In this document: one piece after another, positions 1-64,000 of the stretch | How the letters are laid out: each line of letters opens with the position of its first letter | How positions within the stretch are numbered: the first letter of the stretch is position 1 | Origin: an uncultured Rikenellaceae bacterium | Lineage (GTDB): Bacteria > Bacteroidota > Bacteroidia > Bacteroidales > VadinHA17 | Direction: 5' to 3' | Length of the DNA: 64,000 bases | NCBI GenBank assembly: GCA_964535035.1 | Contig: CAZHRV010000118.1 | Location: 943-64,942 of the forward strand | Position numbers and translations under genes: made by a program | The notes under the pieces: generated by a model | Database searches by the model: none | Told to the model about the DNA's origin: nothing | What the model saw: the letters and a program-made list of their open reading frames with translations, nothing else

Positions 1-1586
1 CTTTTCAAATAGAGAAGGATACAACGAAGTACCGGCTTCTCTCTGAAGATTATGTAAAAGTGATTGTTGCTGATGGAAGAAAGATACTTAAAGTGGATCC
101 CATGGGTCTTGAATTGCTGGCAAAAACAGCAATCTCGGATCTTTCATTCTTCTTTCGCACTTCACATCTCGAACAGCTGGCTGCTATACTTGATGATCCT
201 GAAGCTACCGATAATGATCATTTTGTTGCCTACGAGATGCTTCGCAATTCTGTAATATCAGCCAAAGGTGAATTACCATGGTGTCAGGATACAGGCACAG
301 CGATTGTGATTGGTAAAAAAGGCGAAGCAGTATGGACAGGGGTAAACGATGCACTTTATCTCTCAAAAGGCATCTGTGAGACTTACCAAAACAAGAACCT
401 GAGATATTCACAGATTATTCCACATACGATGTTTGATGAGAAAAATTCCGGGACCAACCTGCCTGCCCAGATCGATATTTACTCGGTTGAGGGGAACAAA
501 TATGAATTACTTTTCATTACCAAGGGAGGCGGTTCCGCAAACAAAACATTTCTTTACCAGCAGACAAAATCGCTTCTCAATGAAGAATCACTGACAAAAT
601 TTGTAAAGGATAAGATAAAGGAACTGGGGACTTCCGCATGTCCGCCATATCATCTTGCACTGGTTATTGGGGGTACTTCAGCCGAAGCAACACTGAAAGC
701 TGTAAAGGAGGCTTCAGCAGGATACCTGGATCATCTTCCAACAACAGGAAATGATAGTGGAAGAGCATTCCGTGATATTGAATGGGAGGGAAAAATAAAG
801 GAGATATGTTATGAATATGGTGTGGGTGCACAGTTCGGAGGAAAATATTATGTTCATGATGTGAGAGTTATCCGCATGACACGACACGCTGCATCATGTC
901 CTGTTGGCATTGGTGTCAGCTGCAGCGCCCACAGGAACATCAAGGCCAGGATTGATGAAAATGGAATATTCCTCGAGGAGCTTGAAATGAACCCCGAACG
1001 TTTCATGCCTGAAAAAGCTCCGGAGCTTGATAAACCTGTTGAGGTAAATCTTGACAGACCAATGAAAGAGGTACTTGCACAGCTTACAAAATATCCTGTA
1101 AAAACAAGACTGAGCCTTACGGGTACTCTTGTCGTAGCACGTGATGCTGCCCATGCCAGAATTAAAAAGATGATAAGTGAAGGGAACCCAATGCCTGAAT
1201 GTTTTAAAAACCATCCTGTTTATTATGCAGGACCTGCTAAAACTCCTGCAGGCATGGCGTCAGGTAGCTTTGGCCCGACAACAGCAGGCCGTATGGATGG
1301 ATATGTGGAAGAGTTCCAGAGCCTGGGAGGATCACTCATAATGCTTGCAAAGGGAAACAGGAATAAATCTGTTATCGAAGCATGCAAAAAATATGGGGGA
1401 TTTTATCTCGGTACTATTGGCGGACCTGCTGCAATCCTGGCTGCTGAAAATATTAAATCGGTAGAACTCGTCGATTTTGAAGATCTTGGGATGGAAGCAG
1501 TCAGAAAGATCAGAGTTGAGAATATGGCAGCCTTCATCCTGACCGACGACAAGGGCAATGACTTCTTTGATGAGTATAATAAATGA
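1..1586 (+). CDS. Class I (Fe-S) fumarate hydratase; 5' end lies outside the window
   Basis: The ORF-track entry 60..1586 starts at an internal GTG. The same frame stays open back to nt 3 ([19 protein letters not shown]...). It aligns by eye with the E. coli FumA/FumB N-terminus (..ILKV.P..L..LA....[23 protein letters not shown]). Stop is TGA at 1584-1586. Confidence 0.9.
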
Positions 1587-1592
1587 CCTCGG

Positions 1593-3026
1593 TTACATCT
1601 CCTCAATTATAAATATATCATGCCTGTCAAGCTCCAGCCAGTATTTAAGAGCATCTTTTCTTACCAGCTCCCAGTAAATATTGCTGTCGAGTCCGTAAAC
1701 AAAATTGTATTCCTTAAGAGAGGAACTTATTTTTTCAATTAATTCAGGTTTGAGAGTCAGGCGTATCCTGCGGTTCAGATATGTGATATCTACAGCAGGT
1801 CTTGTCACGGTATCATTCCTTACTGTAAGCAGACCATGTCCGGGAGTTGCCCCGGTGCTGACCTGCAGACCGTCATTCATACAGCTTAAGGGAGATATCG
1901 ATCCTGCATAGGAGGTTGCTTTGAATTCATCAACACCCGTATTAAAATATTCCCTTGCCCTGATACCCATCTTTACTCCAATAATTGTATATATGCCAAG
2001 ATGCCGGTGCAGCTCGTTGGCTATTACACCTGATGTCCATTCATCAATTCCGTACATGCTTACTATTTCTGTTACTACAGGACCAACATCTTCAAAATAA
2101 AATGAAGGATCAACGGGAGTCTGCCTGATCACCTGGTTTCTATTTACTGTCTCACCTTTTAAAATCCGCAGCATGCTTTCTTTTATCCCTATAAAATCGG
2201 AAGGTATGGATTCAGAAATATTTCCGAGGATCTTGTTAAGAAAGAGATCAGGATAATGAATAAAGACAGCAACCATCTCATCTGTACCCTCATATGAAAA
2301 GCTGTGATTTTTTGTAGTCACCGAATTAAAGAATTCAGTGATCTTCTCTGCATATGCTGTATTTACTGTACTTATTGACCTGATTAGTTCATCGTCATAA
2401 AAAACAACATCTGTGTCAATGTATTTTCTTACTATATGTACCGGGACCTCCTGCTTCAGCATTTTTTCTGATGCTTTTTTGTCGATGTTATAATTATATC
2501 CTTTCGTATCAACTGCCCCGTCAACACTCCAGATAATTTCTTTAACCTGCTTCCTGAAAGACGGTATTTCTTTCAGGGCACTATAGGCTGTTGTCATACT
2601 GCCAAGGCTGATGAAACTAATCTTTGTTTTTTCAACTGCGAGAATTTCGCTTATCAGTTTCATATTGCCGGGAGCCTGTTCCATATTGACCCGGGATTCA
2701 TCGCCCCAGATGGTTTGAAGGGCAACAGGAAATTCATCCTTGCTCTTACTATTGCTCTTGTTTATTCCAACAGGGATCCCCTCGTGATAGAATGAATTAA
2801 GAAGACTTTTAACTTTTTTATATGCATTCTCCGTCGAAAGAACACCTGGTGAAACGGTAATGGCAAGTACCCTTACATCAGGCGAAGCAAGGAGCATTGT
2901 AATGGCTTTTATATCATCGACACCTCCATCAGTGTCAACTATCACATAATGAGATGGCTTCCAGGGATGGGAATATAAGGTAAGAGTGATAAATAAGCTG
3001 ACTGCAATGAAGATAAGTCGTTTCAT
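1593..3026 (-). CDS. Exported two-domain protein: inosine/uridine-preferring nucleoside-hydrolase-like N-terminal domain plus FmdE-like C-terminal domain
   Basis: The likely start is Met14 of the ORF (MKRLIFIAVSLFITLTLYS, a Sec-type leader). It has the IUNH-type Asp cluster VIVDTDGGVDDIKAITMLL. The C-terminal motifs HLGIYTIIGVKMGIRA and SCMNDGLQVSTGATPGHGLLTV resemble the FmdE domain. Confidence 0.65.
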   Translation of the reverse strand: MKRLIFIAVSLFITLTLYSHPWKPSHYVIVDTDGGVDDIKAITMLLASPDVRVLAITVSPGVLSTENAYKKVKSLLNSFYHEGIPVGINKSNSKSKDEFPVALQTIWGDESRVNMEQAPGNMKLISEILAVEKTKISFISLGSMTTAYSALKEIPSFRKQVKEIIWSVDGAVDTKGYNYNIDKKASEKMLKQEVPVHIVRKYIDTDVVFYDDELIRSISTVNTAYAEKITEFFNSVTTKNHSFSYEGTDEMVAVFIHYPDLFLNKILGNISESIPSDFIGIKESMLRILKGETVNRNQVIRQTPVDPSFYFEDVGPVVTEIVSMYGIDEWTSGVIANELHRHLGIYTIIGVKMGIRAREYFNTGVDEFKATSYAGSISPLSCMNDGLQVSTGATPGHGLLTVRNDTVTRPAVDITYLNRRIRLTLKPELIEKISSSLKEYNFVYGLDSNIYWELVRKDALKYWLELDRHDIFIIEEM

Positions 3027-3208
3027 CAAATATTTATAATAATAATGGGATAGTAAAAGTATCAATATTTATGAAGAAAAAGTATAACCACGGATTTTAT
3101 GGAGATACATGGATTTTTTCTTTATAGAAAGCTAAAAATAATCAAACATATCGGCAATGAGATTGGGTAAAAGAAGAATTATAATAATTTTATTTACTTT
3201 TATTTTCT

Positions 3209-4285
3209 ATGGGAATATTAGATACAGGGTGCAAAGAAAATCCCCTTCTTTTTGTCGGAGGATATTCAGAAAGTACTGCTGAAAATTTATCAGTTTTTGA
3301 ATTCAATTTCAAAAACGGAAACATCGAAGCTGTTTCCGGGACAAATGCCGGCCCTAATCCGTCATATTTCTGTTTTTCAGATAAATATGATTTGATATAT
3401 GCACTCAACGAGGTGATGGAATTCGGGGGAAAGCCCGGAGGCGTTGTTATCACATTAAAATATAACAGGGGGAAAGGCCAGTTTGAAAAACTGGGTGAAC
3501 TGATCGTTCCATATGGAGGACCCTGTTACATTTCATTATCTGCCGACGGATCTTATTTGTTATTGGCAAATTATTCAAGTGCATCAGTTACAGTTGTAAA
3601 ACTTGATGAGTCGGGTATACCGGAAAGAGTGACAGATTCAATATTATATGAAGTGGAAGTACCGGATGTTTCTCACCCGCATATGATCATGCTGGATCCG
3701 GCCGGGAAACATGTTTATGTAACTGACCTTGGGCTCGACAGGATAATTGTCTACAATCTGGATAAAAATAAAGGAACACTTAGCCAGTTAACAAATGGCG
3801 TTACTGTTCTTCCGAAAGGTTCCGGACCCCGTCATTTTGTATTTAATATCAGCGGATCAAAAATGTACCTGATAAATGAATTAGGATCTACCATCATGGT
3901 ATTTGATGCTGATGAAAATTGTGGTCTTCAGATTGTTCAAACATTACCATCAGCTGATGACTGTTTTACAGGTAAAAATTATTGTGCAGATATACATATC
4001 AGCAGTGATGGTAAATTTCTTTATGGTTCAAACAGGGGTGAAAATACTATTGTGGTATTTAAAATACTGGAGGATGGAATATTGAATCTTGCAGGAAGTG
4101 TCTCCTGCGGAGGCGACTGGCCAAGGAATTTCGTAATTGACCCCTCAGGGAAATTTCTTCTGGTTGGAAATCAAAGATCTGATGAGATATCAGTATTCAG
4201 AATAGACGGTAAAACAGGTATCCCCGGGGGGCCCGTCAACACAAAATCTTTTAAAGCTCCGGCATGTCTGAAATTTCGGAACTGA
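3209..4285 (+). CDS. Lactonase, 7-bladed beta-propeller family (6-phosphogluconolactonase-like)
   Basis: The 358-aa ORF has repeated propeller blades (..YISLSADGSYLLLANY.., ..HMIMLDPAGKHVYVTDLG.., ..IHISSDGKFLYGSNRG.., ..FVIDPSGKFLLVGNQ..) typical of the COG2706 lactonase family. Its start is uncertain; see the frameshift finding. Confidence 0.75.
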   Translation: MGILDTGCKENPLLFVGGYSESTAENLSVFEFNFKNGNIEAVSGTNAGPNPSYFCFSDKYDLIYALNEVMEFGGKPGGVVITLKYNRGKGQFEKLGELIVPYGGPCYISLSADGSYLLLANYSSASVTVVKLDESGIPERVTDSILYEVEVPDVSHPHMIMLDPAGKHVYVTDLGLDRIIVYNLDKNKGTLSQLTNGVTVLPKGSGPRHFVFNISGSKMYLINELGSTIMVFDADENCGLQIVQTLPSADDCFTGKNYCADIHISSDGKFLYGSNRGENTIVVFKILEDGILNLAGSVSCGGDWPRNFVIDPSGKFLLVGNQRSDEISVFRIDGKTGIPGGPVNTKSFKAPACLKFRN

Positions 4286-4352
4286 ATTTTTAAGACAGAT
4301 TAATAAACACAATAATAATCGATGAAGAAGAAACCAGATTTTTATAGTGTTC

Positions 4353-4376
4353 CCTGCCTGATGGCAGGCAGGTTTG
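4353..4376 (+). terminator. Candidate intrinsic terminator after the lactonase gene
   Basis: CCTGCCTG (4353-4360), loop ATGG, CAGGCAGG (4365-4372), then TTTGTGGT. Confidence 0.45.
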
Positions 4377-4460
4377 TGGTTAAGTTTTTTCTAATTGATT
4401 TGATTGAATTATCATTTATTTCTTGTAATATTAACACACAAAAAGCGGAATTATATTCCA

Positions 4461-6020
4461 ATGGATCGAAAAGCTTTAATAACTGATTTACAGCACAATA
4501 AAGAAAGAACCTGGGATATTGTCATAATAGGCGGCGGAGCTACCGGACTGGGTGTTGCCCTGGATGCTGTAACAAGAGGTTACAAGACTCTTCTTTTAGA
4601 GCAATCAGACTTTGCTAAAAGTACCTCTTCGAAAAGTACTAAACTGGTTCATGGAGGGGTCAGGTACCTGGCACAGGGTGATATTCTTCTTGTAAAAGAG
4701 GCACTTCATGAAAGAGGGATAATGTTGAGGAATGCTCCGCATTTAACAGCAAACCAGGAGTTTATCATTCCTCTTTATAGACTCTGGGATGTTATTCTTT
4801 ATTTTGTCGGCTTGAAGTTTTATGATCTCCTTGCAGGAAGACTGAGTCTTGGCAGATCATATTATATCAGTCGTAAAGAAGCAGCAAAGCGCCTACCTCT
4901 ACTAAAACCTGAAAAACTAAAGGGTGGTATAGTTTACCATGACGGTCAATTCGATGATTCACGAATGGCAATTACTCTGGCATCTGCATGTGTGGAGAAT
5001 GGGGGCACTGTCTTGAATTACTTCCGGGTCAACGGTTTTTTGAAAGATGAAAAAGGAAAGATAACAGGTGTTAATGCGGAAAACCTGGAAACAGGAAGTA
5101 AATACAGCATAAACGCTAAACTTGTTATAAATGCCACAGGAGTTTTTGCTGATGAGATACACAGGATGGATGATCCTCTCTCAAAGCCGACAATACGACC
5201 CAGCCAGGGTGTCCATATTGTCTTCGACAATTCCTTTCTTCAGAGCCAGTCGGCAATTATGATCCCAAAAACTGATGACGGGAGGGTTCTTTTCGCGATA
5301 CCCTGGTATGGGAAAGTTGTTGTAGGCACAACTGATACCCCGCTTGATACTATATCCCTGGAACCAAAAGCTCTGAATGAAGAGGTGGATTTTATTCTAA
5401 GAACAGCAGGCAAATACCTGGTTAAAAAGCCCTCAAGAAAAGATGTCCTCTGCATCTTTGCAGGATTACGTCCGCTGGCGGCAAATCCCAATAATCCTTC
5501 AGCAACTAAGGAGGTTTCACGCAGGCATAAAATGACACTCTCTCCATCAGGACTTCTTTCCATTATTGGAGGGAAATGGACATCCTACAGGCGGATGGCA
5601 GAGGAGACCATAGATAAATCAATCAAATCCGGAATTCTTGAAAAAAGAAAATGTGTAACAAAAAAATTCAGTTTCTTTTCATATGATGAGGCATTACATG
5701 CAAAACGTCTTCAGATCTACGGTAAGAAAGCGGTTGAAATTGAAGAGATGATGTGTGGACAGCCAGCCCTGCGTGAACTGCTGAGTCAGCTCCTTCCTTA
5801 TACCAGGGCTGAAATTATCTGGATCTGCAGGAACGAAATGCCACAGACTCTTGAAGATATGCTTGCACGAAGAACACGGTCACTGTTCCTGGATGTCCGT
5901 GCAAGTGTGGCCATTGCTCCAATAGTCGCGGATATAATGGCAGAAGAACTCAGATATGACAATACCTGGAAGGAAAAGCAATTAGAGGAATACAACAAAC
6001 TGATATTGAATTATTTATAA
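4461..6020 (+). CDS. glpD: FAD-dependent glycerol-3-phosphate dehydrogenase/oxidase
   Basis: It has the dinucleotide-binding motif [13 protein letters not shown] near the N-terminus. Its length and position directly upstream of glpK-glpF fit this call. I prefer the ATG at 4461 (MDRKALITD...) over the ORF-track start at 4404. Confidence 0.85.
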
Positions 6021-6021
6021 T

Positions 6022-7515
6022 ATGAAAAAATTCATTCTTGCTCTTGACCAGGGTACAACCAGCTCACGGGCAATAGTCTTTGATCATAACGGACAGCCTG
6101 TTACTTCGGTTCAGAAAGAATTTACCCAGTACTTTCCGAAGCCGGGATGGGTTGAACATAATCCTATGGAAATATGGTCAAGCCAGGGGGATGTAGCTAC
6201 AAAAGCATTGACTAAAGCAGGCCTTAAAAGCAGCAGTATAGCAGCTATTGGCATAACAAATCAACGTGAAACAGCAATTGTTTGGAACAGGAAAACAGGC
6301 AAGCCAATCTATAATGCGATAGTATGGCAGGACAGACGGACTTCTGGTCTGTGCGACAAGCTGAAGAAGGAGGGATACAGCAGGAAAATCCAGAAAAAAA
6401 CGGGACTGATTATTGACGCTTATTTTTCTGCTACAAAACTGAAGTGGATACTTGATAATATAAAAGGAGCCCGTGCCCTGGCAAAAAAAGGAGAACTTGC
6501 TTTCGGGACAGTTGATTCGTGGCTGATATGGAATCTGTCAGGAGGGAAGCTTCATATTACTGATGTCACAAATGCATCACGCACAATGCTGTTCAATATA
6601 CATACCCTTAAATGGGATGATGAACTGCTTAAGATTTTTGACATTCCTTCCAGCATGCTGCCGGAAGTAAGATCATCGAGTGAACAGTATTGTATGACCT
6701 CTGAAGTGTTTAACTCTCCTGTTCCGGTTGCAGGTATTGCCGGTGATCAGCAGGCAGCACTCTTCGGGCAGATGTGTGTTGAACCGGGTATGGTTAAAAA
6801 CACTTATGGTACAGGATGTTTCATGGTAATGAATATCGGGACCAAACCAATTGAATCAAAGAGTAAGCTCCTGACCACCATAGCCTGGAAGACTGACAAT
6901 AAAACATATTATGCCCTCGAGGGAAGTATTTTCATTGCCGGGGCAGTTGTACAATGGCTGCGCGATTCACTCGGAATAATCAAAAAATCAGGCGATGTTG
7001 AAAAACTTGCAGCTTCAGTACAGGGGAGCGAAGGGGTATATTTTGTCCCTGCTTTTGCAGGATTGGGGGCTCCATATTGGAATCAGCACGCGCGGGGAAC
7101 AATTACAGGAATTACGCGCGGTTCAACGGCAGGTCATATAGCACGTGCCGCACTCGACAGTATATGCTACCAGACTCTTGAAGTACTGCAGGCCATGAAA
7201 AAGGATTCCAAAATCGACATAAAGGAACTCAGAGTTGATGGGGGTGCAACAGTGAATAACAACCTGATGCAATTCCAGGCCGACCTGCTACAGGCAAAAG
7301 TGGTGCGACCAAAAATAACAGAAACAACAGCTCTGGGAGCAGCTTACCTGGCAGGACTGGCAGTGAATTTCTGGGCCGATCTGAAGGAGATAAAAAAACA
7401 GTGGCAGATAGACCATACTTTTACTCCCGGTTTAAAAGAAAGTGAAACAAAATCATTAATTAAGGGATGGCACAGGGCAGTAAAAGCAGTTGAAGTATGG
7501 TCTGGGATTAAATAA
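6022..7515 (+). CDS. glpK: Glycerol kinase
   Basis: The 497-aa ORF begins [21 protein letters not shown]... and contains ..[13 protein letters not shown].. and ..YGTGCFM.., which are classic FGGY/GlpK motifs. Confidence 0.95.
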
Positions 7516-7532
7516 CCAATAACTAATAGCCA

Positions 7533-8246
7533 ATGAATCAATTTTTTGCAGAATTTTTCGGCACCGCCATGCTGATGGTCTTTGGATCCGGAGTCGTGGC
7601 CAATGTCCTTTTAAGTAAGACAAAAGGTAATAACAGCGGCTGGATAGTAATAACCTTCGGGTGGGCCATTGGAGTTTTTACCGGAGTGCTGATAGCTGCT
7701 GATGTTAGCGGCGCTCATATAAATCCTGCAGTTACGCTTGCTCTTGTACTTGCAGGTAAGTTCAATGCCTCACTTATGCCGTTATATATAAGTGCACAAT
7801 TACTTGGAGCAATGTTCGGATCGGGCCTTGTATGGCTGGCATATAAAAAACATTTTGATGCTACAATGGATGCCGATTCCAAACTTGCGGTATTCTGTAC
7901 AATGCCGAATATAAGGAGTTACTGGTACAATATGGTAACGGAAATAATAGGTACCTATGTACTGGCTCTGGCGGTTCTCTACATGGCTGAGCCTGACGTT
8001 GGGTTGGGAGCCCTGAATGCATTGCCGGTGGCACTTGTAGTACTGGGAATAGGTCTTTCTCTGGGCGGACCAACAGGGTATGCAATAAATCCTGCACGTG
8101 ACCTGGGGCCGCGTATAATGCATTTCTTCCTGCCTATACCCGGAAAAAGAGACTGCGACTGGAAGTACAGCTGGGTGCCTATAGTAGGCCCAATGATAGG
8201 AGCAGCACTGGCAGCGGTGATGTTTGTTTTGTTTGGTGGAGAATGA
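7533..8246 (+). CDS. glpF: Glycerol uptake facilitator (MIP/aquaglyceroporin)
   Basis: Two NPA boxes are present (HINPAVT and AINPARD). It has six hydrophobic segments and sits next to glpK. Confidence 0.9.
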   Translation: MNQFFAEFFGTAMLMVFGSGVVANVLLSKTKGNNSGWIVITFGWAIGVFTGVLIAADVSGAHINPAVTLALVLAGKFNASLMPLYISAQLLGAMFGSGLVWLAYKKHFDATMDADSKLAVFCTMPNIRSYWYNMVTEIIGTYVLALAVLYMAEPDVGLGALNALPVALVVLGIGLSLGGPTGYAINPARDLGPRIMHFFLPIPGKRDCDWKYSWVPIVGPMIGAALAAVMFVLFGGE

Positions 8247-8317
8247 TCTTTTTTAGACAAATATCTGGTATAAAAAGAATGACAGGTGATTCTCATTAGT
8301 TTTATAATTAATGAATT

Positions 8318-9451
8318 TTGACAAAGGTAATTATACTTGGGGCAGGTATGGTCGGGAGGGCTATGGCTGTTGATTTATCGAAAAAACATCAGGTTACCTC
8401 AGTCGACATTGATAAAAATGCCCTGGATTTATTATCAAAAAACCCCAATATACAAACAGATATTCTGAATGTTACAGATCATGCTGCACTATCAAAAGCT
8501 GTTAAGGATTTTGATATTGTTATTTCTGCAGTTCCGGGATTTCTTGGTTTGCAGACAATGATACAGGTTATCAGGCAAAAAAAGAATCTGGTTGATATTT
8601 CATTCCTTCCTGAAGATGTTCTCTATCTCGATTCTCTGGCAAAGGGAAACGGGGTAACGGTTGTTATGGATTGCGGGATTGCCCCGGGAATGCCGAATTA
8701 CATTGTGGGGTATTACAACGAGAGGATGAAAATAGAGGAAGTTGAATATATGGTTGGCGGATTACCAAAGATCAGAACATTCCCTTTTGAGTATAAAGCA
8801 CCTTTTTCACCATGCGATGTAATTGAAGAGTATACACGCCCTGCCCGGTATGTCGAAAATGGCAATTTAGTCATAAGACCGGCAATGAGTGATACAGAGT
8901 TTGTTAATTTCGATGGAATTGGAACCCTGGAAGCATTTAATACCGATGGATTGCGATCGTTGATTTACACTATGAAGCATATCCCCTTCATGAAAGAAAA
9001 GACTCTACGATACCCCGGGCACATAAAGCTTATCCTGTCTCTGAAAGATTCAGGTTTTCTGGATAAAGAACCCATCGACATGAACGGGCAACAAATTAAT
9101 CCCTTTGATTTTACTTCACGGATCTTATTCAGTGCGTGGAAGCTTGGCCCTGATGAGCCTGAATTCACTGTTATGCGCATAATACTGAGAGGGGCGGAAA
9201 AGAATGTGAGTAAGGAAATTATTTATGAATTGTATGATGAGTTTGACGAAAATGAAAAGATATCTTCCATGGCAAGAACAACGGGCTTTACTGCCACAGG
9301 AACCGCTGAAATGATACTTAATGAGAGATTTACTGAAAAAGGAGTATTTCCACCTGAGCTGGTCGGAAAAGATCCGGCATGTTTTGAGTATATTATCAGT
9401 TACCTGAAGGAAAGAAATATTCACTTTAAAGTTACCGACAGAAATGTTTGA
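8318..9451 (+). CDS. Saccharopine dehydrogenase-family NAD(P)-binding protein
   Basis: It uses a TTG start and has an N-terminal Rossmann motif (VIILGAGMVGRAMA). Overall length and C-terminal region match my recollection of the saccharopine dehydrogenase-like family. Confidence 0.6.
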   Translation: MTKVIILGAGMVGRAMAVDLSKKHQVTSVDIDKNALDLLSKNPNIQTDILNVTDHAALSKAVKDFDIVISAVPGFLGLQTMIQVIRQKKNLVDISFLPEDVLYLDSLAKGNGVTVVMDCGIAPGMPNYIVGYYNERMKIEEVEYMVGGLPKIRTFPFEYKAPFSPCDVIEEYTRPARYVENGNLVIRPAMSDTEFVNFDGIGTLEAFNTDGLRSLIYTMKHIPFMKEKTLRYPGHIKLILSLKDSGFLDKEPIDMNGQQINPFDFTSRILFSAWKLGPDEPEFTVMRIILRGAEKNVSKEIIYELYDEFDENEKISSMARTTGFTATGTAEMILNERFTEKGVFPPELVGKDPACFEYIISYLKERNIHFKVTDRNV

Positions 9452-9482
9452 TTGTAGACAAGAGGTTTGAATTATCTAACCT
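9452..9482. repeat. Left copy of a 31-bp direct repeat TTGTAGACAAGAGGTTTGAATTATCTAACCT
   Basis: It is identical at 29 of 31 positions to 33278-33308 in the same orientation. It starts 1 nt after the TGA stop of the preceding gene. Confidence 0.85.
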
Positions 9483-9570
9483 GAAGTTTGATGCAACTGT
9501 TTATGATCCGGGAAGCGGCCGTATCGTGGAAATACTGACCGATCAGCCTGGTATTAGAGTATATATTTTT
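9481..9570 (+). pseudogene. Remnant of an aldose 1-epimerase (galM-like) gene; C-terminal fragment only
   Basis: It translates to LKFDATVYDPGSGRIVEILTDQPGIRVY. The intact galM at 14765-15856 reads KVDVTVYDPESGRIMEVLTDQPGLQFF at the matching position. There is no upstream coding continuity, and the fragment runs directly into the start region of the next gene. Confidence 0.6.
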
Positions 9571-9586
9571 AAAAACAAAGAAAAAA

Positions 9587-12325
9587 ATGGAAAAAATCGC
9601 AGTGAAACAAAATGATATAATTGAAGATAGAGAGATCACAAGGAGGCATTTTGTAAAGATATCAGGAATTACAGCACTCGGAGTATCTTCACTGGGTCTG
9701 ACCGGATTCACTTTTAATGGAGTTACAATAGTACTGAATCCTGACGATAAAATAGCCGGGTCTCAGATATCTGAGTGGGCTGTAAAAGAATTAGAGAAGG
9801 CACTTATTACCAGAGGTATAGATGTTTTAAGATGCAACCAGCTTTCCAGGGCAAGATCTGGTGATTTGTGTATAGTTGTAACAGGCTCGGTTTCCCAGGT
9901 TGCCACAGAGTTACTTGGATCAGGAAAAACAACAATCCCGGAAATACATGAAGCCCTTGGTCTGGTGCCTGTTATATCTTCCGGAAGGCCGGTTTTGCTT
10001 GCGACAGGGTATGATCCACGAGGACTTATGTATGCGGTACTTGAACTTATGGATCGTGTACATAACTCATCTCAACCTCTTGAAGCCCTGCACTTTGACA
10101 AGCCTGTCGTGGAGAAGCCGGCGAATGCTGTACGTGGTATTAACAGGCTCTTTGTCAGCGAAATTGAAGATAAAGGCTGGTTCAATGACAGGGAGATGTG
10201 GCCGCAATATCTAACAATGTTAGCTACACAAAGGTTCAACCGTTTCAGTTTGAGCCTCGGAATAGGATATGACTTCCTGCAGAATGTGACAGACGGATAT
10301 TTCCTTTTTCCCTATCCGTTTTTTTTATCAGTGGAAGGGTATAATGTAAGGGTCCCACAACTGCCGGATACCGAGCGCGATCAGAATCTTGAGATGCTCA
10401 GATTCATCAGCAAGCAAACAGAGGCCAGAGGGATTCATTTCCAGCTGGGAATCTGGATGCATGGTTATCAGTGGCTTAATAGTCCTGATCCAAATTACAC
10501 TATCGAAGGGTTGACCCCGGAGACACATGCTACCTATTGTCGGGATGCAGTTCGTGAACTTCTCATAAAATGTCCTGCTATCGGCGGTATTACTTTCCGG
10601 GTTCATGGGGAGAGTGGAGTGACTGAGGGGAGCTACAATTTCTGGAAGACAATATTTGAGGGTGTGGCTGCCTGCGGCCGTAAAGTCGAAATTGATATGC
10701 ATGCCAAAGGTATGAATCAGATTATGATTGAAACAGCGGTGGCATCAGGTTTGCCGGTTAATATTTCGCCCAAGTACTGGGCGGAGCATCTTGGTTTGCC
10801 GTATCATCAGACCGATATCCGGGCCCTTGAGGTCCCCAAAGCCGGGTATCAGGGAAAAGGGCTGATGAACCTGAGCGCCGGTTCAAGGAGTTTTACACGT
10901 TATGGTTATGGCGACCTTTTAAATGAGAACAGGAAGTATGGGGTACTTCACCGTATATGGCCGGGTACGCAACGTCTTCTTTTATGGGGTGATCCCCTTA
11001 TCAGCGCAGCTCATTCAAGGGCATTCAGCTTTTGCGGCAGCCTTGGGGCAGACCTTATGGAGCCTTTATCATTTAAAGGCCGTCGCGGATCAGGAATTGC
11101 CGGTGACCGCTGTGGTTATCTCGATGCATCTTTAAAACCCAGATGGGATTGGGAAAAGTATTTGTACAGCCTAAGAATTTTTGGCAGACTGGGATATAAT
11201 CCGGATACTGATCCCGATGTCTGGCGCCGATATTTGAAAAAGGAATTTGGGCCAGCATCTGATGGTGTTGAACTGGCCGTTGCAAATGCAACCAGAATCC
11301 TTCCGATTGTACTGACAGTTCATGGAGCCTCAGCGGGTAATAATACATACTGGCCTGAAATGTATACGAACATGTCAATTCCTGATCCGAATAACAAAAA
11401 TCCCTATACAGATAGCCCCTCTCCCAGAGTATTCGGTAATGTAAGTCCGATGGATCCGCAAATGTTCCTGTCAATAAATGACTTTGCAAAGGACCTGTTA
11501 AACTCGGACCGCAATGGAAAATATTCTCCGGTTGAAGCTGCACAATGGATAGAAGATTATTCCGATGCAGCATCGAGATACCTGGAACAGGCTGATGCCA
11601 GTGCAACTGATAAAAGCAGGCCTGAATTCCGGAGGATGGCTAATGATGTAGCTATCGTTGTCGGTTTAGGACGTTTTTTTGCCGCAAAATTCCGATCCGG
11701 TGTATTATTTGGGATTTTTCAGCAGAGTGGAGACAAAACAGCCCTCGAAGAATCTCTCAGGTATTACAGAAAAGCACGTGATTTCTGGTCTGAGCTTTCC
11801 ATGAAGGCAGCAGTTGTTTATAAACCGGATATTACAATTGGCGAAAATCCCGTCATAAGAGGTCATTGGCGTGACAGATTGCCGGCAATTGACCAGGATA
11901 TTGCATATATGGCTGGAATACTTGAACAAACACCTTCCGATGCAGGTTTACGGAAAGATACAGTTAAATTGGCTGTTCAGGAAGCTACAGGACGGCCTGT
12001 CCGAACAAAAGCATCCATTAAACATTCGCAGCCAGAAGGATTCAAAGCCGGAAATCCCCTTATTATTGAGATATCATCAGATAGAAAACCTTCATCAGTC
12101 CTGATGCATTATCGTCATGTGAATCATGCTGAAAGGTTTGAAACATCTGAAATGATATTTATGGGGACAAGTTATCAGACCACAATTCCTGCCTCATTCA
12201 CTGATTCAGAGTACCCACTTCAGTATTATTTTGAGTTGAGGGAGGGATCTGATAAAGCCTGGTTATATCCGGGTTTCAATCCGGATCTGACTAACCAGCC
12301 ATACTTCATTCTTCGCAGGATTTAG
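9587..12325 (+). CDS. Tat-signal-bearing uncharacterised 912-aa protein, glycoside-hydrolase-like (family not recognised)
   Basis: It has a twin-arginine leader (EITRRHFVKISGITALGVSSLG). The N-terminal alpha/beta region contains GYDPRGLMYAVLELMDRV, reminiscent of GH20/GH67/GH115-type N-domains. A long region with no family motifs I can name follows. Confidence 0.5.
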   Translation: MEKIAVKQNDIIEDREITRRHFVKISGITALGVSSLGLTGFTFNGVTIVLNPDDKIAGSQISEWAVKELEKALITRGIDVLRCNQLSRARSGDLCIVVTGSVSQVATELLGSGKTTIPEIHEALGLVPVISSGRPVLLATGYDPRGLMYAVLELMDRVHNSSQPLEALHFDKPVVEKPANAVRGINRLFVSEIEDKGWFNDREMWPQYLTMLATQRFNRFSLSLGIGYDFLQNVTDGYFLFPYPFFLSVEGYNVRVPQLPDTERDQNLEMLRFISKQTEARGIHFQLGIWMHGYQWLNSPDPNYTIEGLTPETHATYCRDAVRELLIKCPAIGGITFRVHGESGVTEGSYNFWKTIFEGVAACGRKVEIDMHAKGMNQIMIETAVASGLPVNISPKYWAEHLGLPYHQTDIRALEVPKAGYQGKGLMNLSAGSRSFTRYGYGDLLNENRKYGVLHRIWPGTQRLLLWGDPLISAAHSRAFSFCGSLGADLMEPLSFKGRRGSGIAGDRCGYLDASLKPRWDWEKYLYSLRIFGRLGYNPDTDPDVWRRYLKKEFGPASDGVELAVANATRILPIVLTVHGASAGNNTYWPEMYTNMSIPDPNNKNPYTDSPSPRVFGNVSPMDPQMFLSINDFAKDLLNSDRNGKYSPVEAAQWIEDYSDAASRYLEQADASATDKSRPEFRRMANDVAIVVGLGRFFAAKFRSGVLFGIFQQSGDKTALEESLRYYRKARDFWSELSMKAAVVYKPDITIGENPVIRGHWRDRLPAIDQDIAYMAGILEQTPSDAGLRKDTVKLAVQEATGRPVRTKASIKHSQPEGFKAGNPLIIEISSDRKPSSVLMHYRHVNHAERFETSEMIFMGTSYQTTIPASFTDSEYPLQYYFELREGSDKAWLYPGFNPDLTNQPYFILRRI

Positions 12326-12428
12326 CATCATATTAACGAATTGGATAAAATATCGGAGGGATAATTTATATTATACCCGGATGCATTATCACCCATTTGT
12401 GGTGTATGTGGCTGTTGGTTCATCATTT

Positions 12429-13175
12429 TTAGTAGTTTACCCCTTCACTTCTGAATGAAGCTTTGCTGAAATCCTCTGTATCAGGCAGAAGGATTTTATA
12501 TTCGGATTTAGCATCATAGCCAATCTCAAGTGACAAGGCGGTGAATTCCATCAGGTGTCCCCCCAGACTATGGTCATCAGAAAGAAAATGAAGGTGGAAT
12601 CCGGCTGTATTGATGTCACCAATATATGCTGGACACCAGAATCCAACAAGGGTTCCCTTAATATCCTTCCCTTCGTATATAGGTCTGTCTGCAAGCATTT
12701 GCACCAGTGATTTATTATACGGTTTCTCCTGTATATTCGCACCGCCGCATTTGATATATTCGAATTCTCCACTAATCCGGAAAGCATAGAAAAGATTTCG
12801 GGAGGGAACTCTCCTGTCCACATATTCCTTAAGAGCCTGATAATTGATCTCGCCACTTAAAGACAGGGTGTCATCCTGATGGTAAAAAGTGATGATCGAA
12901 TATGGAACAAGTGTTTCGTCATCGGGTTGCATGATTTTGCCTTCCTGTGACACTCTGTAAACAATGTGATCCAATATGATCATTTCCCCGTTAAGTTTGT
13001 TGAAGGTACCCAGTCCAAGGTCGCCGTGTTGCTTCAGCCCACCAACTTTCATATTGCCTTCGAGAACTCCATTGTCAAGAGCCTTTAGAACAGAATAGTG
13101 AAAGATCATATCCTTCTCGTCTGAGGAACACTCCATCAAAAACAAAACAGGTATCAGCAATAATAACTTCTTCAT
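12429..13175 (-). CDS. Alpha-acetolactate decarboxylase-family protein with signal/lipoprotein leader
   Basis: YSVLKALDNGVLEGNMKVGGLKQHGDLGLGTFNKLNGEMIILD matches the AlsD/BudA N-terminal signature. The preferred start is the internal Met (MKKLLLLIPVLFLMECSS); the ORF-track start at 13295 would overlap the GH8 stop by 4 nt. Confidence 0.75.
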   Translation of the reverse strand: MKKLLLLIPVLFLMECSSDEKDMIFHYSVLKALDNGVLEGNMKVGGLKQHGDLGLGTFNKLNGEMIILDHIVYRVSQEGKIMQPDDETLVPYSIITFYHQDDTLSLSGEINYQALKEYVDRRVPSRNLFYAFRISGEFEYIKCGGANIQEKPYNKSLVQMLADRPIYEGKDIKGTLVGFWCPAYIGDINTAGFHLHFLSDDHSLGGHLMEFTALSLEIGYDAKSEYKILLPDTEDFSKASFRSEGVNY

Positions 13176-13291
13176 ATTGTAGGTGAATTTTATCCTGTTA
13201 AAATTATGGCTGTTTAATGTACCATAAAATTGCTTCTTTATCATCTGCCAGTTAATTAATTTGCTGCTTATGAATCCGAAAATCTTCAGGT

Positions 13292-14605
13292 TCATTGCAT
13301 CCCGGGCATGATGATCCTGTAATTCCCGCTCAAATGCATTAAGCTGAACAGATATAACAAACCGTCATAATAAGGATCGAAATAACCGTCAGAATAGGCT
13401 TCCAGTTTAGCATTCCATACAGCATCCACAAATTTCCAGCTTTTAGCCTGGGTCCCCATAATGGAAGCTGCGGCAGAGGTGGCAACCAGCCCGAGTGAAT
13501 GACGCAGAGTCCTGTACCCTCCTGCGGGAAGAATGAATTCGGGCAGTGTCCCGTCAACATTGTATTGATCTTCAAAGGTGTCAATACCCCTGCAAAAAAG
13601 GAAATTCTGGATCCGTTTGGCATAGTCTTTCTGCCATTCTTTATCTTTTGCAAACCAGGAGTAATCCATGGCAATGTTCATCGGCACCCTCCAGGAGTCA
13701 AACCGGAAAGCAGCCCGCATTCGCGTGTTTGACGGTGGTTTCCCACTGTATTCGCTGTAATCCGGATTAAGCCCGGTTTCCGGATGACAGGCTCTGTGCA
13801 GGAAGGCCCGTGAAGTGTCTGCACAATCGCGGTAGAATTGCTCATGACCATCATGTGCATACTCGGCCCATATCTCGAAAAATGCAGGCAGGTGGTAGGA
13901 GGGATCAGTCATATTATAGCGGTCACTCTCCGGAACGAATGAGATCTGTTTGTATTGTGTATTCAGGATATTGTTGATTCCCTCCGAGCCGTCCTTAGTC
14001 CACATGGCATCAAGTATCCTTCTGGCTTCGCCATAATAATCGATGCCGGTGTCGTTTCCCCAGCGGTTTGAAGCAAATAGCAGGTCGGTCACAAAATAGA
14101 GCTCCCCATCCGAAGCGGTCCCCTCCGAATTGTGCTTTCCTGTGGCCGGATTGACCGACCAGGCGAAGTATCCGTCGCGAGGCCCTCCCTGGTGTTGCAT
14201 ATATTTTTTGGTCCATCGCCACAGGCGGTCAAAGACATCTTTTTTATTCAGCTGAACCGCCACCATCATTCCATATGATAAGCCTTCAGTACGGGCATCG
14301 TGATTCTTCAGATCGGAGACATATGCCATCGAATCGCCTACTTCAAAATAAACTCTGTCTGATCCTTCAAAAACATCATAATATGCTTTTGCAAGCTTTG
14401 CATCAATATCGGCTTTTTTATATCCTGCATCAAGGAACACATTACGATATTTGCCTGTTTCCCATGCGCCTTTTTCCGAGGGTTTCATGGTTCCTCTTTT
14501 ATCCTTAATATCTTTTGTACAATCCTCATCCGGTGTAACTCCTGCTGCAATACACCAGCTGCACATCATGAATACAAGCAGACCTGAATAAATTATCCTC
14601 TTCAT
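13292..14605 (-). CDS. Glycoside hydrolase family 8 (Rex8-like oligoxylanase/endoglucanase type)
   Basis: TEGLSYGMMVAV (catalytic Glu region) and ASDGELYFVTDLLFASNRW resemble the GH8 signature. A signal peptide follows Met11 (MKRIIYSGLLVFMMCSWCIAAG). Confidence 0.8.
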   Translation of the reverse strand: MKRIIYSGLLVFMMCSWCIAAGVTPDEDCTKDIKDKRGTMKPSEKGAWETGKYRNVFLDAGYKKADIDAKLAKAYYDVFEGSDRVYFEVGDSMAYVSDLKNHDARTEGLSYGMMVAVQLNKKDVFDRLWRWTKKYMQHQGGPRDGYFAWSVNPATGKHNSEGTASDGELYFVTDLLFASNRWGNDTGIDYYGEARRILDAMWTKDGSEGINNILNTQYKQISFVPESDRYNMTDPSYHLPAFFEIWAEYAHDGHEQFYRDCADTSRAFLHRACHPETGLNPDYSEYSGKPPSNTRMRAAFRFDSWRVPMNIAMDYSWFAKDKEWQKDYAKRIQNFLFCRGIDTFEDQYNVDGTLPEFILPAGGYRTLRHSLGLVATSAAASIMGTQAKSWKFVDAVWNAKLEAYSDGYFDPYYDGLLYLFSLMHLSGNYRIIMPGMQ

Positions 14606-14764
14606 TTTAAGCTTATTTATTAATTTTAATTTCAATGGTTGTCCGGGTTGAAGTTAAAAAAAACTTTTTACCTGGAAGATCATTTTCTGAATCGATATGG
14701 GAATCAATCCTGATTATTCTGTTAAATTTGGTAACCATTATTCATTTAAAAACTACTGGACTTT

Positions 14765-15856
14765 ATGAAGAGCTTTAATATTCTATTGTTATTTATTATC
14801 CCTTTCCTGCCAATTTCCGATAATCAAAAAGAAAAGGCGGGTGTGCGGGTAAGTAAAAAGGTACTGGGGAATCACAATGGCAGTGAAGTATATCTTTTTA
14901 CACTGATAAATAAAGCAGGAAATGTTCTGAAGCTGACAAACTATGGAGCAAAGATCTTAAGGATTGAAGTTCCCGATAAAAATGGTGTCAGGGATAATAT
15001 TACCCTGGGATCAGAGACGTTTGAATCCATTACAAAAGGTGATCCTTATGGAGGCGCGATTGTTGGAAGGTATGCAAACAGAATAGCAAATGGGAAGTTT
15101 ATTCTCGACGGCGTCGAATATAATCTGCCGGTAAACAATAGGCCAAACACTCTGCACGGAGGCCGCAACGGATGGTTCTCCAAAGTATGGAATGCAGAGA
15201 TACCTGAAAATAAAAAACAGCCGGCAGTTATATTCACATACTTAAGTCCAGATATGGAAGAGGGTTTCCCCGCTACAGTTAAGATCGAAGTAACCTATAC
15301 GTGGACAGATAAAAATGAAATAATAATTGATTATGCTGCATCCGCTGATAAAAGGACTGTAATAAATGTTACAAATCATGCTTATTTCAACCTTCACGGA
15401 GCAGGTAAAGGTTATATATTTGACCATATTCTCACGATAAAAGCTTTAGCCTTTACTCCATTTGATGAATATAAGATTCCGACAGGGGAACTCCGTCCGG
15501 TGAAAGGAACACCATTTGATTTTACTGTTCCGCGTCCAATTGGTGAAAGAATCGGGGATACTTATGACAATGCGGTAATCAGCGGATATGATCATAATTA
15601 TATTCTTGACAACAAGGGAAAGGTTGATGTTACCGTGTATGATCCTGAAAGCGGCCGAATAATGGAAGTTTTGACCGATCAGCCGGGCCTGCAGTTTTTT
15701 TCCGGCAATAAATCAGCAAATACAAGATCAGGTTTTGCTCTTGAAACGCAACATTTCCCTGATAGTCCCAATCATCCGGATTTTCCAACGACAATCTTAA
15801 ATCCGGGTGAACAATCCAAATCAAGAACCATCTACAGATTTTCAGTAAAAAAATAA
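14765..15856 (+). CDS. galM: Aldose 1-epimerase (mutarotase) with N-terminal hydrophobic leader
   Basis: NRIANGKFILDGVEYNLPVNNRPNTLHGG, VTNHAYFNL and FALETQHFPDSPN are canonical GalM motifs. The leader is MKSFNILLLFIIPFLPIS. Confidence 0.9.
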   Translation: MKSFNILLLFIIPFLPISDNQKEKAGVRVSKKVLGNHNGSEVYLFTLINKAGNVLKLTNYGAKILRIEVPDKNGVRDNITLGSETFESITKGDPYGGAIVGRYANRIANGKFILDGVEYNLPVNNRPNTLHGGRNGWFSKVWNAEIPENKKQPAVIFTYLSPDMEEGFPATVKIEVTYTWTDKNEIIIDYAASADKRTVINVTNHAYFNLHGAGKGYIFDHILTIKALAFTPFDEYKIPTGELRPVKGTPFDFTVPRPIGERIGDTYDNAVISGYDHNYILDNKGKVDVTVYDPESGRIMEVLTDQPGLQFFSGNKSANTRSGFALETQHFPDSPNHPDFPTTILNPGEQSKSRTIYRFSVKK

Positions 15857-15882
15857 TCATAACATTAATACCAGAAGCAACC

Positions 15883-17151
15883 ATGAACAGAAATAAATTT
15901 TTAAAAACGATGGCAGCAACTGTCCCGGCTGCCACTGTGGTTCCGAACTTTGGTCGTCTTGCTCAAACCGAGTCAGGTAAAGTCAGGATAACCGACGTAA
16001 AATGTATGCGTGTACAAATAGGCAGGGGTCATGTTTTACCTCTGGTAAAAATTGAAACGGATGCCGGTGTATACGGTATTGGTGAATGTCATCACGATGT
16101 TACCGGGTTGGGATCTAAGGATGTGGTTCTGAATGCATTCAAACAGATTCTTGTCAAGCAGGATCCGTTCGACATAGCACGCCTCACTGAACAAATGAAA
16201 TTCCGTGTATCATATCTCGGGGGTAATGGAGGGATTGGTATGCATGCCGTTACCGGATGTGAAGTTGCCCTGTGGGATCTGGTAGGAAAGCTGCTTGGTA
16301 TGCCACTGCGTAAAATACTCGGAGGAGGCTGTTTCACTGACCGTGTAAGGGCCTATCTGACCAGCCAGCCCAGAAATATGCTTGATCCTGCTTCCTGTAA
16401 GGAATGGGTCGATTACCTTAAGCAATCGGTTCAGAAATGGACAGCAGCAAAACCTTTCAGGATATCAAGACGTCCCGGAGGTGAAGCACTAAATCGTCGA
16501 CTTACTTCCAGTGAATTGGAAACGAATATTCACGCATATTCTAATTTAAGAGAAGCGGCAGGCAACGAATTTGAAATAATTGTGCATTGCCACTGGGAAT
16601 TCGGATTTTTTGATGCCCTGAGTTTCGCTAAAGCTTTGGAACCGATAAGGCCATGGTGGATCGAAGATCCCATGCCGATAAATTATGTAGACACCTGGGC
16701 TAAACTTACCGCAGCCTCTCCGGTTCCCATTCTCTGTGGTGAAAACCTTTATACTCTGTACGATTTTCTTCCATTTATAACTAACCAGGCAGTTCATATG
16801 GTTGAGATAGATATTTCTATGACGGGTGGTTTACTGGAAGCGAAAAAGATTGCAACCCTGGCAAATGCATATTATATGCCTGTAGCTACACATAATGTTA
16901 TGGGACCAATAGCTACTATTGCTTCAGCTAATTGTGCTGCCACTATGCTTGATTTTATCGGACATGAAAGCTATGATTATAAGCCAGATTCCCGCGATGG
17001 TCATAGCGGGTGGGAAACCCTGATAGAATATGACAGAGAGATAATACAGGACGGGTATATTCAACTCTCCGACAAGCCAGGTCTCGGACTCGATCTGAAT
17101 AAAGATGTTGCGATGAAATATCTGGTGGAAGGAGAGAAATGGTGGGGATAA
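15883..17151 (+). CDS. Enolase-superfamily protein (mandelate racemase / galactonate dehydratase-like), degenerate Tat-like leader
   Basis: YGIGEC...ALWDL..K..G.P....LGG is the N-terminal capping-domain pattern, and the barrel motifs WWIEDP and CGENLY are present. The leader is MNRNKFLKTMAATVPAATVV. Confidence 0.8.
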   Translation: MNRNKFLKTMAATVPAATVVPNFGRLAQTESGKVRITDVKCMRVQIGRGHVLPLVKIETDAGVYGIGECHHDVTGLGSKDVVLNAFKQILVKQDPFDIARLTEQMKFRVSYLGGNGGIGMHAVTGCEVALWDLVGKLLGMPLRKILGGGCFTDRVRAYLTSQPRNMLDPASCKEWVDYLKQSVQKWTAAKPFRISRRPGGEALNRRLTSSELETNIHAYSNLREAAGNEFEIIVHCHWEFGFFDALSFAKALEPIRPWWIEDPMPINYVDTWAKLTAASPVPILCGENLYTLYDFLPFITNQAVHMVEIDISMTGGLLEAKKIATLANAYYMPVATHNVMGPIATIASANCAATMLDFIGHESYDYKPDSRDGHSGWETLIEYDREIIQDGYIQLSDKPGLGLDLNKDVAMKYLVEGEKWWG

Positions 17152-17183
17152 ATTGTAAGTAAACTTTTTAAATCGGTTATAAT

Positions 17184-19685
17184 ATGAAAAAGTATCTGTT
17201 ATTTACTGCAGCTTTGATGTTTTGTTATTTGATTTCCGGGCAGCAAGCCCAGAAAGTAGACATCAACATTAAATCCGGTACGCCTGTTGGAATCATTGAT
17301 CCCAAAATTTACGGCCAGCTTTTTGAACACATTTATTTCTCAGCCGACGGTGGATTATGGGGTGAAATGATCGCAGAGCGGTCATTTGAGCCGGAACAGT
17401 ATCCTGGTATCTCCCCTCGGGCTGGATTTTTTGACGGATGGTATGATGATGGCAACAACATACTACATTCCCCGACCCTCTTTGAGCAGCCTATTCCCAT
17501 GGTAACTGCCAATGGTGACATTTATATTATAAGCACCGATATAAAATGGCGAGCATATAAATTTGCCAGACATATGTGGAGTGGTGGTTATGCAGATATG
17601 AGAGTGGAATTTAAGAGTATGTCCGATGGTAAAAGTTATCGTTTCCGCCTGCACGATCCGCAGTATGAATCTGCAAATCCATTTAGTCAGCAGCAGCTGC
17701 CCAAGGTAGCCACATTTGCTATAGAACGGGATACTGTGACCGAACGTCAGGGACGAGACGGCAAACCCATGACAATGACTGTCTGGAAACCTGTCACGAG
17801 CGTTGAAGTGAAACCCGGCCAGATTGATGTTGCAGAAGCATGGCATAATCTGCGTATCGAATGTAATGGTAAAAATGTCAAAGTATTCTGGGATGGCAAA
17901 CAAGTACTGAAATTCAGTGATCTTGAAAACACGGAAACAAAGAACGAAATAGCTTTCGGCGTAAATTATACTGAAGCACAGTTTAAGAACATCAAAATTA
18001 CTTCAGCAGACGGAAAGAAGGTTTTTCTGGAAGGCATGCCGGAGGTAGTTAAGAATCCGCCCGTGGCTCCGCAGTGGAAATCTTTTAGCAGTGGTGAATT
18101 TGAGATGGTGAAAGGTAATGCAGTAAATATGGAATACTCGCAGAAGATAACGGCTGGAACAGAAACTTCAGGCATTTCACAGGGACCATTCTCAATTAAG
18201 AAAGGTGAAATATATATAGGTACGATATGGGCAAAGGGCGATGGGAATGCAGAACTGACTATCGCTTTTTCTTCCGGGGGCAAAAATATTGCTTCACAGG
18301 TTGTTGGTAAACCTGGTGCGGATTGGAAGAAATATGAATTTTCCCTTGAAGGAGGACAATTCGAAGGTGATGCCGACCTCGCGATAGGCATAAAAGGAGG
18401 CAGCCTTCAGGTTGACCAGGTCAGTATGATGTCGCGTTCCGCAATCAACCTTGGAGGTTTCAGACCTGACATCTACAAAGCTGTTCGGGAACTTGCGCCG
18501 ACTAACCTCCGCTGGCCGGGAGGTGGCTATGCCGCACAATACAGCTGGAAGTGGGGTGTTGGTCCTCAGGAAGAGCGTATCCGCTGGCCTCATTATATGT
18601 GGATGAACTACGATCAGAATAGTTTCGGCACAGATGAATTTATTCAACTCTGCCGCCAGATTGATTCTGAACCGGTTATTGTCGTACGTATCGGGTTTGA
18701 CAGGCCTGAATCGGAACATGCTGTGATATTACAGGAAGCCTGCGACTGGGTCGCCTATTGTAACGAACCGGCCACTGGAAAATGGGGAAGTATAAGGGCA
18801 GCTAACGGACACCCGGAACCGTATAACGTAAAGTATTGGGAGATAGACAACGAGATGTGGGAGTACGGAATTGAAAAATACGAAGCTGCGATAAGAGAAT
18901 TTTCTACAGCGATGCGTAAAGTCGATCCGAATATAAAAATTATTGTTTGTGGCGGATTTGGGAATACTACCGATAAAGACTTCCTTGATCGTTCGGGCAG
19001 TTATTTTGATTATATGAGTCTTCATCATTATGAGGGTGAAAACGGATATGCAACCGGTCCGGCAAGATTGGCTGCTCAGTATGATCAGTATGCCGGAATG
19101 ATTGCCAGTTGCCCCAATCCGAATATAAAGCTTTATATCTCAGAATGGAACCTGCAGAGTATCGACTGGCGTACCGGTCTTTTTGCCGGAGGATTTTTGA
19201 ATATATGTGAACAACGTCAGGTCGTTGAAATGGGGGCTGCGGCGCTCTTTATCCGCCGAACCGACGCTCCGGAATGGAACAACGCTTTCATAAATTTTGA
19301 TTATAAAGGAGTTTTTGTGGCGCCAAATTACCTCGTGACCAAACTGTGGCACGACAATTTTTCGAAATATCGTCTTGCCTTTACCGGGGGAACAGGGAAT
19401 ATTAGTATCAGCACTACTCTTTCGGAAAACGGAGCAAATGTCATAGTGAAAATAGTAAATCCCACGGAGAATATTTACGACCTGACAATCGAGGGAGATT
19501 GGAAGTTGCTGACAGGCGCCGGATACAAATTTATCGCTCCGGATTCGCTCAGCACGGCTAATTCTATGGAATCGCCCAATGCTATTTCTGTTGAAAAGAA
19601 GGAAATCACTCCTGTCAATAATACCGTCACTTTGACCGTAGCGCCGTTTTCGGCCGGAGTCCTTACCCTGACAAAAGGATTTTAA
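17184..19685 (+). CDS. GH51-type alpha-L-arabinofuranosidase with N-terminal beta-sandwich/CBM-like extensions
   Basis: NLRWPGGGYAAQYSWKWGVGP, YWEIDNEMW (acid/base Glu region) and YISEWN (nucleophile region) fit GH51. A signal peptide is present (MKKYLLFTAALMFCYLISG). Confidence 0.75.
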   Translation: MKKYLLFTAALMFCYLISGQQAQKVDINIKSGTPVGIIDPKIYGQLFEHIYFSADGGLWGEMIAERSFEPEQYPGISPRAGFFDGWYDDGNNILHSPTLFEQPIPMVTANGDIYIISTDIKWRAYKFARHMWSGGYADMRVEFKSMSDGKSYRFRLHDPQYESANPFSQQQLPKVATFAIERDTVTERQGRDGKPMTMTVWKPVTSVEVKPGQIDVAEAWHNLRIECNGKNVKVFWDGKQVLKFSDLENTETKNEIAFGVNYTEAQFKNIKITSADGKKVFLEGMPEVVKNPPVAPQWKSFSSGEFEMVKGNAVNMEYSQKITAGTETSGISQGPFSIKKGEIYIGTIWAKGDGNAELTIAFSSGGKNIASQVVGKPGADWKKYEFSLEGGQFEGDADLAIGIKGGSLQVDQVSMMSRSAINLGGFRPDIYKAVRELAPTNLRWPGGGYAAQYSWKWGVGPQEERIRWPHYMWMNYDQNSFGTDEFIQLCRQIDSEPVIVVRIGFDRPESEHAVILQEACDWVAYCNEPATGKWGSIRAANGHPEPYNVKYWEIDNEMWEYGIEKYEAAIREFSTAMRKVDPNIKIIVCGGFGNTTDKDFLDRSGSYFDYMSLHHYEGENGYATGPARLAAQYDQYAGMIASCPNPNIKLYISEWNLQSIDWRTGLFAGGFLNICEQRQVVEMGAAALFIRRTDAPEWNNAFINFDYKGVFVAPNYLVTKLWHDNFSKYRLAFTGGTGNISISTTLSENGANVIVKIVNPTENIYDLTIEGDWKLLTGAGYKFIAPDSLSTANSMESPNAISVEKKEITPVNNTVTLTVAPFSAGVLTLTKGF

Positions 19686-19690
19686 AACAA

Positions 19691-19732
19691 AGCAGACACC
19701 TGTTTTATATGTTTAATAACATGGTGTCTGCT
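19691..19732. terminator. Bidirectional hairpin between convergent genes
   Basis: A perfect 10-bp stem pairs AGCAGACACC (19691-19700) with GGTGTCTGCT (19723-19732). It is flanked by A-rich sequence on the left and T-rich sequence on the right. Confidence 0.6.
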
Positions 19733-19781
19733 TATTATAATATCTTTAATTTAAACATTTATATATAGAATACAACCTTAA

Positions 19782-21134
19782 TTACCACTCGCAAACGGAG
19801 CCATCCGATGCAAAGACCCTTCCCATAGGTACTGTTCCTCCAAAAGGATATTTCTTAAATGCATCCTCGCTAAGGTCGAAGCCAAGACCCGGTTTTTCCG
19901 AAAGCGGGAATCTTCCGTTTACCATACGCTGAGCAGGAAATCCTAACCATTCTTCCCAAACTTTTTCATTTAATCCGGGTTCAACTCCACTGCAGACCTC
20001 CTGTACCAGGAAATTGGGCATACATGCATCAGTATTGATTGCTGCCAGGCCTCCTATCGGACCTTCACAGTTGTGAGGCGCCATCGAAAGGCCTGAAGCA
20101 GCTGCCATTGCACCTATCTTCCAGAGGGCAGTTATACCACCGCAATGGCTGGCATCTGGTTGAAGGATATCTACAATACCCTGTTCTATGAGCTCCCTGA
20201 ATCCGTATGATGCTACAAGTCTTTCTCCTGTGGCAATCGGTGTCGTTGAGCGTTTTGCAATCCTGGCCAGTGCTTTATTATTTTCAGGTGGAGTTAATTC
20301 CTCTACAAACAAGAGATTCAGAGGTTCTATCTCTTTGACAATAATCGACGCAACGCTGGGGCTTGTTTTGGCATGAAAATCACATGCTATATCGATATCC
20401 GGACCTAATGCTTCACGTATCATTTGAAGTTGTTTAATAGCCCTGTCTATCTTAGCATGTGTATCTATCCATTCATAAGCAGGAGCAGGCAATCCTGTTT
20501 TGAATGCAGTGACTCCATCTCTCTCTGCTGTTTCTCTTAATTTAATAAGTTCCTCCCTGGTACCTCCCCTTGCATGGTAGTATCCTCGTACTCCTCTTGG
20601 ATCAACCGGTCCTCCAAGTAGTTTATAAACTGGTAAGCCAAGTATCTTACCCCTGATATCCCATAATGCCTGGTCAATACCTGAAATAGCTGAACCAATT
20701 ACAGGACCGGCACGGTAGAATGCATGTACATACATAGACTGCCAGTGATGTTCTACCTGCATCGGATCGCTGCCAATAACAAAATCTTTCATATCATTGA
20801 CACATGCCATAGCAGCACCTGCCTTTCCTTCAAGTGTGGCTTCTCCCCAGCCTGTTACACCGGCATTAGTTTCAAGCTTAACAAATACATAAGGCCTGTC
20901 TGATACAGGAGTAATCGAAACACCAAAAACTTTCAGGTTAGTGATCCTCACCTTTGACAGAACATGATCAAACTGTCCGCGCTGCCATGGTGTTTTTGGG
21001 GCAGACAATACCTGCTGCTGTTGCTGTAAAGGTGATGCATCGCACCCGCAATCGCTGTCAGATTCCGGGAAGTTATTACCGGCAAGGAGGGCTCCGGTAG
21101 CGCCAATCCCATATAAGAAATCTCTTCTTTTCAT
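19782..21134 (-). CDS. D-galactonate/mannonate-dehydratase-like enolase-superfamily enzyme with twin-arginine signal
   Basis: The leader is MKRRDFLYGIGATGALLAG. Canonical DgoD-type motifs are CDFHAKT (Asp ligand plus His), LFVEELTP and IATGERLV (Glu ligands at +26/+26 spacing), LQPD and APHNC (Asp-His dyad). Confidence 0.85.
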   Translation of the reverse strand: MKRRDFLYGIGATGALLAGNNFPESDSDCGCDASPLQQQQQVLSAPKTPWQRGQFDHVLSKVRITNLKVFGVSITPVSDRPYVFVKLETNAGVTGWGEATLEGKAGAAMACVNDMKDFVIGSDPMQVEHHWQSMYVHAFYRAGPVIGSAISGIDQALWDIRGKILGLPVYKLLGGPVDPRGVRGYYHARGGTREELIKLRETAERDGVTAFKTGLPAPAYEWIDTHAKIDRAIKQLQMIREALGPDIDIACDFHAKTSPSVASIIVKEIEPLNLLFVEELTPPENNKALARIAKRSTTPIATGERLVASYGFRELIEQGIVDILQPDASHCGGITALWKIGAMAAASGLSMAPHNCEGPIGGLAAINTDACMPNFLVQEVCSGVEPGLNEKVWEEWLGFPAQRMVNGRFPLSEKPGLGFDLSEDAFKKYPFGGTVPMGRVFASDGSVCEW

Positions 21135-22363
21135 AATGTTACCTCCTTATATTTTTCAAGACTTTGCTCATTTACATTTATCCCCAGTCCGGGACCAACA
21201 GGCAAAACTGCAAAACCTTCCTTGATCACTTCAACAGGCACAGTGGTCAATGCCAGCCTCATGGCCTGATCTTCTTGTGCCTCCGGGAAGGATATCTCCT
21301 GGATAAAGAAGTTTGGAATTGATGCTGCCAGATGCAATGATGCTGCTGTTCCTATTGGTCCGCCATTATGGTTAGGGCCAACGGTAGCGTAATTGACTTC
21401 AGCTATTGTTGACATTTTTTTTATCTGCGAAATACCGTTTAAACCAATGTCGGGACGAATGATATCCACGGCATCTTCTCTAAACAGATCCTGTACCTCG
21501 CTTCCTTCTGTTATTTTTTTACCTGCACCGACACAGGTTACACTTCCTCCCGAAATCTTTTTGAAAGCACCCAGTCCGGCAGGAAGACACGGCTCATCGA
21601 ACCATAATAGGTGATATTTTTCTATAGCTGCACTTATCATCTGTGCATCACCTGGTGTGAGAAGGTTGGACCCGTCAAGAACAAAATCAACATCCTGACC
21701 TCCTGCAGCACGAAGAGCTTCAATTCTTTTTACAATAGACTGGACATAAGCCTGTCCCTGGTTTCTGTAAACAACAGGCGTTATGGGAACTTTAAATGCC
21801 ATATATCCGGCACTTTTTGCCCTGTTCATTGCACTTATCAAAGCTGTATCTGTATCACCCATAATAGGAGCAAGCACCCGGGCCCTGTGACGTGTGGGAC
21901 CTCCAAGGACCTGGAATATGGGCGCTTTGCACAACTTGCCCACAACATCGAGCATTGCTATATTCAATGCTGCACGCGCTGTAGGACATTTGGCTAATAA
22001 TGATGCTGTAACATCAAATGATGTAACCGGTTTCCCAAGTATTATAGTCTTTGCCTCTGCATATTCGGCCGGCCACAAAGGTGCACACTCTCCAAAACCA
22101 GTTAATCCGGAAGCAGTCTGGATTTTTATCACAGTATATGCCCTCTTTGATATTGGTTCCCTTAGCATCCAGCCCCTGACATCTTTAATTGCCAGGTCGC
22201 CTTCCGCCGATGACGGAATATCTCCAGGCCTTACCGATGCCTCCAGCTTCGCTCTTCGCTGCCGGACAACATCTGGCAATGCTGAACCTCCATAAGCTGT
22301 TGCAGTGCCCCCGGCATTTATTTTGAATGATGCCGGTTGAATAGTTTTTTTTATTTTAGTCAT
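21131..22363 (-). CDS. Divergent enolase-superfamily (MR/MLE-like) protein
   Basis: GLTGFGEC...AALNIAMLDVVGKLCKAPIFQVLGG is the capping-domain pattern, and the barrel motifs VLDGSN, LWFDEP and IRPD are present. Its stop overlaps the start of the downstream paralogue by 4 nt. Confidence 0.7.
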   Translation of the reverse strand: MTKIKKTIQPASFKINAGGTATAYGGSALPDVVRQRRAKLEASVRPGDIPSSAEGDLAIKDVRGWMLREPISKRAYTVIKIQTASGLTGFGECAPLWPAEYAEAKTIILGKPVTSFDVTASLLAKCPTARAALNIAMLDVVGKLCKAPIFQVLGGPTRHRARVLAPIMGDTDTALISAMNRAKSAGYMAFKVPITPVVYRNQGQAYVQSIVKRIEALRAAGGQDVDFVLDGSNLLTPGDAQMISAAIEKYHLLWFDEPCLPAGLGAFKKISGGSVTCVGAGKKITEGSEVQDLFREDAVDIIRPDIGLNGISQIKKMSTIAEVNYATVGPNHNGGPIGTAASLHLAASIPNFFIQEISFPEAQEDQAMRLALTTVPVEVIKEGFAVLPVGPGLGINVNEQSLEKYKEVTL

Positions 22364-23080
22364 GCTTTTAAAAAAATAGTAATATGATTATCATATCAAT
22401 AATCGAACTCTTTGTTATATGTATTCAAACCAAATTACACCGGGCTTGTTAAAAAACCTCAAGGTGTTGTTAAGTAAAGATATTTAAAATGTTTCATATA
22501 TTAGTTCCAGTCTGTGAATGATATACTTCCTTCTTCTTTTTTTAATGTTTTCTTCTTTGATTAAGTGGAAGGGCTAACTATATTGATCATAGGTGGCCGA
22601 GTTAAAATGATCATCAAAATCAAGAGTTAAGTACTTGTTTTAAAATTATATATGCTAAAAATAGTAGTTCTTATTATTTATATGCCGATTTGGAATTAAC
22701 TTATTGAGAAATAGAATAAACTTGATTAACAAGTTATATTGATGAACCGGGAGATGGATGATAATATTTTTTGGATCAGTGTAAATTTGAATGAGAATTT
22801 AAAGTTTTTGACAATAAAACGTTAAATTAGTCTGTTAAAAGTGTTTTTCTTTTACGTAATATCGGGGTGTTAAATTACAACCGCTTTGTTCTTTGCGATT
22901 CTGGAATAATTGTGTTGTATACGGATTATCCCAAAAAACATCAACAAAATAAAAGGTTACCTTACTTTGATATTAAAAATTAGGAAACAGGTGAATTTCA
23001 AAGAAACAGGAATTATTGATTAATTTCAAATGCCGGGATATTGATTCTATTATTTATTATAAAAATAAAAATGATGAATT

Positions 23081-25469
<2,389 letters not shown>

Positions 25470-25492
25470 GAGTGATATTTATTGTTAAAAAA

Positions 25493-25523
25493 ATCCCTGC
25501 ACTTAAAATGCGGGGATTTTTTT
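25493..25523 (+). terminator. Intrinsic terminator after the esterase gene
   Basis: ATCCCTGCA (25493-25501), loop CTTAAAA, TGCGGGGAT (25509-25517), then T6. It is preceded by an A-run. Confidence 0.7.
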
Positions 25524-25634
25524 GAGAATGACTGCGTATTATGATTAATTAGAAAAGTCTCCTGAGAATGCTTAACTTTATCATGAGACATCAAAACCTG
25601 CAGAAGAGTATATGAACAGATAAAAACTTATATT

Positions 25635-27530
25635 ATGAATAATAAACTTTACAACAGGCTTCTTATATCAGTTTTGTGTGTTTTTTCAATTACCGGCATA
25701 TCCTGCATCAGAAATACCGGTAATGATGAAAAACTGCATACCTGGGAGATGTATGAGATAACACTTCTGGCAGAAAAGGGATACAGTAACTATTACACCG
25801 ATATTACCTGCTGGGTGGAGTTGGAAGGTCCCGATTTTTCGAAGCGTATTTATGGCTTCTGGGATGGAGGCAATATTTTTAAGGTAAGAATAATTGCCGC
25901 AAAACCTGGCAAGTGGCACTGGCAAAGTTCTTCGAATCAGCCTGATGATAATGGCCTGAACAATAAACATGGTGAGTTTGAAGCTATCGGATGGTCGAAA
26001 AATGAGATAGCACAGAATCCTAATCGTCACGGTTTTATAAGGCCGTCAAAAAATGGCCATTCCCTTCAGTATGCTGATGGGACTCCGTTTTTTCTGATCG
26101 GCGACACCTGGCTTGCAGGCACGACATGGCGATTGCCTTTCAGAAATGCAGTCTCACCGGATAACTACGAACCAGGTCCCGGAATTGGCTTTGAAGATGC
26201 TGTGACATACAGGAAAAAGCAGGGATTTAATTCTGTAAGTATGATTGCCTGTTTCCCTAACTGGGAAGCAGACGAAAATGCAAATACCTATGCCGACTCA
26301 AACGGAATATTCTTAAGGAATGCCTGGGAAAAATTCGGTTATTTCGTTAAAGGCGGGCAGTTGACTTCCAAGGATATGCGGGATGAAAGCGGGAACAAAC
26401 CTTTCGAGATGTCTCGACTACATAAGGGAGTGGCAGATTTTGACAGAATAATCCCGGGATATTTCCAAAGTCTTGACAGAAAGATGAAATATCTCTCCGA
26501 ACAGGGATTTGTACCCTTACTTGAGAGTGTAAGACGGGATAATTGTCCTGCCTGGAAAGCATACTTTGATTTTAATGAATCATACTCGAGATATATTCAA
26601 TATCTTATTTCAAGATATGGGGCTTATAATATTCTTTTCAGCGGCATTCATCTCGACTGGATTCCAAAAGAATACAGTCTAACAGCTGATGAATTCAATG
26701 AAGCCCTGACATATCACTTAAAGAAGTTCGGGCCGATGCCTTTTGGACAACCACATACTACACTCATAAACAACTCAACCTACACGCAATTCGGTCATGG
26801 ACAGGATTGTCCGTGGCTTACAATGCACAGCGTGGGTAATAATCCTCGTGATCATCGTGTTTCAGCCATGCTTGATACTTTGTTTAAGCTGACACCGGCT
26901 TACCCTGCTATTAATTTTGAACCTTATTATACCGGATGGGACCATTCCATTAACAAACCACATGGAGAGCGTCCGGCTGTTAATTCTGTCCGCGACAACT
27001 ACTTCACAAGAGCAATGATGTATGTATCTGTACTTTCAGGCGGACTGTCCGGACATGTTCATGGAACGGCAGCCTATGATATAACGACTACCGGTGAACC
27101 GGCAGGTTTGCGGCCACATATATGGGATGCCATGAAATATGAATCGGCTGACTATATGAGACATTTAGGTGAATTTATTCTATCCGAAGGTGAAAGGTAT
27201 CAGGCTCTTGAGCCGCTTCAGGAGGATCTTTTGCCCAGGAAAGCTGCCGGCAGTTTTGACGACGGCCTTGACGGGTGGTCATATATGATGAGGAACAGTG
27301 AGAAAGATTTTGCATTATTGTACTTTGAAAACGGTTCGGTCAAACCTGCTCTGACAGGATTCATACCTGACATACCATATTCCCTGATATGGTTTGATCC
27401 TCAGACTGGGGAGTGGCACAAACCAATTACCGTAAGGACAGATGAATATGGATCACTGACAATTCCTTCTTTCCCCGACTCAAAGGATTCTTCTGTTACA
27501 GACTGGGCACTGAAGATAATGAAACATTAA
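25635..27530 (+). CDS. DUF5060 / DUF4038 (GH140-like) protein with C-terminal beta-sandwich
   Basis: The N-terminal region (WEMYEITLLAEKGYSNYYTDITCWVELEGPDFSKRIYGFWDGGNIFKVRI) looks Ig-like. GTPFFLIGDTWLAGTTW matches my recollection of the DUF4038/GH140 apiosidase-like family. A signal peptide is present. Confidence 0.55.
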   Translation: MNNKLYNRLLISVLCVFSITGISCIRNTGNDEKLHTWEMYEITLLAEKGYSNYYTDITCWVELEGPDFSKRIYGFWDGGNIFKVRIIAAKPGKWHWQSSSNQPDDNGLNNKHGEFEAIGWSKNEIAQNPNRHGFIRPSKNGHSLQYADGTPFFLIGDTWLAGTTWRLPFRNAVSPDNYEPGPGIGFEDAVTYRKKQGFNSVSMIACFPNWEADENANTYADSNGIFLRNAWEKFGYFVKGGQLTSKDMRDESGNKPFEMSRLHKGVADFDRIIPGYFQSLDRKMKYLSEQGFVPLLESVRRDNCPAWKAYFDFNESYSRYIQYLISRYGAYNILFSGIHLDWIPKEYSLTADEFNEALTYHLKKFGPMPFGQPHTTLINNSTYTQFGHGQDCPWLTMHSVGNNPRDHRVSAMLDTLFKLTPAYPAINFEPYYTGWDHSINKPHGERPAVNSVRDNYFTRAMMYVSVLSGGLSGHVHGTAAYDITTTGEPAGLRPHIWDAMKYESADYMRHLGEFILSEGERYQALEPLQEDLLPRKAAGSFDDGLDGWSYMMRNSEKDFALLYFENGSVKPALTGFIPDIPYSLIWFDPQTGEWHKPITVRTDEYGSLTIPSFPDSKDSSVTDWALKIMKH

Positions 27531-27593
27531 TTCAATGTGATTTAAATGATAATATCCCTGGATTCTGATATTAACAACATAAAACATGAAAGC

Positions 27594-29192
27594 ATGAAAT
27601 TAAGATTATTGCATTTTCGGAATCTCTTTATACTCCTACCGGTGTGTGTGTTTGTAATCGGATGTTCTCGGGCCGTTCAGTATCCCTATGCGTATGAGGA
27701 TGGATTGCCAAGAAGTACTCCCGAGGAACAGGGCGTGCCTTCTGAGACCATCGCCAGGTTTTTTCAGATGATTGATGAAAAAGGGTATGATGTCCACGGG
27801 CTGATGATGATCCGCCATGGAAAGGTGATTGCTGAACACTGGTGGGCTCCATATGCTCCTCAGTACCAACATGCCATGTATTCGGCAACTAAGACATTTA
27901 CTTCTACTGCCATCGGCTTTGCAGTACAGGAGGGGCTTCTTAACATCGAGGATAAGGTAATCTCCTTTTTCCCCGATCTGCTTCCCGATACGATTTCACC
28001 TCAGCTGGCCGGGCTCTCAGTCAAACATCTGCTGACCATGTCGGTAGGCCACGCCTCGATGTCATATGCCGGTTCAGGCAAGAGCCAGGTGCGTTCGTTC
28101 CTGGCAGCACATTTTGCCCATGAGCCGGGTACCTCTTTTGCTTACAACATTACGGCATCTCACATGATGTCCCATATTATAACAAAGGTGAGCGGAGTAT
28201 CCCTTCATGAGTATCTGAAACCGCGTCTGCTCGATCCGCTGGGCATTGAGGATGTTGTTTGGGAAATGGACAATGACGGATATAACATGGGTAACGGCGG
28301 TACCCACATGAAGACTTCGGATTTGGCAAAAATGGGCCTGTTCCTTCTTAACAAAGGAAAATGGGAAGGACAGCAACTATTGGATCCTGCATGGATCGAT
28401 GCAGCTACAACTCCGCATATCTACCAGCATCCTGAACGGACTCCTGAAGAGAATGCTGCGGACGATGGCTCTCAGGGCTATGGCTATCAGATCTGGATGG
28501 GACGTCAAAACTCATACCGGGCCATTGGAGGACAGAACCAACTGATCATGGTGATCCCGGATTACGATTTTATTCTGGTTTGCCACAGCAGCATCGGTGA
28601 TGAGGCCGGTTTCAATAGTCTGATATACGATATGCTCCCCTCTATGAGCGACAAGAAACTGAAGGCTAACAGCTCATTTGACCTGACAGCTGCTATTGCC
28701 GGATACAAGATAAGGCTCCCCTTCGAGGGAACCAGCACATCGAAGGTGACGATGAGCACCCGTCGATACCGGATGGATGAGAATGCAACAGGCATCCGTT
28801 CAGTCCTGTTCCGTTTCGATGCTTCAGGTAACTGCTATCTTACTTTTGTATCGCCCGGTGCCATCCACAACATTCCCTTTGGATTGGACAACTGGATGAT
28901 TGGTATGACCGACAGATCGCTCTCCATTGCCCGCATGGTTTATCCCAACACTATGGGAGTCACCCCGGTCCACACGGCAGGTATTTGCTCCTGGACAGGC
29001 GATAATCAGCTTTCGGCCTACTATCTCTCGATGTTCAATCCAGGATCTGATGAGACTTTCCGGTTTACATTCGAGGGTGAACAACTGAAGGTGGAGATCA
29101 TGGCGCCCTCACGGCGCCGTCTGGGTCCTCCGGGCATGCAACAACTGAAACCGGGTAACCTTATCTTTACCGGAACGAAAATAAATGACTGA
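27594..29192 (+). CDS. Beta-lactamase-fold serine hydrolase (class C / esterase EstB-like)
   Basis: The S-x-x-K motif is MYSATKTF and the lipoprotein-like leader is MKLRLLHFRNLFILLPVCVFVIGCS. I prefer the ATG at 27594 over the ORF-track start at 27546. Confidence 0.7.
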   Translation: MKLRLLHFRNLFILLPVCVFVIGCSRAVQYPYAYEDGLPRSTPEEQGVPSETIARFFQMIDEKGYDVHGLMMIRHGKVIAEHWWAPYAPQYQHAMYSATKTFTSTAIGFAVQEGLLNIEDKVISFFPDLLPDTISPQLAGLSVKHLLTMSVGHASMSYAGSGKSQVRSFLAAHFAHEPGTSFAYNITASHMMSHIITKVSGVSLHEYLKPRLLDPLGIEDVVWEMDNDGYNMGNGGTHMKTSDLAKMGLFLLNKGKWEGQQLLDPAWIDAATTPHIYQHPERTPEENAADDGSQGYGYQIWMGRQNSYRAIGGQNQLIMVIPDYDFILVCHSSIGDEAGFNSLIYDMLPSMSDKKLKANSSFDLTAAIAGYKIRLPFEGTSTSKVTMSTRRYRMDENATGIRSVLFRFDASGNCYLTFVSPGAIHNIPFGLDNWMIGMTDRSLSIARMVYPNTMGVTPVHTAGICSWTGDNQLSAYYLSMFNPGSDETFRFTFEGEQLKVEIMAPSRRRLGPPGMQQLKPGNLIFTGTKIND

Positions 29193-29208
29193 TAAACAAT
29201 AGCTGAGG

Positions 29209-31359
29209 CTATTGTTTATCATACCTCAATATCACGACAAATTTCCCACTTTCCTTTCCCGGGATAACTTTCATTTCCATCTGTCCGGTCACTTTTGTTC
29301 CAACACCAAGTTTGGAAAGAGTATCTGTTACTGTGGCCTGATCACCTGAACCTGTCAATTCGGCTTTAGTCAACTCTCCTCTCCACAATACGGGACCGAA
29401 GGTATGTCTGAATGTATATTGACCAGGTACAATATTTTCAAAAACATACTCATTCTGACCTTCCTTAATCATTTTTCGTTCAATCATTTCTCTATCCTTC
29501 ATAAGTTCGATTTCGGCACCCCTGCCCATCGTCTGTTCCGTTCTTTCCCTGTAGTAATCCGTTCCGCTGTCAAAGGCCTCGACTTTAAAATAATATTCAG
29601 GATCCCTGTTGAGACTGTGGATGGTTATTGTATAATCATCATAAACCATATAGCTGTTGTAAAGCTTATCGGGTTCAATACCGTAACGAACAACATAACC
29701 GTCGACTCCTTTTACAGGTTGCCAGGTAAGGGTCGCGTCACGGCGATCCTCCGGGTCTCGGACAATCATAACATCTTTAACCTCTGTGAATTTCGCAACT
29801 TTAGGATTTCCGAAAACACGCAATTCCTGAACTGCAAATTTCCCGCTATCAGGGGTGAAAACATTTGTTAATTTTACAAACCTGGCTTTTACAGGTTCCT
29901 GAAGTTCTGTGTAATCATGCCTGTTATCGATGGTATTATTACTTTTATCAATCAGCATCAACCAGTTCTCATTGTCGCCTGAAACCTGTAATGTAAAGGA
30001 CTGATAACGGGGATTACTCATGCTCACGTTCCTGTTCATGCCCATACCCATGCCCATCCCCGGGCCTCTGCCAAATGCTATCTTTGCATCATGCTGGTCA
30101 AAGTTGACCTGCAGGGCATAAATTTCACATTCCTTGCCAAGATCAATTGTCATAAACTCACTGGGATCACCTGTTGCGGCACTCCAGTGTGTCATGAAAT
30201 TTTCATCAACGGCATTACCAGGTGCAAATACTTCGAGGGTTGAGGATACCTCTACGTATTTTTTATGGGATAAAAGCATCCACCCTGTAAAGTTATTATC
30301 AACCGCATTTTCTTTGATACCAGGATAATATTGCGGATAATCGCCAAAAGCAGTATTGGAGTGCATTACACCTTCAGCATCAACCGCAGTAGGGAATAAA
30401 ACGATCTCACCGCCTCCTCTTCCACCATAGAATGCCGGGATCATACAAATAGTCCATAATTGCCCGTTTTTGTCGTGGAAAGTGCTGCCATGACCTGCAC
30501 CAAGAATATATCCTGTCGTTTTAAATGTAAGAGGATTATGCTGGGAATATTCAAATGGACCGAGAGGGTTATCAGCAACATAGACCCCATGTGAATAGGA
30601 CGAAAATTCGAGACCAATTGCAGCATATTGCAGATAGTATTTCCCATTGTGCTTTACCATCCAGGGCCCCTCTATCCATGGCGATTCTTCAGGGAAGTAT
30701 GGTCTGTGTGTGAAGAAGGGAAATATCACATCTTCTTTTCTTCTTCGCTCAAATCCATGATTTGCATAGTCGCCAAAGAAACAGACTACAGGTTCTCCTT
30801 TTTCCTTGAAGCCGTTATCCGGATCCAGTTCAACGACCTGAAATGGTAAAACCTGTGACCACCCCCAGTACATATAGAACCGTCCGTCATCATCAATAAA
30901 CATATCCGCATCGCCGTATCTATCACTATCCAAAGTACCAACCTTTGTCCATACTCCCTGCTTAGGATCAGTGCTTGCGAACACATCCCTTGCGTTCATT
31001 GAACATGCATATAAAGTCTCACCATTAGTTGCAACCGATGGACAGCCTCTTGGAAAATCAGGAACATTAATATAGGTCCAGTCTCTCATATTACCGGAAT
31101 GCCAGTATCCTCTTCCACCTGTAATAAAAAGATAATAATCATCCTTGTAAAGGACTACTACTGGTTCTCCGGCCCTGCGTGCTCTTTCAGAACCTACGCT
31201 CAGGTTGAGAGGATTACAGAATGTCACCGGTTTGTCTGTTATCCGGACAGAAAAAGTCTCCGATTTGCCTGCATTGTCTGATGCCTGCTTGCATGAAGTA
31301 CCAGCAATCAAAGTTACTATTACCAGCAGAATTAATGTTTTAAATTTAAATTTGTGCAT
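29209..31359 (-). CDS. GH43-like beta-propeller hydrolase fused to an F5/8 type C (discoidin) domain and C-terminal beta-sandwich domains, lipoprotein
   Basis: The leader is MHKFKFKTLILLVIVTLIAGTSC. DADMFIDDDGRFYMYWG and IEGPWMVKHNGKYYLQYAA are GH43-like motifs. NAVDENFMTHWSAATGDPSEFMTIDLG is discoidin-like. Confidence 0.7.
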   Translation of the reverse strand: MHKFKFKTLILLVIVTLIAGTSCKQASDNAGKSETFSVRITDKPVTFCNPLNLSVGSERARRAGEPVVVLYKDDYYLFITGGRGYWHSGNMRDWTYINVPDFPRGCPSVATNGETLYACSMNARDVFASTDPKQGVWTKVGTLDSDRYGDADMFIDDDGRFYMYWGWSQVLPFQVVELDPDNGFKEKGEPVVCFFGDYANHGFERRRKEDVIFPFFTHRPYFPEESPWIEGPWMVKHNGKYYLQYAAIGLEFSSYSHGVYVADNPLGPFEYSQHNPLTFKTTGYILGAGHGSTFHDKNGQLWTICMIPAFYGGRGGGEIVLFPTAVDAEGVMHSNTAFGDYPQYYPGIKENAVDNNFTGWMLLSHKKYVEVSSTLEVFAPGNAVDENFMTHWSAATGDPSEFMTIDLGKECEIYALQVNFDQHDAKIAFGRGPGMGMGMGMNRNVSMSNPRYQSFTLQVSGDNENWLMLIDKSNNTIDNRHDYTELQEPVKARFVKLTNVFTPDSGKFAVQELRVFGNPKVAKFTEVKDVMIVRDPEDRRDATLTWQPVKGVDGYVVRYGIEPDKLYNSYMVYDDYTITIHSLNRDPEYYFKVEAFDSGTDYYRERTEQTMGRGAEIELMKDREMIERKMIKEGQNEYVFENIVPGQYTFRHTFGPVLWRGELTKAELTGSGDQATVTDTLSKLGVGTKVTGQMEMKVIPGKESGKFVVILRYDKQ

Positions 31360-31764
31360 GATTGGTTTAGATTAAGTTATTAGATAAATATTCAATTTGT
31401 TTTTGAGCAGAATTATTGAATGAAACTATAATATTTACTATGAAATAAAAGAGTGACGTTTTCATCAAAATAAAAAATATTAAGTAGATAAAAATATATT
31501 ATTATTTAAAGAAAACCAAAGATAATTTTATTTCACCTTACGACTAATGAACATAATATCAGTGGCATCATGCTGCGTCCCTAAATCTGAATGTTTTTAG
31601 CCGGCCGTCGGGCAAAGCTGTCTGCTGTTTTGGTAATTAGCATTTAAATAGAGATACAGTGTTTGAAATTATCCATTTTTTCATTATATTTGAATAACAT
31701 TAAACGGCACTCCCGATTTTATAACTAATACAATTTCTAACCAATCAAAAAACCTGATGCTATT

Positions 31765-33183
31765 ATGAAAAACTTATCTTTATTTGCTTTGATATTCGTA
31801 TCATTGGCATTGGCCTCATGCAGTGATTCGAATCCTATATTGAAAATTGAAGGCGGCCAGATAATTGGTGTGCAGACCCCGACGGAGGGGATTATTGCAT
31901 ATAAGGGTATTCCTTTTGCAGCCCCTCCCGTAGGCGACCTGCGTTGGAAAGAACCGCAGCCCGTAGTGCCCTGGGAAGGCATAAAGGTGGCAGACACTTA
32001 CGGCGATGCTGCCTCGCAAACAACATGGGATCCCGAGAGTTTTTACGGCAGGGAATGGCGCGCCAGCGGCAGTGTTCCGTTCACCGAGGACTGCCTCTAC
32101 CTGAATATCTGGACTCCCGCAGCAGGCAAAACGGGCAAGAAAATCCCCGTTGCCATGTGGATACATGGCGGCGGCTATCGTGAAGGCTTTGCCTATGAAC
32201 CGGAAATGGACGGCGGTGAGGATTGGTCCTCACGCGGTGTAATTTTGGTTCAGGTAACTTACCGTCTCGGCTCTATGGGATTCTTCTCACACCCGCTTTT
32301 ATCGGCTGAAAGCCCCCACGGTGTCTCAGGTAATTATGGCCTGTTTGACCAGGTTGCAGCGCTTAACTGGATTCGTAATAATATCGAACAGTTCGGCGGT
32401 GACCCCAACAACATAACCATCTTCGGTCAGAGCGCCGGCGCCGGCAGCGTCCAGTCATTATGTGCTTCCCCACTGTCCGGGAACCTGATCAGCCATGCAA
32501 TAAGCATGAGCGGCGGCGGACTGAGCGACTTGAGACCAGGTATCCCGCTCGATACTGCCCAACTGGCTAACAAGAAGATGATGGACTATTTTGAGAAGAC
32601 TACATTGGAAGAAATGCGCGCTCTTTCGTTCGAGGAACTTAAGCAAATGTCAGCTGATTACGCGGCTGCCACCAAAAATCGTGTAATGTGGAGTCCTGTT
32701 ATCGACGGTTATCTTTTAACTGGCACTTTCAGTGATCTGGCCCGCACTGGCGAAATTGCCGATATCCCCTATATATTTGGATTTACTGCCAACGATATGA
32801 ATGATATGACGAAGGCCGTGGGAGATTTCTGTGCCCTGCGTGCAGAAAAGAGCAGCAAGCCTGCTTATGCTTATTTATTCGCACGCCCCCTGCCGGGTGA
32901 CGATAGTGGAGCTTTCCACTCATCGGATCTGTGGTATGTGTTCCATTCATTTTCATACAGTTGGCGACCTTTCACGGAGGGCGACGAGGCGTTGAGCAAT
33001 AAAATTGTCGACTACTGGACTAATTTCGCCAGGTACGGCAATCCGAACGGCAAGGAAGAAGGAATTTGGACACCTTACTCTGCCGGGCTTCCTGAATTTA
33101 TGGTATTCGATGTGGATGGAGACGAGGCAGGCTGCACCATGACTAACACTCCCGAATACAAGGGTAACTCATTCAGAAGGTAA
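31765..33183 (+). CDS. Type-B carboxylesterase (para-nitrobenzyl esterase-like), exported
   Basis: It has EDCLYLNIW, the nucleophile elbow FGQSAGAGS and a lipoprotein-type leader (MKNLSLFALIFVSLALASC). Confidence 0.9.
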   Translation: MKNLSLFALIFVSLALASCSDSNPILKIEGGQIIGVQTPTEGIIAYKGIPFAAPPVGDLRWKEPQPVVPWEGIKVADTYGDAASQTTWDPESFYGREWRASGSVPFTEDCLYLNIWTPAAGKTGKKIPVAMWIHGGGYREGFAYEPEMDGGEDWSSRGVILVQVTYRLGSMGFFSHPLLSAESPHGVSGNYGLFDQVAALNWIRNNIEQFGGDPNNITIFGQSAGAGSVQSLCASPLSGNLISHAISMSGGGLSDLRPGIPLDTAQLANKKMMDYFEKTTLEEMRALSFEELKQMSADYAAATKNRVMWSPVIDGYLLTGTFSDLARTGEIADIPYIFGFTANDMNDMTKAVGDFCALRAEKSSKPAYAYLFARPLPGDDSGAFHSSDLWYVFHSFSYSWRPFTEGDEALSNKIVDYWTNFARYGNPNGKEEGIWTPYSAGLPEFMVFDVDGDEAGCTMTNTPEYKGNSFRR

Positions 33184-33236
33184 AAAGTCTGATTAGGAAC
33201 CACATCTGCTTCCATCTTGCTTCCAATAAACTAGAA

Positions 33237-33263
33237 AACCTGTAAATACTTAACTTACAGGTT
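33237..33263 (+). terminator. Hairpin terminator after the carboxylesterase gene
   Basis: A perfect 9-bp stem pairs AACCTGTAA (33237-33245) with TTACAGGTT (33255-33263). A pyrimidine/T-rich tract CTCTTCTTTCTGCTTTG follows. Confidence 0.55.
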
Positions 33264-33277
33264 CTCTTCTTTCTGCT

Positions 33278-33308
33278 TTGTAGATAAGAGGTTTGAAATA
33301 TCTAACCT
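33278..33308. repeat. Right copy of the 31-bp direct repeat TTGTAGATAAGAGGTTTGAAATATCTAACCT
   Basis: It is 29/31 identical to 9452-9482 in the same orientation and lies just downstream of the terminator hairpin. Confidence 0.85.
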
Positions 33309-33402
33309 TCTCAACGGTATTTACGAGATAATTAGACTATCAGATATTCTAGCTGTTATCATTTATTCAGAGTGAGTTTTTGTATTTAGTTTCATTATTA
33401 CC

Positions 33403-33410
33403 TAAATTTG
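33403..33410 (+). promoter_or_regulatory. Bacteroidota-type -7 box TAAATTTG (with TTTG at 33379-33382 as a -33 element) for the TIR gene
   Basis: It matches the TAnnTTTG consensus and lies 22 nt upstream of the ATG at 33433. The TTTG sits 20 nt further upstream. Confidence 0.5.
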
Positions 33411-33432
33411 ATAATGAACTAATAATTCTCCG

Positions 33433-34752
33433 ATGTCAAGCGTCGTTGAAGGATACAATTACGACATCTTCATCTCTTACTGTCAGAAAGACAACAAGCA
33501 TGACGGCTGGGTATCGGAGTTTGTGGAAAGCCTGAAGGGAGAACTCGAATCCAACTTCAAGGAGGATATCAGTGTCTACTTCGACATCAATCCTCATGAC
33601 GGGCTTCTTGAGACACATGATGTTGATGAATCTCTGAAGGATAAGTTGAAATGTATGGTCTTCATCCCAATAATCTCAAGAACATATTGTGATCCCAAGA
33701 CTTTCGCATGGGAGCATGAGTTCAAGGCGTTTATTGAGCTAGTCTCTAATGACAGATTTGGACTGAAAGTGAAACTTCCTAATGGAAATGTGGCAAGCAG
33801 GGTGTTACCTGTAAGTATTTATGACCTGGACCCTGATGATATCAATTTATGTGCATCAGTGTTGGGAAGTGTTTTGAGGGGAATTGATTTCATTTATGCT
33901 GAGCAGGGAGTGAACAGGCCACTTAAACCTGAAGATGATGATAAATCGAATCTGAATAAAACGAAATACCGGGATCAGGTTAATAAAGTTGCACTTGCAA
34001 TAAAAGATATTATTCGAAGCATTAAGGCACCTAATACTTCTGACAAAGCAATTAACAAAGATACCCAGGCTGATATTGAGGAGCGTCTCGATAAGAATGC
34101 AATAACCCGAAGAAAGTTTGTTAAAGGGGTAGCCGGTGCAACTGTTTGTTGTGCATGTTTTTCATTGGATTGTCTGGCAGCCTCAGAAGAGGAAGAAAAG
34201 GATAGAATCGAAGACTGCAAGGGTAATGAACATCTGGCAGCCGTATGCGGAACATATTGCGGAGCCTGCCCGGCTTATATCGCTAAACACAGCGAAGATG
34301 AGCAAATAAAGATGAGACTGCAAAAGAGACTTTCATCCGGGCCGGTGAAGGCACTGAAGACGATTCCGGATCCGAGCTGGATGGATGGCATTCTTTGCGA
34401 CGGCTGTCTCAGCAGTGGCCAGATTCCCTTCCATTGCCAAAGCTGCGCTATGAAGGTATGCGCAGCGAACAAACAGAATGTGACTCGTTGCTCTGACTGT
34501 AAAGAGTTACCCTGCTATCGTATTACGAATATGATTAATACCGGATTGCTGCACCGTGCCGAATACCTGCCAAACCTTGAAAAAATTCGTGAGATGGGCG
34601 TTCAGGAATGGGTTAAATACGAAGAAGAGCGCTGGCGTTGTCCCCAGTGCGGTCTGCCTATGAGCTGGTATGACACCGAATGTGCCGGATGTGGGGAGCC
34701 AAGATCTGAGCAACTGTTTCCATTGACTAAAAATAAAATCCAATCCTTCTAA
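33433..34752 (+). CDS. TIR-domain protein fused through an internal Tat-signal-like hydrophobic segment to a DUF3795-like Cys-rich domain
   Basis: YDIFISYCQKDN, CMVFIPIISRTY and FAWEHEF are TIR-like. ITRRKFVKGVAGATVCCACFSLDCLAA lies mid-protein. The Cys pattern CGTYCGACPAY..CDGC..CQSC..CSDCKELPC..CPQCG..CAGCG is DUF3795-like. Confidence 0.75.
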   Translation: MSSVVEGYNYDIFISYCQKDNKHDGWVSEFVESLKGELESNFKEDISVYFDINPHDGLLETHDVDESLKDKLKCMVFIPIISRTYCDPKTFAWEHEFKAFIELVSNDRFGLKVKLPNGNVASRVLPVSIYDLDPDDINLCASVLGSVLRGIDFIYAEQGVNRPLKPEDDDKSNLNKTKYRDQVNKVALAIKDIIRSIKAPNTSDKAINKDTQADIEERLDKNAITRRKFVKGVAGATVCCACFSLDCLAASEEEEKDRIEDCKGNEHLAAVCGTYCGACPAYIAKHSEDEQIKMRLQKRLSSGPVKALKTIPDPSWMDGILCDGCLSSGQIPFHCQSCAMKVCAANKQNVTRCSDCKELPCYRITNMINTGLLHRAEYLPNLEKIREMGVQEWVKYEEERWRCPQCGLPMSWYDTECAGCGEPRSEQLFPLTKNKIQSF

Positions 34753-34756
34753 AAGG

Positions 34757-34793
34757 TGACAAGTCAAAAGCCTTGCCATGCTACTGAGAAGCT
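34757..34793 (+). repeat. Copy 1 of a ~37-bp direct repeat (TGACAAGTCAAAAGCCTTGCCATGCTACTGAGAAGCTT)
   Basis: By eye about 31/37 positions match copy 2 at 34921-34957. It starts 5 nt after the TIR-gene stop. Confidence 0.75.
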
Positions 34794-34920
34794 TATCTTT
34801 TATACAAATCAGCTCCCCTCTTTGCTTCAGCAGGGAGGGGATGGGGGGTGAGTACATGTGACACCGAGGATTACACCTCTCCACCAAACGGCGGATCGGC
34901 TTGATCCTCTTTTGGTAGCC

Positions 34921-34957
34921 TGACAAGTCAAAAGCTTTGCCACGCTACGCGTGGCTT
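34921..34957 (+). repeat. Copy 2 of the ~37-bp direct repeat; contains a perfect hairpin GCCACGC-TAC-GCGTGGC
   Basis: The sequence is TGACAAGTCAAAAGCTTTGCCACGCTACGCGTGGCTT. The stem pairs 34939-34945 with 34949-34955. Confidence 0.75.
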
Positions 34958-35033
34958 GGGACTTAATTTTTCCATCCCTTATAAAAGCAAGCTTTTAACG
35001 GGCTGAAAAAAATTAAGCCCTGTCGCTTTCGCG

Positions 35034-35050
35034 ACAAGGCTTTTGACTTG

Positions 35051-35051
<1 letters not shown>
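35034..35051 (-). repeat. Inverted partial copy (ACAAGTCAAAAGCCTTGT on the minus strand) abutting the tRNA 3' end
   Basis: The reverse complement of 35034-35051 matches the 17-18 nt core of the two direct copies. It overlaps the tRNA discriminator base by 1 nt. Confidence 0.7.
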
Positions 35052-35122
<71 letters not shown>

Positions 35123-35134
35123 ATATAGTGGGTG

Positions 35135-35142
35135 CAAATTTA
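35135..35142 (-). promoter_or_regulatory. -7 box TAAATTTG (minus strand) for the tRNA
   Basis: The plus strand reads CAAATTTA, 12 nt upstream of the mature tRNA 5' end. Confidence 0.5.
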
Positions 35143-35239
35143 ACATATATGGCTTAATTGTCAAAATAATTGTGATTTTATTTATTTTACCATTTGCCGG
35201 TTGCCGGTAATCGGTTACCGGTAATTAAATATTAATTGC

Positions 35240-35247
35240 TATTTTTG
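35240..35247 (+). promoter_or_regulatory. -7 box TATTTTTG upstream of the superoxide reductase gene
   Basis: It matches TAnnTTTG and lies 55 nt upstream of the ATG at 35303. Confidence 0.4.
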
Positions 35248-35302
35248 CCGTGAACTGTGCATCAGATGGAAGTCTATATGATTCATTAATATAGTAATTA
35301 AT

Positions 35303-35686
35303 ATGCCACGGGTATTCAAAGCAACCGAAATAGAAAAGGAAGAGAAAGAGATAAAACGTGATTACCTCGACCGCCATATGCCTCATGTGATTTGTCCTGA
35401 CCAGGTGAAACGGGGCGAAAAATTCTGTGTGAAAGTGAGGCTCGGTGAAGAATATACCCATCCCGATGACCATGATCATTTCATAAGCGTGATACAACTC
35501 TGGAACAGGGAAACTCTGCTTGCCGAAGCTCGTTATACTGCCGGAGTCTATGGCTCCGAACCCTCACATAGTGAAATAGATTTTTATATTGTAGCCCCGG
35601 AGGTTTCGATGAACCTTTCTGCTATGGCAGTGTGTACAAAACATGGTTTGTGGCAAAGCGAAGATAAACCCGTGAAGGTTATATAA
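35303..35686 (+). CDS. Superoxide reductase (neelaredoxin / desulfoferrodoxin Fe-centre II domain family)
   Basis: The ligand pattern is RHMPHV (E/K-H-x-P type), HPDDHDHFI (H-x5-H) and CTKHGLW (C-x-x-H-G-x-W). The protein is 127 aa. Confidence 0.8.
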   Translation: MPRVFKATEIEKEEKEIKRDYLDRHMPHVICPDQVKRGEKFCVKVRLGEEYTHPDDHDHFISVIQLWNRETLLAEARYTAGVYGSEPSHSEIDFYIVAPEVSMNLSAMAVCTKHGLWQSEDKPVKVI

Positions 35687-35717
35687 AAGCCACTTATCGT
35701 GTGCCGGATATTATTAT

Positions 35718-35725
35718 TATCTTTG
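35718..35725 (+). promoter_or_regulatory. -7 box TATCTTTG upstream of the M23 peptidase gene
   Basis: It matches TAnnTTTG and lies 22 nt upstream of the ATG at 35748. Confidence 0.5.
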
Positions 35726-35747
35726 CGTGCCGGGCAAATAATAAAAG

Positions 35748-36611
35748 ATGGCAAAGAACGATAAGAAAAAACGCAACTGGCGCGATAAATACAGATTTTC
35801 CGTTATCAATGACACAACCTTTGAAGAGGTTTGGAGGATAAGGCTTACTAAATATAATGCCTTTCTGATAATTACTTTTCTGGTACTATTCATTATTGGC
35901 GCCACAGCCTCCCTGATAGCTTTTACCAACCTGCGCGAATTCATTCCCGGCTATCCCGATGTTATTATGCGGCGTAACATCCTTTTAAGCGCCATACGGC
36001 TCGACTCACTGGAAAAGGAACTGGCTGTCAGGGATAAGTATTTCGCAAATCTTAATGCTATCATTTCCGGAAATGAGCCTGTTAACCTGTTTTCAATTCA
36101 GGATACTTCAGGCGATTATGAAGCAATTACCTTTGAAAACTCATCCGAGGATTCAGCATTGAGGGCTCAGGTAGAGAAGGAAGAAAGATTTAATCTCACC
36201 TTGCAGCCAACATCACAGGAATCATTTACAAACCTCGCCGGACTCCATTTTTTCCCCCCCGTAAAAGGGATAATATCGGCCAGATTTGATCTGCGAACAA
36301 GACACCTAGGGACCGATATTGTCACCAAACCAAAATCCACAGTATCTTCAGTACTCGACGGCACCGTAATCTTTACCGGATGGACGATGGAGACAGGTTT
36401 TGTAATAGAAATCCAGCATCCCAACAATATCGTTTCAGTGTATAAACATAATGCTAGCCTGCTTAAAGAGACCGGCGATCTGGTTCGTGCCGGAGAAGCA
36501 ATTTCTATAGTCGGCGACTCTGGCGAGTTATATACTTCAGGACCTCATCTCCATTTTGAGATATGGTACAAGGGAACCCCGCTTGATCCTGAAAAACATA
36601 TTATCTTCTAA
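35748..36611 (+). CDS. M23-family peptidoglycan metalloendopeptidase, membrane anchored
   Basis: HLGTDIV...GDSGELYTSGPHLHFEIW carries the H-x-x-x-D and H-x-H zinc motifs. There is an N-terminal TM segment. Confidence 0.85.
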   Translation: MAKNDKKKRNWRDKYRFSVINDTTFEEVWRIRLTKYNAFLIITFLVLFIIGATASLIAFTNLREFIPGYPDVIMRRNILLSAIRLDSLEKELAVRDKYFANLNAIISGNEPVNLFSIQDTSGDYEAITFENSSEDSALRAQVEKEERFNLTLQPTSQESFTNLAGLHFFPPVKGIISARFDLRTRHLGTDIVTKPKSTVSSVLDGTVIFTGWTMETGFVIEIQHPNNIVSVYKHNASLLKETGDLVRAGEAISIVGDSGELYTSGPHLHFEIWYKGTPLDPEKHIIF

Positions 36612-36628
36612 TAATAATCAAAACCCGT

Positions 36629-37798
36629 ATGCCGGAAAAAATTGCACTATTAGGTTCAACAGGATCAATAGGAACTCAGACGCTTGACGTCATTTCGAGA
36701 TACCCGGATGAATTTAAGGCATCTATCCTGGCAGCTGGCGATAATGTCGGTCTGCTTATACAACAGGCAAAAAAGTTCCGGCCGGATAGTGTCATAATAG
36801 GCAACAGTAATCATTTTAAAAGGCTCAGGGATGAGCTTCACGGTACAGGCATTGAAGTATATGCCGGGGATGAAGCATTGGATCAGGTTGTTTCCCGGTC
36901 AGATGTAACATTGGTTTTAGCGGCTATCGTAGGATATTCGGGACTTAAACCTGTAATAAATGCTATTAAAGCAGGCAAGAAAATCGCTCTTGCCAACAAG
37001 GAGACACTTGTTGCAGCTGGTGAAATAATAAGTAAACTGGTTTCAGAATCGGAAAGCTCCATTATACCTGTTGACTCAGAACATTCGGCTATCTTTCAAT
37101 GCCTTATGGGTGAAGAACATAATAATATTGAAATGATAACCCTGACAGCCTCCGGGGGCCCCTTTCTGAATATGCCCGAAGAAAAACTTAAAAAAGTGAA
37201 ACCGGAGGATGCTCTTATGCATCCCAACTGGAATATGGGCGACAAGGTGACTATCGATTCTGCAACCCTTATGAATAAAGGTCTTGAGGTCATTGAAGCA
37301 AAATGGCTCTTTGATCTTAAGCCCGAACAGATCAAAGTCACAATTCATCCCCAGTCATTAATTCATTCATTTGTCCATTTTACTGACGGATCTGTAAAAG
37401 CACAGCTTGGCATGCCCGATATGAGGATCCCCATACTTTTTGCCTTAACTTATCCCCGCAGATTTGTATCTGATCTTCCAAGACTTGACTTCAGGGAAAA
37501 TAATTCCTTAACCTTTGAGGAACCTGACCTGCGAAGATTCAGAAACCTCTCCCTGGCATACGAGGCATTAAACAGGGGAGGTAATATACCATGCATCCTC
37601 AACGCCGCAAATGAAGTTGCAGTTAAGGCATTTCTTGAGGGTAGGATCGGATTTATGCAAATGCCCGACGTCGTTGAATATTCTCTGGGAAAAATTCCAT
37701 ATATTGCGGCCCCCGAACTTGAGTCCCTTGAGATAACCGATAAACAAACACGGGAAACAACTACGGGCTTCATAAATAAACTTCAAAATAAAAAATGA
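36629..37798 (+). CDS. dxr: 1-deoxy-D-xylulose 5-phosphate reductoisomerase
   Basis: LLGSTGSIGTQTLDV, LANKETLV, VDSEHSAIFQC and HPNWNMG are canonical Dxr motifs. Confidence 0.95.
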   Translation: MPEKIALLGSTGSIGTQTLDVISRYPDEFKASILAAGDNVGLLIQQAKKFRPDSVIIGNSNHFKRLRDELHGTGIEVYAGDEALDQVVSRSDVTLVLAAIVGYSGLKPVINAIKAGKKIALANKETLVAAGEIISKLVSESESSIIPVDSEHSAIFQCLMGEEHNNIEMITLTASGGPFLNMPEEKLKKVKPEDALMHPNWNMGDKVTIDSATLMNKGLEVIEAKWLFDLKPEQIKVTIHPQSLIHSFVHFTDGSVKAQLGMPDMRIPILFALTYPRRFVSDLPRLDFRENNSLTFEEPDLRRFRNLSLAYEALNRGGNIPCILNAANEVAVKAFLEGRIGFMQMPDVVEYSLGKIPYIAAPELESLEITDKQTRETTTGFINKLQNKK

Positions 37799-39129
37799 CA
37801 GTACTGATTAAAATACTTCAGTTTATATTAAGCCTTTCAATTCTTGTCATAATACATGAGCTGGGACATTTTGTCCTGGCGAAATTATTTAAAACAAGGG
37901 TCGAAAAATTCTACTTGTTCTTTGATCCATGGTTTTCACTTTTTAAATTTAAAAGAGGCGAAACAGAATATGGTGTCGGATGGCTTCCTCTGGGTGGTTA
38001 TGTTAAGATATCAGGAATGATTGATGAATCGATGGACAAAGAGCAGATGAAGCAACCCCCGCAGCCATGGGAATTCAGATCGAAAAAATCATGGCAGCGC
38101 CTTCTGATAATGACGGGGGGGGTATTGTTCAACTTTATACTGGCATTGCTGATCTATGTTTTTGTGCTTTTTACCTGGGGCGAAACATTCCTTCCCACCT
38201 CAAATGTTAAATATGGTATTGTTACTGATTCAGTGGGATACAAACTTGGACTCAGAAATGGGGATAAGATACTGTCAGTAGATAACCGGTACATTGAAAA
38301 CTTCTTTCATATAACCTCCGACATAGTACTTAACGACCGTAAAACAATTCAGGTTGAGCGTAACGGAGAGGTGGTGAACATAGACATCACAATGAATTAT
38401 ATCAAGAGAGTGCTGAAAAGAGAGGGGCAAATTGAACCACGAATTCCTTTCGGTCCCTATATGATAACCTCTTTTCAAAAAGAATCACCCGCAAAAGCTG
38501 CCGGAGTACTTATTGACGACGAATTAATCGGTCTGGATGATATTAAGTTTAAATGGTTCGATGAGTTTAAAAAATATCTGACAGAAAATAAAAACCGGCC
38601 GGTAAAGATGAACCTTTTACGCGGGGATGAAACTGTCGATATAACTGTTACACCGACAATTGTCGGCATGCTTGGTATTGGCACCACATCTGTAACACTT
38701 GATAAGATTTTTGAACTTAAAACCATAAACTACGGGTTTTTCCAGTCAATCCCGGCAGGCATTGCCAAAGGATTCAAATCTATCGGAAACTACCTGAAAC
38801 AGTTCAAGCTTATCTTCTCACGGCACACAAAAGCGTATGAATCGCTGGGGGGATTCATTACTATCGGCAGTCTTTTCCCGGCGGTGTGGGACTGGCAGTC
38901 ATTCTGGGAATTGACAGCCTTCCTCTCAATAATTCTTGCTGTTATGAATATCCTTCCCATTCCGGCACTCGACGGAGGTCATGTGATGTTTCTACTATTT
39001 GAGGTCATAACAGGCAGAAAGCCCAGCGATAAATTTCTGGAATACGCACAGATAGCGGGGATGATAATATTGCTGTCGTTACTTGTTCTTGCTAATGGCA
39101 ACGATATCATAAGGTATATCAGGAAATAG
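37795..39129 (+). CDS. rseP: RIP zinc metalloprotease RseP (site-2 protease)
   Basis: It has the HELGH motif in TM1, PDZ-like central regions and the C-terminal NILPIPALDGGH motif. It overlaps the dxr stop by 4 nt. Confidence 0.9.
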   Translation: MTVLIKILQFILSLSILVIIHELGHFVLAKLFKTRVEKFYLFFDPWFSLFKFKRGETEYGVGWLPLGGYVKISGMIDESMDKEQMKQPPQPWEFRSKKSWQRLLIMTGGVLFNFILALLIYVFVLFTWGETFLPTSNVKYGIVTDSVGYKLGLRNGDKILSVDNRYIENFFHITSDIVLNDRKTIQVERNGEVVNIDITMNYIKRVLKREGQIEPRIPFGPYMITSFQKESPAKAAGVLIDDELIGLDDIKFKWFDEFKKYLTENKNRPVKMNLLRGDETVDITVTPTIVGMLGIGTTSVTLDKIFELKTINYGFFQSIPAGIAKGFKSIGNYLKQFKLIFSRHTKAYESLGGFITIGSLFPAVWDWQSFWELTAFLSIILAVMNILPIPALDGGHVMFLLFEVITGRKPSDKFLEYAQIAGMIILLSLLVLANGNDIIRYIRK

Positions 39130-39164
39130 TATTTATTATTTGGTTGCTATTATCAAACTATTAT

Positions 39165-39172
39165 TAACTTTG
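39165..39172 (+). promoter_or_regulatory. -7 box TAACTTTG upstream of tatA
   Basis: It matches TAnnTTTG and lies 23 nt upstream of the ATG at 39196. Confidence 0.5.
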
Positions 39173-39195
39173 CATAAAACTTAATATTTACTGAG

Positions 39196-39366
39196 ATGGG
39201 AAAGATTGGTCTAACCGAGATAATACTGGTACTGCTTATTATCGTTCTGCTTTTTGGCGGTCGTAAGATTCCCGAACTGTTCAAAGGTATAGGTCAGGGA
39301 ATGAAGGAGTTTAAGAAAGCCTCAAAAATTGATGGCGAGGACGATAAAGAAAAGGAAAAGGTATAA
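39196..39366 (+). CDS. tatA: Twin-arginine translocase subunit TatA/E (56 aa; absent from the ORF track because it is <60 aa)
   Basis: It translates to MGKIGLTEIILVLLIIVLLFGGRKIPELFKGIGQGMKEFKKASKIDGEDDKEKEKV. This shows the TM helix, hinge FGG.K.PE, amphipathic helix G..G....FKK and acidic tail. Confidence 0.85.
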   Translation: MGKIGLTEIILVLLIIVLLFGGRKIPELFKGIGQGMKEFKKASKIDGEDDKEKEKV

Positions 39367-39390
39367 TAAAATACTTAGTGTTTTTACTGA

Positions 39391-39417
39391 AGGGGCATTA
39401 CAGATGCCTCTTTTTTA
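39391..39417. terminator. Bidirectional intrinsic terminator between tatA and the convergent radical SAM gene
   Basis: AGGGGCAT (39391-39398), loop TACAG, ATGCCTCT (39404-39411), with a T-run through 39416. It overlaps the stop of the minus-strand gene. Confidence 0.7.
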
Positions 39418-40503
39418 TTTCCAGGGTTCATACTTTTGATTTCTTCTCGTCGGTATGAAACCCGCTTCCCTGATCATTGACTGAAGTTCTTTGGCGCTGA
39501 ACCGGTATTTTGCCCCGGCAGCACTTACAACATTTTCTTCTATCATTATCGAACCAAGATCATTGGCTCCGGCGTGCAGCGAAAGCATACCAGTCTCTTT
39601 ACCTACTGTAAGTACTGAAGCCTGTATATTCCTGATATTATTCAGAATGATCCTGCTGATGGCTATTATTCTTATGTAGTCGGGATTGTTAAAGCTGCTT
39701 CTAATCCCATATTTGCTCCTGAGCAGTGTGTCTTCATCCTGAAAAGGCCATGGGATAAAGGTAATGAATCCATATTGTTCATCCTTTTTTTCTGCCTGAA
39801 GCTCCCTGAGCATGATGAGATGATCTATCCTCTCGGCAATTGTCTCTATATGACCATACATCATTGTTGCAGAAGTCGGCAAGTTAAGTTCATGTGCAAC
39901 CCTCATCACTTCAATCCATTCCTCTGCTGTTGCCTTTAAAGGCGAAACAATCTTCCTGACCCTGTCAGAAAGAATTTCAGCTCCAGCACCGGGAAGGGAA
40001 TCCAGTCCGGACTCTATAAGCCGGCAAAGAATATCATGGCAGGATGTCTTCTCCTTCTTTGCAAGATATACTATTTCAGGTGGTCCGAGGGCATGCAGTT
40101 TAAGTGATGGATAGAGTTCCTTGAGTTTCATGAAAAGATCTGTATAATAATTCAGACCAAGGTCAGGATTCATACCCCCCTGTAAAAGAAGCTGATCTCC
40201 CCCGATTGAATACAATTCATCAATTTTTTTGATGTAATCTTCTGTTGTTGTGATATATGCATCAGTAGCTCCTTTCTTTCTGCAAAAATTGCAAAACATA
40301 CACTGGGAGAAGCAAATATTGGTTATGTTCACGTTCCTGTCGATCATCCATCCGACACTCTTTCCGGGATTGTGGTGCTGCCTGAGTCTGTCGGCAACAA
40401 AAACAAGTTCTTCCAGTGGAGCCTGAGTGTAAAGGACAACACCTTCCTCAGCGTCGAGAGGAATAAGACTTAGTGCTTTGTCATATATCTGACTGATAAC
40501 CAA
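39415..40503 (-). CDS. Radical SAM enzyme of the MqnC/MqnE/CofH family (futalosine-route menaquinone biosynthesis type)
   Basis: It has the C-x3-C-x2-C cluster NICFSQCMFCNF, plus LLLQGGMNPDL and a C-terminal TIM-barrel extension typical of the family. I cannot separate MqnC from MqnE by eye. It uses a TTG start. Confidence 0.7.
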   Translation of the reverse strand: MVISQIYDKALSLIPLDAEEGVVLYTQAPLEELVFVADRLRQHHNPGKSVGWMIDRNVNITNICFSQCMFCNFCRKKGATDAYITTTEDYIKKIDELYSIGGDQLLLQGGMNPDLGLNYYTDLFMKLKELYPSLKLHALGPPEIVYLAKKEKTSCHDILCRLIESGLDSLPGAGAEILSDRVRKIVSPLKATAEEWIEVMRVAHELNLPTSATMMYGHIETIAERIDHLIMLRELQAEKKDEQYGFITFIPWPFQDEDTLLRSKYGIRSSFNNPDYIRIIAISRIILNNIRNIQASVLTVGKETGMLSLHAGANDLGSIMIEENVVSAAGAKYRFSAKELQSMIREAGFIPTRRNQKYEPWK

Positions 40504-40660
40504 ACTATTTTCAATATACTGTTTAAAGCCCCCTTCAGGCCTGCACTGACCGAAGCGTCAGTGGGGTTTGGGGGTCTGACAACCTTTGCAAAGGTAACGC
40601 TTTGAAACCGAAACAATCAATAATTTGATTAACTTTACTCCTTCAAAAAATCAACGAAAA

Positions 40661-42118
40661 ATGAAGCCCGAAATAAAACTGATACCCGCTATTTCACCCG
40701 AACAATCAGTAATATGCATACTTGGAAAAGAGAGGATACCCGAAAGCCTTCGGCTGAACAAGACTGAAAAAGAGTATGCCCTGAAACAACTGCGGGCAGG
40801 GGAGGAATATGTTTTTATTAATTCTTATTTTAAATGTACCTACCTGGTAAAAGTCAAGGATGACGTAAGCAACTATAAAACGAGGGAGGAATTGAGGAAA
40901 ACAGCTTTCAAACTCAGAAAACTTATCAGATCAAATGACCATACCGAACTGGCAATAACTTCGTGGGATGCATATAAGGGAGCAATTGAAGATTTTACTG
41001 AAGGGCTCATTCTCAGCTTCTATAGATTCAACAAATACAGGACAAAAGAGGCTGAGGATGAAAAGAAAAACTACCCGTCAAAGCTGCTTTTATCAGGTGA
41101 TGTTGACAAGGCTGATATTGACTGGCTGACATATACCACAGATGCGGTTTATCTTGCCCGCGATCTGATACATGAACCTGTTAATTACCTTACTGCAGCA
41201 AAGCTAGCATCTGTAATACAGAAAACAGGAAAATCGGCTGGATTCAGTGTTGAGGTATTGAATAAAGGGAAGATCGAAGCGCTTAAAATGGGCGGGCTTC
41301 TGGCGGTAAACAGGGGAAGTGTAGATCCGCCCGCATTCTGCATTCTTGAGTGGCATCCCGAAAAAAGCCTTAACAAAAAGCCGATTGTCCTGATCGGAAA
41401 AGGCATTGTATATGATACCGGCGGACTTAACCTTAAAACCGGTGATTACATGGCAATGATGAAAGGTGATATGGCCGGTGCAGCCACTGTAACAGGGGTA
41501 CTATATGCCGTGGCAAAATACGGTATCCCGATTCATGTCATTGGCCTGATACCGGCTACCGATAACCGGCCGGGGGGTAATGCCTATACACAGGGTGACG
41601 TCATAACCATGCATAATAAATTGACTGTTGAAGTTGGAAATACTGATGCCGAGGGACGTCTGGTTCTGGCAGATGCATTAAGCTATGCATCAAAATATCA
41701 GCCCGAACTGATAATAGATGTTGCTACACTTACGGGTTCTGCAGCTGTTACTTTTAGCAACCAGGCTATTGCATTGATGACAAATGCAGACAGGAAGTAT
41801 ATTTCTCTTCTTGAAGAATGCGGAAATATGGTATATGAAAGGATTGCCGAACTTCCTTTCTGGGAAGAGTACGGAGAAATGATCAAATCGGATATTGCCG
41901 ATATCTGGAACATCGGAGGACATGAAGCGGGGGCGATTACTGCAGGAAAATTCCTCGAGCATTTTACAAAATACCCATTAATCCATCTTGATATTGCCGG
42001 AACAGGACTACTGAAGAAAGATGATTTTTACAGGCTGAAACTGGGACCTGCTTCAGGATTACGGCTGCTTGCTACATTCATGAAAATGCTTACAGCAGAT
42101 TATAAAAGAAAGAAGTGA
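40661..42118 (+). CDS. pepA: Leucyl aminopeptidase (M17)
   Basis: It carries the NTDAEGRLVLADAL signature and VGKGIVYDTGGLNLK. I prefer the ATG at 40661 (MKPEIKLI..) over the TTG at 40625. Confidence 0.9.
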   Translation: MKPEIKLIPAISPEQSVICILGKERIPESLRLNKTEKEYALKQLRAGEEYVFINSYFKCTYLVKVKDDVSNYKTREELRKTAFKLRKLIRSNDHTELAITSWDAYKGAIEDFTEGLILSFYRFNKYRTKEAEDEKKNYPSKLLLSGDVDKADIDWLTYTTDAVYLARDLIHEPVNYLTAAKLASVIQKTGKSAGFSVEVLNKGKIEALKMGGLLAVNRGSVDPPAFCILEWHPEKSLNKKPIVLIGKGIVYDTGGLNLKTGDYMAMMKGDMAGAATVTGVLYAVAKYGIPIHVIGLIPATDNRPGGNAYTQGDVITMHNKLTVEVGNTDAEGRLVLADALSYASKYQPELIIDVATLTGSAAVTFSNQAIALMTNADRKYISLLEECGNMVYERIAELPFWEEYGEMIKSDIADIWNIGGHEAGAITAGKFLEHFTKYPLIHLDIAGTGLLKKDDFYRLKLGPASGLRLLATFMKMLTADYKRKK

Positions 42119-42123
42119 TAATT

Positions 42124-43230
42124 ATGGAAACCAGTACAATAATAGCAGGAATTTCACACGGAGATATTAATGGTATAGGTTATGAGGTAATTATCAAAGC
42201 CCTCATGGACACTACAATTAACGATTTTTGTGTGCCGGTGGTATATGGATCCCCCAAGGTAGCTGCATATCATCGCAAGGCGCTGAATATTGACAATTTC
42301 AGTTTTAATAATATAAAATCCCCTGAAGAGGCCAACAATAAAAGGGCAAATATGATCAATTGTCTGGATGACAATGTAAGGGTTGAACTGGGGAAATCAA
42401 CCCGGCAGGGAGGGGAATCAGCTCTTATCTCTCTCGAAGGAGCAGTAGAAGATCTGAAGAACGGAAAAATACATGTGCTGATTACCGGACCAATAGATAA
42501 GAAAAATATGCAATCGGAAAGTTTTGCCTTTTCAGGACATACGGAATACCTGAAATCGAAATTTAATGCAGATGAGGTACTGATGTTAATGATCAGTGAG
42601 AACATGAAGATAGGTTTTGCCACAGGTCATGTACCTCTGAAAACGATCGCAGGAATGCTGACCATCGACTCGGTGGCAAATAAGATAAGGATGTTGAATC
42701 ATTCACTGATCCTCGATTTCGGGATTCGTAAACCGCAGATAGCCGTTCTGGGACTCAACCCGCATGCAGGCGATGACTCACTTCTGGGAACCGAAGAGGC
42801 GGAAATAATTATTCCAGCCATGAAACAAACCGATAAAGAGGGCATAATGACCATTGGCCCATTCGCGGCAGATGGTTTTTTTGGAGCCGGATCATTCAGC
42901 AAATTTGATGGCATACTGGCTATGTATCATGATCAGGGACTTGCACCGTTTAAGGCGTTATCATTTGATTCCGGAGTTAATTTTACTGCCGGTTTGCCAT
43001 TCGTAAGAACATCACCGGTACATGGAACAGCTTTTCATATGGCAGGTAAGGGTGAGGCATCTGAGAATTCATTCCGGCAGGCAATATATCTTGCTTGCAC
43101 TATTTATAAAAACAGGCAGATGTATGCTGAACTGACAAAAGATCCGTTGAAGCCTCAGGATATAGAAACACACAGTGATAAAGTTGATGAGTTACCCCCT
43201 GATATTTTTAATGCTGAAAACAATTTATGA
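42124..43230 (+). CDS. pdxA: 4-hydroxythreonine-4-phosphate dehydrogenase
   Basis: GHTEYL, LGLNPHAGD and RTSPVHGTAF are PdxA motifs. The start is either ATG 42124 or GTG 42115. Confidence 0.9.
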   Translation: METSTIIAGISHGDINGIGYEVIIKALMDTTINDFCVPVVYGSPKVAAYHRKALNIDNFSFNNIKSPEEANNKRANMINCLDDNVRVELGKSTRQGGESALISLEGAVEDLKNGKIHVLITGPIDKKNMQSESFAFSGHTEYLKSKFNADEVLMLMISENMKIGFATGHVPLKTIAGMLTIDSVANKIRMLNHSLILDFGIRKPQIAVLGLNPHAGDDSLLGTEEAEIIIPAMKQTDKEGIMTIGPFAADGFFGAGSFSKFDGILAMYHDQGLAPFKALSFDSGVNFTAGLPFVRTSPVHGTAFHMAGKGEASENSFRQAIYLACTIYKNRQMYAELTKDPLKPQDIETHSDKVDELPPDIFNAENNL

Positions 43231-43808
43231 TCGATTATATTAAAGGAACAATAACCCGGATCACGCCTGCATTTCTGACAATCGAAACATCAGGAGTAGG
43301 CTATTTCATTAATATCTCTCTCTCATCTTATTCAAAGCTGGAAGGTAAAAGCGAATATAAATTGCTTGTACATGAAGTTATCAGGGAAGATAGTCATCAG
43401 CTTTTTGGCTTTGCCGACAAGGAAGAAAGGGAAATTTTCAGACTACTGATATCAGTAACAGGAGTTGGAGCATCTATGGCCAGGATGATGCTTTCATCGC
43501 TGAGTCCCGCAGAAATAGAAAAAGCAATAATAGAATCTGAAGTCAACTCTCTGAAAAGTATCAAAGGTATAGGATTGAAAACTGCTCAAAGAATAATCGT
43601 TGACCTCAAAGATAAACTTGGTAAATATGCAGTAACCGGCGAAATATTTGCATTTTCAGACAATACAAAACGAGAAGAAGCGTTATCAGCATTAGTAATG
43701 CTTGGGTTTGCCAAAAGCACTGTCATTAAAGTACTTGACACTATTTTGCGGGAAAACAAAAACCTGACTGTCGAGGATCTTATAAAAAGGGCGCTTAAGA
43801 ACTTGTGA
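43227..43808 (+). CDS. ruvA: Holliday junction branch-migration complex subunit RuvA
   Basis: It begins MIDYIKGTI....P....IE..GVGY, has the HhH motifs (ISVTGVGASMARMMLS, IKGIGLKTAQRII) and is 193 aa. Confidence 0.9.
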   Translation: MIDYIKGTITRITPAFLTIETSGVGYFINISLSSYSKLEGKSEYKLLVHEVIREDSHQLFGFADKEEREIFRLLISVTGVGASMARMMLSSLSPAEIEKAIIESEVNSLKSIKGIGLKTAQRIIVDLKDKLGKYAVTGEIFAFSDNTKREEALSALVMLGFAKSTVIKVLDTILRENKNLTVEDLIKRALKNL

Positions 43809-43826
43809 CACTGAATATTAGCCGGA

Positions 43827-46800
43827 TTGGGATCAAGGATATCACATAAACATATTCTGGTATTATTATATCCTGTGCTGATTGCTTCTTTGCTGTTTGC
43901 CTCACCAGAAGCCTTCAGCCAGGTGTCTGTTCAGACTGGTGATACCACCCGGAAATCAGTACTAAAGCTGGAAGATGTTTCAGGTATACCCTGGGAACAG
44001 ACAAAAAAAGCCCCGCTCTTTCTTGATAATCCTTCAAATATTACATCTACCGTGATCTATGATCCGGATAAAAATGAATATGTTATTTATAAAAAAGTTG
44101 GATCATTTGATTACCGTACACCGGTGCACATGAGCCCCGAGGAATATAGAAAATATGAATATACACAGGCAATGCGCGATTACTGGCAGTCGAGGATCTC
44201 CGGAGATGAATCAGGCTTCAGATCAACACTTATACCTCAGATAGAAATAGGCGGAGCTGCATTTGACAAGATATTCGGAAGCAATACCATAAACATCATC
44301 CCGCAGGGATCCGCTGAACTGATATTCGGGATCAATATATCGCGTACTCAAAATCCTACCCTTTCCGAAAAACTGAGAACCATTCCCACTTTCGACTTCA
44401 AGGAAAAGATACAGATGAATGTCACCGGAACTATTGGTGACAAAATGCAGCTGGGTGTTAATTATAATACTGATGCATTATTCGATTTTGAAAACAGGAC
44501 CAAACTCCAGTATTCCGGAAAGGAGGATGAGATACTTAAAAAAGTTGAGGCCGGAGATGTAACTCTCCCGCTCACAGGAACCCTGATCACAGGGAGCTAC
44601 AGCCTCTTCGGACTTAAAACAGAAATGCAGTTCGGTAAACTTACCGTTACTACTGTCCTTTCGCAACAGAAAGGTGAATCCTCTGTTGTACAGGTTGAGG
44701 GAGGAGCCCAGCTGACAGATTTTGAAATATTTGCGGATGAATATGAGGCAAACAGACATTTTTTCCTTTCCCATTATTTCAGGGATATCTATGATGAAGC
44801 ATTGAAAAGTCTGCCGATTGTCAGTTCAGGAGTCAATATTGAAAGGATTGAAGTATGGGTAACCAATAAAACAAGCCGTTTTGAAGAGGGGAGTAACCGT
44901 AATATTGTGGCATTCATGGACCTGGCGGAAAACAGAAATCATATTTACAACAATATCACTGAATTCCAGGAGACATCCGGAACCCCGTTATATCCTGACA
45001 ACGACGCAAACAGGTTGTACGAACAGTTAAATACTGTATACACAGATGTAAGAGATGTTGACCAGGTAACCAATGCATTTGACCCTCTATATCCGGGATT
45101 TCAGATTGGACGTGACTATGAAAAAATTGAAAATGCCCGGAAACTTAATGAGAGGGAATATACTCTCAATAAACAACTTGGATATATATCCCTTAATACT
45201 GCCCTGAATACAGATGAGGTACTGGCAGTTGCATTTGAGTACACAATAAACGGAAAGGTATATAAGGTAGGAGAGTTCTCGACTGACGGGATTACTGCAC
45301 CCCAGACTCTTTTTCTGAAACTGCTCAAAGGAACAACACTAACTCCAAAACTACCGACCTGGAACCTGATGATGAAGAACATTTATTCGCTGGGATCAGG
45401 CAAGCTTGAGAAAAGTGATTTTGAGCTGAATGTACTTTATCAGGATGACGAAACCGGTAACTCGATAAACTATCTGCCGGAAGATAAGCTTGAGGATCAG
45501 ATACTCCTCCAGATGATGGGCCTTGATGTTCTGAATTCACAACTTGACAGGGAATCGGATGGTTATTTTGATTTCGTTGATAATGTGACTGTTATAGTTG
45601 ACAGGGGTAAGATAGTCTTTCCTGTTCTCGAACCTTTTGGAAGTCACCTTAGAAAAAAGATAAATGACTCGAGACTGGCAGATAAATATGTGTTCCAGGA
45701 ATTATATGATTCAACCCAGACTATAGCCAGGCAAATGGCCGAGAAAAATAAATTCGTTCTTGAAGGACAATATTCTTCTCAATCAGGATCTGAAATACAA
45801 TTGAATGCGATAAACATACCCAAGGGATCGGTCATAGTAACAGCAGGCGGAGTGACTCTTACAGAGAATGTTGATTATACGGTAGATTACAATATGGGCA
45901 CTGTAAGTATTATCAATGCTGCGCTGATTGAATCTCAAACACCTATTCAGGTTTCGCTTGAAAGCAACCAGTTCTTTGGATTTCAGACAAAAACCCTTGT
46001 GGGAACACACCTCGATTATCGTTTTGCTGACAATTTTAATGTCGGAGGAACCATACTCCATCTTAATGAAAGACCATATACACAGAAGGTTAACTACGGT
46101 GAAGAACCTATTTCAAACACTATCTGGGGATTGAACACATCGTATAAAACAGAATCCCGGATGCTTACGAATATTATTGACAATATACCCCTTCTTGATA
46201 CAAAAACTCCCTCTTCATTTTCATTCTTCGGGGAATTCGCCCATCTTATACCCGGTCATTCAAAGGCTATTTCAAATGCCGGCAATTCATATATCGACGA
46301 TTTTGAGGCAAGTGAGATCCCTCTTGACCTTAAATCATTCAATGCATGGACGATTGCAAGTATTCCCCAGGGGCAGGACTTTCTTTTTCCGGAGGCTCGA
46401 TTTAATGATGATCCTGTAACGGGTTATAACAGGGCCAGGTTGGCATGGTATGTTATCGATCCGATATTTCTGAGGAACGGCACATCAACTCCTGATCATA
46501 TTAAAGATAATCCCGATACCCAGTCAAGCCACTTTGTGAGGGAGATCTATGAGAATGAGATCTTCCCCTACCGTGAAAGTACAACAGGAATACCCACAAA
46601 TATCACCGTGCTAAACCTTGCATATTATCCCGACGAAAAGGGACCTTACAATTTCGACACTGATCCGGGTCCCTATTCGGATGGCATGAACTCCGAAGGA
46701 AGGCTGAATGACCCGCAATCGCGGTGGGGAGGTATTATGAGAGAGGTTCTCACCAGCGATTTTGAAACGGCAAATATTCAGTATATAAAGTTCTGGCTTA

Positions 46801-49800
46801 TGGATCCGTTTGTTGAGAATCCGGATCATGAGGGCGGCGATCTGTATATAAACCTGGGTAATATATCGGAAGATATTCTAAAGGATTCAAGAAAAAGTTT
46901 TGAAAACGGACTGCCCGGATCTCCCGATCCTGTAAATGTGGATACGACTTCATGGGGAAGAGTTCCGACAGTACAATCTGTAGTGAATGCTTTTGATAAT
47001 GACCCTGATTCGCGCCTGTACCAGGATGTGGGTTTTGACGGCCTGAGGAACCAGGATGAACAGACATTCTTCACAGATTATCTTCAGAAGGCTGAAACTA
47101 TAACCACACCGGAAGTATACAGTAAAATCTTTGATGATCCCTCGGGAGATGATTTTCATTATTTCAGGGGATCAAATTACGATTATCAGGAGCTTGGAAT
47201 TATTGAAAGATATAAGAATTACAACGGACAGGAAAACAATTCACCAACCTCGGAAATGTCGTCGGAGCCATATCCAACCTCGGGATCGACACTACCCGAT
47301 ATGGAAGACATAAACCGCGATAACACCCTTAACGAAACAGAAAGCTATTATCAGTACAGGATAAGTATAAGGCCCGGAGATCTTGTAGTTGGGACAAATT
47401 TTATCGTGGACGAAATAGAGTATGAGGCTACATTCGCAAATGGTGATAAATCGAGTGTGAAATGGTACCAGTTTAAGGTTCCAATTACTGATTATCAGAA
47501 GGTTATAGGTACAATCAGTGATTTTAAATCTGTCAGGTTCATGAGAATGTTCCTCAGGGGTTTTAATGAACCAGTGATAATGCGGTATGCTGACCTTGAC
47601 CTGGTAAGGGCTGAATGGAGGAAATACAATATCTCATTCATGGAAGGTGGTGAGAGGATTACTTTGCCGGAAGCAACTGACGGAACCTTTGAGATAAGTT
47701 CGGTTAGCATTGAGGAGAACTCGGGCAAAGAGCCTGTTAATTATGTTCTTCCTCCGGGATTCGACAGAATAACCGATCCTTCGAATCCTCAGCTGAGACA
47801 ACTTAATGAACAGTCCATGGTCATCAAGGTTCAGAACCTTGAAGATGGTGATGCCCGTGCAGCATTCCGAAATGTCAGTCTTGATATCAGGCAATACCGG
47901 CGGCTTCGGATGGAAGTCCATGCTGAAGCACTCATAGGGCAGCCTCTCATGGATGGCGAACTGACAGCCTTCATAAGGATAGGGTCTGACTATAAAAGCA
48001 ATTTCTATGAATATGAGATTCCGCTAACCCTGACGCCCCCGGGACGGTACGACAATAAGTCAGACGCCTCAAGAGCAATAGTGTGGCCTGAAAAAAACAG
48101 CTTCAACATCGATCTGTCGATATTCCAGGATGCCAAACAGGCAAGGAACAGAAAATTACTGGAGGAGGGATCATCATTAAGTGTTTCAGATGTTTACGTA
48201 TATCTGAGTGAAGGACACAGGATCTCTGTCTCAGGAAACCCCAATCTCAGCAATGTGAAGGTCATTATGATCGGAATTAGGAATCCCATTCGGACAAGAA
48301 ATCCCATAACGGATGACGGTCAGCCTAAATGGGGGGAGGTATGGGTAAATGAACTGCGGCTGAACGATTTCATTGAAAATGGAGGATGGGCAGCCAATGC
48401 CCACCTGCAGGCCCGTCTGGCAGATCTGGGAACTGTTGATGTAGTTGGTCAGACAAGTACTCCCGGATGGGGAAGTATAGATAAAAAGGTGAATGAACGC
48501 AGCAAAGAACAGGTAATGAAATATGACCTTTCATCAACGATTGAACTCGGAAAATTCTTTCCTGAAGAGGTCGGGGTAAGGCTTCCTGTTTATGTCGGAT
48601 ATTCCGAAACAAGGATCAGTCCCCAGTATAATCCGCTCGATCCTGATATCCTGCTCCAGGATGCCCTCCGTAATGCTGAAGATAATGCTGCAAGGGATTC
48701 AATAAAGAGTATCTCAGAAGATTTTTCAAGAAGAAAGACAATCACCGTCAGTAATGCAGGAATATCAAAAAGAGGAGAAAAACCTCATGCATGGGATATC
48801 GCTAACCTGAGCGTCAACTACACCTATAACGAAATATACCGAAGTAATATTAAAACAGAAATAAACCTTGAGAAAAACTACCGCGGCGGACTCGCTTATA
48901 ACTACCAGGCACAACCCGCAAATGTTGCCCCCTTTAAAAATATGAAATTCCTGAACAGCCCGGTATTCAGGCTGGTAAAGGATTTTAATTTCTATGTTTT
49001 TCCAAAAAGCATCTCTTTCAGAACCGACCTGATACGTTATTATAATGAGGTGAAAACAAGGAACATAAATAATCCTTATCTGCGCATTACGCCAACCTAC
49101 AGAAAAGACTTTGAATGGAGCAGGATATATGATTTCAAATATGATATTACCCGCCAGCTTAAGATCGATTTTACAGCAACAAACCTCGCAAGAATAGATG
49201 AACCTGAAGGTGGGGTTGATAAGGAAAGGTATGGTAACAGATATGATCTCTGGCGTGATTCGGTAATGACAAATCTGAAGAATTTTGGAAGGACGACAAC
49301 ATATAACCATTTCATAAATGCAACATATACTATTCCTGTTAATAAGCTGCCTCTGCTCTCCTGGGTAAATGCCAATGCCCGTTTCGGGGCGGATTATACA
49401 TGGCTGGCCGGTCCTCTGTACCCCGATACCATGAATATAAACATCGGTAATTCAATCAAGAACCATAATGAACTTACATTTACAACCATGGCAAACCTTG
49501 CAACACTCTATGGCAAATCAAGGTTTCTTAAGAATATCGAAAACAATACCCGCCCTGATGCCGCACAAAGGAGGAAACCTGAATACAGAACAGTAACATA
49601 CACAAGAAATAATGTGAATTTCAGACCGAATGCCGTGCGGGGAATAGTACATAGCCTCGGAACAACAGACATAAAAGTTAAAGTAGTCAGTAATACAGGC
49701 GAAGAGGTTAAAGGGAACGTTGATATTGTCAACAGCTCCAGGATCAACTTTACAACCTCAGAACAGATCGATGGAGCAAATGTAACCATAGAAGGACGTG

Positions 49801-51257
49801 TTCCGGTTAAACGGAATCCTCTTATAATCACAGGTGAATATATACTCAGAGCCTTAATGGGAATAAGATCTGCAAGTTTAACTGTTACCTCGTCACAGGG
49901 ACAGTACCTCCCGGGTTATATGCCCGGCACAAAATATCTCGGTATGTCTGATTACAACGATGTCACTGCACCGGGCTGGCCATTTATCCTCGGATACAGC
50001 GACAGAAGGTTTTTTGACAGAGCAGTTACCTATGGCTGGCTCTCAACAGATACCCTTCTCAATACCCCGGCAACATATAACAATAAGTTTGATATATCTG
50101 TACGAAGCATGATAGAACCGTTCCCCGGCATGAGGATCGATGTCAATGCCGACAGGAGATTTCTCGAAGGGGTAAGTTCTTATTATATAGCTGATGCTAA
50201 TGGCAATTTCCCCGACAGTACACGCAACAGGATCGTTAACGGAAATTTCTCAATATCAGTCATATCGTGGGGTACTGCATTTGAGAAAATATCAAAAAAG
50301 AATAATTATATTTCTCCCACTTTTGAAGCATTCAAGAAAAACCTGGTAATTATTTCTGAAAGACGGGCAAGGGAAAGATCTGAAGTCGATCCCGAATATA
50401 ATCCTGATATCAATCCAGTTACCGGAGAACCTATGGATGGCCCCTATAAAAGCGGATATGGACAAACTTCAAGGGAGGTAATGATACCTGCGTTTCTTGC
50501 TGCCTACACAAAATCAGATCCTGAAAAGGTGACTCTTGAAACTTTTCCCTCGGCGATGAGGATGATGCCTAACTGGAGAATAACATTTGACGGACTTTCA
50601 AAATTTGAATTTATACAGAGAGTATTCCGATCCATAAATCTCTCACATCAATACAGGAGCACATTCCAGATAGGAAGCTATACAACTAACCTGAACTATC
50701 TTGAGGATACATATGGAATAAGCTCAATAAGAGATCTTCAGAATAACTACATTCAGCAATACGAAATTAATGTTGTAACCATTAATGAACAGTTCAGTCC
50801 CTTAATAAATATTGACATGAACTGGAAAAATAGCCTGACGACCCGGTTTGAATGGAGAAAATCACGTACTGTATCGCTTAACCTTACAAGCAACCAGATT
50901 GCAGATGCCCGTACCAATGAGCTGGTTATTGGTGCCGGATACCGGTTTGATGAGGTACAGATAATACTTAAAACCGGTGGCGGACAGAAAGTGCTTAAAA
51001 GTGATCTGAACCTGCGGTTCGACCTTTCAATCCGTGATAATAAAACACTTGCAAGGAAACTGGTTGAGGATGTAAATCAGCCGGTTGCAGGAGTAAAGGT
51101 ATTTACGGTCGGACTTACTGCCGATTACATCCTGAGTGACAGGTTCAACCTTCAGATCTTTGCCGATCACACTATGAATAATCCTTTTGTGGCAAGTACC
51201 TTCCCTACTTCCAATACAAATTTCGGATTCAGCCTCAAGTTTACTCTTGTACAGTAA
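43827..51257 (+). CDS. sprA: T9SS translocon / gliding motility protein SprA
   Basis: This 2476-aa outer-membrane beta-barrel-type protein has a signal peptide. Its size and sequence character match my recollection of Bacteroidota SprA. It uses a non-ATG (TTG) start, and its C-terminus ends in F-x-L-x-F-T-L-V-Q beta-strand style. Confidence 0.85.
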   Translation: MGSRISHKHILVLLYPVLIASLLFASPEAFSQVSVQTGDTTRKSVLKLEDVSGIPWEQTKKAPLFLDNPSNITSTVIYDPDKNEYVIYKKVGSFDYRTPVHMSPEEYRKYEYTQAMRDYWQSRISGDESGFRSTLIPQIEIGGAAFDKIFGSNTINIIPQGSAELIFGINISRTQNPTLSEKLRTIPTFDFKEKIQMNVTGTIGDKMQLGVNYNTDALFDFENRTKLQYSGKEDEILKKVEAGDVTLPLTGTLITGSYSLFGLKTEMQFGKLTVTTVLSQQKGESSVVQVEGGAQLTDFEIFADEYEANRHFFLSHYFRDIYDEALKSLPIVSSGVNIERIEVWVTNKTSRFEEGSNRNIVAFMDLAENRNHIYNNITEFQETSGTPLYPDNDANRLYEQLNTVYTDVRDVDQVTNAFDPLYPGFQIGRDYEKIENARKLNEREYTLNKQLGYISLNTALNTDEVLAVAFEYTINGKVYKVGEFSTDGITAPQTLFLKLLKGTTLTPKLPTWNLMMKNIYSLGSGKLEKSDFELNVLYQDDETGNSINYLPEDKLEDQILLQMMGLDVLNSQLDRESDGYFDFVDNVTVIVDRGKIVFPVLEPFGSHLRKKINDSRLADKYVFQELYDSTQTIARQMAEKNKFVLEGQYSSQSGSEIQLNAINIPKGSVIVTAGGVTLTENVDYTVDYNMGTVSIINAALIESQTPIQVSLESNQFFGFQTKTLVGTHLDYRFADNFNVGGTILHLNERPYTQKVNYGEEPISNTIWGLNTSYKTESRMLTNIIDNIPLLDTKTPSSFSFFGEFAHLIPGHSKAISNAGNSYIDDFEASEIPLDLKSFNAWTIASIPQGQDFLFPEARFNDDPVTGYNRARLAWYVIDPIFLRNGTSTPDHIKDNPDTQSSHFVREIYENEIFPYRESTTGIPTNITVLNLAYYPDEKGPYNFDTDPGPYSDGMNSEGRLNDPQSRWGGIMREVLTSDFETANIQYIKFWLMDPFVENPDHEGGDLYINLGNISEDILKDSRKSFENGLPGSPDPVNVDTTSWGRVPTVQSVVNAFDNDPDSRLYQDVGFDGLRNQDEQTFFTDYLQKAETITTPEVYSKIFDDPSGDDFHYFRGSNYDYQELGIIERYKNYNGQENNSPTSEMSSEPYPTSGSTLPDMEDINRDNTLNETESYYQYRISIRPGDLVVGTNFIVDEIEYEATFANGDKSSVKWYQFKVPITDYQKVIGTISDFKSVRFMRMFLRGFNEPVIMRYADLDLVRAEWRKYNISFMEGGERITLPEATDGTFEISSVSIEENSGKEPVNYVLPPGFDRITDPSNPQLRQLNEQSMVIKVQNLEDGDARAAFRNVSLDIRQYRRLRMEVHAEALIGQPLMDGELTAFIRIGSDYKSNFYEYEIPLTLTPPGRYDNKSDASRAIVWPEKNSFNIDLSIFQDAKQARNRKLLEEGSSLSVSDVYVYLSEGHRISVSGNPNLSNVKVIMIGIRNPIRTRNPITDDGQPKWGEVWVNELRLNDFIENGGWAANAHLQARLADLGTVDVVGQTSTPGWGSIDKKVNERSKEQVMKYDLSSTIELGKFFPEEVGVRLPVYVGYSETRISPQYNPLDPDILLQDALRNAEDNAARDSIKSISEDFSRRKTITVSNAGISKRGEKPHAWDIANLSVNYTYNEIYRSNIKTEINLEKNYRGGLAYNYQAQPANVAPFKNMKFLNSPVFRLVKDFNFYVFPKSISFRTDLIRYYNEVKTRNINNPYLRITPTYRKDFEWSRIYDFKYDITRQLKIDFTATNLARIDEPEGGVDKERYGNRYDLWRDSVMTNLKNFGRTTTYNHFINATYTIPVNKLPLLSWVNANARFGADYTWLAGPLYPDTMNINIGNSIKNHNELTFTTMANLATLYGKSRFLKNIENNTRPDAAQRRKPEYRTVTYTRNNVNFRPNAVRGIVHSLGTTDIKVKVVSNTGEEVKGNVDIVNSSRINFTTSEQIDGANVTIEGRVPVKRNPLIITGEYILRALMGIRSASLTVTSSQGQYLPGYMPGTKYLGMSDYNDVTAPGWPFILGYSDRRFFDRAVTYGWLSTDTLLNTPATYNNKFDISVRSMIEPFPGMRIDVNADRRFLEGVSSYYIADANGNFPDSTRNRIVNGNFSISVISWGTAFEKISKKNNYISPTFEAFKKNLVIISERRARERSEVDPEYNPDINPVTGEPMDGPYKSGYGQTSREVMIPAFLAAYTKSDPEKVTLETFPSAMRMMPNWRITFDGLSKFEFIQRVFRSINLSHQYRSTFQIGSYTTNLNYLEDTYGISSIRDLQNNYIQQYEINVVTINEQFSPLINIDMNWKNSLTTRFEWRKSRTVSLNLTSNQIADARTNELVIGAGYRFDEVQIILKTGGGQKVLKSDLNLRFDLSIRDNKTLARKLVEDVNQPVAGVKVFTVGLTADYILSDRFNLQIFADHTMNNPFVASTFPTSNTNFGFSLKFTLVQ

Positions 51258-51455
51258 AAAATTTCATTCCAGACCATTTTTTATATTTTGTCTGAAAACG
51301 TTTGAAACAAAATCGTCCTGATTTATTAGACTAAAGATCAATGAATCAGCATGAAAATAAATGACATATGCAGTTTTTTGTAATGATCATTTTCATTTTT
51401 TTAAATAGGATTCATTCAATTTTAATATCTATTTTTTAAAACGCATTGTTATAAA

Positions 51456-51665
51456 ATGAAAAAAACAAAACCGCATTTGACCTTCTGACAGATATGGAAT
51501 ATGAGCTTTGGATTTTTAGGTATCCAGTTTGGTTTTGCTCTTCAGAATGCAAATGTCAGCAGGATCTTTGAGACCCTGGGTGCAAAGGTTGATAATATCC
51601 CCATACTCTGGTTACTTTACTGGAGAAAAAGTGACATTGCCATTAAGTGTAAAACATACACTTAA
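51456..51665 (+). pseudogene. Decayed N-terminal remnant of an SLC45-like MFS sugar transporter
   Basis: It reads MKKTKPHLTF-TGA-QIWNMSFGFLGIQFGFALQNANVSRIFETLGAKVDNIPILW, then unrelated residues and a stop. As I recall, the family N-terminus is ..LSFWQIWNMSFGFLGIQFG... An in-frame TGA sits where Trp is expected, and everything after TM1 is missing. Confidence 0.65.
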
Positions 51666-51808
51666 TCCATGGGAATATAAGGTTTTTATACAATGAACAA
51701 ATCTATTCCCTCCCTGATAACAAGTCTGCCGGGATTTGAAAAGATCTTTAATTTTAGTATTATTGCAAATCGTGATTTGTAATTAATAAATATTAAAAAC
51801 TTAATATC

Positions 51809-52183
51809 ATGAATATACCGGCAGATCTTTTGTACACCAGGGACCATGAATGGCTTCGTATAGAAGGAGATATGGGTTATATTGGAATAACCGACTTTGC
51901 CCAGGGCGAATTGGGGGATATTGTCTTCATTGAAATAGAGACCCAGGGAGAAACCCTTCATAAAGAGGAGGTCTTCGGGACCATTGAAGCAGTAAAAACA
52001 GTATCAGATATGTTTATGCCGGTAGGAGGAGAGATACTTGAAGTTAATCCTGCTCTTGAGGAATCACCTGAGCTTGTGAACAAGGATCCCTATGGAAATG
52101 GCTGGATGGTAAAGATAAAGATTACAGATCCGTCGGAGACCGGTGATCTCCTTTCAGCAGAAAAATATAAGGGGCTTTTATAG
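51809..52183 (+). CDS. gcvH: Glycine cleavage system protein H
   Basis: YTRDHEW and the lipoyl-lysine motif EAVKTVSD are present. The protein is 124 aa. Confidence 0.95.
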
Positions 52184-55054
52184 AGTTTTCTTAACCTCGG
52201 TCTCCTGGTAGCCTTCAATGATGTCACCTGTCTTTATGTCATTGAAATTCTGAATGTTCAGTCCGCATTCATAGCCGCCCACAACCTCTTTGACATCATC
52301 CTTGAAGCGCTTGAGCGATCCAAGTTCTCCGGTATAAATAACAATACCATCACGAATAATACGAACACGGGTATTCCTTGTTATCTTCCCCTCTTTAACA
52401 TAGCATCCCGCAACTGTGCCGACCTTTGTAACTTTAAAGATATCCCTGATCTCAAGAGTTGCAACGATCTCCTCTTTAACCTCGGGGGATAACATACCTT
52501 CCATAGCTGATTTTATCTCCTCTATGGCGTTGTAAATAATGGAATAGAGACGGATATCAATCTCCTCCTTCTCGGCAAGTTTACGGGCTGCAAGAGAAGG
52601 ACGTACCTGGAATCCAACTATAATCGCATTGGATGCGGCAGCAAGCAGTACATCAGATTCCGATATCTGGCCTACAGCCTTATGTATGATATTCAGCTGT
52701 ATCTCGGGAGTTGATAGTTTTATCAGAGAATCACCCAGGGCCTCAACAGATCCGTCGACATCTCCCTTCACTATGATATTAAGTTCCTGGAAATTACCAA
52801 TAGCGATTCTCCTTCCGATCTCATCAAGGGTTATGTGCTTCTGGGTACGAAGACCCTGTTCTCTCTGCAACTGAGCTCTCTTGTTGGCTATGTCTTTGGC
52901 TTCCCTGTCACTCTCCATTACATTGAACTTGTCACCTGCCTGGGGGGCTCCGTTCAGACCGAGGATCAGAGCCGGTGTAGCCGGACCTACCTCAGTAATT
53001 TTGTGGCCTCTTTCATTATACATGGCCTTCACATGTCCGACACAACTTCCGGCAAGCAGTATATCACCAACCCTGAGTGTCCCGGCTTTCACAAGGACAG
53101 TTACAGTAAATCCTCTTCCCTTATCGAGGGATGATTCAATTACTGTACCTAATGCAGACTTATCGGGATTGGCTTTTAATTCCAGCATTTCAGCTTCAAG
53201 CAGGACTTTATCAAGAAGAAGTTCTATATTAAGTCCGTTTTTGGCCGATATTTCCTGCGACTGAAACTTCCCTCCCCAGTCTTCAACCAGGTAATTCATA
53301 TTGGCAAGTGCCTCCTTAATTTTATCGGAATTTGCGGTAGGTTTGTCAATTTTGTTAATAGCAAATACAATAGGCACTCCTGCTGCTGAAGCATGATTTA
53401 TTGCCTCTACTGTCTGGGGCATAACGCCGTCATCAGCTGCGACGACGATTATAGCAATGTCAGTTATCTGTGCTCCACGGGCTCTCATTGCAGTAAAAGC
53501 TTCATGACCCGGTGTGTCAAGAAAGGTGATTTGCCTTCCGTCATCAAGTGTCACACCATATGCTCCTATATGCTGTGTAATACCTCCGGCTTCACCGGCA
53601 ATCACATTAGTCCTGCGTATATAGTCGAGAAGTTTTGTTTTTCCATGATCGACATGTCCCATTACAGTAACAATGGGTGGACGGGACTTTAGGTCTTCAT
53701 CTTCATCATCAACTTCACGAACCGCCTCCTGGAGTTCAGCGCTGACAAACTCTACCTTAAAACCGAATTCATCGGCCAGAAGGGCCATAGTCTCTGCATC
53801 AAGCCTCTGATTGATCGAAACAAAAAGACCAAGATTCATACATGTGGAAATAATTTCGGTAACGGGAATGTCCATCATTATAGACAGCTCATTCACCGAG
53901 ACGAATTCAGTAACCTTCAGAATATTTTTCTGTTGTTCAATCCGGTCTTCATCCTCGCGATGTTTCTGACTTATTGCTTCTCTTTTCTCTCTCCTGTATC
54001 TTGAACCCTTTGATTTACCTTTTGTTGTGAGCCTTGCAAGAGTCTCTTTTATCTGCTTCTGAACCTCTTCTTCATCAACTTCAACCCTTACGGGTCTTTT
54101 CTTTATAACTTTCTTGCCGCCCTTTTCCTTCTTTTCACCCAGGTCTGGCTTCACAGCCGAAACCTGATCTTTATCCTTGGTTATCCTTTTCCTTTTCTTC
54201 TTCCTTCTGGAATCCGGGCTGCCATCTTGTTTTCCCTGCTGGTGAGGACCAGATTTTCTTCTTTCTTCGGCAGGAAGATTTATCTTTCCTATAACCGTGG
54301 GTCCCGATAATTTTGCAATACCTGTTCTGAAAACTTCAACTACCTCTTCTTCCTCAACAGGATAAACTTCCTCATCAATTATCTCTCCTGATTGTAAGCC
54401 GTCGTCACCTTTTGATTCCGTAACAGGCTCTGCAGCTTTCTCTTCCGGTTTCTTGCCTGCATCCTCCTCTGGTCCCCAGACTTTATCTTTACTTTTCTCT
54501 TTACTGGCAGCGGCAGCCTCTTTTTTCAATGTATCATCTTCCTCTTCCGGCGGGACTTTTGTATCAGGTTTTGTTTTTTGCTTTTCAGCTTTCCCCGGCT
54601 CAGTGGGTTTTGATGGTTTCTGTGGTTCCTCTTTAACAGTCTCTTTTTTCACTGTTTTATCAAGATCAATCTTACCAACAAGCTTTATATCCGGCTTCTT
54701 GATATCAGTCTTAATATCAACACCTTTCTGCAGTCCTGTGGCATCTTTGACAATTATCTCCTCATCACTGTTACCTTCTTCAGGCTGTGGCTTTTCAGGA
54801 ACATCTTCAATTGACAGAGTCTCTTTTTTCCTGTGAAGATCCTTGAGAATAAGCTTTTCAGATTCTTTCTTCACGCTTATATCCGAGCTGTACTCTTTCA
54901 CAAGCAGAAGATAAGCTTCGTGGGGAATTTTTGTGTTGGGATTTGGTTCAAGATCAAATCCTTTCTTATGTAAGAAATCTATTATTGTGGAGATCCCTAC
55001 ATTGAACTCCCTGGCCGCTTTACTTAACCGTGTTGCCTTTATATCCTCTGTCAT
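52178..55054 (-). CDS. infB: Translation initiation factor IF-2
   Basis: It has the GTPase motifs [13 protein letters not shown] and NKID, a long Lys/Glu/Pro-rich N-terminal region, and sits downstream of nusA. Confidence 0.95.
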
Positions 55055-55112
55055 AAATATGCCTTGCCTTTTATATTAAATATAGAATCAACCAGTATAA
55101 AAATCAAGGTTG

Positions 55113-56351
55113 TTATTCAAATTCTGCTTTCAATATGTTTACGACTTCCCTTATGGTTTCCTCTTCAAGATCAGTTCTCTTTACCAGGTCACTGATTGAA
55201 AGATTGAGAACGCTTCTGGCAGTATCACAGCCTATAGCCTTAAGCTCATCGATGATCCATTCTTCAATTTCATCGCTGAATTCTTCAAGGTTGACGTCTT
55301 CCTCATCTTCACCACCCGGCTCCCTGTATACATCAATCTCATAGCCTGTAAGCTGGCTTGCAAGCTTAATATTGAGGCCGCCCTTACCGATTGCAAGGGA
55401 CACCTCGCTTGGTTTAAGATATATCTCGGCACTTTTTGTTTCTTCAATCAGCTTGATGGATGTTATCTTTGCCGGACTGAGAGCTCTCTGGATAAAGAGT
55501 TGATTATTTGATGTAAAATTGATAACATCAATATTCTCATTTCGAAGCTCCCTGACGATACCATGTATCCTGGATCCCTTCATTCCGACACATGCACCTA
55601 CCGGGTCAATTCTTTCATCGTATGACTCTACAGCTACTTTTGCCCTTTCCCCCGGGACCCTGACAATCTTTTTTATGGTAATCAGCCCGTCGAAGATCTC
55701 AGGAACTTCAAGTTCGAACAGCCTTTCAAGGAATACGGGTGAAGTACGGCTGAGAATAATAAACGGGGTATTGTTTCTCATTTCAACCTTTATAACCACA
55801 GCCCTTATTGTATCCCCTTTTCTGAAATGATCGGAAGGTATCTGTTCGCTTTTCGGAAGGATGAGCTCATTGCCGTCATCGTCAAGAACCAGTATTTCTC
55901 TTTTCCATACCTGGTAAACTTCACCGGTAACAATCTCACCTATCCTGTCTTTGTATTTCATGTAGATATTGTTCTTCTCAAGATCGAGAATACGTGCAGT
56001 CAGGTTCTGCCTGAGCGATAAAATAGCCCTTCTGCCGAAATCAAGGAACTTAACCTCATCAGATACCTCTTCGCCGACTTCATAATCATCATCAATCTTT
56101 TTGGCTTCCGACAATGGTATCTGGGTTATCGGATCAGTAAGCTCATCATCGTCCACTACTACCCTGTTCCTCCATATCTCAAAGTCACCCTTATCGATAT
56201 TGACAATAATATCGAAATTATCCGCTGAGCCGTACTTTTTGGCAAGCATGCCCCTGAATACATCTTCAAGAACGCTCATCATAGTAGGCCGGTCAATATT
56301 CTTGAGCTCCTTAAATTCCGAAAAGGTGTCTGTCAAATTAACATTTTCCAT
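55113..56351 (-). CDS. nusA: Transcription termination/antitermination factor NusA
   Basis: It shows the S1 and two KH domain patterns (..GEIVTGEV.., ..DPVGACVGMKGSRI.., ..AIGKGGLNIKLA..) and has the rimP-nusA-infB gene order. Confidence 0.95.
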   Translation of the reverse strand: MENVNLTDTFSEFKELKNIDRPTMMSVLEDVFRGMLAKKYGSADNFDIIVNIDKGDFEIWRNRVVVDDDELTDPITQIPLSEAKKIDDDYEVGEEVSDEVKFLDFGRRAILSLRQNLTARILDLEKNNIYMKYKDRIGEIVTGEVYQVWKREILVLDDDGNELILPKSEQIPSDHFRKGDTIRAVVIKVEMRNNTPFIILSRTSPVFLERLFELEVPEIFDGLITIKKIVRVPGERAKVAVESYDERIDPVGACVGMKGSRIHGIVRELRNENIDVINFTSNNQLFIQRALSPAKITSIKLIEETKSAEIYLKPSEVSLAIGKGGLNIKLASQLTGYEIDVYREPGGEDEEDVNLEEFSDEIEEWIIDELKAIGCDTARSVLNLSISDLVKRTDLEEETIREVVNILKAEFE

Positions 56352-56371
56352 CTGGTATTAACCTCTTATAG

Positions 56372-56824
56372 TTATTTAATTGATAATAATTCCTTCGTTG
56401 ATTTTATCTGGTCAAAGTTGAAAGAGATATCCTTCATTTCCTTCACCTTACCCTTGATTTTTACCTCCGTTTCGAGTTCAAAACCGCCATTGGTTACATT
56501 TTTCAGACTTCCGGTAAAGCGTGAGCCTTCATTGTTAACCACCTCAACCTGTTTCCCTTCATTCTTATAGTATTGTTCAATAATCCCGAATGGCATATCT
56601 ATCCCCGGTGATGAGATCTGCAGCTCATAATCTTCCGTGTTACGGTTGAGATTCTTTTCGATATGACGGTGAAGTGCCACACATTCGTCAATATTTATCC
56701 CCTTCATTGTATCAACAAATACCATGATCCTGTTCGCACTGCTTACTCTTACAGCCACAAGGAAAATATCTGTTCCTTTAATGAACTCATTTACAAGCTT
56801 TTCTATTTTACTTATTTCAATCAT
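56372..56824 (-). CDS. rimP: Ribosome maturation factor RimP
   Basis: A ~150-aa protein immediately upstream of nusA. I prefer the ATG at 56824 (MIEISKIEKLVNEF..) because the ORF-track TTG start at 56842 would overlap the T-tract that follows the leader hairpin. Confidence 0.8.
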   Translation of the reverse strand: MIEISKIEKLVNEFIKGTDIFLVAVRVSSANRIMVFVDTMKGINIDECVALHRHIEKNLNRNTEDYELQISSPGIDMPFGIIEQYYKNEGKQVEVVNNEGSRFTGSLKNVTNGGFELETEVKIKGKVKEMKDISFNFDQIKSTKELLSIK

Positions 56825-56837
56825 CGTAAATTCAGAT

Positions 56838-56864
56838 AACAAAATAGGGGACTCTGGTCCCCTA
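56838..56864 (-). terminator. Terminator-like hairpin in the rimP-nusA-infB leader (candidate attenuator)
   Basis: The minus strand reads TAGGGGAC-CAGA-GTCCCCTA (perfect 8-bp stem, 56864-56845) followed by TTTTGTTAT. It ends ~14 nt before the ATG at 56824. Confidence 0.5.
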
Positions 56865-56890
56865 GGCTCAATTACCCCTCAAATCGGTGT

Positions 56891-56898
56891 CAAAGGTA
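56891..56898 (-). promoter_or_regulatory. -7 box TACCTTTG (minus strand) for the rimP-nusA-infB operon
   Basis: The plus strand reads CAAAGGTA. It lies upstream of the leader hairpin. Confidence 0.4.
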
Positions 56899-57048
56899 AG
56901 TAATGTTTTGGAATATGCAAACTTTGAGATTAATAATAAATTCTCTATGTGGACTTTGTGCTTAACTTTGCCATCTTTGCAGTTATAAGAAAAGTCGAAG
57001 AAGTTGAAGGCCCTCCTTCGCTATCCTTCGACAAGCTCAGGATTTGCT

Positions 57049-57092
57049 TCGGACTTCGTCCGACGCAGCGGACTATGTCCGACGAAGTCGGA
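57049..57092 (+). repeat. Tandem 19-nt hairpin-forming repeat in the leader of the PflX-like gene
   Basis: CGGACTTCGTCCGACGCAG (57050-57068) and CGGACTATGTCCGACGAAG (57069-57087) match at 16/19 positions. The perfect small hairpins are TCGGAC-TTC-GTCCGA (57049-57063), CGGAC-TAT-GTCCG (57069-57081) and TCCGAC-GAA-GTCGGA (57078-57092). Confidence 0.75.
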
Positions 57093-57127
57093 GGGTAACA
57101 GTTGAAGGGAGTTGGAGGAAGTTGAAG

Positions 57128-58069
57128 ATGACAGAAAAGATCTATAATAATAAGGAGCAGGAACTTCTTTCTAACTGCACATTATGTCCGCGCGAATGCG
57201 GAGTCAACAGGTTTGAGGGAGGCAGCGGCTATTGCGGCATGGATGCAGGTATGAATATAGCTTCAATCTGCATTCACAGGGGAGAGGAACCTCCGATAAG
57301 CGGTCCGGGAGGGATTTGCAATATCTTCTTCGCTGGCTGCAATCTGCGCTGCATCTATTGCCAGAATTATGATATAAGCCGGCCGGATGAAACATGCCGG
57401 CGAAGTAAAACGACACTGAAGGAAACACTTGACATTATAGAGAGAATTCTATCAGATGACATTACGACAGTGGGATTTGTTTCCCCCTCACATGTTGTTT
57501 CCCAGGTCAAATCTATTATTCGGGGCCTGAATGAAAGGGGATTGCAGCCTGTAACTGTCTATAATACAAACAGCTATGACAAACCGGAAGTGATAGATGC
57601 TCTTGATGGAATGATCGATGTTTATCTTCCTGATTACAAATATGTGACATCAGGCATTGCAGAAGAATATTCTGATGCACCTGGCTATCCTGAGGTTGCT
57701 CTGAAAGCGCTCAGGAGAATGTATTACCAGAAAGGATCGACACTTACCTGTGATGAAGAGGGCAGGGCAGAGCAAGGAATACTGATACGTCACCTTGTTC
57801 TTCCCGGTCATGCGGATGAAAGTAGAAAAGTTCTTCGGAACATTGCGGAAGAACTTTCACCCGGAATGCATCTCTCACTCATGTCGCAATATCACCCGGT
57901 ACCCTTTGTTAAGGGCCATCCTAAGCTGAATCGAACATTATATAAAGCTGAGTATGAGTCGGTTGCAGAAGCCATGGAAAGCTTTGGTTTCCGGAACGGC
58001 TGGGTGCAGGATATGGACAGTTACAAAAATTACAAGCCCGATTTCAGTAAGGAACAACCGTTTGAGTAA
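57128..58069 (+). CDS. Radical SAM protein, PflX-type (pyruvate formate-lyase activase homologue, COG1313-like)
   Basis: It has CPRECGVNR...GYCG and the radical SAM cluster FAGCNLRCIYCQNYDIS. I prefer the ATG at 57128 (MTEKIYNN..) because the ORF-track extension from 57044 covers the repeat region. Confidence 0.75.
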   Translation: MTEKIYNNKEQELLSNCTLCPRECGVNRFEGGSGYCGMDAGMNIASICIHRGEEPPISGPGGICNIFFAGCNLRCIYCQNYDISRPDETCRRSKTTLKETLDIIERILSDDITTVGFVSPSHVVSQVKSIIRGLNERGLQPVTVYNTNSYDKPEVIDALDGMIDVYLPDYKYVTSGIAEEYSDAPGYPEVALKALRRMYYQKGSTLTCDEEGRAEQGILIRHLVLPGHADESRKVLRNIAEELSPGMHLSLMSQYHPVPFVKGHPKLNRTLYKAEYESVAEAMESFGFRNGWVQDMDSYKNYKPDFSKEQPFE

Positions 58070-58099
58070 TATCTGGAAGAATGACAGGAAGCAATTTTA

Positions 58100-58816
58100 T
58101 TACATGAATTTCTCCCTCTTCTGCAAATTATACAGTGCTGTCAACAGGAACAAAATCGTCCCAGTTATCAGGATTATCCTGTTTTTCATTGTGATGATTG
58201 CCCATGTAGTTTCACTTACGCCGTAGGCCGGATCGAAGGGATTGAGAAAGACATTCCACTGGCTTTTACGTAGAGGATCCGACAGTATCAGAAAGAAAAG
58301 GCCGAAGATTATCATTGCCACTGCTGTGCCATTTCCGTTTCGGATTACAGTAGATAACATGAAGGACATCATCCCCAGGAAAAGAACAGGCATCATCACT
58401 TGCGTTGTCATTCTCACAATATTGAATTTAACTATCAATACTGAAGAGAGGAATGTGAAAACAAACATTATCAGGTATGCAATCACAAATATCAGGATAA
58501 TCCTCACAAGCCATACTTTATACCTGTAATTCGGGATGCCGAACAGTATTTCGATCGTCCTTGCATCCTGATCATTCTGGACACCAAAAACAGCCGGGTA
58601 AAAGACCAATAATATTCCTGAGAATAAAAATACTCCATACAGGTCCTCCATCCGTGATATATCATTTGAGAATACATAAATGACCGAAAGACCAAGGTAA
58701 AAGACTACCGAACCGGCAAGGAACCAGATGAATTTATTGGCGAAAATGATTTTCAGATTGTAGATTATCATTTTCCAGACCAGGGTAAATGAATTATATA
58801 ATGTGTTGGTTTTCAT
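58100..58816 (-). CDS. ABC-2-type integral membrane permease (six predicted TM segments)
   Basis: The 238-aa hydrophobic protein overlaps the 3' end of the upstream NBD-containing ORF by 23 nt. An alternative start is Met16. Confidence 0.6.
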   Translation of the reverse strand: MKTNTLYNSFTLVWKMIIYNLKIIFANKFIWFLAGSVVFYLGLSVIYVFSNDISRMEDLYGVFLFSGILLVFYPAVFGVQNDQDARTIEILFGIPNYRYKVWLVRIILIFVIAYLIMFVFTFLSSVLIVKFNIVRMTTQVMMPVLFLGMMSFMLSTVIRNGNGTAVAMIIFGLFFLILSDPLRKSQWNVFLNPFDPAYGVSETTWAIITMKNRIILITGTILFLLTALYNLQKREKFM

Positions 58817-61800
58817 TATTTTCCTTTTTTCTTAGCAGCCACAAATAAGCATCCTCCAGATTGGGAGTAGCGGTAACAGCATTCTCCCATGGTTTGGATT
58901 CGGAAATGACTCTGACTCTTACATTATCGCCTTCCGACATATGATGCACTACAAGATGATTCTTTACGAATTTGCTGAATTCTCCTGCCGGAACATGGAA
59001 CTGCCATACATGTCCTTCTGCCTCTTTTGTCATATCGATGGGCTTACCAAGGTATTTTAATTTCCCCTTATCGAGAACTGCAACCTGGTTGCAGGAGCTC
59101 GAGATATCCTCAATGATATGTGTTGAAAATATCACAATACGTTCGCGGCCCAGTTCGACAAGCAGGTTTCGGAACCTTATTCTTTCCCTGGGATCAAGAC
59201 CGGCTGTCGGCTCATCAACAACAAGGATCCTTGGCAGATGAAGGAGTATCTGTGCAATACCCATTCTCTGCTTCATCCCTCCTGAATAAGAACCTATTTT
59301 TTCATGCCTTCGGTCCTCCATATGTACTGCATTAAGAACGAAGGTCACTCTTTCATCCCTCACCTTTTTGTCAATGATATTTTTCAGCATTGCCTGGTAA
59401 TGCAGGTATTCGTGAGCAGTCATATTCTCATAGCTTCCGAATTCCTGTGGCAGATAGCCTATCAGCCCCTGGAGCTCCTCGCGTTTTTCAAGAGTATCAA
59501 GACCATTGATCCACACTTTACCGTAACTCTGTTCCAGGATGCCGCAGATTATCCTCATAAGAGTTGTTTTACCAGCTCCGTTTGGTCCCAGAAGTCCGAA
59601 CATTCCACTGCCGATGTTCAACGATACACAGCTTAGGGCTTTGAAGGGTTTCTTCTTTTTTCCGATAAGGGGAACTGCTGCAACGATCCTGTAAACGGTT
59701 TTTCTCAGTCCTCTGAACCTTCCTTCAAGCCTGTATATATCAATGTTTTCATTGCTGAGCTTTTGACCGGTTCTGTAAATAAACAGACCGGAGAACCATA
59801 AGAATCCGAGGATCAGCACAACAGCAATGTTATCCCATCTTAGCTGGAAGAGTATCAGGTTTAGCAAGGGTATTATCCAGAAAACAAATAGATCAATTCC
59901 GGAAATTATCTTTTTCATGAACAGGCTTTTTGTCCGGGAGGTCATATTGGTGAAGAGCTCCCTTAACGGATTCCATATGGCTGAGAGGAAGAACCATGTG
60001 CCGATACTGAAAATAAATATCCAGAATCCTTTATTCAGGTAAAAATAGGTAAAGTAAACCATGAAGATGAACAGGGGAAGCTGCCAAATAATCTGTACCA
60101 TATCTTTCCACTGCCTGAAATGCCGTTTGAGATCCAGCCTGGCTCTTATTCTGGCACCAGCTTTCCATTCCCTCAGCCAGCGATTCTCCCTGTCATAAAT
60201 CTTTACCAGGCTTTGAACATGGATATTTATTTTTTCATCAGGCGAAATCACCGTCTCTCTCGCTTTCCTGAGGCTGTTCATTATGAACCATGTTGCTGCA
60301 GGTACAAGAATTATGCTGAGTATTGTTGTGATAAGCTTCCAGAGAAATTTGTCTATATAAGTGTAAATCAAAAAAATAAGCAGGGTAAAAACGATCAGTT
60401 GGATTGCTTTGTTTTTCCACTCAAGCGATTTTAGCCACTCCAGTGTATTCTCAAGTCCTGAATAGAATGTAGGGATAAAAACAAGTGTAAGAAGTGTGCT
60501 GAGCGACAGTCCGCCGATAACTGTTATTGCAAATGACGCACCTATGACTGATACGAATTCAGCTTTACCCATAGCCAGCGGAAACATGGCTATTACTGTT
60601 GTGGAAGCTGTAATAAGTATCGGTCTTATTCTTGCAACGCCTGCTGACATTAACGCCCGTGAACGGCGGTTGCCCCTTTTTCTCAAGATATTGGTATAAT
60701 CGATAAGGATAATACCATTATTGACAACTACTCCCAGCAGGATCAGGAATCCTGTAAGAGTGTTTGCATTCAAAAGGGAATTTCCTGTAAGTATAAGAGC
60801 TATAAGCGATCCCAGTGCGGCAAGGGGAATGCTGAAGAGAAGGACAAATGGTATAACAAGCGACTCAAATACGGCGGCAAGGATCATGTAAATGAGAATG
60901 AATGCAATACCTATAAGCTTGTAAAAATCCTTAAGCTGGTCCTCTTCATGTACAACCTCAACTGCAATGCCGGCTGGTATGTTCAAATCGGCAACAACAG
61001 ATTCGATCTCTGCTCTTGCTATTTCAAGGAGATCTTTGTCTGATCTTATTTCGGAATTGAAATTATATGTAACTGTGACTCTCTTCTCCTGGTTTTCCCT
61101 GTGAATATTACCAGATCCGTAAGCGAAGATGATATCAGCCAGTTCCTCCATTTCCATTATGGCTTCGCCAGTACTGCTTACCTCTAGCCGTCTCAGGTCA
61201 TCAATCGTCTTATCGGTGTTTTTTGCCAGTGTGTCCTCATCTGAATATTTGATTATTATATCATAGCTTTCGGTACCCTGCCTGAATGTTGCTCCCGAGG
61301 AATATTCGTTTCCGAAAGATGCCAAAGCTGAAGAGAGACCCATAAGGGTGATGTTGTTTCTCCCGATGTAATCCATATCAAAATATAGCTGAACCTCGGG
61401 CTTATTGTCCTGGATATTCAGGCTCACATTTTCTATTGAAGAAAGATCATCAATATAGGTTTTGATATCGTCGGCAAAGTTTTTCATCTGTTCAAAGTTC
61501 TGTCCCTTGATAATCACACTCTCGCTTTGTGATCCGATACCCAGCATATTCATAAATCCGGCTCCCGGATTCACTGTTTCGCCGCTGCCGCCGGCAGTAA
61601 AACCGCCGCCTGTAGATATATCATCCATACTTATTTCAGCAGAAGGAATATTTTTTGTCCTTTCCAGGATATCATTTTTAATTTCGGGGAGGCTCCTTTT
61701 GCTTATTCTATCCCACTCTTCCGGCAGATTGATTGTAACAGTAGCCTGTTCCTCTTCGATACGGCTTACAATATCCTCTTTCTCTGGTATGGAGGCAAGC

Positions 61801-63545
61801 CTTGATTCAATCTCTGTTACCACCGCATCGGTCTTCTCAAGGGTTGATCCTGAGGGCATTGTCACACTTAACCTGAAATCAGGAGTGTTTATTTCCTGCG
61901 GCGTGCTCAGACTTAGTGTCAGGCTTATCAGAAGTGCAGCGAAGAAGATTATGAGTGTACCGATAATTGTTAAGGCAGGTTTTCTCATACTAGCTTTAAG
62001 AACAAGATGATACCCCTGGATCAGCCTGTCGTGGATAGAAAGCTTTTTGAATATTTCCGACTTGCCTCCGGAGCTCCCGGAAAGCAGAAAATAGGTAGCC
62101 ATCGGTATAAAAAGAAGCGCGACCGCAAGTGAGACCAGCAATGTTGATATTATGGAAACACCAATGTTTTTCCCGATGATCTTTATAAGGAAATTTGAAG
62201 AAAAAATAAAGGGAAAGAAGACCATGATGGTCGTAAGTGTTGATGCGAGAATAGCCTTCCACACCTCGGTAGTGCCCTGTTTGACAGAGGTTCTGTAATC
62301 CATGCCTGTACCGGCAAGACGATAGGTATTCTCGAGTACCACCACCGAGTTGTCAACAAGCATTCCTATGGCAAGGGCCACACCGACAAGAGTCAGGCTG
62401 TTTATTGTAATGTTGTAGGCATAAAAGAAATTGAAGGCTGCATATACTGAAATAGGTATTGAGACAGCAATAATTGTAACAAGCCTGATATTCCTGAGAA
62501 AAAACCAGAGAATGATAACTGCCAGTATAGCACCGGTGATGGCAAGTTTGATTATCTGATTGATATTCTCCTCCATTGTTTCGGCACTGTTATACTGGAC
62601 TACAATATCAACTCCTGCAGGAGCAAGTGTTTTATTAAGGGCATTTACCTGTTCAAGGGCATCGTGTGACAGTTTTATAAGATTGGCCTGGTTATCATTT
62701 ACCAGGTTAATAGTAACGGCATCCATTCCGTTAACCCTGCTAAAGGATGTCTGTTCCTTGACACCATAAAATATTTCGGCGATATCCTGCAGCAGAACAG
62801 GCCCCTCCTGTTTTACTGTTATACTGCCAATATCCTTTACATCAGTATATTCAGAGGTTATATTTACAAAAAACTCATTACTCCCATCAACGACCTTGCC
62901 TGCAAATGTCTTCTCACTGCCATTATTGTTAAGCAGTGTCCTTATCTGTCCCATTGTGATCCCAAGAGCTTTGCATGCCTTTTCGTTAAGACGGACCTCA
63001 ATTGAATTCTCCTGACCTCCGTAAACCTGAACACCGGCAATACCGTCGATATTCTCAAATTTGGGTTTGATCTCCCTGTCTGAGATGTTCCTGATCCTGT
63101 CAACTCCGCCTTCGCCTCTCACCTGAAGCGACATGAACTGGTTTGTAAGCTGTTCAAGGTCTATTTTAATAACATTGACAATGAACTCGTCGGGTATTGA
63201 ACTCTTTACTATATCTATCTTCTCCTGGAGCTTAAGATAGGCATATTTGAGATCGGCATTCTGATTGTAATAGATCACTATTGTTCCATATCTGGAGGAG
63301 ATATTCGATTCTATCTTCTCAATGCCTTCAAGTGTTCCTGCCGCACCTTCAAGAGGTATAATAGCCTGTGCTTCAATATACGACGGATCCATTTCAAGGG
63401 GAGTGGCCACCTGTACTATCAATGCCGGAAGCTGGGCATTCGGTATCAATTCCACGGATAGTTTCTTATAAGAGATGAAACCGAGCATTGCCAGCCCGAT
63501 AAACAGCATACTGATGAGGATCCTTCTCTTTAAAATAAAATCCAT
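58794..63545 (-). CDS. Chimeric transporter: complete AcrB-type RND permease, six additional TM segments and an ABC ATPase domain in one 1583-aa ORF
   Basis: RND motifs are GMLVDNSVVVLEN and GVVVNNGIILIDY, with 12 TM segments and two large loops. The NBD has Walker A GPNGAGKTT (59562-59588), LPQE, the signature YSGGMKQR, Walker B ILVVDEPTAGLD and STHIIED. Confidence 0.8.
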   Translation of the reverse strand: MDFILKRRILISMLFIGLAMLGFISYKKLSVELIPNAQLPALIVQVATPLEMDPSYIEAQAIIPLEGAAGTLEGIEKIESNISSRYGTIVIYYNQNADLKYAYLKLQEKIDIVKSSIPDEFIVNVIKIDLEQLTNQFMSLQVRGEGGVDRIRNISDREIKPKFENIDGIAGVQVYGGQENSIEVRLNEKACKALGITMGQIRTLLNNNGSEKTFAGKVVDGSNEFFVNITSEYTDVKDIGSITVKQEGPVLLQDIAEIFYGVKEQTSFSRVNGMDAVTINLVNDNQANLIKLSHDALEQVNALNKTLAPAGVDIVVQYNSAETMEENINQIIKLAITGAILAVIILWFFLRNIRLVTIIAVSIPISVYAAFNFFYAYNITINSLTLVGVALAIGMLVDNSVVVLENTYRLAGTGMDYRTSVKQGTTEVWKAILASTLTTIMVFFPFIFSSNFLIKIIGKNIGVSIISTLLVSLAVALLFIPMATYFLLSGSSGGKSEIFKKLSIHDRLIQGYHLVLKASMRKPALTIIGTLIIFFAALLISLTLSLSTPQEINTPDFRLSVTMPSGSTLEKTDAVVTEIESRLASIPEKEDIVSRIEEEQATVTINLPEEWDRISKRSLPEIKNDILERTKNIPSAEISMDDISTGGGFTAGGSGETVNPGAGFMNMLGIGSQSESVIIKGQNFEQMKNFADDIKTYIDDLSSIENVSLNIQDNKPEVQLYFDMDYIGRNNITLMGLSSALASFGNEYSSGATFRQGTESYDIIIKYSDEDTLAKNTDKTIDDLRRLEVSSTGEAIMEMEELADIIFAYGSGNIHRENQEKRVTVTYNFNSEIRSDKDLLEIARAEIESVVADLNIPAGIAVEVVHEEDQLKDFYKLIGIAFILIYMILAAVFESLVIPFVLLFSIPLAALGSLIALILTGNSLLNANTLTGFLILLGVVVNNGIILIDYTNILRKRGNRRSRALMSAGVARIRPILITASTTVIAMFPLAMGKAEFVSVIGASFAITVIGGLSLSTLLTLVFIPTFYSGLENTLEWLKSLEWKNKAIQLIVFTLLIFLIYTYIDKFLWKLITTILSIILVPAATWFIMNSLRKARETVISPDEKINIHVQSLVKIYDRENRWLREWKAGARIRARLDLKRHFRQWKDMVQIIWQLPLFIFMVYFTYFYLNKGFWIFIFSIGTWFFLSAIWNPLRELFTNMTSRTKSLFMKKIISGIDLFVFWIIPLLNLILFQLRWDNIAVVLILGFLWFSGLFIYRTGQKLSNENIDIYRLEGRFRGLRKTVYRIVAAVPLIGKKKKPFKALSCVSLNIGSGMFGLLGPNGAGKTTLMRIICGILEQSYGKVWINGLDTLEKREELQGLIGYLPQEFGSYENMTAHEYLHYQAMLKNIIDKKVRDERVTFVLNAVHMEDRRHEKIGSYSGGMKQRMGIAQILLHLPRILVVDEPTAGLDPRERIRFRNLLVELGRERIVIFSTHIIEDISSSCNQVAVLDKGKLKYLGKPIDMTKEAEGHVWQFHVPAGEFSKFVKNHLVVHHMSEGDNVRVRVISESKPWENAVTATPNLEDAYLWLLRKKENNENQHII

Positions 63546-63559
63546 TTCTCTCTTATAAA

Positions 63560-64000
63560 TTAAAAAGGATCGGCTGCAGCTATTCTTTTTCCTCTTGCAA
63601 AGCTGCTGAAAGTATCAAAAACCCAGTAAACACATGGAATCACCACCAGGGTGAGAAGAGTAGACGAAAAGAGACCACCTATTACTGCCATTGCCATCGG
63701 GGCTCTCAACGATGCACTTTCTCCAATCCCTATTGTCAGAGGCAGCAGAGCCAGGATAGTCGTTATGCTTGTCATCAGAATAGGTCTGATACGTTGTGAC
63801 CCTGCAAGTATTACAGCCTCTTTTTTGTTCATTCCCCCTTCCCTAAGCTGATTTATGCGGTCAATAAGGATTATCGCATTATTTACTGCGATACCGCCCA
63901 GCATTATTATCCCTATATATGCCATCATATTAAGGGACTTGCCAAAAAAGAAGAATGTCAGTATTGTTCCAATTCCGGCCAGAGGGATGGTGAGCATAAT
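63560..64000 (-). CDS. RND efflux permease, C-terminal part only (5' end beyond the window)
   Basis: GGIAVNNAIILIDRINQLR...RIRPILMTSITTILALLPL is the TM10-12 region of AcrB-family proteins. The frame is open to the window edge. Confidence 0.85.
   Translation of the reverse strand: MMLTIPLAGIGTILTFFFFGKSLNMMAYIGIIMLGGIAVNNAIILIDRINQLREGGMNKKEAVILAGSQRIRPILMTSITTILALLPLTIGIGESASLRAPMAMAVIGGLFSSTLLTLVVIPCVYWVFDTFSSFARGKRIAAADPF

Follow-up and report, generated by a model that had tools for sequence, protein, structure and literature searches.

A predicted Tat-exported DgoD-like dehydratase and its remodelled paralogous partner in a plant-glycan block of an uncultured Rikenellaceae bacterium

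Enolase-superfamily acid-sugar dehydratases are textbook cytoplasmic enzymes, and pathway reconstructions put all of the post-uptake steps inside the cell. In Escherichia coli, the glucarate dehydratase GudD is accompanied by GudX, an adjacent related protein of low or unknown activity, and both are cytoplasmic. To our knowledge, neither export nor an obligatory heteromer has been proposed for this pair, and we know of no heteromeric enzyme in the superfamily. Compartmentalised oxidative pathways, such as the periplasmic glucose and xylose oxidation of Pseudomonas, produce sugar acids outside the cytoplasm, while the dehydratase step remains cytoplasmic. Among the complexes exported by the Tat system, HybOC and DmsAB are known as hitchhikers, in which a subunit travels on the leader of its partner. 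Hitchhiking is an established export mode (PMC4273604, PMC10924467), and E. coli PaoABC is a further example (PMC4273604). These complexes are redox enzymes composed of unrelated subunits and cofactors.

We analysed a stretch of 64,000 nucleotides from an uncultured Rikenellaceae bacterium (hereafter called the window), which encodes three enolase-superfamily proteins, E1, E2 and E3. With a confidence slightly better than even, we propose that E2 is an active dehydratase exported by Tat, that E3 is its partner and hitchhikes on it, and that the export of E1 has become inefficient or lost. The conserved pair of enzyme and pseudoenzyme is a new element, and a full-text literature search found no publication on exported enolase-superfamily dehydratases or on such a paired layout.

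The locus and the dehydratase E2

E1 (15883-17151, plus strand; 422 aa), E2 (19782-21134, minus strand; 450 aa) and E3 (21131-22363, minus strand; 410 aa) all carry the Pfam MR_MLE_N and MR_MLE_C domains, in agreement with the original prediction of three such reading frames. The trio lies within a block (9.6-33 kb) that encodes secreted plant-glycan enzymes, and each of its 13 remaining genes bears an export signal. Among them are GalM, the AlsD-like protein and the 912-aa protein, whose signal peptides had already been noted. The exported aldose 1-epimerase GalM (14765-15856, plus strand; Pfam Aldose_epim) lies 26 nt upstream of E1. Between E1 and E2, a signal-peptide-bearing protein (17184-19685, plus strand) combines a GH51-like arabinofuranosidase with a DUF1080/3-keto-disaccharide-hydrolase domain, as assigned by Pfam and NCBIfam. 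Neither a kinase, an aldolase nor an inner-membrane transporter occurs in the E1-E3 block, which has no dgoRKADT-type context, and the window block has no gene for a sugar-oxidising enzyme. The stand-alone tatA is present as predicted, encoding 56 aa at 39196-39366 (plus strand), and tatC (229.5 bits) is located on contig C81 of the same genome. In addition, the genome encodes two more MR_MLE proteins with RR leaders, one of them between SusCD and an ABC importer in the order SusC-SusD-Tat-MR_MLE-ABC importer-kinase.

The equivalents of D183, H185, E209, E235, D258, H285 and E310 of E. coli DgoD are all present in E2 and invariant in 120/120 homologues. Asp252, Glu278 and Glu304 provide the full set of three carboxylate metal ligands, again in 120/120 homologues. 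Judged by this residue set, E2 is a catalytically complete DgoD-like enzyme. Consistently, it scores 349.0 bits with the D-galactonate dehydratase equivalog NF010624, above the cut-off of 311 by a small margin, with 60 extra E2 residues lying outside the profile; E1 (177.8 bits) and E3 (155.7 bits) miss the cut-off. E2 further resembles DgoD in its two-domain fold and its ...SV(A/C)EW C-terminus, and groups with it in the tree (96/69). In contrast, the two proteins share only 36% identity, and E2 adds a 60-aa N-terminus (Tat leader, CxC and linker), lacks the dgoK/dgoA/dgoT context, and has an obligatory paralogous partner gene. The closest solved relative of E2 is the Ralstonia pickettii protein PRK14017 (EFI-500653; PDB 3rr1/3rra; E 4.5e-75).

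The E2 N-terminus reads MKRRDFLYGIGATGALLAG, followed by NNFPESDSDCGCDASPLQQQQQ; the former is a twin-arginine signal peptide (21078-21134, minus strand). Its motif, K-R-R-D-F-L-Y, is the only canonical Tat motif among the three proteins and precedes an h-region of 18 uncharged residues; the TIGR01409 score is 16.2 versus 16.7. A survey of homologues for RR leaders and their contexts, as suggested in the original prediction, found the RR leader in 94 of the 100 full-length E2 homologues, which represent Bacteroidota, Acidobacteriota and Verrucomicrobiota, and placed E2 orthologues directly behind SusC/SusD or TonB-dependent receptors. In the E2 family alignment (A2), Met1, Arg3 and Phe6 are invariant and Arg4 is at least 90% conserved. 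The AF2 model is disordered over residues 1-44 (pLDDT below 50). Just after the signal peptide, a DCGCD motif (21039-21053, minus strand) contains Cys29 and Cys31, both at least 90% conserved in A2; CxC or CC occurs in 95/100 full-length homologues, and in the acidobacterial orthologues the CxC stands two residues past the AxA site. We rejected a lipobox here, as the Cys is preceded by D/G-D rather than L-[AS]-[GA] and the AxA site comes earlier.

Could the leaders be relics or start-codon artefacts, with all three proteins being cytoplasmic enzymes for imported sugar acids, in the manner of the classical DgoD/ManD pathways? All of the characterised relatives known to us are cytoplasmic, and 3rr1 and 2qq6, the closest solved relatives of E2 and E1, start at the catalytic domain, which leaves no space for a leader; none of these structures is described as a heteromer. 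Moreover, some gene callers start E1 at an internal Met10. However, that residue is Leu in 58/68 distant E1 homologues, a kinase, an aldolase and an inner-membrane transporter are all missing from the block, and the neighbours all carry export signals. The E2 leader is conserved residue by residue over three phyla, and no internal ATG start could eliminate it, because Met first recurs beyond residue 100 (none occurs before about residue 108). We thus regard a wholly cytoplasmic trio as very improbable. The start-codon reassignment that had been named as a threat to the leaders therefore leaves that of E2 standing, while a start at Met10 may remove that of E1. The predicted periplasmic location of E2 is well supported by its leader across phyla, its exported neighbours and its SusC/SusD or TonB contexts, and to this extent the suggested periplasmic sugar-acid chemistry is supported; this support does not extend with equal force to E1, whose leader has no second Arg.

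The paralogue E3 and its coupling to E2

E3 is encoded directly upstream of E2, and the two genes share an ATGA stop/start overlap (21131-21134, minus strand), which points to translational coupling. This coupling had been noted, as had a non-hydrophobic N-terminal extension of E3, which measures 57 aa rather than 60. The same order, with E3 directly ahead of E2, recurs in about 78 of 80 loci, and the majority of 75 loci show overlaps of -4 or -1 nt. Relatives of the pair are mostly acidobacterial; a sample of 400 genomes from the window's own phylum yielded no E3 (E<=1e-60), and the pair is therefore rare there. A recent duplication of E2 does not account for E3, given that its stem measures 2.08 substitutions per site and that it shares 27% identity with E2. 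The evolutionary rate of E3 is twice that of E2, and the distances of the two are correlated (r=0.78). E3-E2 fusions are absent from the best 150 cluster representatives, all of 435 aa or shorter, so that the proposed complex has no Rosetta-stone support.

Compared with DgoD, E3 has Ser in place of the acid His, Asp as ligand 2, Lys as ligand 3, and the base His shifted by one position. Its homologues have D or N as ligand 2 and R, K or S as ligand 3, a small residue at the His185 equivalent, and the same one-position shift of the dyad His; conserved D, E+1, K/R and D residues persist in the remodelled site. The AF2 model (pLDDT 84.8) matches MR-subgroup structures with Foldseek TM scores of 0.75-0.87, 3rr1/3rra and 2qq6 being among the top matches, and indicates that the fold is still intact despite the remodelled site. 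The acid His and ligand 3 being replaced, E3 is probably a non-catalytic partner of E2 rather than the third dehydratase that had been claimed. E3 and E2 resemble GudD and GudX as adjacent enolase-superfamily paralogues, and differ in that GudX retains the catalytic residues and E3 does not.

The N-terminal extension of E3 (22193-22363, minus strand) contains an RQRRAKL motif (22244-22264). AF2 predicts a helix at residues 29-43 (pLDDT about 60) and disorder over residues 1-29. The RR at residues 36-37 lies outside a signal-peptide context, with charged residues directly after it and no hydrophobic core. In alignment A1, a sample picked from the E3 homologues that possess the extension, Arg36, Arg37 and Leu40 are at least 90% conserved; some orthologues lack any extension. 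Among 75 loci, RR is followed by 13 or more uncharged residues in 28 and by 10-12 in 12, stands without an h-region in 19, and is missing in 16.

How would E3 cross the membrane? The leaders of the pair are asymmetric: that of E2 is kept, while the RR of E3 is decayed or gone in many lineages. This arrangement recalls PaoABC, with a functional RR leader on one subunit only and the partner encoded adjacently, and we propose the export of a folded complex here as well. In contrast to the known hitchhiker complexes, the predicted E3-E2 complex would consist of two paralogues that share a non-redox fold. The E3 of 40/75 loci, with its RR and short uncharged stretch, could be exported by itself, which counts against hitchhiking. 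In addition, simple decay does not explain why, in A1, the RR is nearly invariant in lineages without an h-region.

If E2 were exported alone, E3 could remain behind in the cytoplasm. There it might act before export as an escort dedicated to E2 or as its inhibitor, much like the Tat proofreading chaperones, or it might be an unrelated binding protein. The E3 of this genome indeed has no h-region, the conserved RRxKL helix could serve a role other than targeting, and the residues conserved in the remodelled site suggest ligand binding rather than pure decay. The known Tat chaperones, however, are small and have no kinship with their substrates, and the strict stop/start overlap fits a stoichiometric assembly. 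Moreover, the 28 loci with the longest uncharged stretch have a plausible Tat signal of their own, which suggests that the E3 family was ancestrally periplasmic. On balance, we consider a cytoplasmic E3 unlikely and favour its co-export with E2.

The His-ligand family of E1

E1 belongs to a separate family, in which the first metal ligand is His (VHCH, 16582-16593): His occupies the DgoD-D183 position in 120/120 homologues, and the other catalytic residues, including the H285/D258 dyad and the His185 equivalents, are invariant. In its closest solved relative, the Rubrobacter xylanophilus MR/MLE-like protein (PDB 2qq6, E 1e-57), the HMMER alignment places Asp where E1 has His (IDMH versus VHCH).

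The N-terminus of E1, MNRNKFLKTMAATVPAATVV, contains a degenerate Tat-type leader, MNRNKFLKTMAATVPAATVVP (15883-15945, plus strand), with the motif N-R-N-K-F-L-K and an h-region of 16 uncharged residues. RN thus replaces RR. No other leader of this genome combines a single Arg with a Tat-like h-region, as compared to 21 RRxF[LIVM] leaders, all of which keep RR. The distant homologues of E1 read xRRxFLK, with the second Arg in 63 of the 66 that have a residue at that position. In the close clade, this position is N (12), R (11), D (9) or S (9), while Arg3, Phe6, Pro15 and Pro21 are conserved. As judged from these homologues, the E1 family is ancestrally Tat-exported, and the R-N of E1 descends from a canonical RR whose second Arg was lost in its clade. 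Of the two Tat-type leaders originally predicted, that of E2 is thus canonical and that of E1 is degenerate. Tat poorly tolerates even R-to-K changes (PMC7317946). The R-N leader is therefore probably a poor Tat signal, and the export of E1 is uncertain.

The same tolerance limit bears on the idea that the RR motif of E3 and the single-Arg leader of E1 are still weak Tat signals, and that each protein is exported independently with no hitchhiking. Such signals would fit the near invariance of the RR in extension-bearing E3 homologues, the purifying selection on the rest of the E1 leader, and the SusC-SusD-E1 arrangement seen elsewhere, in which E1 homologues with N-R-N leaders directly follow SusC/SusD. 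Against it stand the retention of RR by every other Tat-like leader of this genome, the charged residues that follow the RR of E3 here, and the E3 orthologues without an extension. We find independent export doubtful, slightly more so than a cytoplasmic E3, and retain hitchhiking of E3 on E2 as the preferred reading.

A predicted periplasmic pathway

In the proposed sequence of events, E2 is taken as an active, DgoD-type acid-sugar dehydratase that requires a metal; it would fold and presumably load this metal in the cytoplasm. E3, an old and fast-evolving paralogue with remodelled metal and acid/base sites and Lys/Arg in place of the third carboxylate ligand, would be translated in step with E2, form a hetero-oligomer with it, and cross the membrane on the E2 signal peptide. 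Tat would deliver E2 to the periplasm, where its substrate would be a sugar acid that originates from plant-glycan fragments taken up from outside. As E3 would hitchhike on E2, its own RR leader would be free to decay, down to the bare RRxKL helix seen here. E1, a third and ancestrally Tat-exported family with His for the first metal-ligand Asp, would now be exported inefficiently or not at all. We infer the export itself, the E2-E3 complex, the co-export and the substrate class from sequence.

The contexts of relatives are consistent with such a pathway. Arrangements seen elsewhere are SusC-SusD-E3-E2 and TBDR-E3-E2-E1like-ManDlike-UxuAlike; in the latter, the last four genes encode proteins with Tat leaders. 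DUF1080 proteins occur near the pair in 14 other loci. The original suggestion that the enzymes act directly on GH products is not supported as it stands: aldonate dehydratases require an oxidised sugar. Near the pair, 11-12 other loci encode a GMC dehydrogenase whose small subunit bears a Tat signal, an enzyme that is absent or degraded in this genome. These loci resemble the compartmentalised oxidative pathways of Pseudomonas, with the difference that here the dehydratase itself bears an export signal. It is conceivable, with somewhat less than an even chance, that E3-E2 is the first heteromeric enolase-superfamily enzyme, in which a catalytic subunit is joined by a paralogue with Lys/Arg filling its metal site, and that it is exported folded by Tat on the leader of the catalytic subunit. 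Together with Tat enzymes of the E1 (His-ligand), ManD and UxuA types, it might then dehydrate sugar acids in the periplasm of Acidobacteriota and some Bacteroidota, as part of a pathway coupled to SusCD/TonB-dependent import.

The automatic names of these proteins ("galactonate dehydratase", "L-Ala-D/L-Glu epimerase-like") mask both the predicted export and the pairing. The enzyme/pseudoenzyme pair is tractable for studies on the evolution of paralogous heteromers, and on the decay of a redundant signal peptide once hitchhiking is possible. The Tat route would provide a rationale for loading the metal before export, which is especially relevant to the His-ligand E1 family. If the dehydration is periplasmic, then the polysaccharide utilisation loci with an MR_MLE protein as the sole "enzyme" would be explained, and carbon-flow models would have to be revised for soil Acidobacteriota and for those Bacteroidota that degrade glycans.

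Leaders of the three enolase-superfamily proteins

The window encodes three enolase-superfamily (MR_MLE) proteins within its exported-glycan-enzyme block, as the original prediction stated: E1 (15883-17151, plus strand, 422 aa), E2 (19782-21134, minus strand, 450 aa) and E3 (21131-22363, minus strand, 410 aa), each carrying the Pfam domains MR_MLE_N and MR_MLE_C. The N-terminus of E2 reads MKRRDFLYGIGATGALLAG, followed by ...SDSDCGCDASPLQQQQQ, and that of E1 reads MNRNKFLKTMAATVPAATVV. The stand-alone tatA gene was likewise found, at 39196-39366, while tatC of the twin-arginine export system (Tat) lies on a different contig of this genome, in which many other proteins bear Tat leaders.

The RR of the canonical twin-arginine leader ascribed to E2 is present in 94 of 100 full-length homologues. 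In the alignment of E2 homologues, M1, R3 and F6 never vary, and at least 90% of the sequences share R4, C29 and C31. With 406-459 aa, each of the top 120 homologues exceeds the 382 aa of E. coli D-galactonate dehydratase (DgoD). Could a reassigned start codon remove this leader, as the original prediction considered? E2 has no internal Met until beyond residue 100, so an internal ATG start cannot strip it. Taken by itself, export of E2 is probable in our judgment. In addition, CxC or CC follows shortly after the h-region in 95 of the 100 full-length homologues; in E2 itself, the CxC lies in the DCGCD motif (residues 28-32, 21039-21053). In the acidobacterial members, which read AxA-(D/G)D-C-x-C, the CxC is located two residues past the AxA site and hence at the predicted mature N-terminus. 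A lipobox was considered for this motif and rejected; the cysteines could form a disulfide, bind metal or have a redox function.

The leader of E1 has the same layout with RN in place of RR, as had been described, but its export, which had been proposed together with it, is doubtful. Distant E1 homologues have textbook xRRxFLKxL leaders, and when counted in the FLK register, the Arg pair of the homologues is RR in 64, RN in 14 and RD in 9. In the clade of the window's E1, the second position is occupied by Asn (12), Arg (11), Asp (9) or Ser (9), with R3, F6, P15 and P21 still conserved. The genome contains 21 other leaders of the RRxF[LIVM] type, and no leader in it but that of E1 combines a single Arg with a Tat-like, weakly hydrophobic core. 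Since Tat tolerates even conservative R-to-K changes poorly (Palmer and Stansfeld 2020, PMC7317946), the missing second Arg makes us lean slightly against E1 being exported.

The overlapping E3–E2 pair

E3 carries an N-terminal extension of 57 residues without a hydrophobic stretch, and its stop codon overlaps the E2 start in an ATGA, in agreement with the non-hydrophobic extension and the coupling noted earlier. The 80 loci that we collected around E2 homologues stem from Bacteroidales, Flavobacteriaceae, Bryobacteraceae, Solibacteraceae, Acidobacteriaceae and Verrucomicrobia MAGs. In 74 of them, tblastn placed an E3 homologue directly upstream of E2 on the same strand; in two seeming exceptions E3 is frameshifted or truncated, and the remainder are cut by contig ends. 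Most loci have a distance of -4 or -1 nt between the E3 stop and the E2 start. The divergence of E3 is twice that of E2 (mean p-distances of 0.48 and 0.25), and the two sets of distances are correlated (r=0.78). No E3–E2 fusion protein occurs among the best 150 cluster representatives.

The E3 extension contains RR-x-(R/K)-L, which hardly varies; in an alignment whose sample was picked from homologues having the extension, conservation of R36, R37 and L40 is 90% or more. Among 75 loci, 28 have RR followed by 13 or more uncharged residues, 12 have RR with 10-12 such residues, 19 have RR without an h-region, as in the window, and 16 have no RR. Seven of these 16 have essentially no extension, and there is one further such case. 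The E2 leader is thus always retained while the E3 leader decays, an asymmetry that is expected if both proteins leave the cytoplasm together, folded into one complex, on the E2 signal. Such hitchhiking—the export of a folded, signal-less partner on the RR leader of another subunit—is an established Tat mode (PMC4273604, PMC10924467), and we infer that E3 and E2 may be exported jointly in this manner. For co-export of E3 itself, we consider the case evenly poised. E3 might instead remain in the cytoplasm as an escort, which is unlikely; that E1, E2 and E3 are exported independently via weak signals is, in our judgment, quite improbable. The notion that the leaders are relics and that all three proteins are cytoplasmic appears very improbable.

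When 400 genomes were sampled from Bacteroidota, the phylum of the window, no E3 homologue was found at E<=1e-60, and the pair is therefore rare there. E2 is ~70% identical to Bryobacteraceae proteins, and the pair may have been gained horizontally, possibly from Acidobacteriota.

Catalytic residues and family identity

E1, E2 and E3 were each aligned to E. coli K-12 DgoD, which provides the residue roles (ligands, acid and dyad), and the three families were compared in one 363-sequence alignment, with counts per family out of 120. E2 keeps the metal ligands D183, E209 and E235, the acid H185, the dyad residues D258 and H285, and E310, each in 120/120. It scores 349 bits against the NCBIfam galactonate-dehydratase model (cut-off 311). 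The family alignments also bear out the earlier remarks on the His of E1 and the substitutions of E3. In E1, the first metal-ligand Asp is replaced by His in 120/120 (VHCH, 16582-16593), with the other catalytic residues intact; the register was confirmed by HMMER alignment to 2qq6 (IDMH), the closest solved relative. The His suggests that the site takes a transition metal instead of Mg2+, which would be in keeping with cytoplasmic metal loading ahead of Tat export. In E3, position 183 is Asp in 110/120, position 185 is Gly, Ala, Glu or Asn (Ser in the window's E3), position 209 is Asn or Asp, and position 235 is Arg in 87/120, Ser in 14/120 and Lys in 10/120. Moreover, the dyad Asp is kept in 79/120, the dyad His has moved one position (P-x-H), and position 310 is Gln in 101/120 (Glu in the window's E3).

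The AF2 model of E3 (pLDDT 84.8) matches 2qq6, 3rcy, 5olc and 3rr1 in Foldseek with TM values of 0.75-0.87, and the normal enolase-superfamily fold is predicted to be retained. In the tree, the three families are each monophyletic with 100% support, and E2 groups with E. coli DgoD (96/69). The E3 stem, with 2.08 substitutions per site, indicates an old, fast-evolving lineage and rules out that E3 is a recent copy of E2.

Genomic contexts and the predicted periplasmic pathway

All other protein-coding genes of 9587-33183 have Sec, lipoprotein or Tat signals, extending the earlier observation on GalM, the AlsD-like protein and the 912-aa Tat protein to GH8, GH51+DUF1080, GH43, an esterase, a GH140-like protein, a beta-lactamase-like protein, GH43+F5/8 and a carboxylesterase. 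The block contains no transporter, kinase, aldolase or cytoplasmic catabolic enzyme, and is an exported-enzyme island without SusC/SusD of its own. A PF00756 esterase is likewise encoded in the window (24201-25469); in a Bryobacteraceae MAG (L088:1022-9278), two tandem E1-family genes (418 aa each) precede five consecutive PF00756 esterase genes.

The original prediction had also proposed surveying the contexts of RR-leadered members. As recurrent neighbours in the 80 loci, we found a TonB-dependent receptor (25/80), a DUF1080/3-keto-disaccharide hydrolase (14/80), a GMC oxidoreductase (12/80) and a Tat-signal Gluconate_2-dh3 small subunit (11/80). One locus reads SusC-SusD-E3-E2, followed by a further MR_MLE protein, an SBF transporter and a KDPG-type aldolase. 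In an Acidobacteriaceae MAG (L059:3333-13151), genes for a TonB-dependent receptor and for E3-like, E2-like, E1-like (HCHWEY, His ligand), ManD-like and UxuA-like proteins follow on a single strand, the last four with canonical RR leaders; even the unrelated UxuA-type mannonate-dehydratase-like TIM barrel is Tat-leadered. A minimal PUL of a Bacteroidales MAG (L086:117-8269) comprises an ECF sigma factor, a FecR anti-sigma factor, SusC with an STN domain, SusD and, as the sole enzyme, an E1 homologue (leader MNRNNFIK).

The window's genome encodes two further MR_MLE proteins with RR leaders. The one on contig C274 (3270-4466), with the canonical Tat leader MDRREFIRLAGAGAAAGIIA, is highly divergent (tree branch length 4.8). 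On contig C248 (13-11416), a partial SusC and SusD precede an MR_MLE protein of 509 aa, whose leader is SRDRRNFLKKAALGGIALGG. Downstream lie the permease, binding lipoprotein and ATPase of an ABC sugar importer, and an FGGY kinase. This gene order would spell out outer-membrane import, a periplasmic enzyme, inner-membrane import and a cytoplasmic kinase, making it a second locus of the predicted periplasmic topology in the same genome.

What does the E2 enzyme act on? Its DgoD-like site suggests an aldonate such as galactonate, in which case the released sugar would need oxidation beforehand; the GMC system adjoining the pair in other loci is absent from the window's genome. We propose that E2 is exported by Tat and active in the periplasm, that E3 is its co-exported, non-catalytic or ligand-binding partner, and that E1 is ancestrally periplasmic, with its present export uncertain; as a whole, we moderately favor this reading. 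In the literature, we found no paper on exported or on heteromeric enolase-superfamily enzymes. On the evidence, all of it comparative, the new features would be the near-universal overlapping E3–E2 pair, the asymmetric decay of the E3 and E2 leaders, the CxC motif of the E2 family, the His that all E1-family members have as a ligand, and the co-occurrence of all three families within one operon in another phylum.

Follow-up and report, generated by a model that had tools for sequence, protein, structure and literature searches.

A rare fusion of a TIR-fold module, an internal twin-arginine signal and a DUF3795 domain in an uncultured Rikenellaceae bacterium

TIR domains that act as NADases or in signalling, among them those of SARM1, RUN1, RPP1, L6/L7, BtpA, PdTIR, AbTir, ThsB and the TIR-APAZ protein of SPARTA, are known as N-terminal domains of multidomain proteins. 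Within the F33-R34 pair of RUN1, the substitution R34A impairs NAD+ cleavage (bioRxiv 10.1101/2021.10.02.462850). A different design is that of ToxR/CadC-like receptors, which join a cytoplasmic output to one transmembrane (TM) helix and a periplasmic TolB_N-like or TPR sensor. Tat signals, for their part, ordinarily require a free N-terminus, yet an internal one can work: in the Streptomyces Rieske protein Sco2149, and likewise in related families, the twin-arginine motif immediately precedes the last hydrophobic segment, and behind that comes a Cys-rich, probably cofactor-holding domain bound for the outside (PMC5449189). We analysed a window of 64,000 nucleotides from an uncultured Rikenellaceae bacterium, in which a 439-aa ORF with an ATG start codon (33433..34752, + strand) encodes a TIR-fold N-terminal domain, an internal twin-arginine signal, a DUF3795 domain and a zinc-ribbon-like tail. 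This TIR-Tat-signal-DUF3795 architecture is new. The three-part anatomy had been proposed in the original prediction and is borne out by AF2 and Foldseek, TIGR01409 and Pfam. We regard it as about an even bet (probability roughly 0.5) that the gene is an evolutionary chimera in which the DUF3795 half is under the main selection and the TIR half is a largely tolerated passenger.

The transcription signals around the gene agree with the expectation of a monocistronic unit with its own promoter. The ORF upstream matches COesterase (Pfam), and about 50 nt past its stop codon lies an inverted repeat with a terminator-like site (33233..33267, no strand assigned), probably the terminator of this carboxylesterase gene separating two transcription units. 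Promoters of Bacteroidetes have a consensus of -33 TTTG and a -7 element, and by this pattern a putative promoter was called at 33379..33410 (+ strand), consisting of a -33 TTTG (33379-33382), a 20-nt spacer and a -7 TAAATTTG (33403-33410). Two orthologous loci, P0003 and P0004, conserve both the TAAATTTG motif and the TTG upstream of it. The DNA common to orthologous loci begins at its 5' edge with a 28-nt conserved intergenic element, GTAGAYAAGAGGTTTGAAWTATCTAACC (33280..33307, + strand), which is kept in L001, L045, L046 and L047 and has a second copy at 9454-9481, where 0 matches are expected by chance. Downstream of the gene, two 28-nt direct repeats (34757-34784 and 34921-34948, + strand; 3 matches against 0.05 expected) flank 136 nt containing a weak hairpin and T tract (34893-34907).

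A third copy of the repeat, 17 nt long and inverted (35035-35051), abuts the 3' end of a tRNA-Met(CAT) gene (35051..35122, - strand; ARAGORN; Rfam tRNA 66.8 bits), which is the sole Rfam match between 32500 and 36000 and has its own terminator hairpin (35015-35042). This is probably an initiator tRNA, which would fit the three G:C pairs (GGG/CCC) of the anticodon stem by the loop and the U1·U72 mismatch at position 1:72. We considered whether the 17-28-nt repeats are att sites of a tRNA-integrated element and found this unsupported, the gene-side copies being inverted relative to the tRNA copy. The neighbouring genes encode a carboxylesterase, GH43, tRNA-Met, desulfoferrodoxin, an M23 peptidase and DXR. 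The gene occupies the same locus in a genome with only 73% protein identity, and in a near-identical strain a ParB gene lies directly downstream of the fusion gene. Thus the anticipated variable, tRNA-proximal setting was found, with the tRNA at its place and a strain-level rearrangement 3' of the gene.

The TIR-fold core occupies aa 1-170 (33433..33942, + strand), as delimited by the AF2 model, Foldseek and invariant residues. It is followed by a family-specific C-terminal helix of the TIR module (aa 179-198) and a charged linker that includes DTQADIEERLDKN (together 33943..34098, + strand), placed by AF2 secondary structure and linker identity. The usable structure model covers aa 1-206 (pLDDT 84.9, pTM 0.84); full-length AF2 prediction with a 36-sequence alignment reached a pLDDT of 37. 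When the model of aa 1-206 was searched against the PDB with Foldseek, TIR domains made up almost the whole list of matches and took all of the top 27 places (probability 0.84-1.0, E 4e-5 to 4e-3). Matches at E 4e-5 to 1e-2 and a probability of about 1 included RPP1, SARM1, BtpA, PdTIR, MyD88, AbTir, RUN1, SPARTA and TIR-STING, with target-normalised TM scores against solved TIR domains of 0.55-0.63. The model has the flavodoxin-like, five-stranded beta/alpha fold by which the TIR superfamily is defined and superposes on its members; beyond this core it adds a beta-hairpin-plus-helix extension of about 60 residues. The TIR assignment therefore holds at the level of fold, while sequence profiles stay sub-threshold: no curated TIR profile matched above its threshold (Pfam TIR_2 E=0.14, 13 bits against a cut-off of 28), and further sub-threshold matches within aa 1-~200 came from NCBIfam FxsC_Nterm (E=0.004, 17 bits against 130) and PADLOC bSEFIR (E=6.5e-4, 27 residues matched). 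Single-sequence searches of PDB sequences with each half gave no significant match, and the best result for a profile of the N-domain family was the L7/L6 TIR at E=0.4-1 only.

Conservation of a catalytic Glu had been named as a check on the NADase idea. An invariant Glu is present: W93 and E96 of FAWEHEF do not vary among 83 family members and, in the AF2 model, open the third helix (91-105). Its spacing is W-x-x-E where TIR NADases have the canonical W-x-x-x-E, and E96 is a candidate for the catalytic residue. Strand betaA reads DIFISY, and the Arg that in the family comes directly after its S-[FY] is missing from the window protein, which has C17 instead. This R17 is present in at least 90% of the family, whereas the five fusions have C, H, P, H and C at its position. 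It aligns, in a non-significant profile alignment, with the Arg of the L6/L7 SFRG that is equivalent to RUN1 R34. Loss of this near-invariant residue, together with the departure of the fusion TIRs from the family consensus, speaks against the NADase reading. Nevertheless, the window TIR is nearly intact, keeping 17/17 family-invariant residues including W93 and E96 and differing at only 5/93 conserved positions, and may still be active.

The same N-terminal module occurs in 1093 clusters at 50% identity, always at residues 1-200 and with diverse C-terminal parts, in a family currently unannotated as TIR. Its usual partners are a TM helix with periplasmic TPR or propeller domains, or STAND NTPases. 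After one TM helix, the periplasmic parts of paralogues carry CadC/TolB_N-like, TPR, propeller or FGE-sulfatase domains, and weakly match CadC and HilA/EilA models. Single contigs of 8-15 kb hold two or three copies of the module, and the linker DTQADIEERLGK is common to the fusion and to TIR-STAND proteins (identity was seen with P0041, P0061 and P0095). Judged from this distribution, the N half is a swappable module. The window module is about 60-80% identical to this family of more than 1000 clusters, a uniformity that is unusual for defence TIRs and suggests a conserved partner or chemistry. Our literature search found no description of TIR-TM-TPR receptors in Bacteroidota. Nor could a recent gene conversion be shown from P0022, the nearest paralogue in our sample, as its TIR is only 80% identical in DNA.

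The proposed DUF3795 domain (34237..34527, + strand, aa 269-365) was confirmed by Pfam PF12675 (E=2.6e-13, 50.7 bits against 22.6, profile positions 2-82 of 83). Behind it lies a conserved region with a helical segment, HRAEYLPNLEKIREMGVQEWVKYEE, and zinc-ribbon-like knuckles (34528..34749, + strand, from conservation). In the mature part, 14 Cys are shared by every one of 21 aligned homologues, a count from which 10 of the 30 loci were left out: C272-x3-C276-x2-C279, C322-x2-C325, C335-x2-C338 and C353-x2-C356-x4-C361 in DUF3795, and the knuckles C403-x2-C406 ... C417-x2-C420 (nt 34639-34692). Similarity of the tail to rubredoxin and RanBP2-type zinc fingers was weak and non-significant. The cofactor of the DUF3795 part is probably Fe-S or Zn.

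Residues 223-439 amount to a complete copy of a stand-alone protein of about 220 aa with a normal N-terminal Tat signal. In GTDB, 39 loci spread over at least 8 phyla encode the C half. Their identity to it is 51-89% in the best-matching segment, or 51-79% for those that match over most of the query; the stand-alone relatives come from anaerobic Bacteroidales, Desulfobacterota, Planctomycetota, Calditrichota and Acidobacteriota. In most of the 30 GTDB loci examined the RR motif falls within 10-30 residues of the start, with ITRRKFVKG standing about 10 residues in; only one locus (L006) has the TIR. That these stand-alone homologues carry the same signal N-terminally agrees with the earlier idea that the Tat-like stretch is the relic of a separate Tat-exported gene. 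Neighbourhood clustering of the 30 DUF3795 loci gave no conserved partner and no neighbour in more than 4/30; an SDR dehydrogenase found at 4 loci, 3 of them in Desulfobacterota, was judged lineage-specific synteny. The literature on DUF3795 yielded one incidental, irrelevant mention. Since this half is widely conserved and autonomous, it is unlike a sensor specific to the fusion gene; a redox-triggered NADase, as once envisaged, fits poorly with a Cys-rich half that is a widespread and normally stand-alone exported protein without conserved neighbours.

The twin-arginine signal itself (34099..34188, + strand, aa 223-252) was recognised by NCBIfam TAT_signal_seq (TIGR01409; 17.4 bits against a cut-off of 16.7) and by homology to the N-terminal signals of the stand-alone relatives. 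Its n-region is ITRRKFVKG (R226, R227), in which T-R-R-K-F-V-K at aa 225-231 fits (S/T)-R-R-x-F-L-K, and RR-x-F is kept in at least 90% of 21 alignable homologues. The h-region, GVAGATVCCACFSLDCLAA, is the only hydrophobic segment of the protein, the best 19-residue windows all falling within aa 229-251. A possible signal-peptidase site, LAA|S, would cut after LAA(250). A lipoprotein signal was rejected, since none of the Cys in the h-region has a lipobox before it. The position is what sets this signal apart, as it begins at residue 224 of 439 against the N-terminal location usual for Tat signals and for the stand-alone homologues. An internal translation start for DUF3795 was also rejected; no in-frame ATG, GTG or TTG occurs in the linker between the TIR and the RR motif, and DUF3795 is therefore made only as the fusion.

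A signal buried behind 223 residues that include a folded domain might go unrecognised, given the free N-terminus on which Tat signals normally depend (PMC5449189). The protein would then be wholly cytoplasmic, with DUF3795 either the metal or redox partner of the TIR or mislocalised and non-functional. We consider this improbable. Many DUF3795 (PF12675) proteins elsewhere do lack a signal peptide, which would suit a cytoplasmic location, but the RR-x-F-x-K motif and h-region of the fusions are still near those of the stand-alone forms, and dN/dS in the signal segment is 0.2-0.33 between the window and P0002-4 (0.5-0.8 within the P0002-4 clade). Moreover, lineages that lose the TIR return the signal close to the N-terminus, and export is therefore argued to be the selected state. 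Working internal Tat signals are also on record (PMC5449189).

The fusion is confined to five protein clusters (P0001-P0005; 16 sequences), so that besides the cluster of the window four further ones have the architecture. The fusion has lasted long enough for identity to fall to 71%, a point against the passenger view. An assembly chimera was ruled out by an independent metagenome contig, L047, that is 100% identical across the domain junctions. The gene is a mosaic with a breakpoint near codon 170: compared with P0002-4, aa 1-170 have a dS of about 1.8 and the part starting at aa 171 one of 0.2-0.5. The halves also differ in GC content, 40.4% for N and 48.0% for C. Comparison with the otherwise identical L047 places a second breakpoint near codon 415, and the repeats and the strain-level rearrangement lie immediately 3' of the gene. 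So many breakpoints in and beside a gene of such rare architecture could also describe a decaying or non-functional product of recent recombination at a tRNA-proximal hot spot, with neither half selected. That account is very improbable: the 439-codon frame is intact and the promoter conserved, dN/dS of DUF3795 is 0.19-0.33 across all comparisons, 14/14 invariant Cys are kept, and the same locus is occupied in the genome with the 73% identical protein.

Selection has, however, acted unequally on the two halves. Within P0002-4, the TIR has a dN/dS of 0.44-0.75 and DUF3795 one of 0.26-0.33, and the fusions deviate from the 93 conserved positions at 5, 9, 12, 12 and 26 sites against a family median of 2. 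TIR constraint is relaxed in the sister clade; since dN/dS stays below 1, some constraint is left. In at least five related lineages the TIR was deleted and DUF3795 retained. In the short forms the first ~24 residues (MxxIxGYxxDIFISYxxxDN) survive and lead straight into the linker, whereas another TIR-less form has a 5' truncation near aa 163-175. In P0009 an unrelated domain replaces the TIR, its family being small stand-alone proteins of no known effector family. On a neighbour-joining tree, which carries no support values, the TIR-less forms make one clade with the fusions, with the canonical forms apart. P0007 was withdrawn as a TIR-less form, as its gene begins 103 nt from the contig end.

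It had been suggested that the gene is a single-gene defence system. PADLOC gave no match of significance, and partner genes were not found; specifically, Thoeris, CBASS-TIR, SPARTA, TIR-STING and Avs/STAND-TIR gave no PADLOC system match and no partners at the locus, and relatives of the fusion protein gave nothing specific in PADLOC. That relatives repeatedly drop the TIR half and keep DUF3795 also tells against defence and NADase activity. Comparison with relatives points to a rare fusion, made by recombination, in which the TIR half is being eroded or deleted, and no evidence of a defence system was found.

The chimera could nonetheless have been put to use. A functional transmembrane signalling protein would have DUF3795 as a periplasmic metal or redox sensor and the Tat h-region as anchor; a change of cluster state or oligomerisation outside would drive TIR self-association inside, leading to NAD+ cleavage or signal synthesis in a stress response or abortive infection. 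In addition to the TIR fold with its invariant W93/E96, this account can draw on the shared logic of the paralogues (TIR, one TM helix, periplasmic domain), on charges of +4/-5 flanking the h-region that favour N-in, C-out, and on a variable locus adjoining a tRNA, with ParB downstream in the near-identical strain. A superoxide reductase lies near the locus in the window and a catalase-peroxidase near short-form loci, and one C-terminal chassis carries two different N-terminal modules. We still think it rather unlikely. Apart from the missing defence partners, the proposed sensor is usually an autonomous exported protein of many phyla, at least five losses of the TIR have left DUF3795 in place, the R17 equivalent of RUN1 R34 is gone from all five fusions, and the alternative N-domain of P0009 is of no known effector family. 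As an anchor the h-region is weakly hydrophobic, with a mean KD of 1.68 where the TM helices of paralogues have 3.24; it includes an Asp, and the likely cleavage site comes right after it.

In its boldest form, which we hold to be decidedly doubtful, the protein is an "inside-out Toll-like receptor" with a cytoplasmic TIR output and a periplasmic Fe-S/Zn sensor exported folded by Tat through the internal signal. Such a receptor would belong to a very large and unrecognised family in Bacteroidota, made up of transmembrane receptors that begin with a TIR, and its Tat biogenesis behind a soluble domain would be a mode undescribed for natural proteins.

An evolutionary chimera with a passenger TIR would have arisen when the promoter, TIR-like module and charged linker of a member of the large Bacteroidales paralogue family were joined in frame to an entire gene, along with its signal peptide, for a Cys-rich DUF3795 metalloprotein exported by Tat. 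The product would be bitopic or processed. Unable to cross the membrane, the TIR domain would stay in the cytoplasm; the now-internal twin-arginine signal would engage the Tat translocase as a hairpin and deliver the cofactor-loaded DUF3795 domain to the periplasm, either tethered through the weak h-region or freed by cleavage after LAA. The TIR has meanwhile been exchanged by recombination, has come under relaxed constraint and has been deleted repeatedly in sister lineages, and its activity may have been lost. What counts against a passenger is that TIR, TM segment and periplasmic domain are the normal design of the module family, and the fusion may be a genuine new receptor instead of an accident.

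If the proposed topology is true, a natural Tat signal works behind a folded cytoplasmic domain, which would widen the rules of Tat targeting. A working fusion would point to a large family (more than 1000 clusters at 50% identity) of TIR-fold modules that annotation does not call and that head receptor-like and STAND proteins in Bacteroidales; it would also draw attention to an uncharacterised exported 14-Cys DUF3795 protein across anaerobic phyla. Should the TIR be merely a decaying passenger, the locus would say nothing new on immunity and would instead be a clear case of the capture of a promoter and 5' module making, and then dismantling, chimeric genes.

Compared with known systems, the N-terminal domain of the window protein is like the TIR NADases and signalling TIRs named at the outset in its fold (Foldseek), in its place at the head of a multidomain protein, in a betaA strand D-I-F-I-S-Y that aligns with D-V-F-L-S-F of L6/L7, and in a Trp and a Glu, both invariant, with which the next-but-one helix begins. 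It differs from them in falling below every curated TIR threshold, in its W-x-x-E spacing, in the Cys that replaces Arg after betaA, in the added extension of about 60 residues, and in having no partner genes of described TIR defence systems. Residues 223-439 match stand-alone Tat-exported DUF3795 proteins at 51-79% identity throughout, including the signal, the 14 Cys and the zinc-ribbon tail; in those proteins, however, the signal lies at about residue 10, whereas here it lies at residue 224 behind a folded TIR domain. With Sco2149 and related families the protein shares an internal twin-arginine motif directly before the last hydrophobic segment and, as predicted, a Cys-rich domain destined for the outside; the Sco2149 signal, though, comes after Sec-inserted TM helices and serves a joint Sec and Tat integration (PMC5449189), while that of the window protein follows a soluble domain with no other hydrophobic segment. 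The module paralogues have the layout of ToxR/CadC-like receptors, which the fusion mimics, but their output is TIR-like instead of a winged-helix DNA-binding domain, and in the window protein a Tat signal and DUF3795 stand in the place of the TM helix and sensor.

The open reading frame at 33433-34752 on the + strand, which encodes 439 aa and joins an N-terminal TIR half to a Tat signal and a DUF3795 domain, was judged to be a real gene, and either half is present as a single copy within the 64-kb window. A GH43-type gene and a carboxylesterase gene (Pfam COesterase) lie upstream, with a hairpin (33233-33267) between the carboxylesterase and the fusion gene. The promoter, a Bacteroidetes-style TTTG/TAAATTTG located 23 nt 5' of the ATG, is kept in two orthologous loci, whose DNA homology to the window begins at 33276, directly past the hairpin. 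Downstream are a weak hairpin and T tract, tRNA-Met(CAT) on the - strand (35051-35122) with its own terminator, the housekeeping-type genes for desulfoferrodoxin (35303-35686), an M23 peptidase and DXP reductoisomerase (the last two annotated from a syntenic contig), and a 444-aa ORF with no annotation. Since a hairpin precedes the gene, its own promoter is conserved and homology breaks at 33276, the self-contained unit proposed in the original prediction was borne out.

Several repeats surround this unit. The 28-nt intergenic element GTAGAYAAGAGGTTTGAAWTATCTAACC, for which no chance match is expected, occurs at 9454-9481 and 33280-33307 and is also kept beside the orthologous genes in four loci (L001, L045, L046 and L047); it may serve in regulation or belong to a small family of repeats. 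ACAAGTCAAAAGCCTTG is present in three copies (0.05 expected by chance). Two of these, at 34757-34784 (+) and 34921-34948 (+), are 28-nt direct repeats 164 nt apart right behind the fusion ORF stop, while the third, at 35035-35051 (-), is inverted and begins at the last base of tRNA-Met, inside the tRNA terminator. The orientation of the copies does not suit a simple att duplication. The spacer 3' of the gene also carries a G-rich motif, GGGAGGGGATGGGGGG (34830-34850), and a similar G-run lies upstream of a 5'-truncated homologue in loci L052/L053.

Curated sequence models no more than hinted at a TIR identity for the N-terminal half (Pfam TIR_2, E=0.14; NCBIfam FxsC_Nterm, E=0.004; PADLOC bSEFIR, E=6.5e-4 across 27 residues), and by curated sequence criteria it belongs to no TIR profile family. 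A phmmer search of PDB sequences with this half returned no match, and the family profile retrieved only the L7/L6 TIR (E=0.4-1). Structural modelling gave a clearer picture: when aa 1-206 were modelled with AlphaFold2 from an 83-sequence alignment, pLDDT was 84.9, and nearly all Foldseek matches of the model in the PDB were TIR domains (RPP1, SARM1, BtpA, PdTIR, MyD88, AbTir, RUN1, TIR-STING, ThsB and SPARTA), with probabilities of ~1 and target-normalised TM-scores of up to 0.63. The predicted structure thus identifies the N-terminal half as a TIR domain at the fold level, with an additional beta-hairpin and long helix modelled at aa 154-198 beyond the canonical core.

When 1.84 billion representative proteins were searched exhaustively with the N-terminal half, 1093 clusters (50% identity) matched at E<=1e-3 and 514 at E<=1e-30. 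The match invariably covered target residues 1-200, with 61-78% identity among the 150 matches listed. Behind the module, one type of C-terminal part starts with a TM helix of strong hydrophobicity and continues with CadC/TolB_N-like and TPR regions; others are beta-propellers, FGE-sulfatase and hydrolase domains, DUF6272 and STAND NTPases. Two or three copies can be found on single 8-15 kb contigs. The members are annotated at source as 'TolB-like', 'TPR' or 'hypothetical', and none of those checked had a Pfam TIR match. Window positions 33433-34050 and loci L048-L050 exemplify this ~200-aa N-terminal TIR-fold module, whose family is 60-80% identical; neither the sources nor the models checked annotate or detect it as TIR, and we found no literature description of a broader TIR-headed receptor family.

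The C-terminal half is a genuine DUF3795 protein (Pfam, aa 269-365, far over threshold) whose Tat signal is also genuine (NCBIfam, aa 224-244, barely over cut-off) but wrongly placed. Scanning GTDB, one genome per species, yielded 39 related loci, 51-79% identical where most of the query matched, from Bacteroidales, Rikenellaceae, Prolixibacteraceae, Desulfobacterota, Sedimentisphaerales, Pirellulales, Phycisphaerales, Calditrichota, Acidobacteriota, KSB1 and others. In the 30 analysable loci the protein is ~215-240 aa long, mostly with (S/T)RRxFxK within ~10-30 residues of its start; a TIR is present in just one (L006), and no neighbouring gene family is common to more than four. Fourteen cysteines of the mature part, including C-x3-C-x2-C, four C-x2-C pairs and a terminal zinc-ribbon-like knuckle pair, are invariant in 21/21 aligned sequences. 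The C-terminal half is complete in itself, an exported protein that normally occurs on its own. Because of the Tat signal and cysteine pattern we infer a periplasmic protein binding an Fe-S or Zn cofactor, in keeping with its confinement to anaerobic lineages. Horizontal spread is suggested by the high identity between phyla and by the GC content, 48.0% versus 40.4% for the TIR half and 42.5% for the window, and the GC change inside the ORF fits different origins of the two halves. A superoxide reductase-like desulfoferrodoxin gene lies near the fusion gene, and catalase-peroxidase (PF00141) is encoded on the opposite strand 1-3 genes from TIR-less relatives (L002-L005), which may reflect an oxidative-stress link or coincidence.

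The fusion itself, although real, is rare and unstable. Only five clusters at 90% identity contain full-length relatives (P0001-P0005; 16 sequences, 71-99% identity). One of them occupies the same general locus on a 352-kb contig of a Bacteroidales MAG, between GH43/esterase genes and tRNA-Met/desulfoferrodoxin/M23/DXR, with additional genes inserted. Between the window and P0002-4, codon-level dS is ~1.8 for aa 1-170 and 0.2-0.5 from aa 171 on, so the TIR core, together with its promoter, has a different history from the remainder of the gene, the breakpoint lying near codon 170. Such recombination scars might mark a non-functional gene, which we consider very improbable given purifying selection on DUF3795: among P0002-4, a clade of uniform dS, DUF3795 has a dN/dS of 0.26-0.33 and the TIR one of 0.44-0.75. 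An independent metagenomic contig (L047; JGI 3300031274), compared with window 32291-34747, is 100% identical up to ~34674 and departs from the window beyond that point; the final ~25 codons are different, the stop comes 7 codons earlier, and a ParB_N gene (Pfam E=9e-20) follows where the window has repeats and the tRNA. This junction in the gene's 3' end is a strain-level rearrangement or mobile-element junction.

Many ~250-aa proteins, 72-80% identical to the C-terminal half, open with a remnant of the betaA strand of the TIR (MSGVIEGYEKDIFISYCQEDNEH in P0013, for instance) and jump directly to the linker and then the Tat signal, with varying deletion end points. One short form begins inside the TIR's C-terminal extension, with unrelated upstream DNA, and in P0009 the TIR is replaced by a domain whose family comprises ~300 small Bacteroidales proteins that stand alone, while linker, Tat signal and DUF3795 are retained. 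P0019 and L010 combine the same chassis with a duplicated C-terminal extension (~170 aa). In a neighbour-joining tree of the C-terminal half, computed with no support values, fusions, relic forms, truncated forms and P0009 interleave in one clade, with canonical forms outside it. The most economical interpretation is a single fusion, after which the N-terminal domain was independently lost or replaced at least five times, with DUF3795 retained on each occasion and each loss moving the Tat signal back towards the N-terminus.

Among 83 family sequences 17 residues are invariant, including D11, F13, Y16, W93 and E96, and the window TIR retains them all. This, together with a layout resembling that of its paralogues, would suit a true TIR receptor that carries a redox/metal sensor in the periplasm. 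We regard that explanation as unlikely, since the 'sensor' half is autonomous, the TIR was lost repeatedly, the anchor is weak, PADLOC found no defence-system signature in the window protein or its relatives, and a conserved Arg is missing. The latter, R17, is replaced in all five fusions (C, H, P, H, C), the window codon TGT being one change away from CGT; a weak profile alignment places it at the Arg of L6/L7 'SFRG', corresponding to RUN1 R34, and R34A impairs NAD+ cleavage (bioRxiv 10.1101/2021.10.02.462850). Of 93 positions with conservation of at least 90% across 78 family members outside the fusions, the fusion TIRs deviate at 5 (window), 9, 12, 12 and 26, against a family median of 2 and maximum of 10.

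Instead, with a probability of roughly 0.5, we propose that selection acts on the DUF3795 half and that the TIR is a tolerated passenger, captured from a gene of the TIR-STAND type along with its promoter and a linker, DTQADIEERLGK, that the fusion has in common with such genes. No in-frame start codon lies between the TIR and the RR motif, so the organism can make DUF3795 only as a fusion. The sole hydrophobic segment, aa 232-250, contains one Asp and has a mean KD of 1.68 (3.24 in paralogue TM helices) and flanking charges of +4/-5. From these two features we predict that the TIR would remain cytoplasmic while the internal signal engages the Tat translocase, and that the DUF3795 domain, folded and cofactor-loaded, would end outside, weakly tethered or freed by cleavage after LAA. 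Tat signals as a rule have free N-termini, which would favour a protein that is wholly cytoplasmic and whose signal is dead; given that the signal is conserved, this is quite improbable.

The original prediction of a defence gene was not supported; the gene fails the tests for every described TIR defence system, and the evidence leans towards an eroding chimera rather than a new immune mechanism. We found no literature description of the TIR-(internal Tat signal)-DUF3795 architecture. Internal Tat signals that function are known from the Sco2149 class (PMC5449189), with the difference that there they come behind Sec-inserted helices.

Follow-up and report, generated by a model that had tools for sequence, protein, structure and literature searches.

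RND pumps are antiporters that work as trimers and draw on the proton-motive force, whereas ABC exporters, the textbook separate solution to efflux, are dimeric and driven by ATP. In AcrAB-TolC two-stage efflux, an inner-membrane transporter delivers substrates to the periplasm or outer leaflet, from which the RND pump removes them, and D408 of AcrB is thought to cycle in its protonation (PMC8277102). In the YbhGFSR system of E. coli, an adaptor goes with two ATPase domains and with two six-TM permeases that differ from each other (PMC7190983). MacB has a fold of its own with a periplasmic domain and differs from other ABC transporters whose structure has been characterized (PMC5985334).

Regarding the locus described here, one ORF in the window, which is the whole 64-kb stretch of DNA that was analyzed, encodes a bona fide hybrid of an RND permease and an ABC ATPase, which is predicted from its sequence to be catalytically competent and to serve as the central subunit of a conserved envelope exporter made up of seven parts. 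The first-pass annotation of this DNA had proposed an RND permease fused to an ABC half-transporter; the fusion, its conservation, and its partners were substantiated, but the half-transporter label was not. A literature search found no published description of the fusion or of the seven-gene system, in line with the initial impression that the architecture was unfamiliar among described transporters, and database entries are annotated only as "efflux RND transporter permease subunit" or "ABC domain-containing protein".

Results

Fusion gene and neighboring genes

The fusion ORF is unbroken from ATG to TAA in the ORF translation of the window, as originally read (Table 1), and a stop-free run of this length has a probability of approximately 1e-42 by chance, as computed at 42.5% GC. 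We found nothing in support of a sequencing or assembly artefact or a pseudogene, in which a stop codon or frameshift was missed between the RND and ABC parts. The window sequence is free of unusual indels at the RND/ABC junction, which upholds the reading frame called there, and collinear full-length proteins were present in hundreds of independent assemblies (JGI, ENA, NCBI, and Logan), on contigs of 1-8 Mb, and in a cultured bacterium, Portibacter marinus, as the RefSeq protein WP_235298211.1. These hundreds of collinear assemblies effectively refute the artefact, the chance of which we regard as negligible, and the fusion is a genuine gene.

Table 1. Positions of the fusion gene, its parts, and its neighbors in the window
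Feature	Position	Strand	Basis
RND1, C-terminal 146 aa (TM10-12), unfused RND paralogue	63560..64000	-	ACR_tran; gene cut by window end
RND2::ATPase fusion gene	58794..63545	-	1583 aa + stop codon; domain matches, full-length homologues
RND permease domain, aa 1-1035	60441..63545	-	ACR_tran, 12 TM helices, two periplasmic loops
TM13-TM14 helical hairpin, aa 1043-1096	60258..60419	-	AlphaFold2, hydropathy
Displaced beta-1 strand and A-loop, aa 1108-1117, IHVQSLVKIY (predicted)	60195..60224	-	Conservation, AlphaFold2, paralogue, splice test
Membrane insertion in ATPase, aa 1122-1290 (predicted)	59676..60182	-	Amphipathic helix, four long TM helices, interfacial helix
ATPase core, aa 1301-1510	59016..59645	-	ABC_tran; Walker A, Q-loop, signature, Walker B + catalytic Glu, H-loop
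C-terminal beta-rich ATPase domain, aa 1513-1575	58821..59009	-	AlphaFold2, Foldseek; ends in conserved P.LEDAYL motif
Small six-TM ABC-2-type permease, 238 aa (predicted)	58100..58816	-	Hydropathy; profile comparison of orthologues

The fusion is tightly flanked on both sides, as the first-pass annotation had described. Upstream, the stop codon of another RND permease, RND1 (63560-63562), lies 14 nt before the fusion ATG; its fragment in the window covers ACR_tran model positions 892-1020 (E 2.6e-42), full-length RND1 proteins at the same position in relatives are 1015-1057 aa long, and RND1 shares 27% identity with the RND part of the fusion (RND2). Downstream, the start of the small six-TM permease overlaps the 3' end of the fusion by 23 nt. 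This permease has no Pfam or NCBIfam match itself; three of ten orthologues match ABC2_membrane_2/3 (E ~2e-5), and hhalign comparison gave probabilities of 93% with an ABC-2 permease that Pfam recognizes and 90.5% with the N-terminal domain of the large partner described below. By orthologue matches and profile comparison, it is probably a divergent ABC-2 permease. The 64-kb window contains no MFP or OMF; these had been suspected to lie beyond position 64000, and both are found in relatives upstream, just past the equivalent of the window end.

RND permease part

The RND part was recognized over its full length by Pfam ACR_tran (aa 2-1029, model positions 3-1018 of 1021, E 2.7e-159), with a score of 532.3 bits against a cut-off of 28. 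In a hydropathy scan, 12 TM segments and large loops at aa ~28-326 and ~551-870 were found; these periplasmic loops are placed after TM1 and TM7, and the alignment is collinear with MdtB. The family match and hydropathy agree with the complete AcrB-type permease with 12 hydrophobic segments that was first proposed, and the motifs GMLVDNSVVVLEN (D398/N399) and GVVVNNGIILIDY are present. The closest solved structures are MdtB (9lyq, E 1.6e-64), ZneA, MdtF, CmeB, MexB, and AcrB. None of the curated NCBIfam RND families (RND_permease_2, MdtB, MdtC, and CusA/CzcA) scored above its cut-off; the best match, RND_permease_2, reached 444.9 bits against 1250, while MdtB reached 252.9 against 1584 and MdtC 248 against 1774.

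TM4 carries D398-N399, TM10 carries N942-N943, and TM11 carries R972 and T979. Compared with the HAE-1 proton relay (D407-D408, K940, R971, and T978), D408 is replaced by N399 and K940 by N942, while D398, R972, and T979 occupy relay positions that are retained. The D407-equivalent Asp, R972, and T979 are invariant in 15 distant fusions (A2) and at least 90% conserved in 100 sequences (A4), and the TM4 Asp-Asn pair together with the TM10 Asn is likewise invariant in 15 distant fusions and at least 90% conserved in 100 diverse sequences. Unfused RND pumps from Acetoanaerobium and Pontibacillus (Firmicutes) and the unfused RND1 show the same D-N/N-N pattern, which is therefore a trait of the subfamily and not a result of gaining an ATPase.

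ATPase part and additional helices

Every motif of the complete ABC nucleotide-binding domain called in the first reading was recovered: Walker A GPNGAGKT (K1326), the Q-loop LPQ (Q1367), the signature YSGGM (S1421), Walker B ILVVDE (D1444/E1445), and the H-loop STH (H1476), with a Pfam ABC_tran match over aa 1308-1448 (E 1.4e-27, 97.4 bits against a cut-off of 25). On proper alignment these motifs are not degenerate, the catalytic residues being invariant in 100 diverse sequences; taken together with the conserved TM4 and TM10 residues of the RND part, this argues that both modules work. The nearest relatives of the ATPase are ABCA1/3/4/7, TM_1403, TM0544, and NosF. The DrrA, GldA, and RbbA models all match it, which places it in the ABC-2 class, at scores below the equivalog cut-offs of GldA (176.2 against 402.6 bits) and DrrA (162.1 against 312.45 bits). 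In the C-terminal domain, AlphaFold2 placed strands at 478-512 and a helix at 528-537 of its model, E529 and Y532 are invariant, and Foldseek alignments to TM_1403 (4yer) and NosF (7osf/7o0y) span both the ATPase and this domain.

Considering sequence and model together, the ATPase is predicted to be split, with a membrane insertion of four helices lying between its first strand and the remainder of the domain. Approximately 183 residues, including four TM helices, separate beta-1 from beta-2 (aa ~1301), and the domain is not contiguous. In the candidate beta-1/A-loop segment, K1115 is invariant and Y1117 at least 90% conserved, and AlphaFold2 predicted a strand at 73-82 of its model (beta-1) within a block of pLDDT 98. 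In NBD', the free ATPase paralogue of the cluster, beta-1 is contiguous with beta-2, and when the insertion was removed in silico from the fused protein, the GldA match started at model position 2 instead of 12, with a gain of 5.4 bits. We know of no described ABC ATPase with a TM insertion between the A-loop strand and P-loop.

Regarding the hydrophobic segments that follow the RND part, six TM helices were found as first noted, but not as the uninterrupted run that had been proposed, because they are arranged as two plus four around beta-1: two TM helices, beta-1 with the A-loop tyrosine, the four-helix insertion, and the remaining ATPase. In the AlphaFold2 model of the helix bundle and ATPase (pLDDT 91.7, pTM 0.83), TM13 and TM14 are helices 8-28 and 32-61 (pLDDT 93-95), and this hairpin, with basic residues after TM14, brings the chain back to the cytoplasm; the insertion comprises helices 87-101, 111-134, 138-170, 173-202, 205-231, and 243-255. 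The high pTM suggests that the helix bundle and ATPase may form a rigid unit, a prediction that would be equally compatible with direct mechanical coupling.

A canonical ABC half-transporter was not supported, because the fused helices do not form a recognized ABC membrane-domain fold. Comparison with the two ABC-2 domains of the same system by hhalign gave a probability of only 0.1-0.2%, a Foldseek search of the PDB returned no credible match for the helix bundle, with only the ATPase aligning well and the long ABCA alignments having an rmsd of ~14-25 A, and the helices are split by beta-1.

Distribution of the fusion

The full-length fusion is genuine and strongly conserved, which answers the homologue search that had been proposed. 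Hundreds of full-length homologues of 1390-1670 aa were found, including more than 120 clusters at 78-95% identity with a coverage of 97-100% and no fewer than 35 full-length representatives at the 50% level, with identity down to ~32%. They occur in at least nine phylum-level groups; those named are from Bacteroidota (with Portibacter marinus/lacus as further members), Acidobacteriota, Gemmatimonadota, KSB1, Calditrichota, Latescibacteria, Omnitrophota, Sumerlaeota, and MAGs of Pseudomonadales/Gammaproteobacteria (marine Gammaproteobacteria). Two distinct architectures both retain the RND-ATPase junction. In the long form the connectors are short and of conserved length, whereas the short form lacks the membrane insertion and the extra 2+4 helices and has a long RND-to-ATPase connector without TM helices, which is of low complexity in P0168; such a connector is easier to reconcile with tethering than with the rigid transmission of force. 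The homologues included no clear case of an orthologous arrangement without the fusion, P0133 and P0152 being ambiguous.

Conserved gene cluster in relatives

The unit of RND permease, fusion, and ABC-2 permease read from the window stood as observed, but it is incomplete, because NBD' and an ABC-2 permease of ~1100 aa also belong to it. The order in relatives is NBD', the large ABC-2 permease, (OMF), MFP, RND1, RND2::ATPase, and the small ABC-2 permease, and the cluster is conserved in L001, L082-L084, L087, L092, L093, L064, L021, and L002-L007. NBD' is 42% identical to the fused ATPase with all motifs intact. The large permease carries a non-catalytic M1-peptidase-like (M1-like)/Golvesin periplasmic region of ~800 aa, and its N-terminal domain and the small permease appear to be paralogous ABC-2 domains. 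A MacB/FtsX-type membrane domain with a periplasmic domain was not detected in any cluster protein.

The tandem RND gene and small permease accompany the fusion in all examined loci but one, so that the co-conservation raised in the first-pass annotation holds. The small permease is downstream of the fusion in 15 of 16 long-form loci reaching past the fusion stop (L064 is cut before it), and the MFP is upstream in 15 of 16 long-form loci with a long enough flank (L002 is not among them; the MFP is absent in L094). An OEP lies within the cluster in L001, L083, L087, L092, and L085; thus, MFP and OMF are encoded alongside the permease in relatives, as in a tripartite system. In one KSB1 genome, no partner of the fusion gene lies within 10 kb of it. 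At the loci examined, no biosynthetic or regulatory neighbor was seen to be conserved. Gene adjacency is NBD'-large ... fusion-small in the long form and NBD'-small ... large-fusion in the short form, and this swap suggests that the four ABC parts act together.

Discussion

The mechanism that we tentatively put forward, with somewhat less than an even chance of being correct, is two-stage export by a heteromeric ABC-2 exporter of the YbhFSR kind that is tethered to a heteromeric, MdtBC-like RND tripartite pump. The two ATPases and two paralogous ABC-2 membrane proteins would form a YbhFSR-like ATP-driven exporter that extracts or flips a substrate at the inner membrane and would be held against an RND1/RND2 heterotrimer because one ATPase is covalently tied to RND2. 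The heterotrimer may then pick up the substrate in the outer leaflet or periplasm and expel it through the adaptor and outer-membrane channel, so that the two-stage cooperation known between inner-membrane transporters and RND tripartite pumps would here be hard-wired. RND1 and RND2 could plausibly form an MdtBC-like heteromer, though they are not orthologues of MdtBC. The mismatch of a trimeric RND with a dimeric ABC module may be settled, by assumption, by two RND1 and one RND2 with an NBD'/NBD heterodimer, or alternatively by one RND1 and two RND2 with an NBD homodimer.

Besides tethered two-stage export, the fused ATPase may act through a rigid six-helix bundle on the RND TM domain and replace or gate proton-driven cycling, with the ABC-2 proteins as scaffolds. 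The covalent link, the short long-form connectors of conserved length, the confident prediction of helix bundle and ATPase as one unit (pTM 0.83), and the incomplete AcrB relay (D408 to N399 and K940 to N942) point in this direction; however, the D-N/N-N pattern is shared with unfused pumps and RND1, the D407-equivalent Asp, R972, and T979 stay conserved, the short-form connector is long, without TM helices, and of low complexity in P0168, and mere scaffolding would hardly account for the co-conservation of two bona fide ABC-2 membrane proteins. We thus consider an ATP-powered or ATP-gated RND pump to be unlikely. It is slightly less likely still that the ATPase senses ATP or drives the assembly or quality control of a heteromeric RND pump without moving a substrate. 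ABC-2 modules with non-transport roles exist, and the C-terminal domain resembles the regulatory domains of NosF, TM_1403, and ABCA proteins, but a second complete ATPase and two co-conserved ABC-2 permeases, one with a periplasmic region of ~800 aa, constitute the parts list of a transporter, and every catalytic motif is invariant.

The loss of a stop codon may also have joined two transporters of one operon that still work separately. The cluster genes overlap or abut, which makes a read-through fusion mechanically easy, and the fusion gene stands alone in the KSB1 genome; nevertheless, the fusion is kept across at least nine phylum-level groups to ~30% identity, both architectures retain the RND-ATPase junction, the long form has gained helices of its own as well as the insertion within its ATPase, and a clear unfused orthologous arrangement was not found (P0133 and P0152 aside). 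We regard this uncoupled fusion as improbable. A more ambitious reading, which we hold to be possible though doubtful, is a previously unrecognized class of envelope-spanning exporter in which ATP hydrolysis and the RND cycle are coupled in one covalent complex. If so, the RND1/RND2 heterotrimer would solve the trimer/dimer symmetry by presenting a defined number of fused ATPases to the heteromeric ABC-2 module, the split, membrane-inserted ATPase would transmit conformational changes directly between the ABC and RND membrane domains, and the result would be a dual-energized pump, not two pumps side by side.

A covalent hybrid that is conserved and has a seven-gene system of its own represents a natural "Rosetta stone" linking RND and ABC machines, and suggests that they can be physically and functionally joined. 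The system gives a direct route to studying the passage of substrates from inner-membrane transporters into RND tripartite pumps, and to seeing how three-fold and two-fold machines might be matched. The family is widespread in environmentally dominant, poorly studied phyla, and its presence in the cultured Portibacter marinus makes experiments feasible.

Comparison with known systems

Similar to MdtABC and MuxABC-OpmB, two tandem RND genes lie behind a single adaptor gene, the solved structure closest to the RND part is that of MdtB, and a heterotrimer would offer a natural way of presenting one or two fused ATPases. Unlike MdtBC, to which it is not orthologous by the NCBIfam scores (253 and 248 bits against cut-offs of 1584 and 1774), the present pair is only 27% identical, its relay is D-N/N instead of DD/K, and one paralogue has 550 extra residues with an ATPase. 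With MacAB-TolC, the system shares an ABC ATPase, adaptor, and outer-membrane factor, which would likewise cooperate to expel substrates taken from the periplasmic side; however, its ATPase belongs to the ABC-2 class, searches detected no domain of the MacB/FtsX type, and the conduit-forming inner-membrane component is presumably the RND protein.

NosFY, TM_1403, and ABCA-type proteins provide the best sequence and fold matches for the ATPase and C-terminal domain, and NosFY also pairs with a periplasmic partner. Their beta-1 is contiguous with the rest of the domain, whereas that of the fusion is predicted to be displaced, and the matches returned all lack both a TM insertion between beta-1 and beta-2 and a fusion to an RND protein.

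YbhGFSR sets a precedent for two ATPase domains and two permeases with an adaptor (PMC7190983); as in that operon, two ATPase domains, two paralogous ABC-2 permeases, and an MFP are encoded together, and the fused ATPase is of the same class, as judged by the DrrA, GldA, and RbbA models. It differs in that its ATPases are fused to each other and not to an RND protein, which it lacks, while here one permease has the M1-like/Golvesin region of ~800 aa and a large loop is missing from the other. AcrAB-TolC two-stage efflux follows the functional logic that is proposed for the present system; its known partners are separate, unlinked proteins, whereas here one ATPase is covalently joined to an RND subunit within one gene cluster.

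Results

The gene encoding an RND permease joined to an ABC ATPase (RND2::ATPase, the fusion) is a single unbroken ORF, as stated in the first-pass annotation. It runs from ATG to TAA, and the probability of a stop-free run of this length at 42.5% GC was approximately 1e-42. Its RND part matched Pfam ACR_tran over model positions 3-1018 of 1021 (E 2.7e-159), and its ABC part matched ABC_tran (E 1.4e-27). All of the motifs listed earlier were found in the ORF, and a hydropathy scan reproduced the 12 RND helices and six additional helices. The tight packing described for the adjacent genes was also confirmed: a hydrophobic ORF (the small permease) overlaps the end of the fusion by 23 nt, and the C-terminus of a second, unfused RND permease (RND1) stops 14 nt 5' of the fusion ATG. 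In the window, the transporter cluster is flanked by housekeeping genes, namely, a radical-SAM-like ORF on the opposite strand followed by rimP-nusA-infB. The radical-SAM-like ORF is convergent with the small permease, with ~30 nt separating the stop codons, and its score is under the Radical_SAM cut-off (29.5) and over the Fer4_12 cut-off (22). A promoter and terminator scan of the operon 3' end yielded nothing informative. Since SprA, the type 9 secretion translocon, is encoded in the window, the host is regarded as a member of Bacteroidota.

Features of the fusion, its window surroundings and its long-form gene cluster
Feature	Location	Strand	Length	Remarks
SprA	43827-51257	+	2476 aa	full SprA_N domain, E 8.9e-209
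rimP-nusA-infB operon	52178-56842	-		downstream of transporter cluster
Radical-SAM-like ORF	57044-58069	+	341 aa	weak Radical_SAM and Fer4_12 matches, 28.3 bits each
Small permease, window	58100..58816		238 aa
Fusion, window	58794..63545	-	1583 codons
RND part	aa 2-1029			ACR_tran
TM13 and TM14	aa ~1043-1096			after RND TM12
IHVQSLVKIY	aa 1108-1117			in short cytoplasmic stretch after TM14
Amphipathic helix plus 4 long TM helices	aa ~1122-1290			followed by recognisable ATPase
ABC part	aa 1308-1448			ABC_tran
NBD'			295-331 aa	ABC ATPase, first in long-form cluster
Large protein	L001:728-4222, L087:986-4261, L082:1272-4676, L092:1985-5461		1091-1176 aa (~1100 aa)	conserved, second in long-form cluster
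OMF				some loci only, between large protein and MFP or sometimes last
MFP				before RND1
RND1			1015-1057 aa	before RND2::ATPase
Small permease, orthologues			231-261 aa	after RND2::ATPase

When 5.8 billion protein clusters were searched with the fusion, more than 120 matched with 78-95% identity, in line with the earlier view of the fusion as one polypeptide; all were 1563-1604 aa with 97-100% query coverage and both Pfam domains, and they originated from JGI, ENA, NCBI and Logan assemblies. The closest relatives to the window among the matches listed were uncultured Rikenellaceae/Bacteroidales (85-92% identity), and the exact sequence was absent from a collection of 15 billion proteins. In an exhaustive HMMER scan of 1.84 billion representatives (50%-identity clustering), for which the query was the C-terminal 548 aa only, the best 150 matches contained at least 35 full-length fusion representatives, down to ~32% identity, in many of which the match ran on through the linker helices. 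A profile built from distant members collected another 120 clusters (1398-1667 aa) with names from Acidobacteria, Gemmatimonadetes, candidate division KSB1, Calditrichaeota and Latescibacteria, some on contigs of 1-8 Mb. Fusions of the long form, which carries the extra TM helices, were present in cultured Portibacter marinus (WP_235298211.1) and P. lacus, and the fusion was also found in marine Pseudomonadales/Gammaproteobacteria MAGs. This breadth was drawn from the cluster, HMMER and profile searches; a genome-contig scan was swamped by generic ABC motifs and served as a sample only. Judging from these sequences, the fusion is real and not an artefact, and it represents a conserved hybrid with strong constraint on both modules.

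The C-terminal 550 residues had been interpreted as an ABC half-transporter, which was not supported in the canonical sense: the six extra helices are split into two and four instead of forming a single block. A cryptic ABC-2 membrane domain was rejected on an hhalign probability of 0.1-0.2%, which shows no relation to ABC-2 domains, and on Foldseek, which gave no credible match to the helix bundle; the ATPase and C-terminal beta-rich domain matched TM_1403, NosF, ABCA1/3/4/7 and LptB. Four lines of evidence identified IHVQSLVKIY as beta-1 of the ATPase together with the aromatic residue of the A-loop. Across phyla, K1115 does not vary, and Y1117 is kept in at least 90% of sequences. In short-form proteins, which lack the extra TM helices, the beta-2/P-loop segment follows the same motif after only ~25-60 non-membrane residues, and the two pieces are contiguous in NBD', the cluster's stand-alone ATPase paralogue. 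In-silico excision of the insertion shifted the start of the GldA model alignment from 12 to 2 with a gain of 5.4 bits. In the AlphaFold2 model of the C-terminal part (100-sequence alignment; pLDDT 91.7, pTM 0.83), residues 73-82 form a beta-strand inside a block with pLDDT 98, and this strand would have to pair with those of the ATPase, since the model has no others. A segment upstream of the P-loop, VYRIVAAVPLIG, was considered as beta-1 from a phmmer alignment to ABCA1 and was dropped in favor of aa 1108-1117, considering that AlphaFold2 placed a helix right before beta-2, that the GldA model preferred the distal strand, and that K1115 and Y1117 are conserved. The charge distribution obeys the positive-inside rule for the proposed topology. 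The predicted layout is RND (12 TM), 2 TM, beta-1, a 4-TM insertion, ATPase and C-terminal domain, and the fused ATPase is split and membrane-inserted. Two proteins in the 50%-identity library (P0133, 526 aa; P0152, 501 aa) resemble the 2TM-beta1-4TM-ATPase portion without the RND part; they may be true split genes or pieces cut off at contig ends.

The neighbors of the long form, of which RND1 and the small permease had earlier been described as one unit with the fusion, belong to a conserved seven-part system in the order NBD', large protein, outer-membrane factor (OMF, where present), periplasmic adaptor (MFP), RND1, fusion and small permease. This order, which was read only where the locus flank was long enough, was seen on a 978-kb metagenome contig (L001), in P. 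marinus (L087), Gemmatimonadetes (L092), Acidobacteria (L093) and Calditrichaeota (L083), on genome-scale contigs (L082 and L084), and in a gammaproteobacterial MAG (L064). Shorter flanks, in six Bacteroidales/Rikenellaceae/Carboxylicivirga loci and one Pseudomonadales locus, showed MFP-RND1-fusion-small permease as far as they reached, and L002 covered just the fusion end and small permease. The short form (1389-1488 aa) was found in Omnitrophota and Sumerlaeota (L009, L019, L085 and L086, the loci of P0394, P0400 and relatives), with merely a short non-membrane insertion after beta-1. Its cluster contains the same parts permuted (MFP, NBD', small ABC-2, RND1, large protein, fusion and OMF), and its large protein (880-960 aa) has weak homology to the long-form counterpart (E 7e-7). 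The cluster has a fixed parts list, and no conserved biosynthetic neighbor was seen in the loci examined.

Two loci differed in their arrangement. The junction between RND1 and the fusion, which is otherwise tight as a rule, is broken in the Calditrichaeota locus by two small genes (L083:7814-8642), one encoding 108 aa without a match and the other 161 aa with a PNPOx domain. In KSB1 (L094:10001-14794, GCA_974014315.1), the fusion gene stands alone with no partner gene within 10 kb, and its neighbors include HNH, HEPN/nucleotidyltransferase and AbiEi-like genes.

Regarding the ABC partners, the large protein has an ABC-2-like membrane domain at its N-terminus, together with an M1-peptidase-like region and Golvesin_C, and matched no NCBIfam family. 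Activity as an M1 peptidase was excluded because both the HExxH and GxMEN motifs are absent. The window copy of the small permease had no Pfam match of its own, and three of ten orthologues matched ABC2_membrane_2/3. Its profile matched a Pfam-positive ABC-2 permease with 93% probability and the N-terminal domain of the large protein with 90.5% probability over 220 columns (hhalign), and gave only spurious ARF1 matches against PDB sequences; a single-sequence AlphaFold2 model (pLDDT 60.5, pTM 0.30) was set aside. The matches of the orthologues and of the profile to ABC-2 proteins point to an ABC-2 permease. NBD' and the fused ATPase share 42% identity with all motifs intact in both. Together with the profile matches, this indicates that the ABC-2 membrane domains and the ATPases of the system each form a paralogous pair. 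The proposal that NBD' is the nearest paralogue of the fused domain was rejected, since generic stand-alone relatives among the matches listed showed 38-46% identity.

The nearest solved structure to the RND part was MdtB (E 1.6e-64), followed by ZneA, MdtF, CmeB, MexB and AcrB. The AcrB relay consists of D407, D408, K940, R971 and T978, and D408 is thought to cycle protonation, according to PMC8277102. In the alignment to MdtB, the fusion has D398-N399 as the TM4 pair and retains R972 and T979. The TM10 position that we take to be that of K940 in AcrB numbering is N942. With D398-N399 and N942 instead of D407-D408 and K940, the protein departs from the canonical HAE-1 relay. A loss of proton coupling specific to the fused RND was rejected as an explanation because RND1 and stand-alone RNDs from Acetoanaerobium noterae and Pontibacillus share the D-N (TM4)/N-N (TM10) pattern, which is thus a subfamily trait and no specific sign of the ATPase replacing proton coupling. 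A Shinella RND pump has the DD/K pattern. The remaining TM4 Asp is invariant in 15 distant fusions and at least 90% conserved over a 100-sequence set. RND1 and RND2 share just 27% identity and are not orthologues of MdtB/MdtC. The stand-alone Firmicutes RNDs (L088 and L089, replicons of A. noterae and Pontibacillus sp.) have the single-Asp VDN in TM4 and VNN in TM10, and this sharing suggests a large RND subfamily with energy coupling that may be unlike the AcrB paradigm.

Discussion

The best reading of the system, which we hold tentatively, is tethered two-stage export by ABC-2 and RND machinery. YbhFSR joins a pair of ATPase domains to two distinct six-TM permeases, with an adaptor in the operon as well (PMC7190983), and the four ABC parts of the fusion cluster would similarly compose one ATP-driven ABC-2 exporter. 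Gene adjacency is swapped between the long and short forms, which argues for cooperation of the four parts instead of two fixed pairs. Since one ATPase belongs to RND2, the exporter would be held against an RND1/RND2 heterotrimer, in which a 2:1 or 1:2 RND ratio would match three-fold to two-fold symmetry. At the inner membrane, the ABC step may move or extract the substrate, which the RND-adaptor-OMF conduit would then carry outside from the outer leaflet or periplasm. The covalent link would hard-wire the synergy that PMC8277102 describes for inner-membrane transporters working with RND tripartite pumps.

ATP may instead drive or gate the RND directly through a rigid helix bundle. The long-form model, with its high pTM, and the conserved length of the long-form connectors are consistent with this, whereas the short form, with a long connector that has no TM helices, favors tethering; we consider direct coupling unlikely. 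It is rather improbable that the ATPase is a regulatory or assembly module, and fusion without any coupling appears quite improbable. With full-length homologues recovered across phyla, an artefact is scarcely conceivable.

Database names for the fusion proteins were generic only. No description of an RND-ABC fusion was found in the full-text literature covered, to which most subscription-journal papers and TCDB do not belong, so that an earlier mention may exist; none was found in the passages covered from a comprehensive 2021 review of tripartite systems. The protein fits the RND and ABC ATPase superfamilies. It lacks the HAE-1 relay chemistry and a contiguous ATPase domain, and it falls outside all of the curated NCBIfam equivalogs and outside canonical half-transporters. 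Among the closest systems, MdtABC likewise has two RND paralogues, YbhGFSR is a heteromeric ABC-2 system with an adaptor, MacAB-TolC is an ATP-driven tripartite pump, and NosFY/TM_1403/ABCA represent the nearest ATPase class, and none of these joins both superfamilies. The fusion system is a variation on known kinds in a combination undescribed in the literature covered, and would represent a new class of system if ATP and the RND cycle are mechanically coupled.
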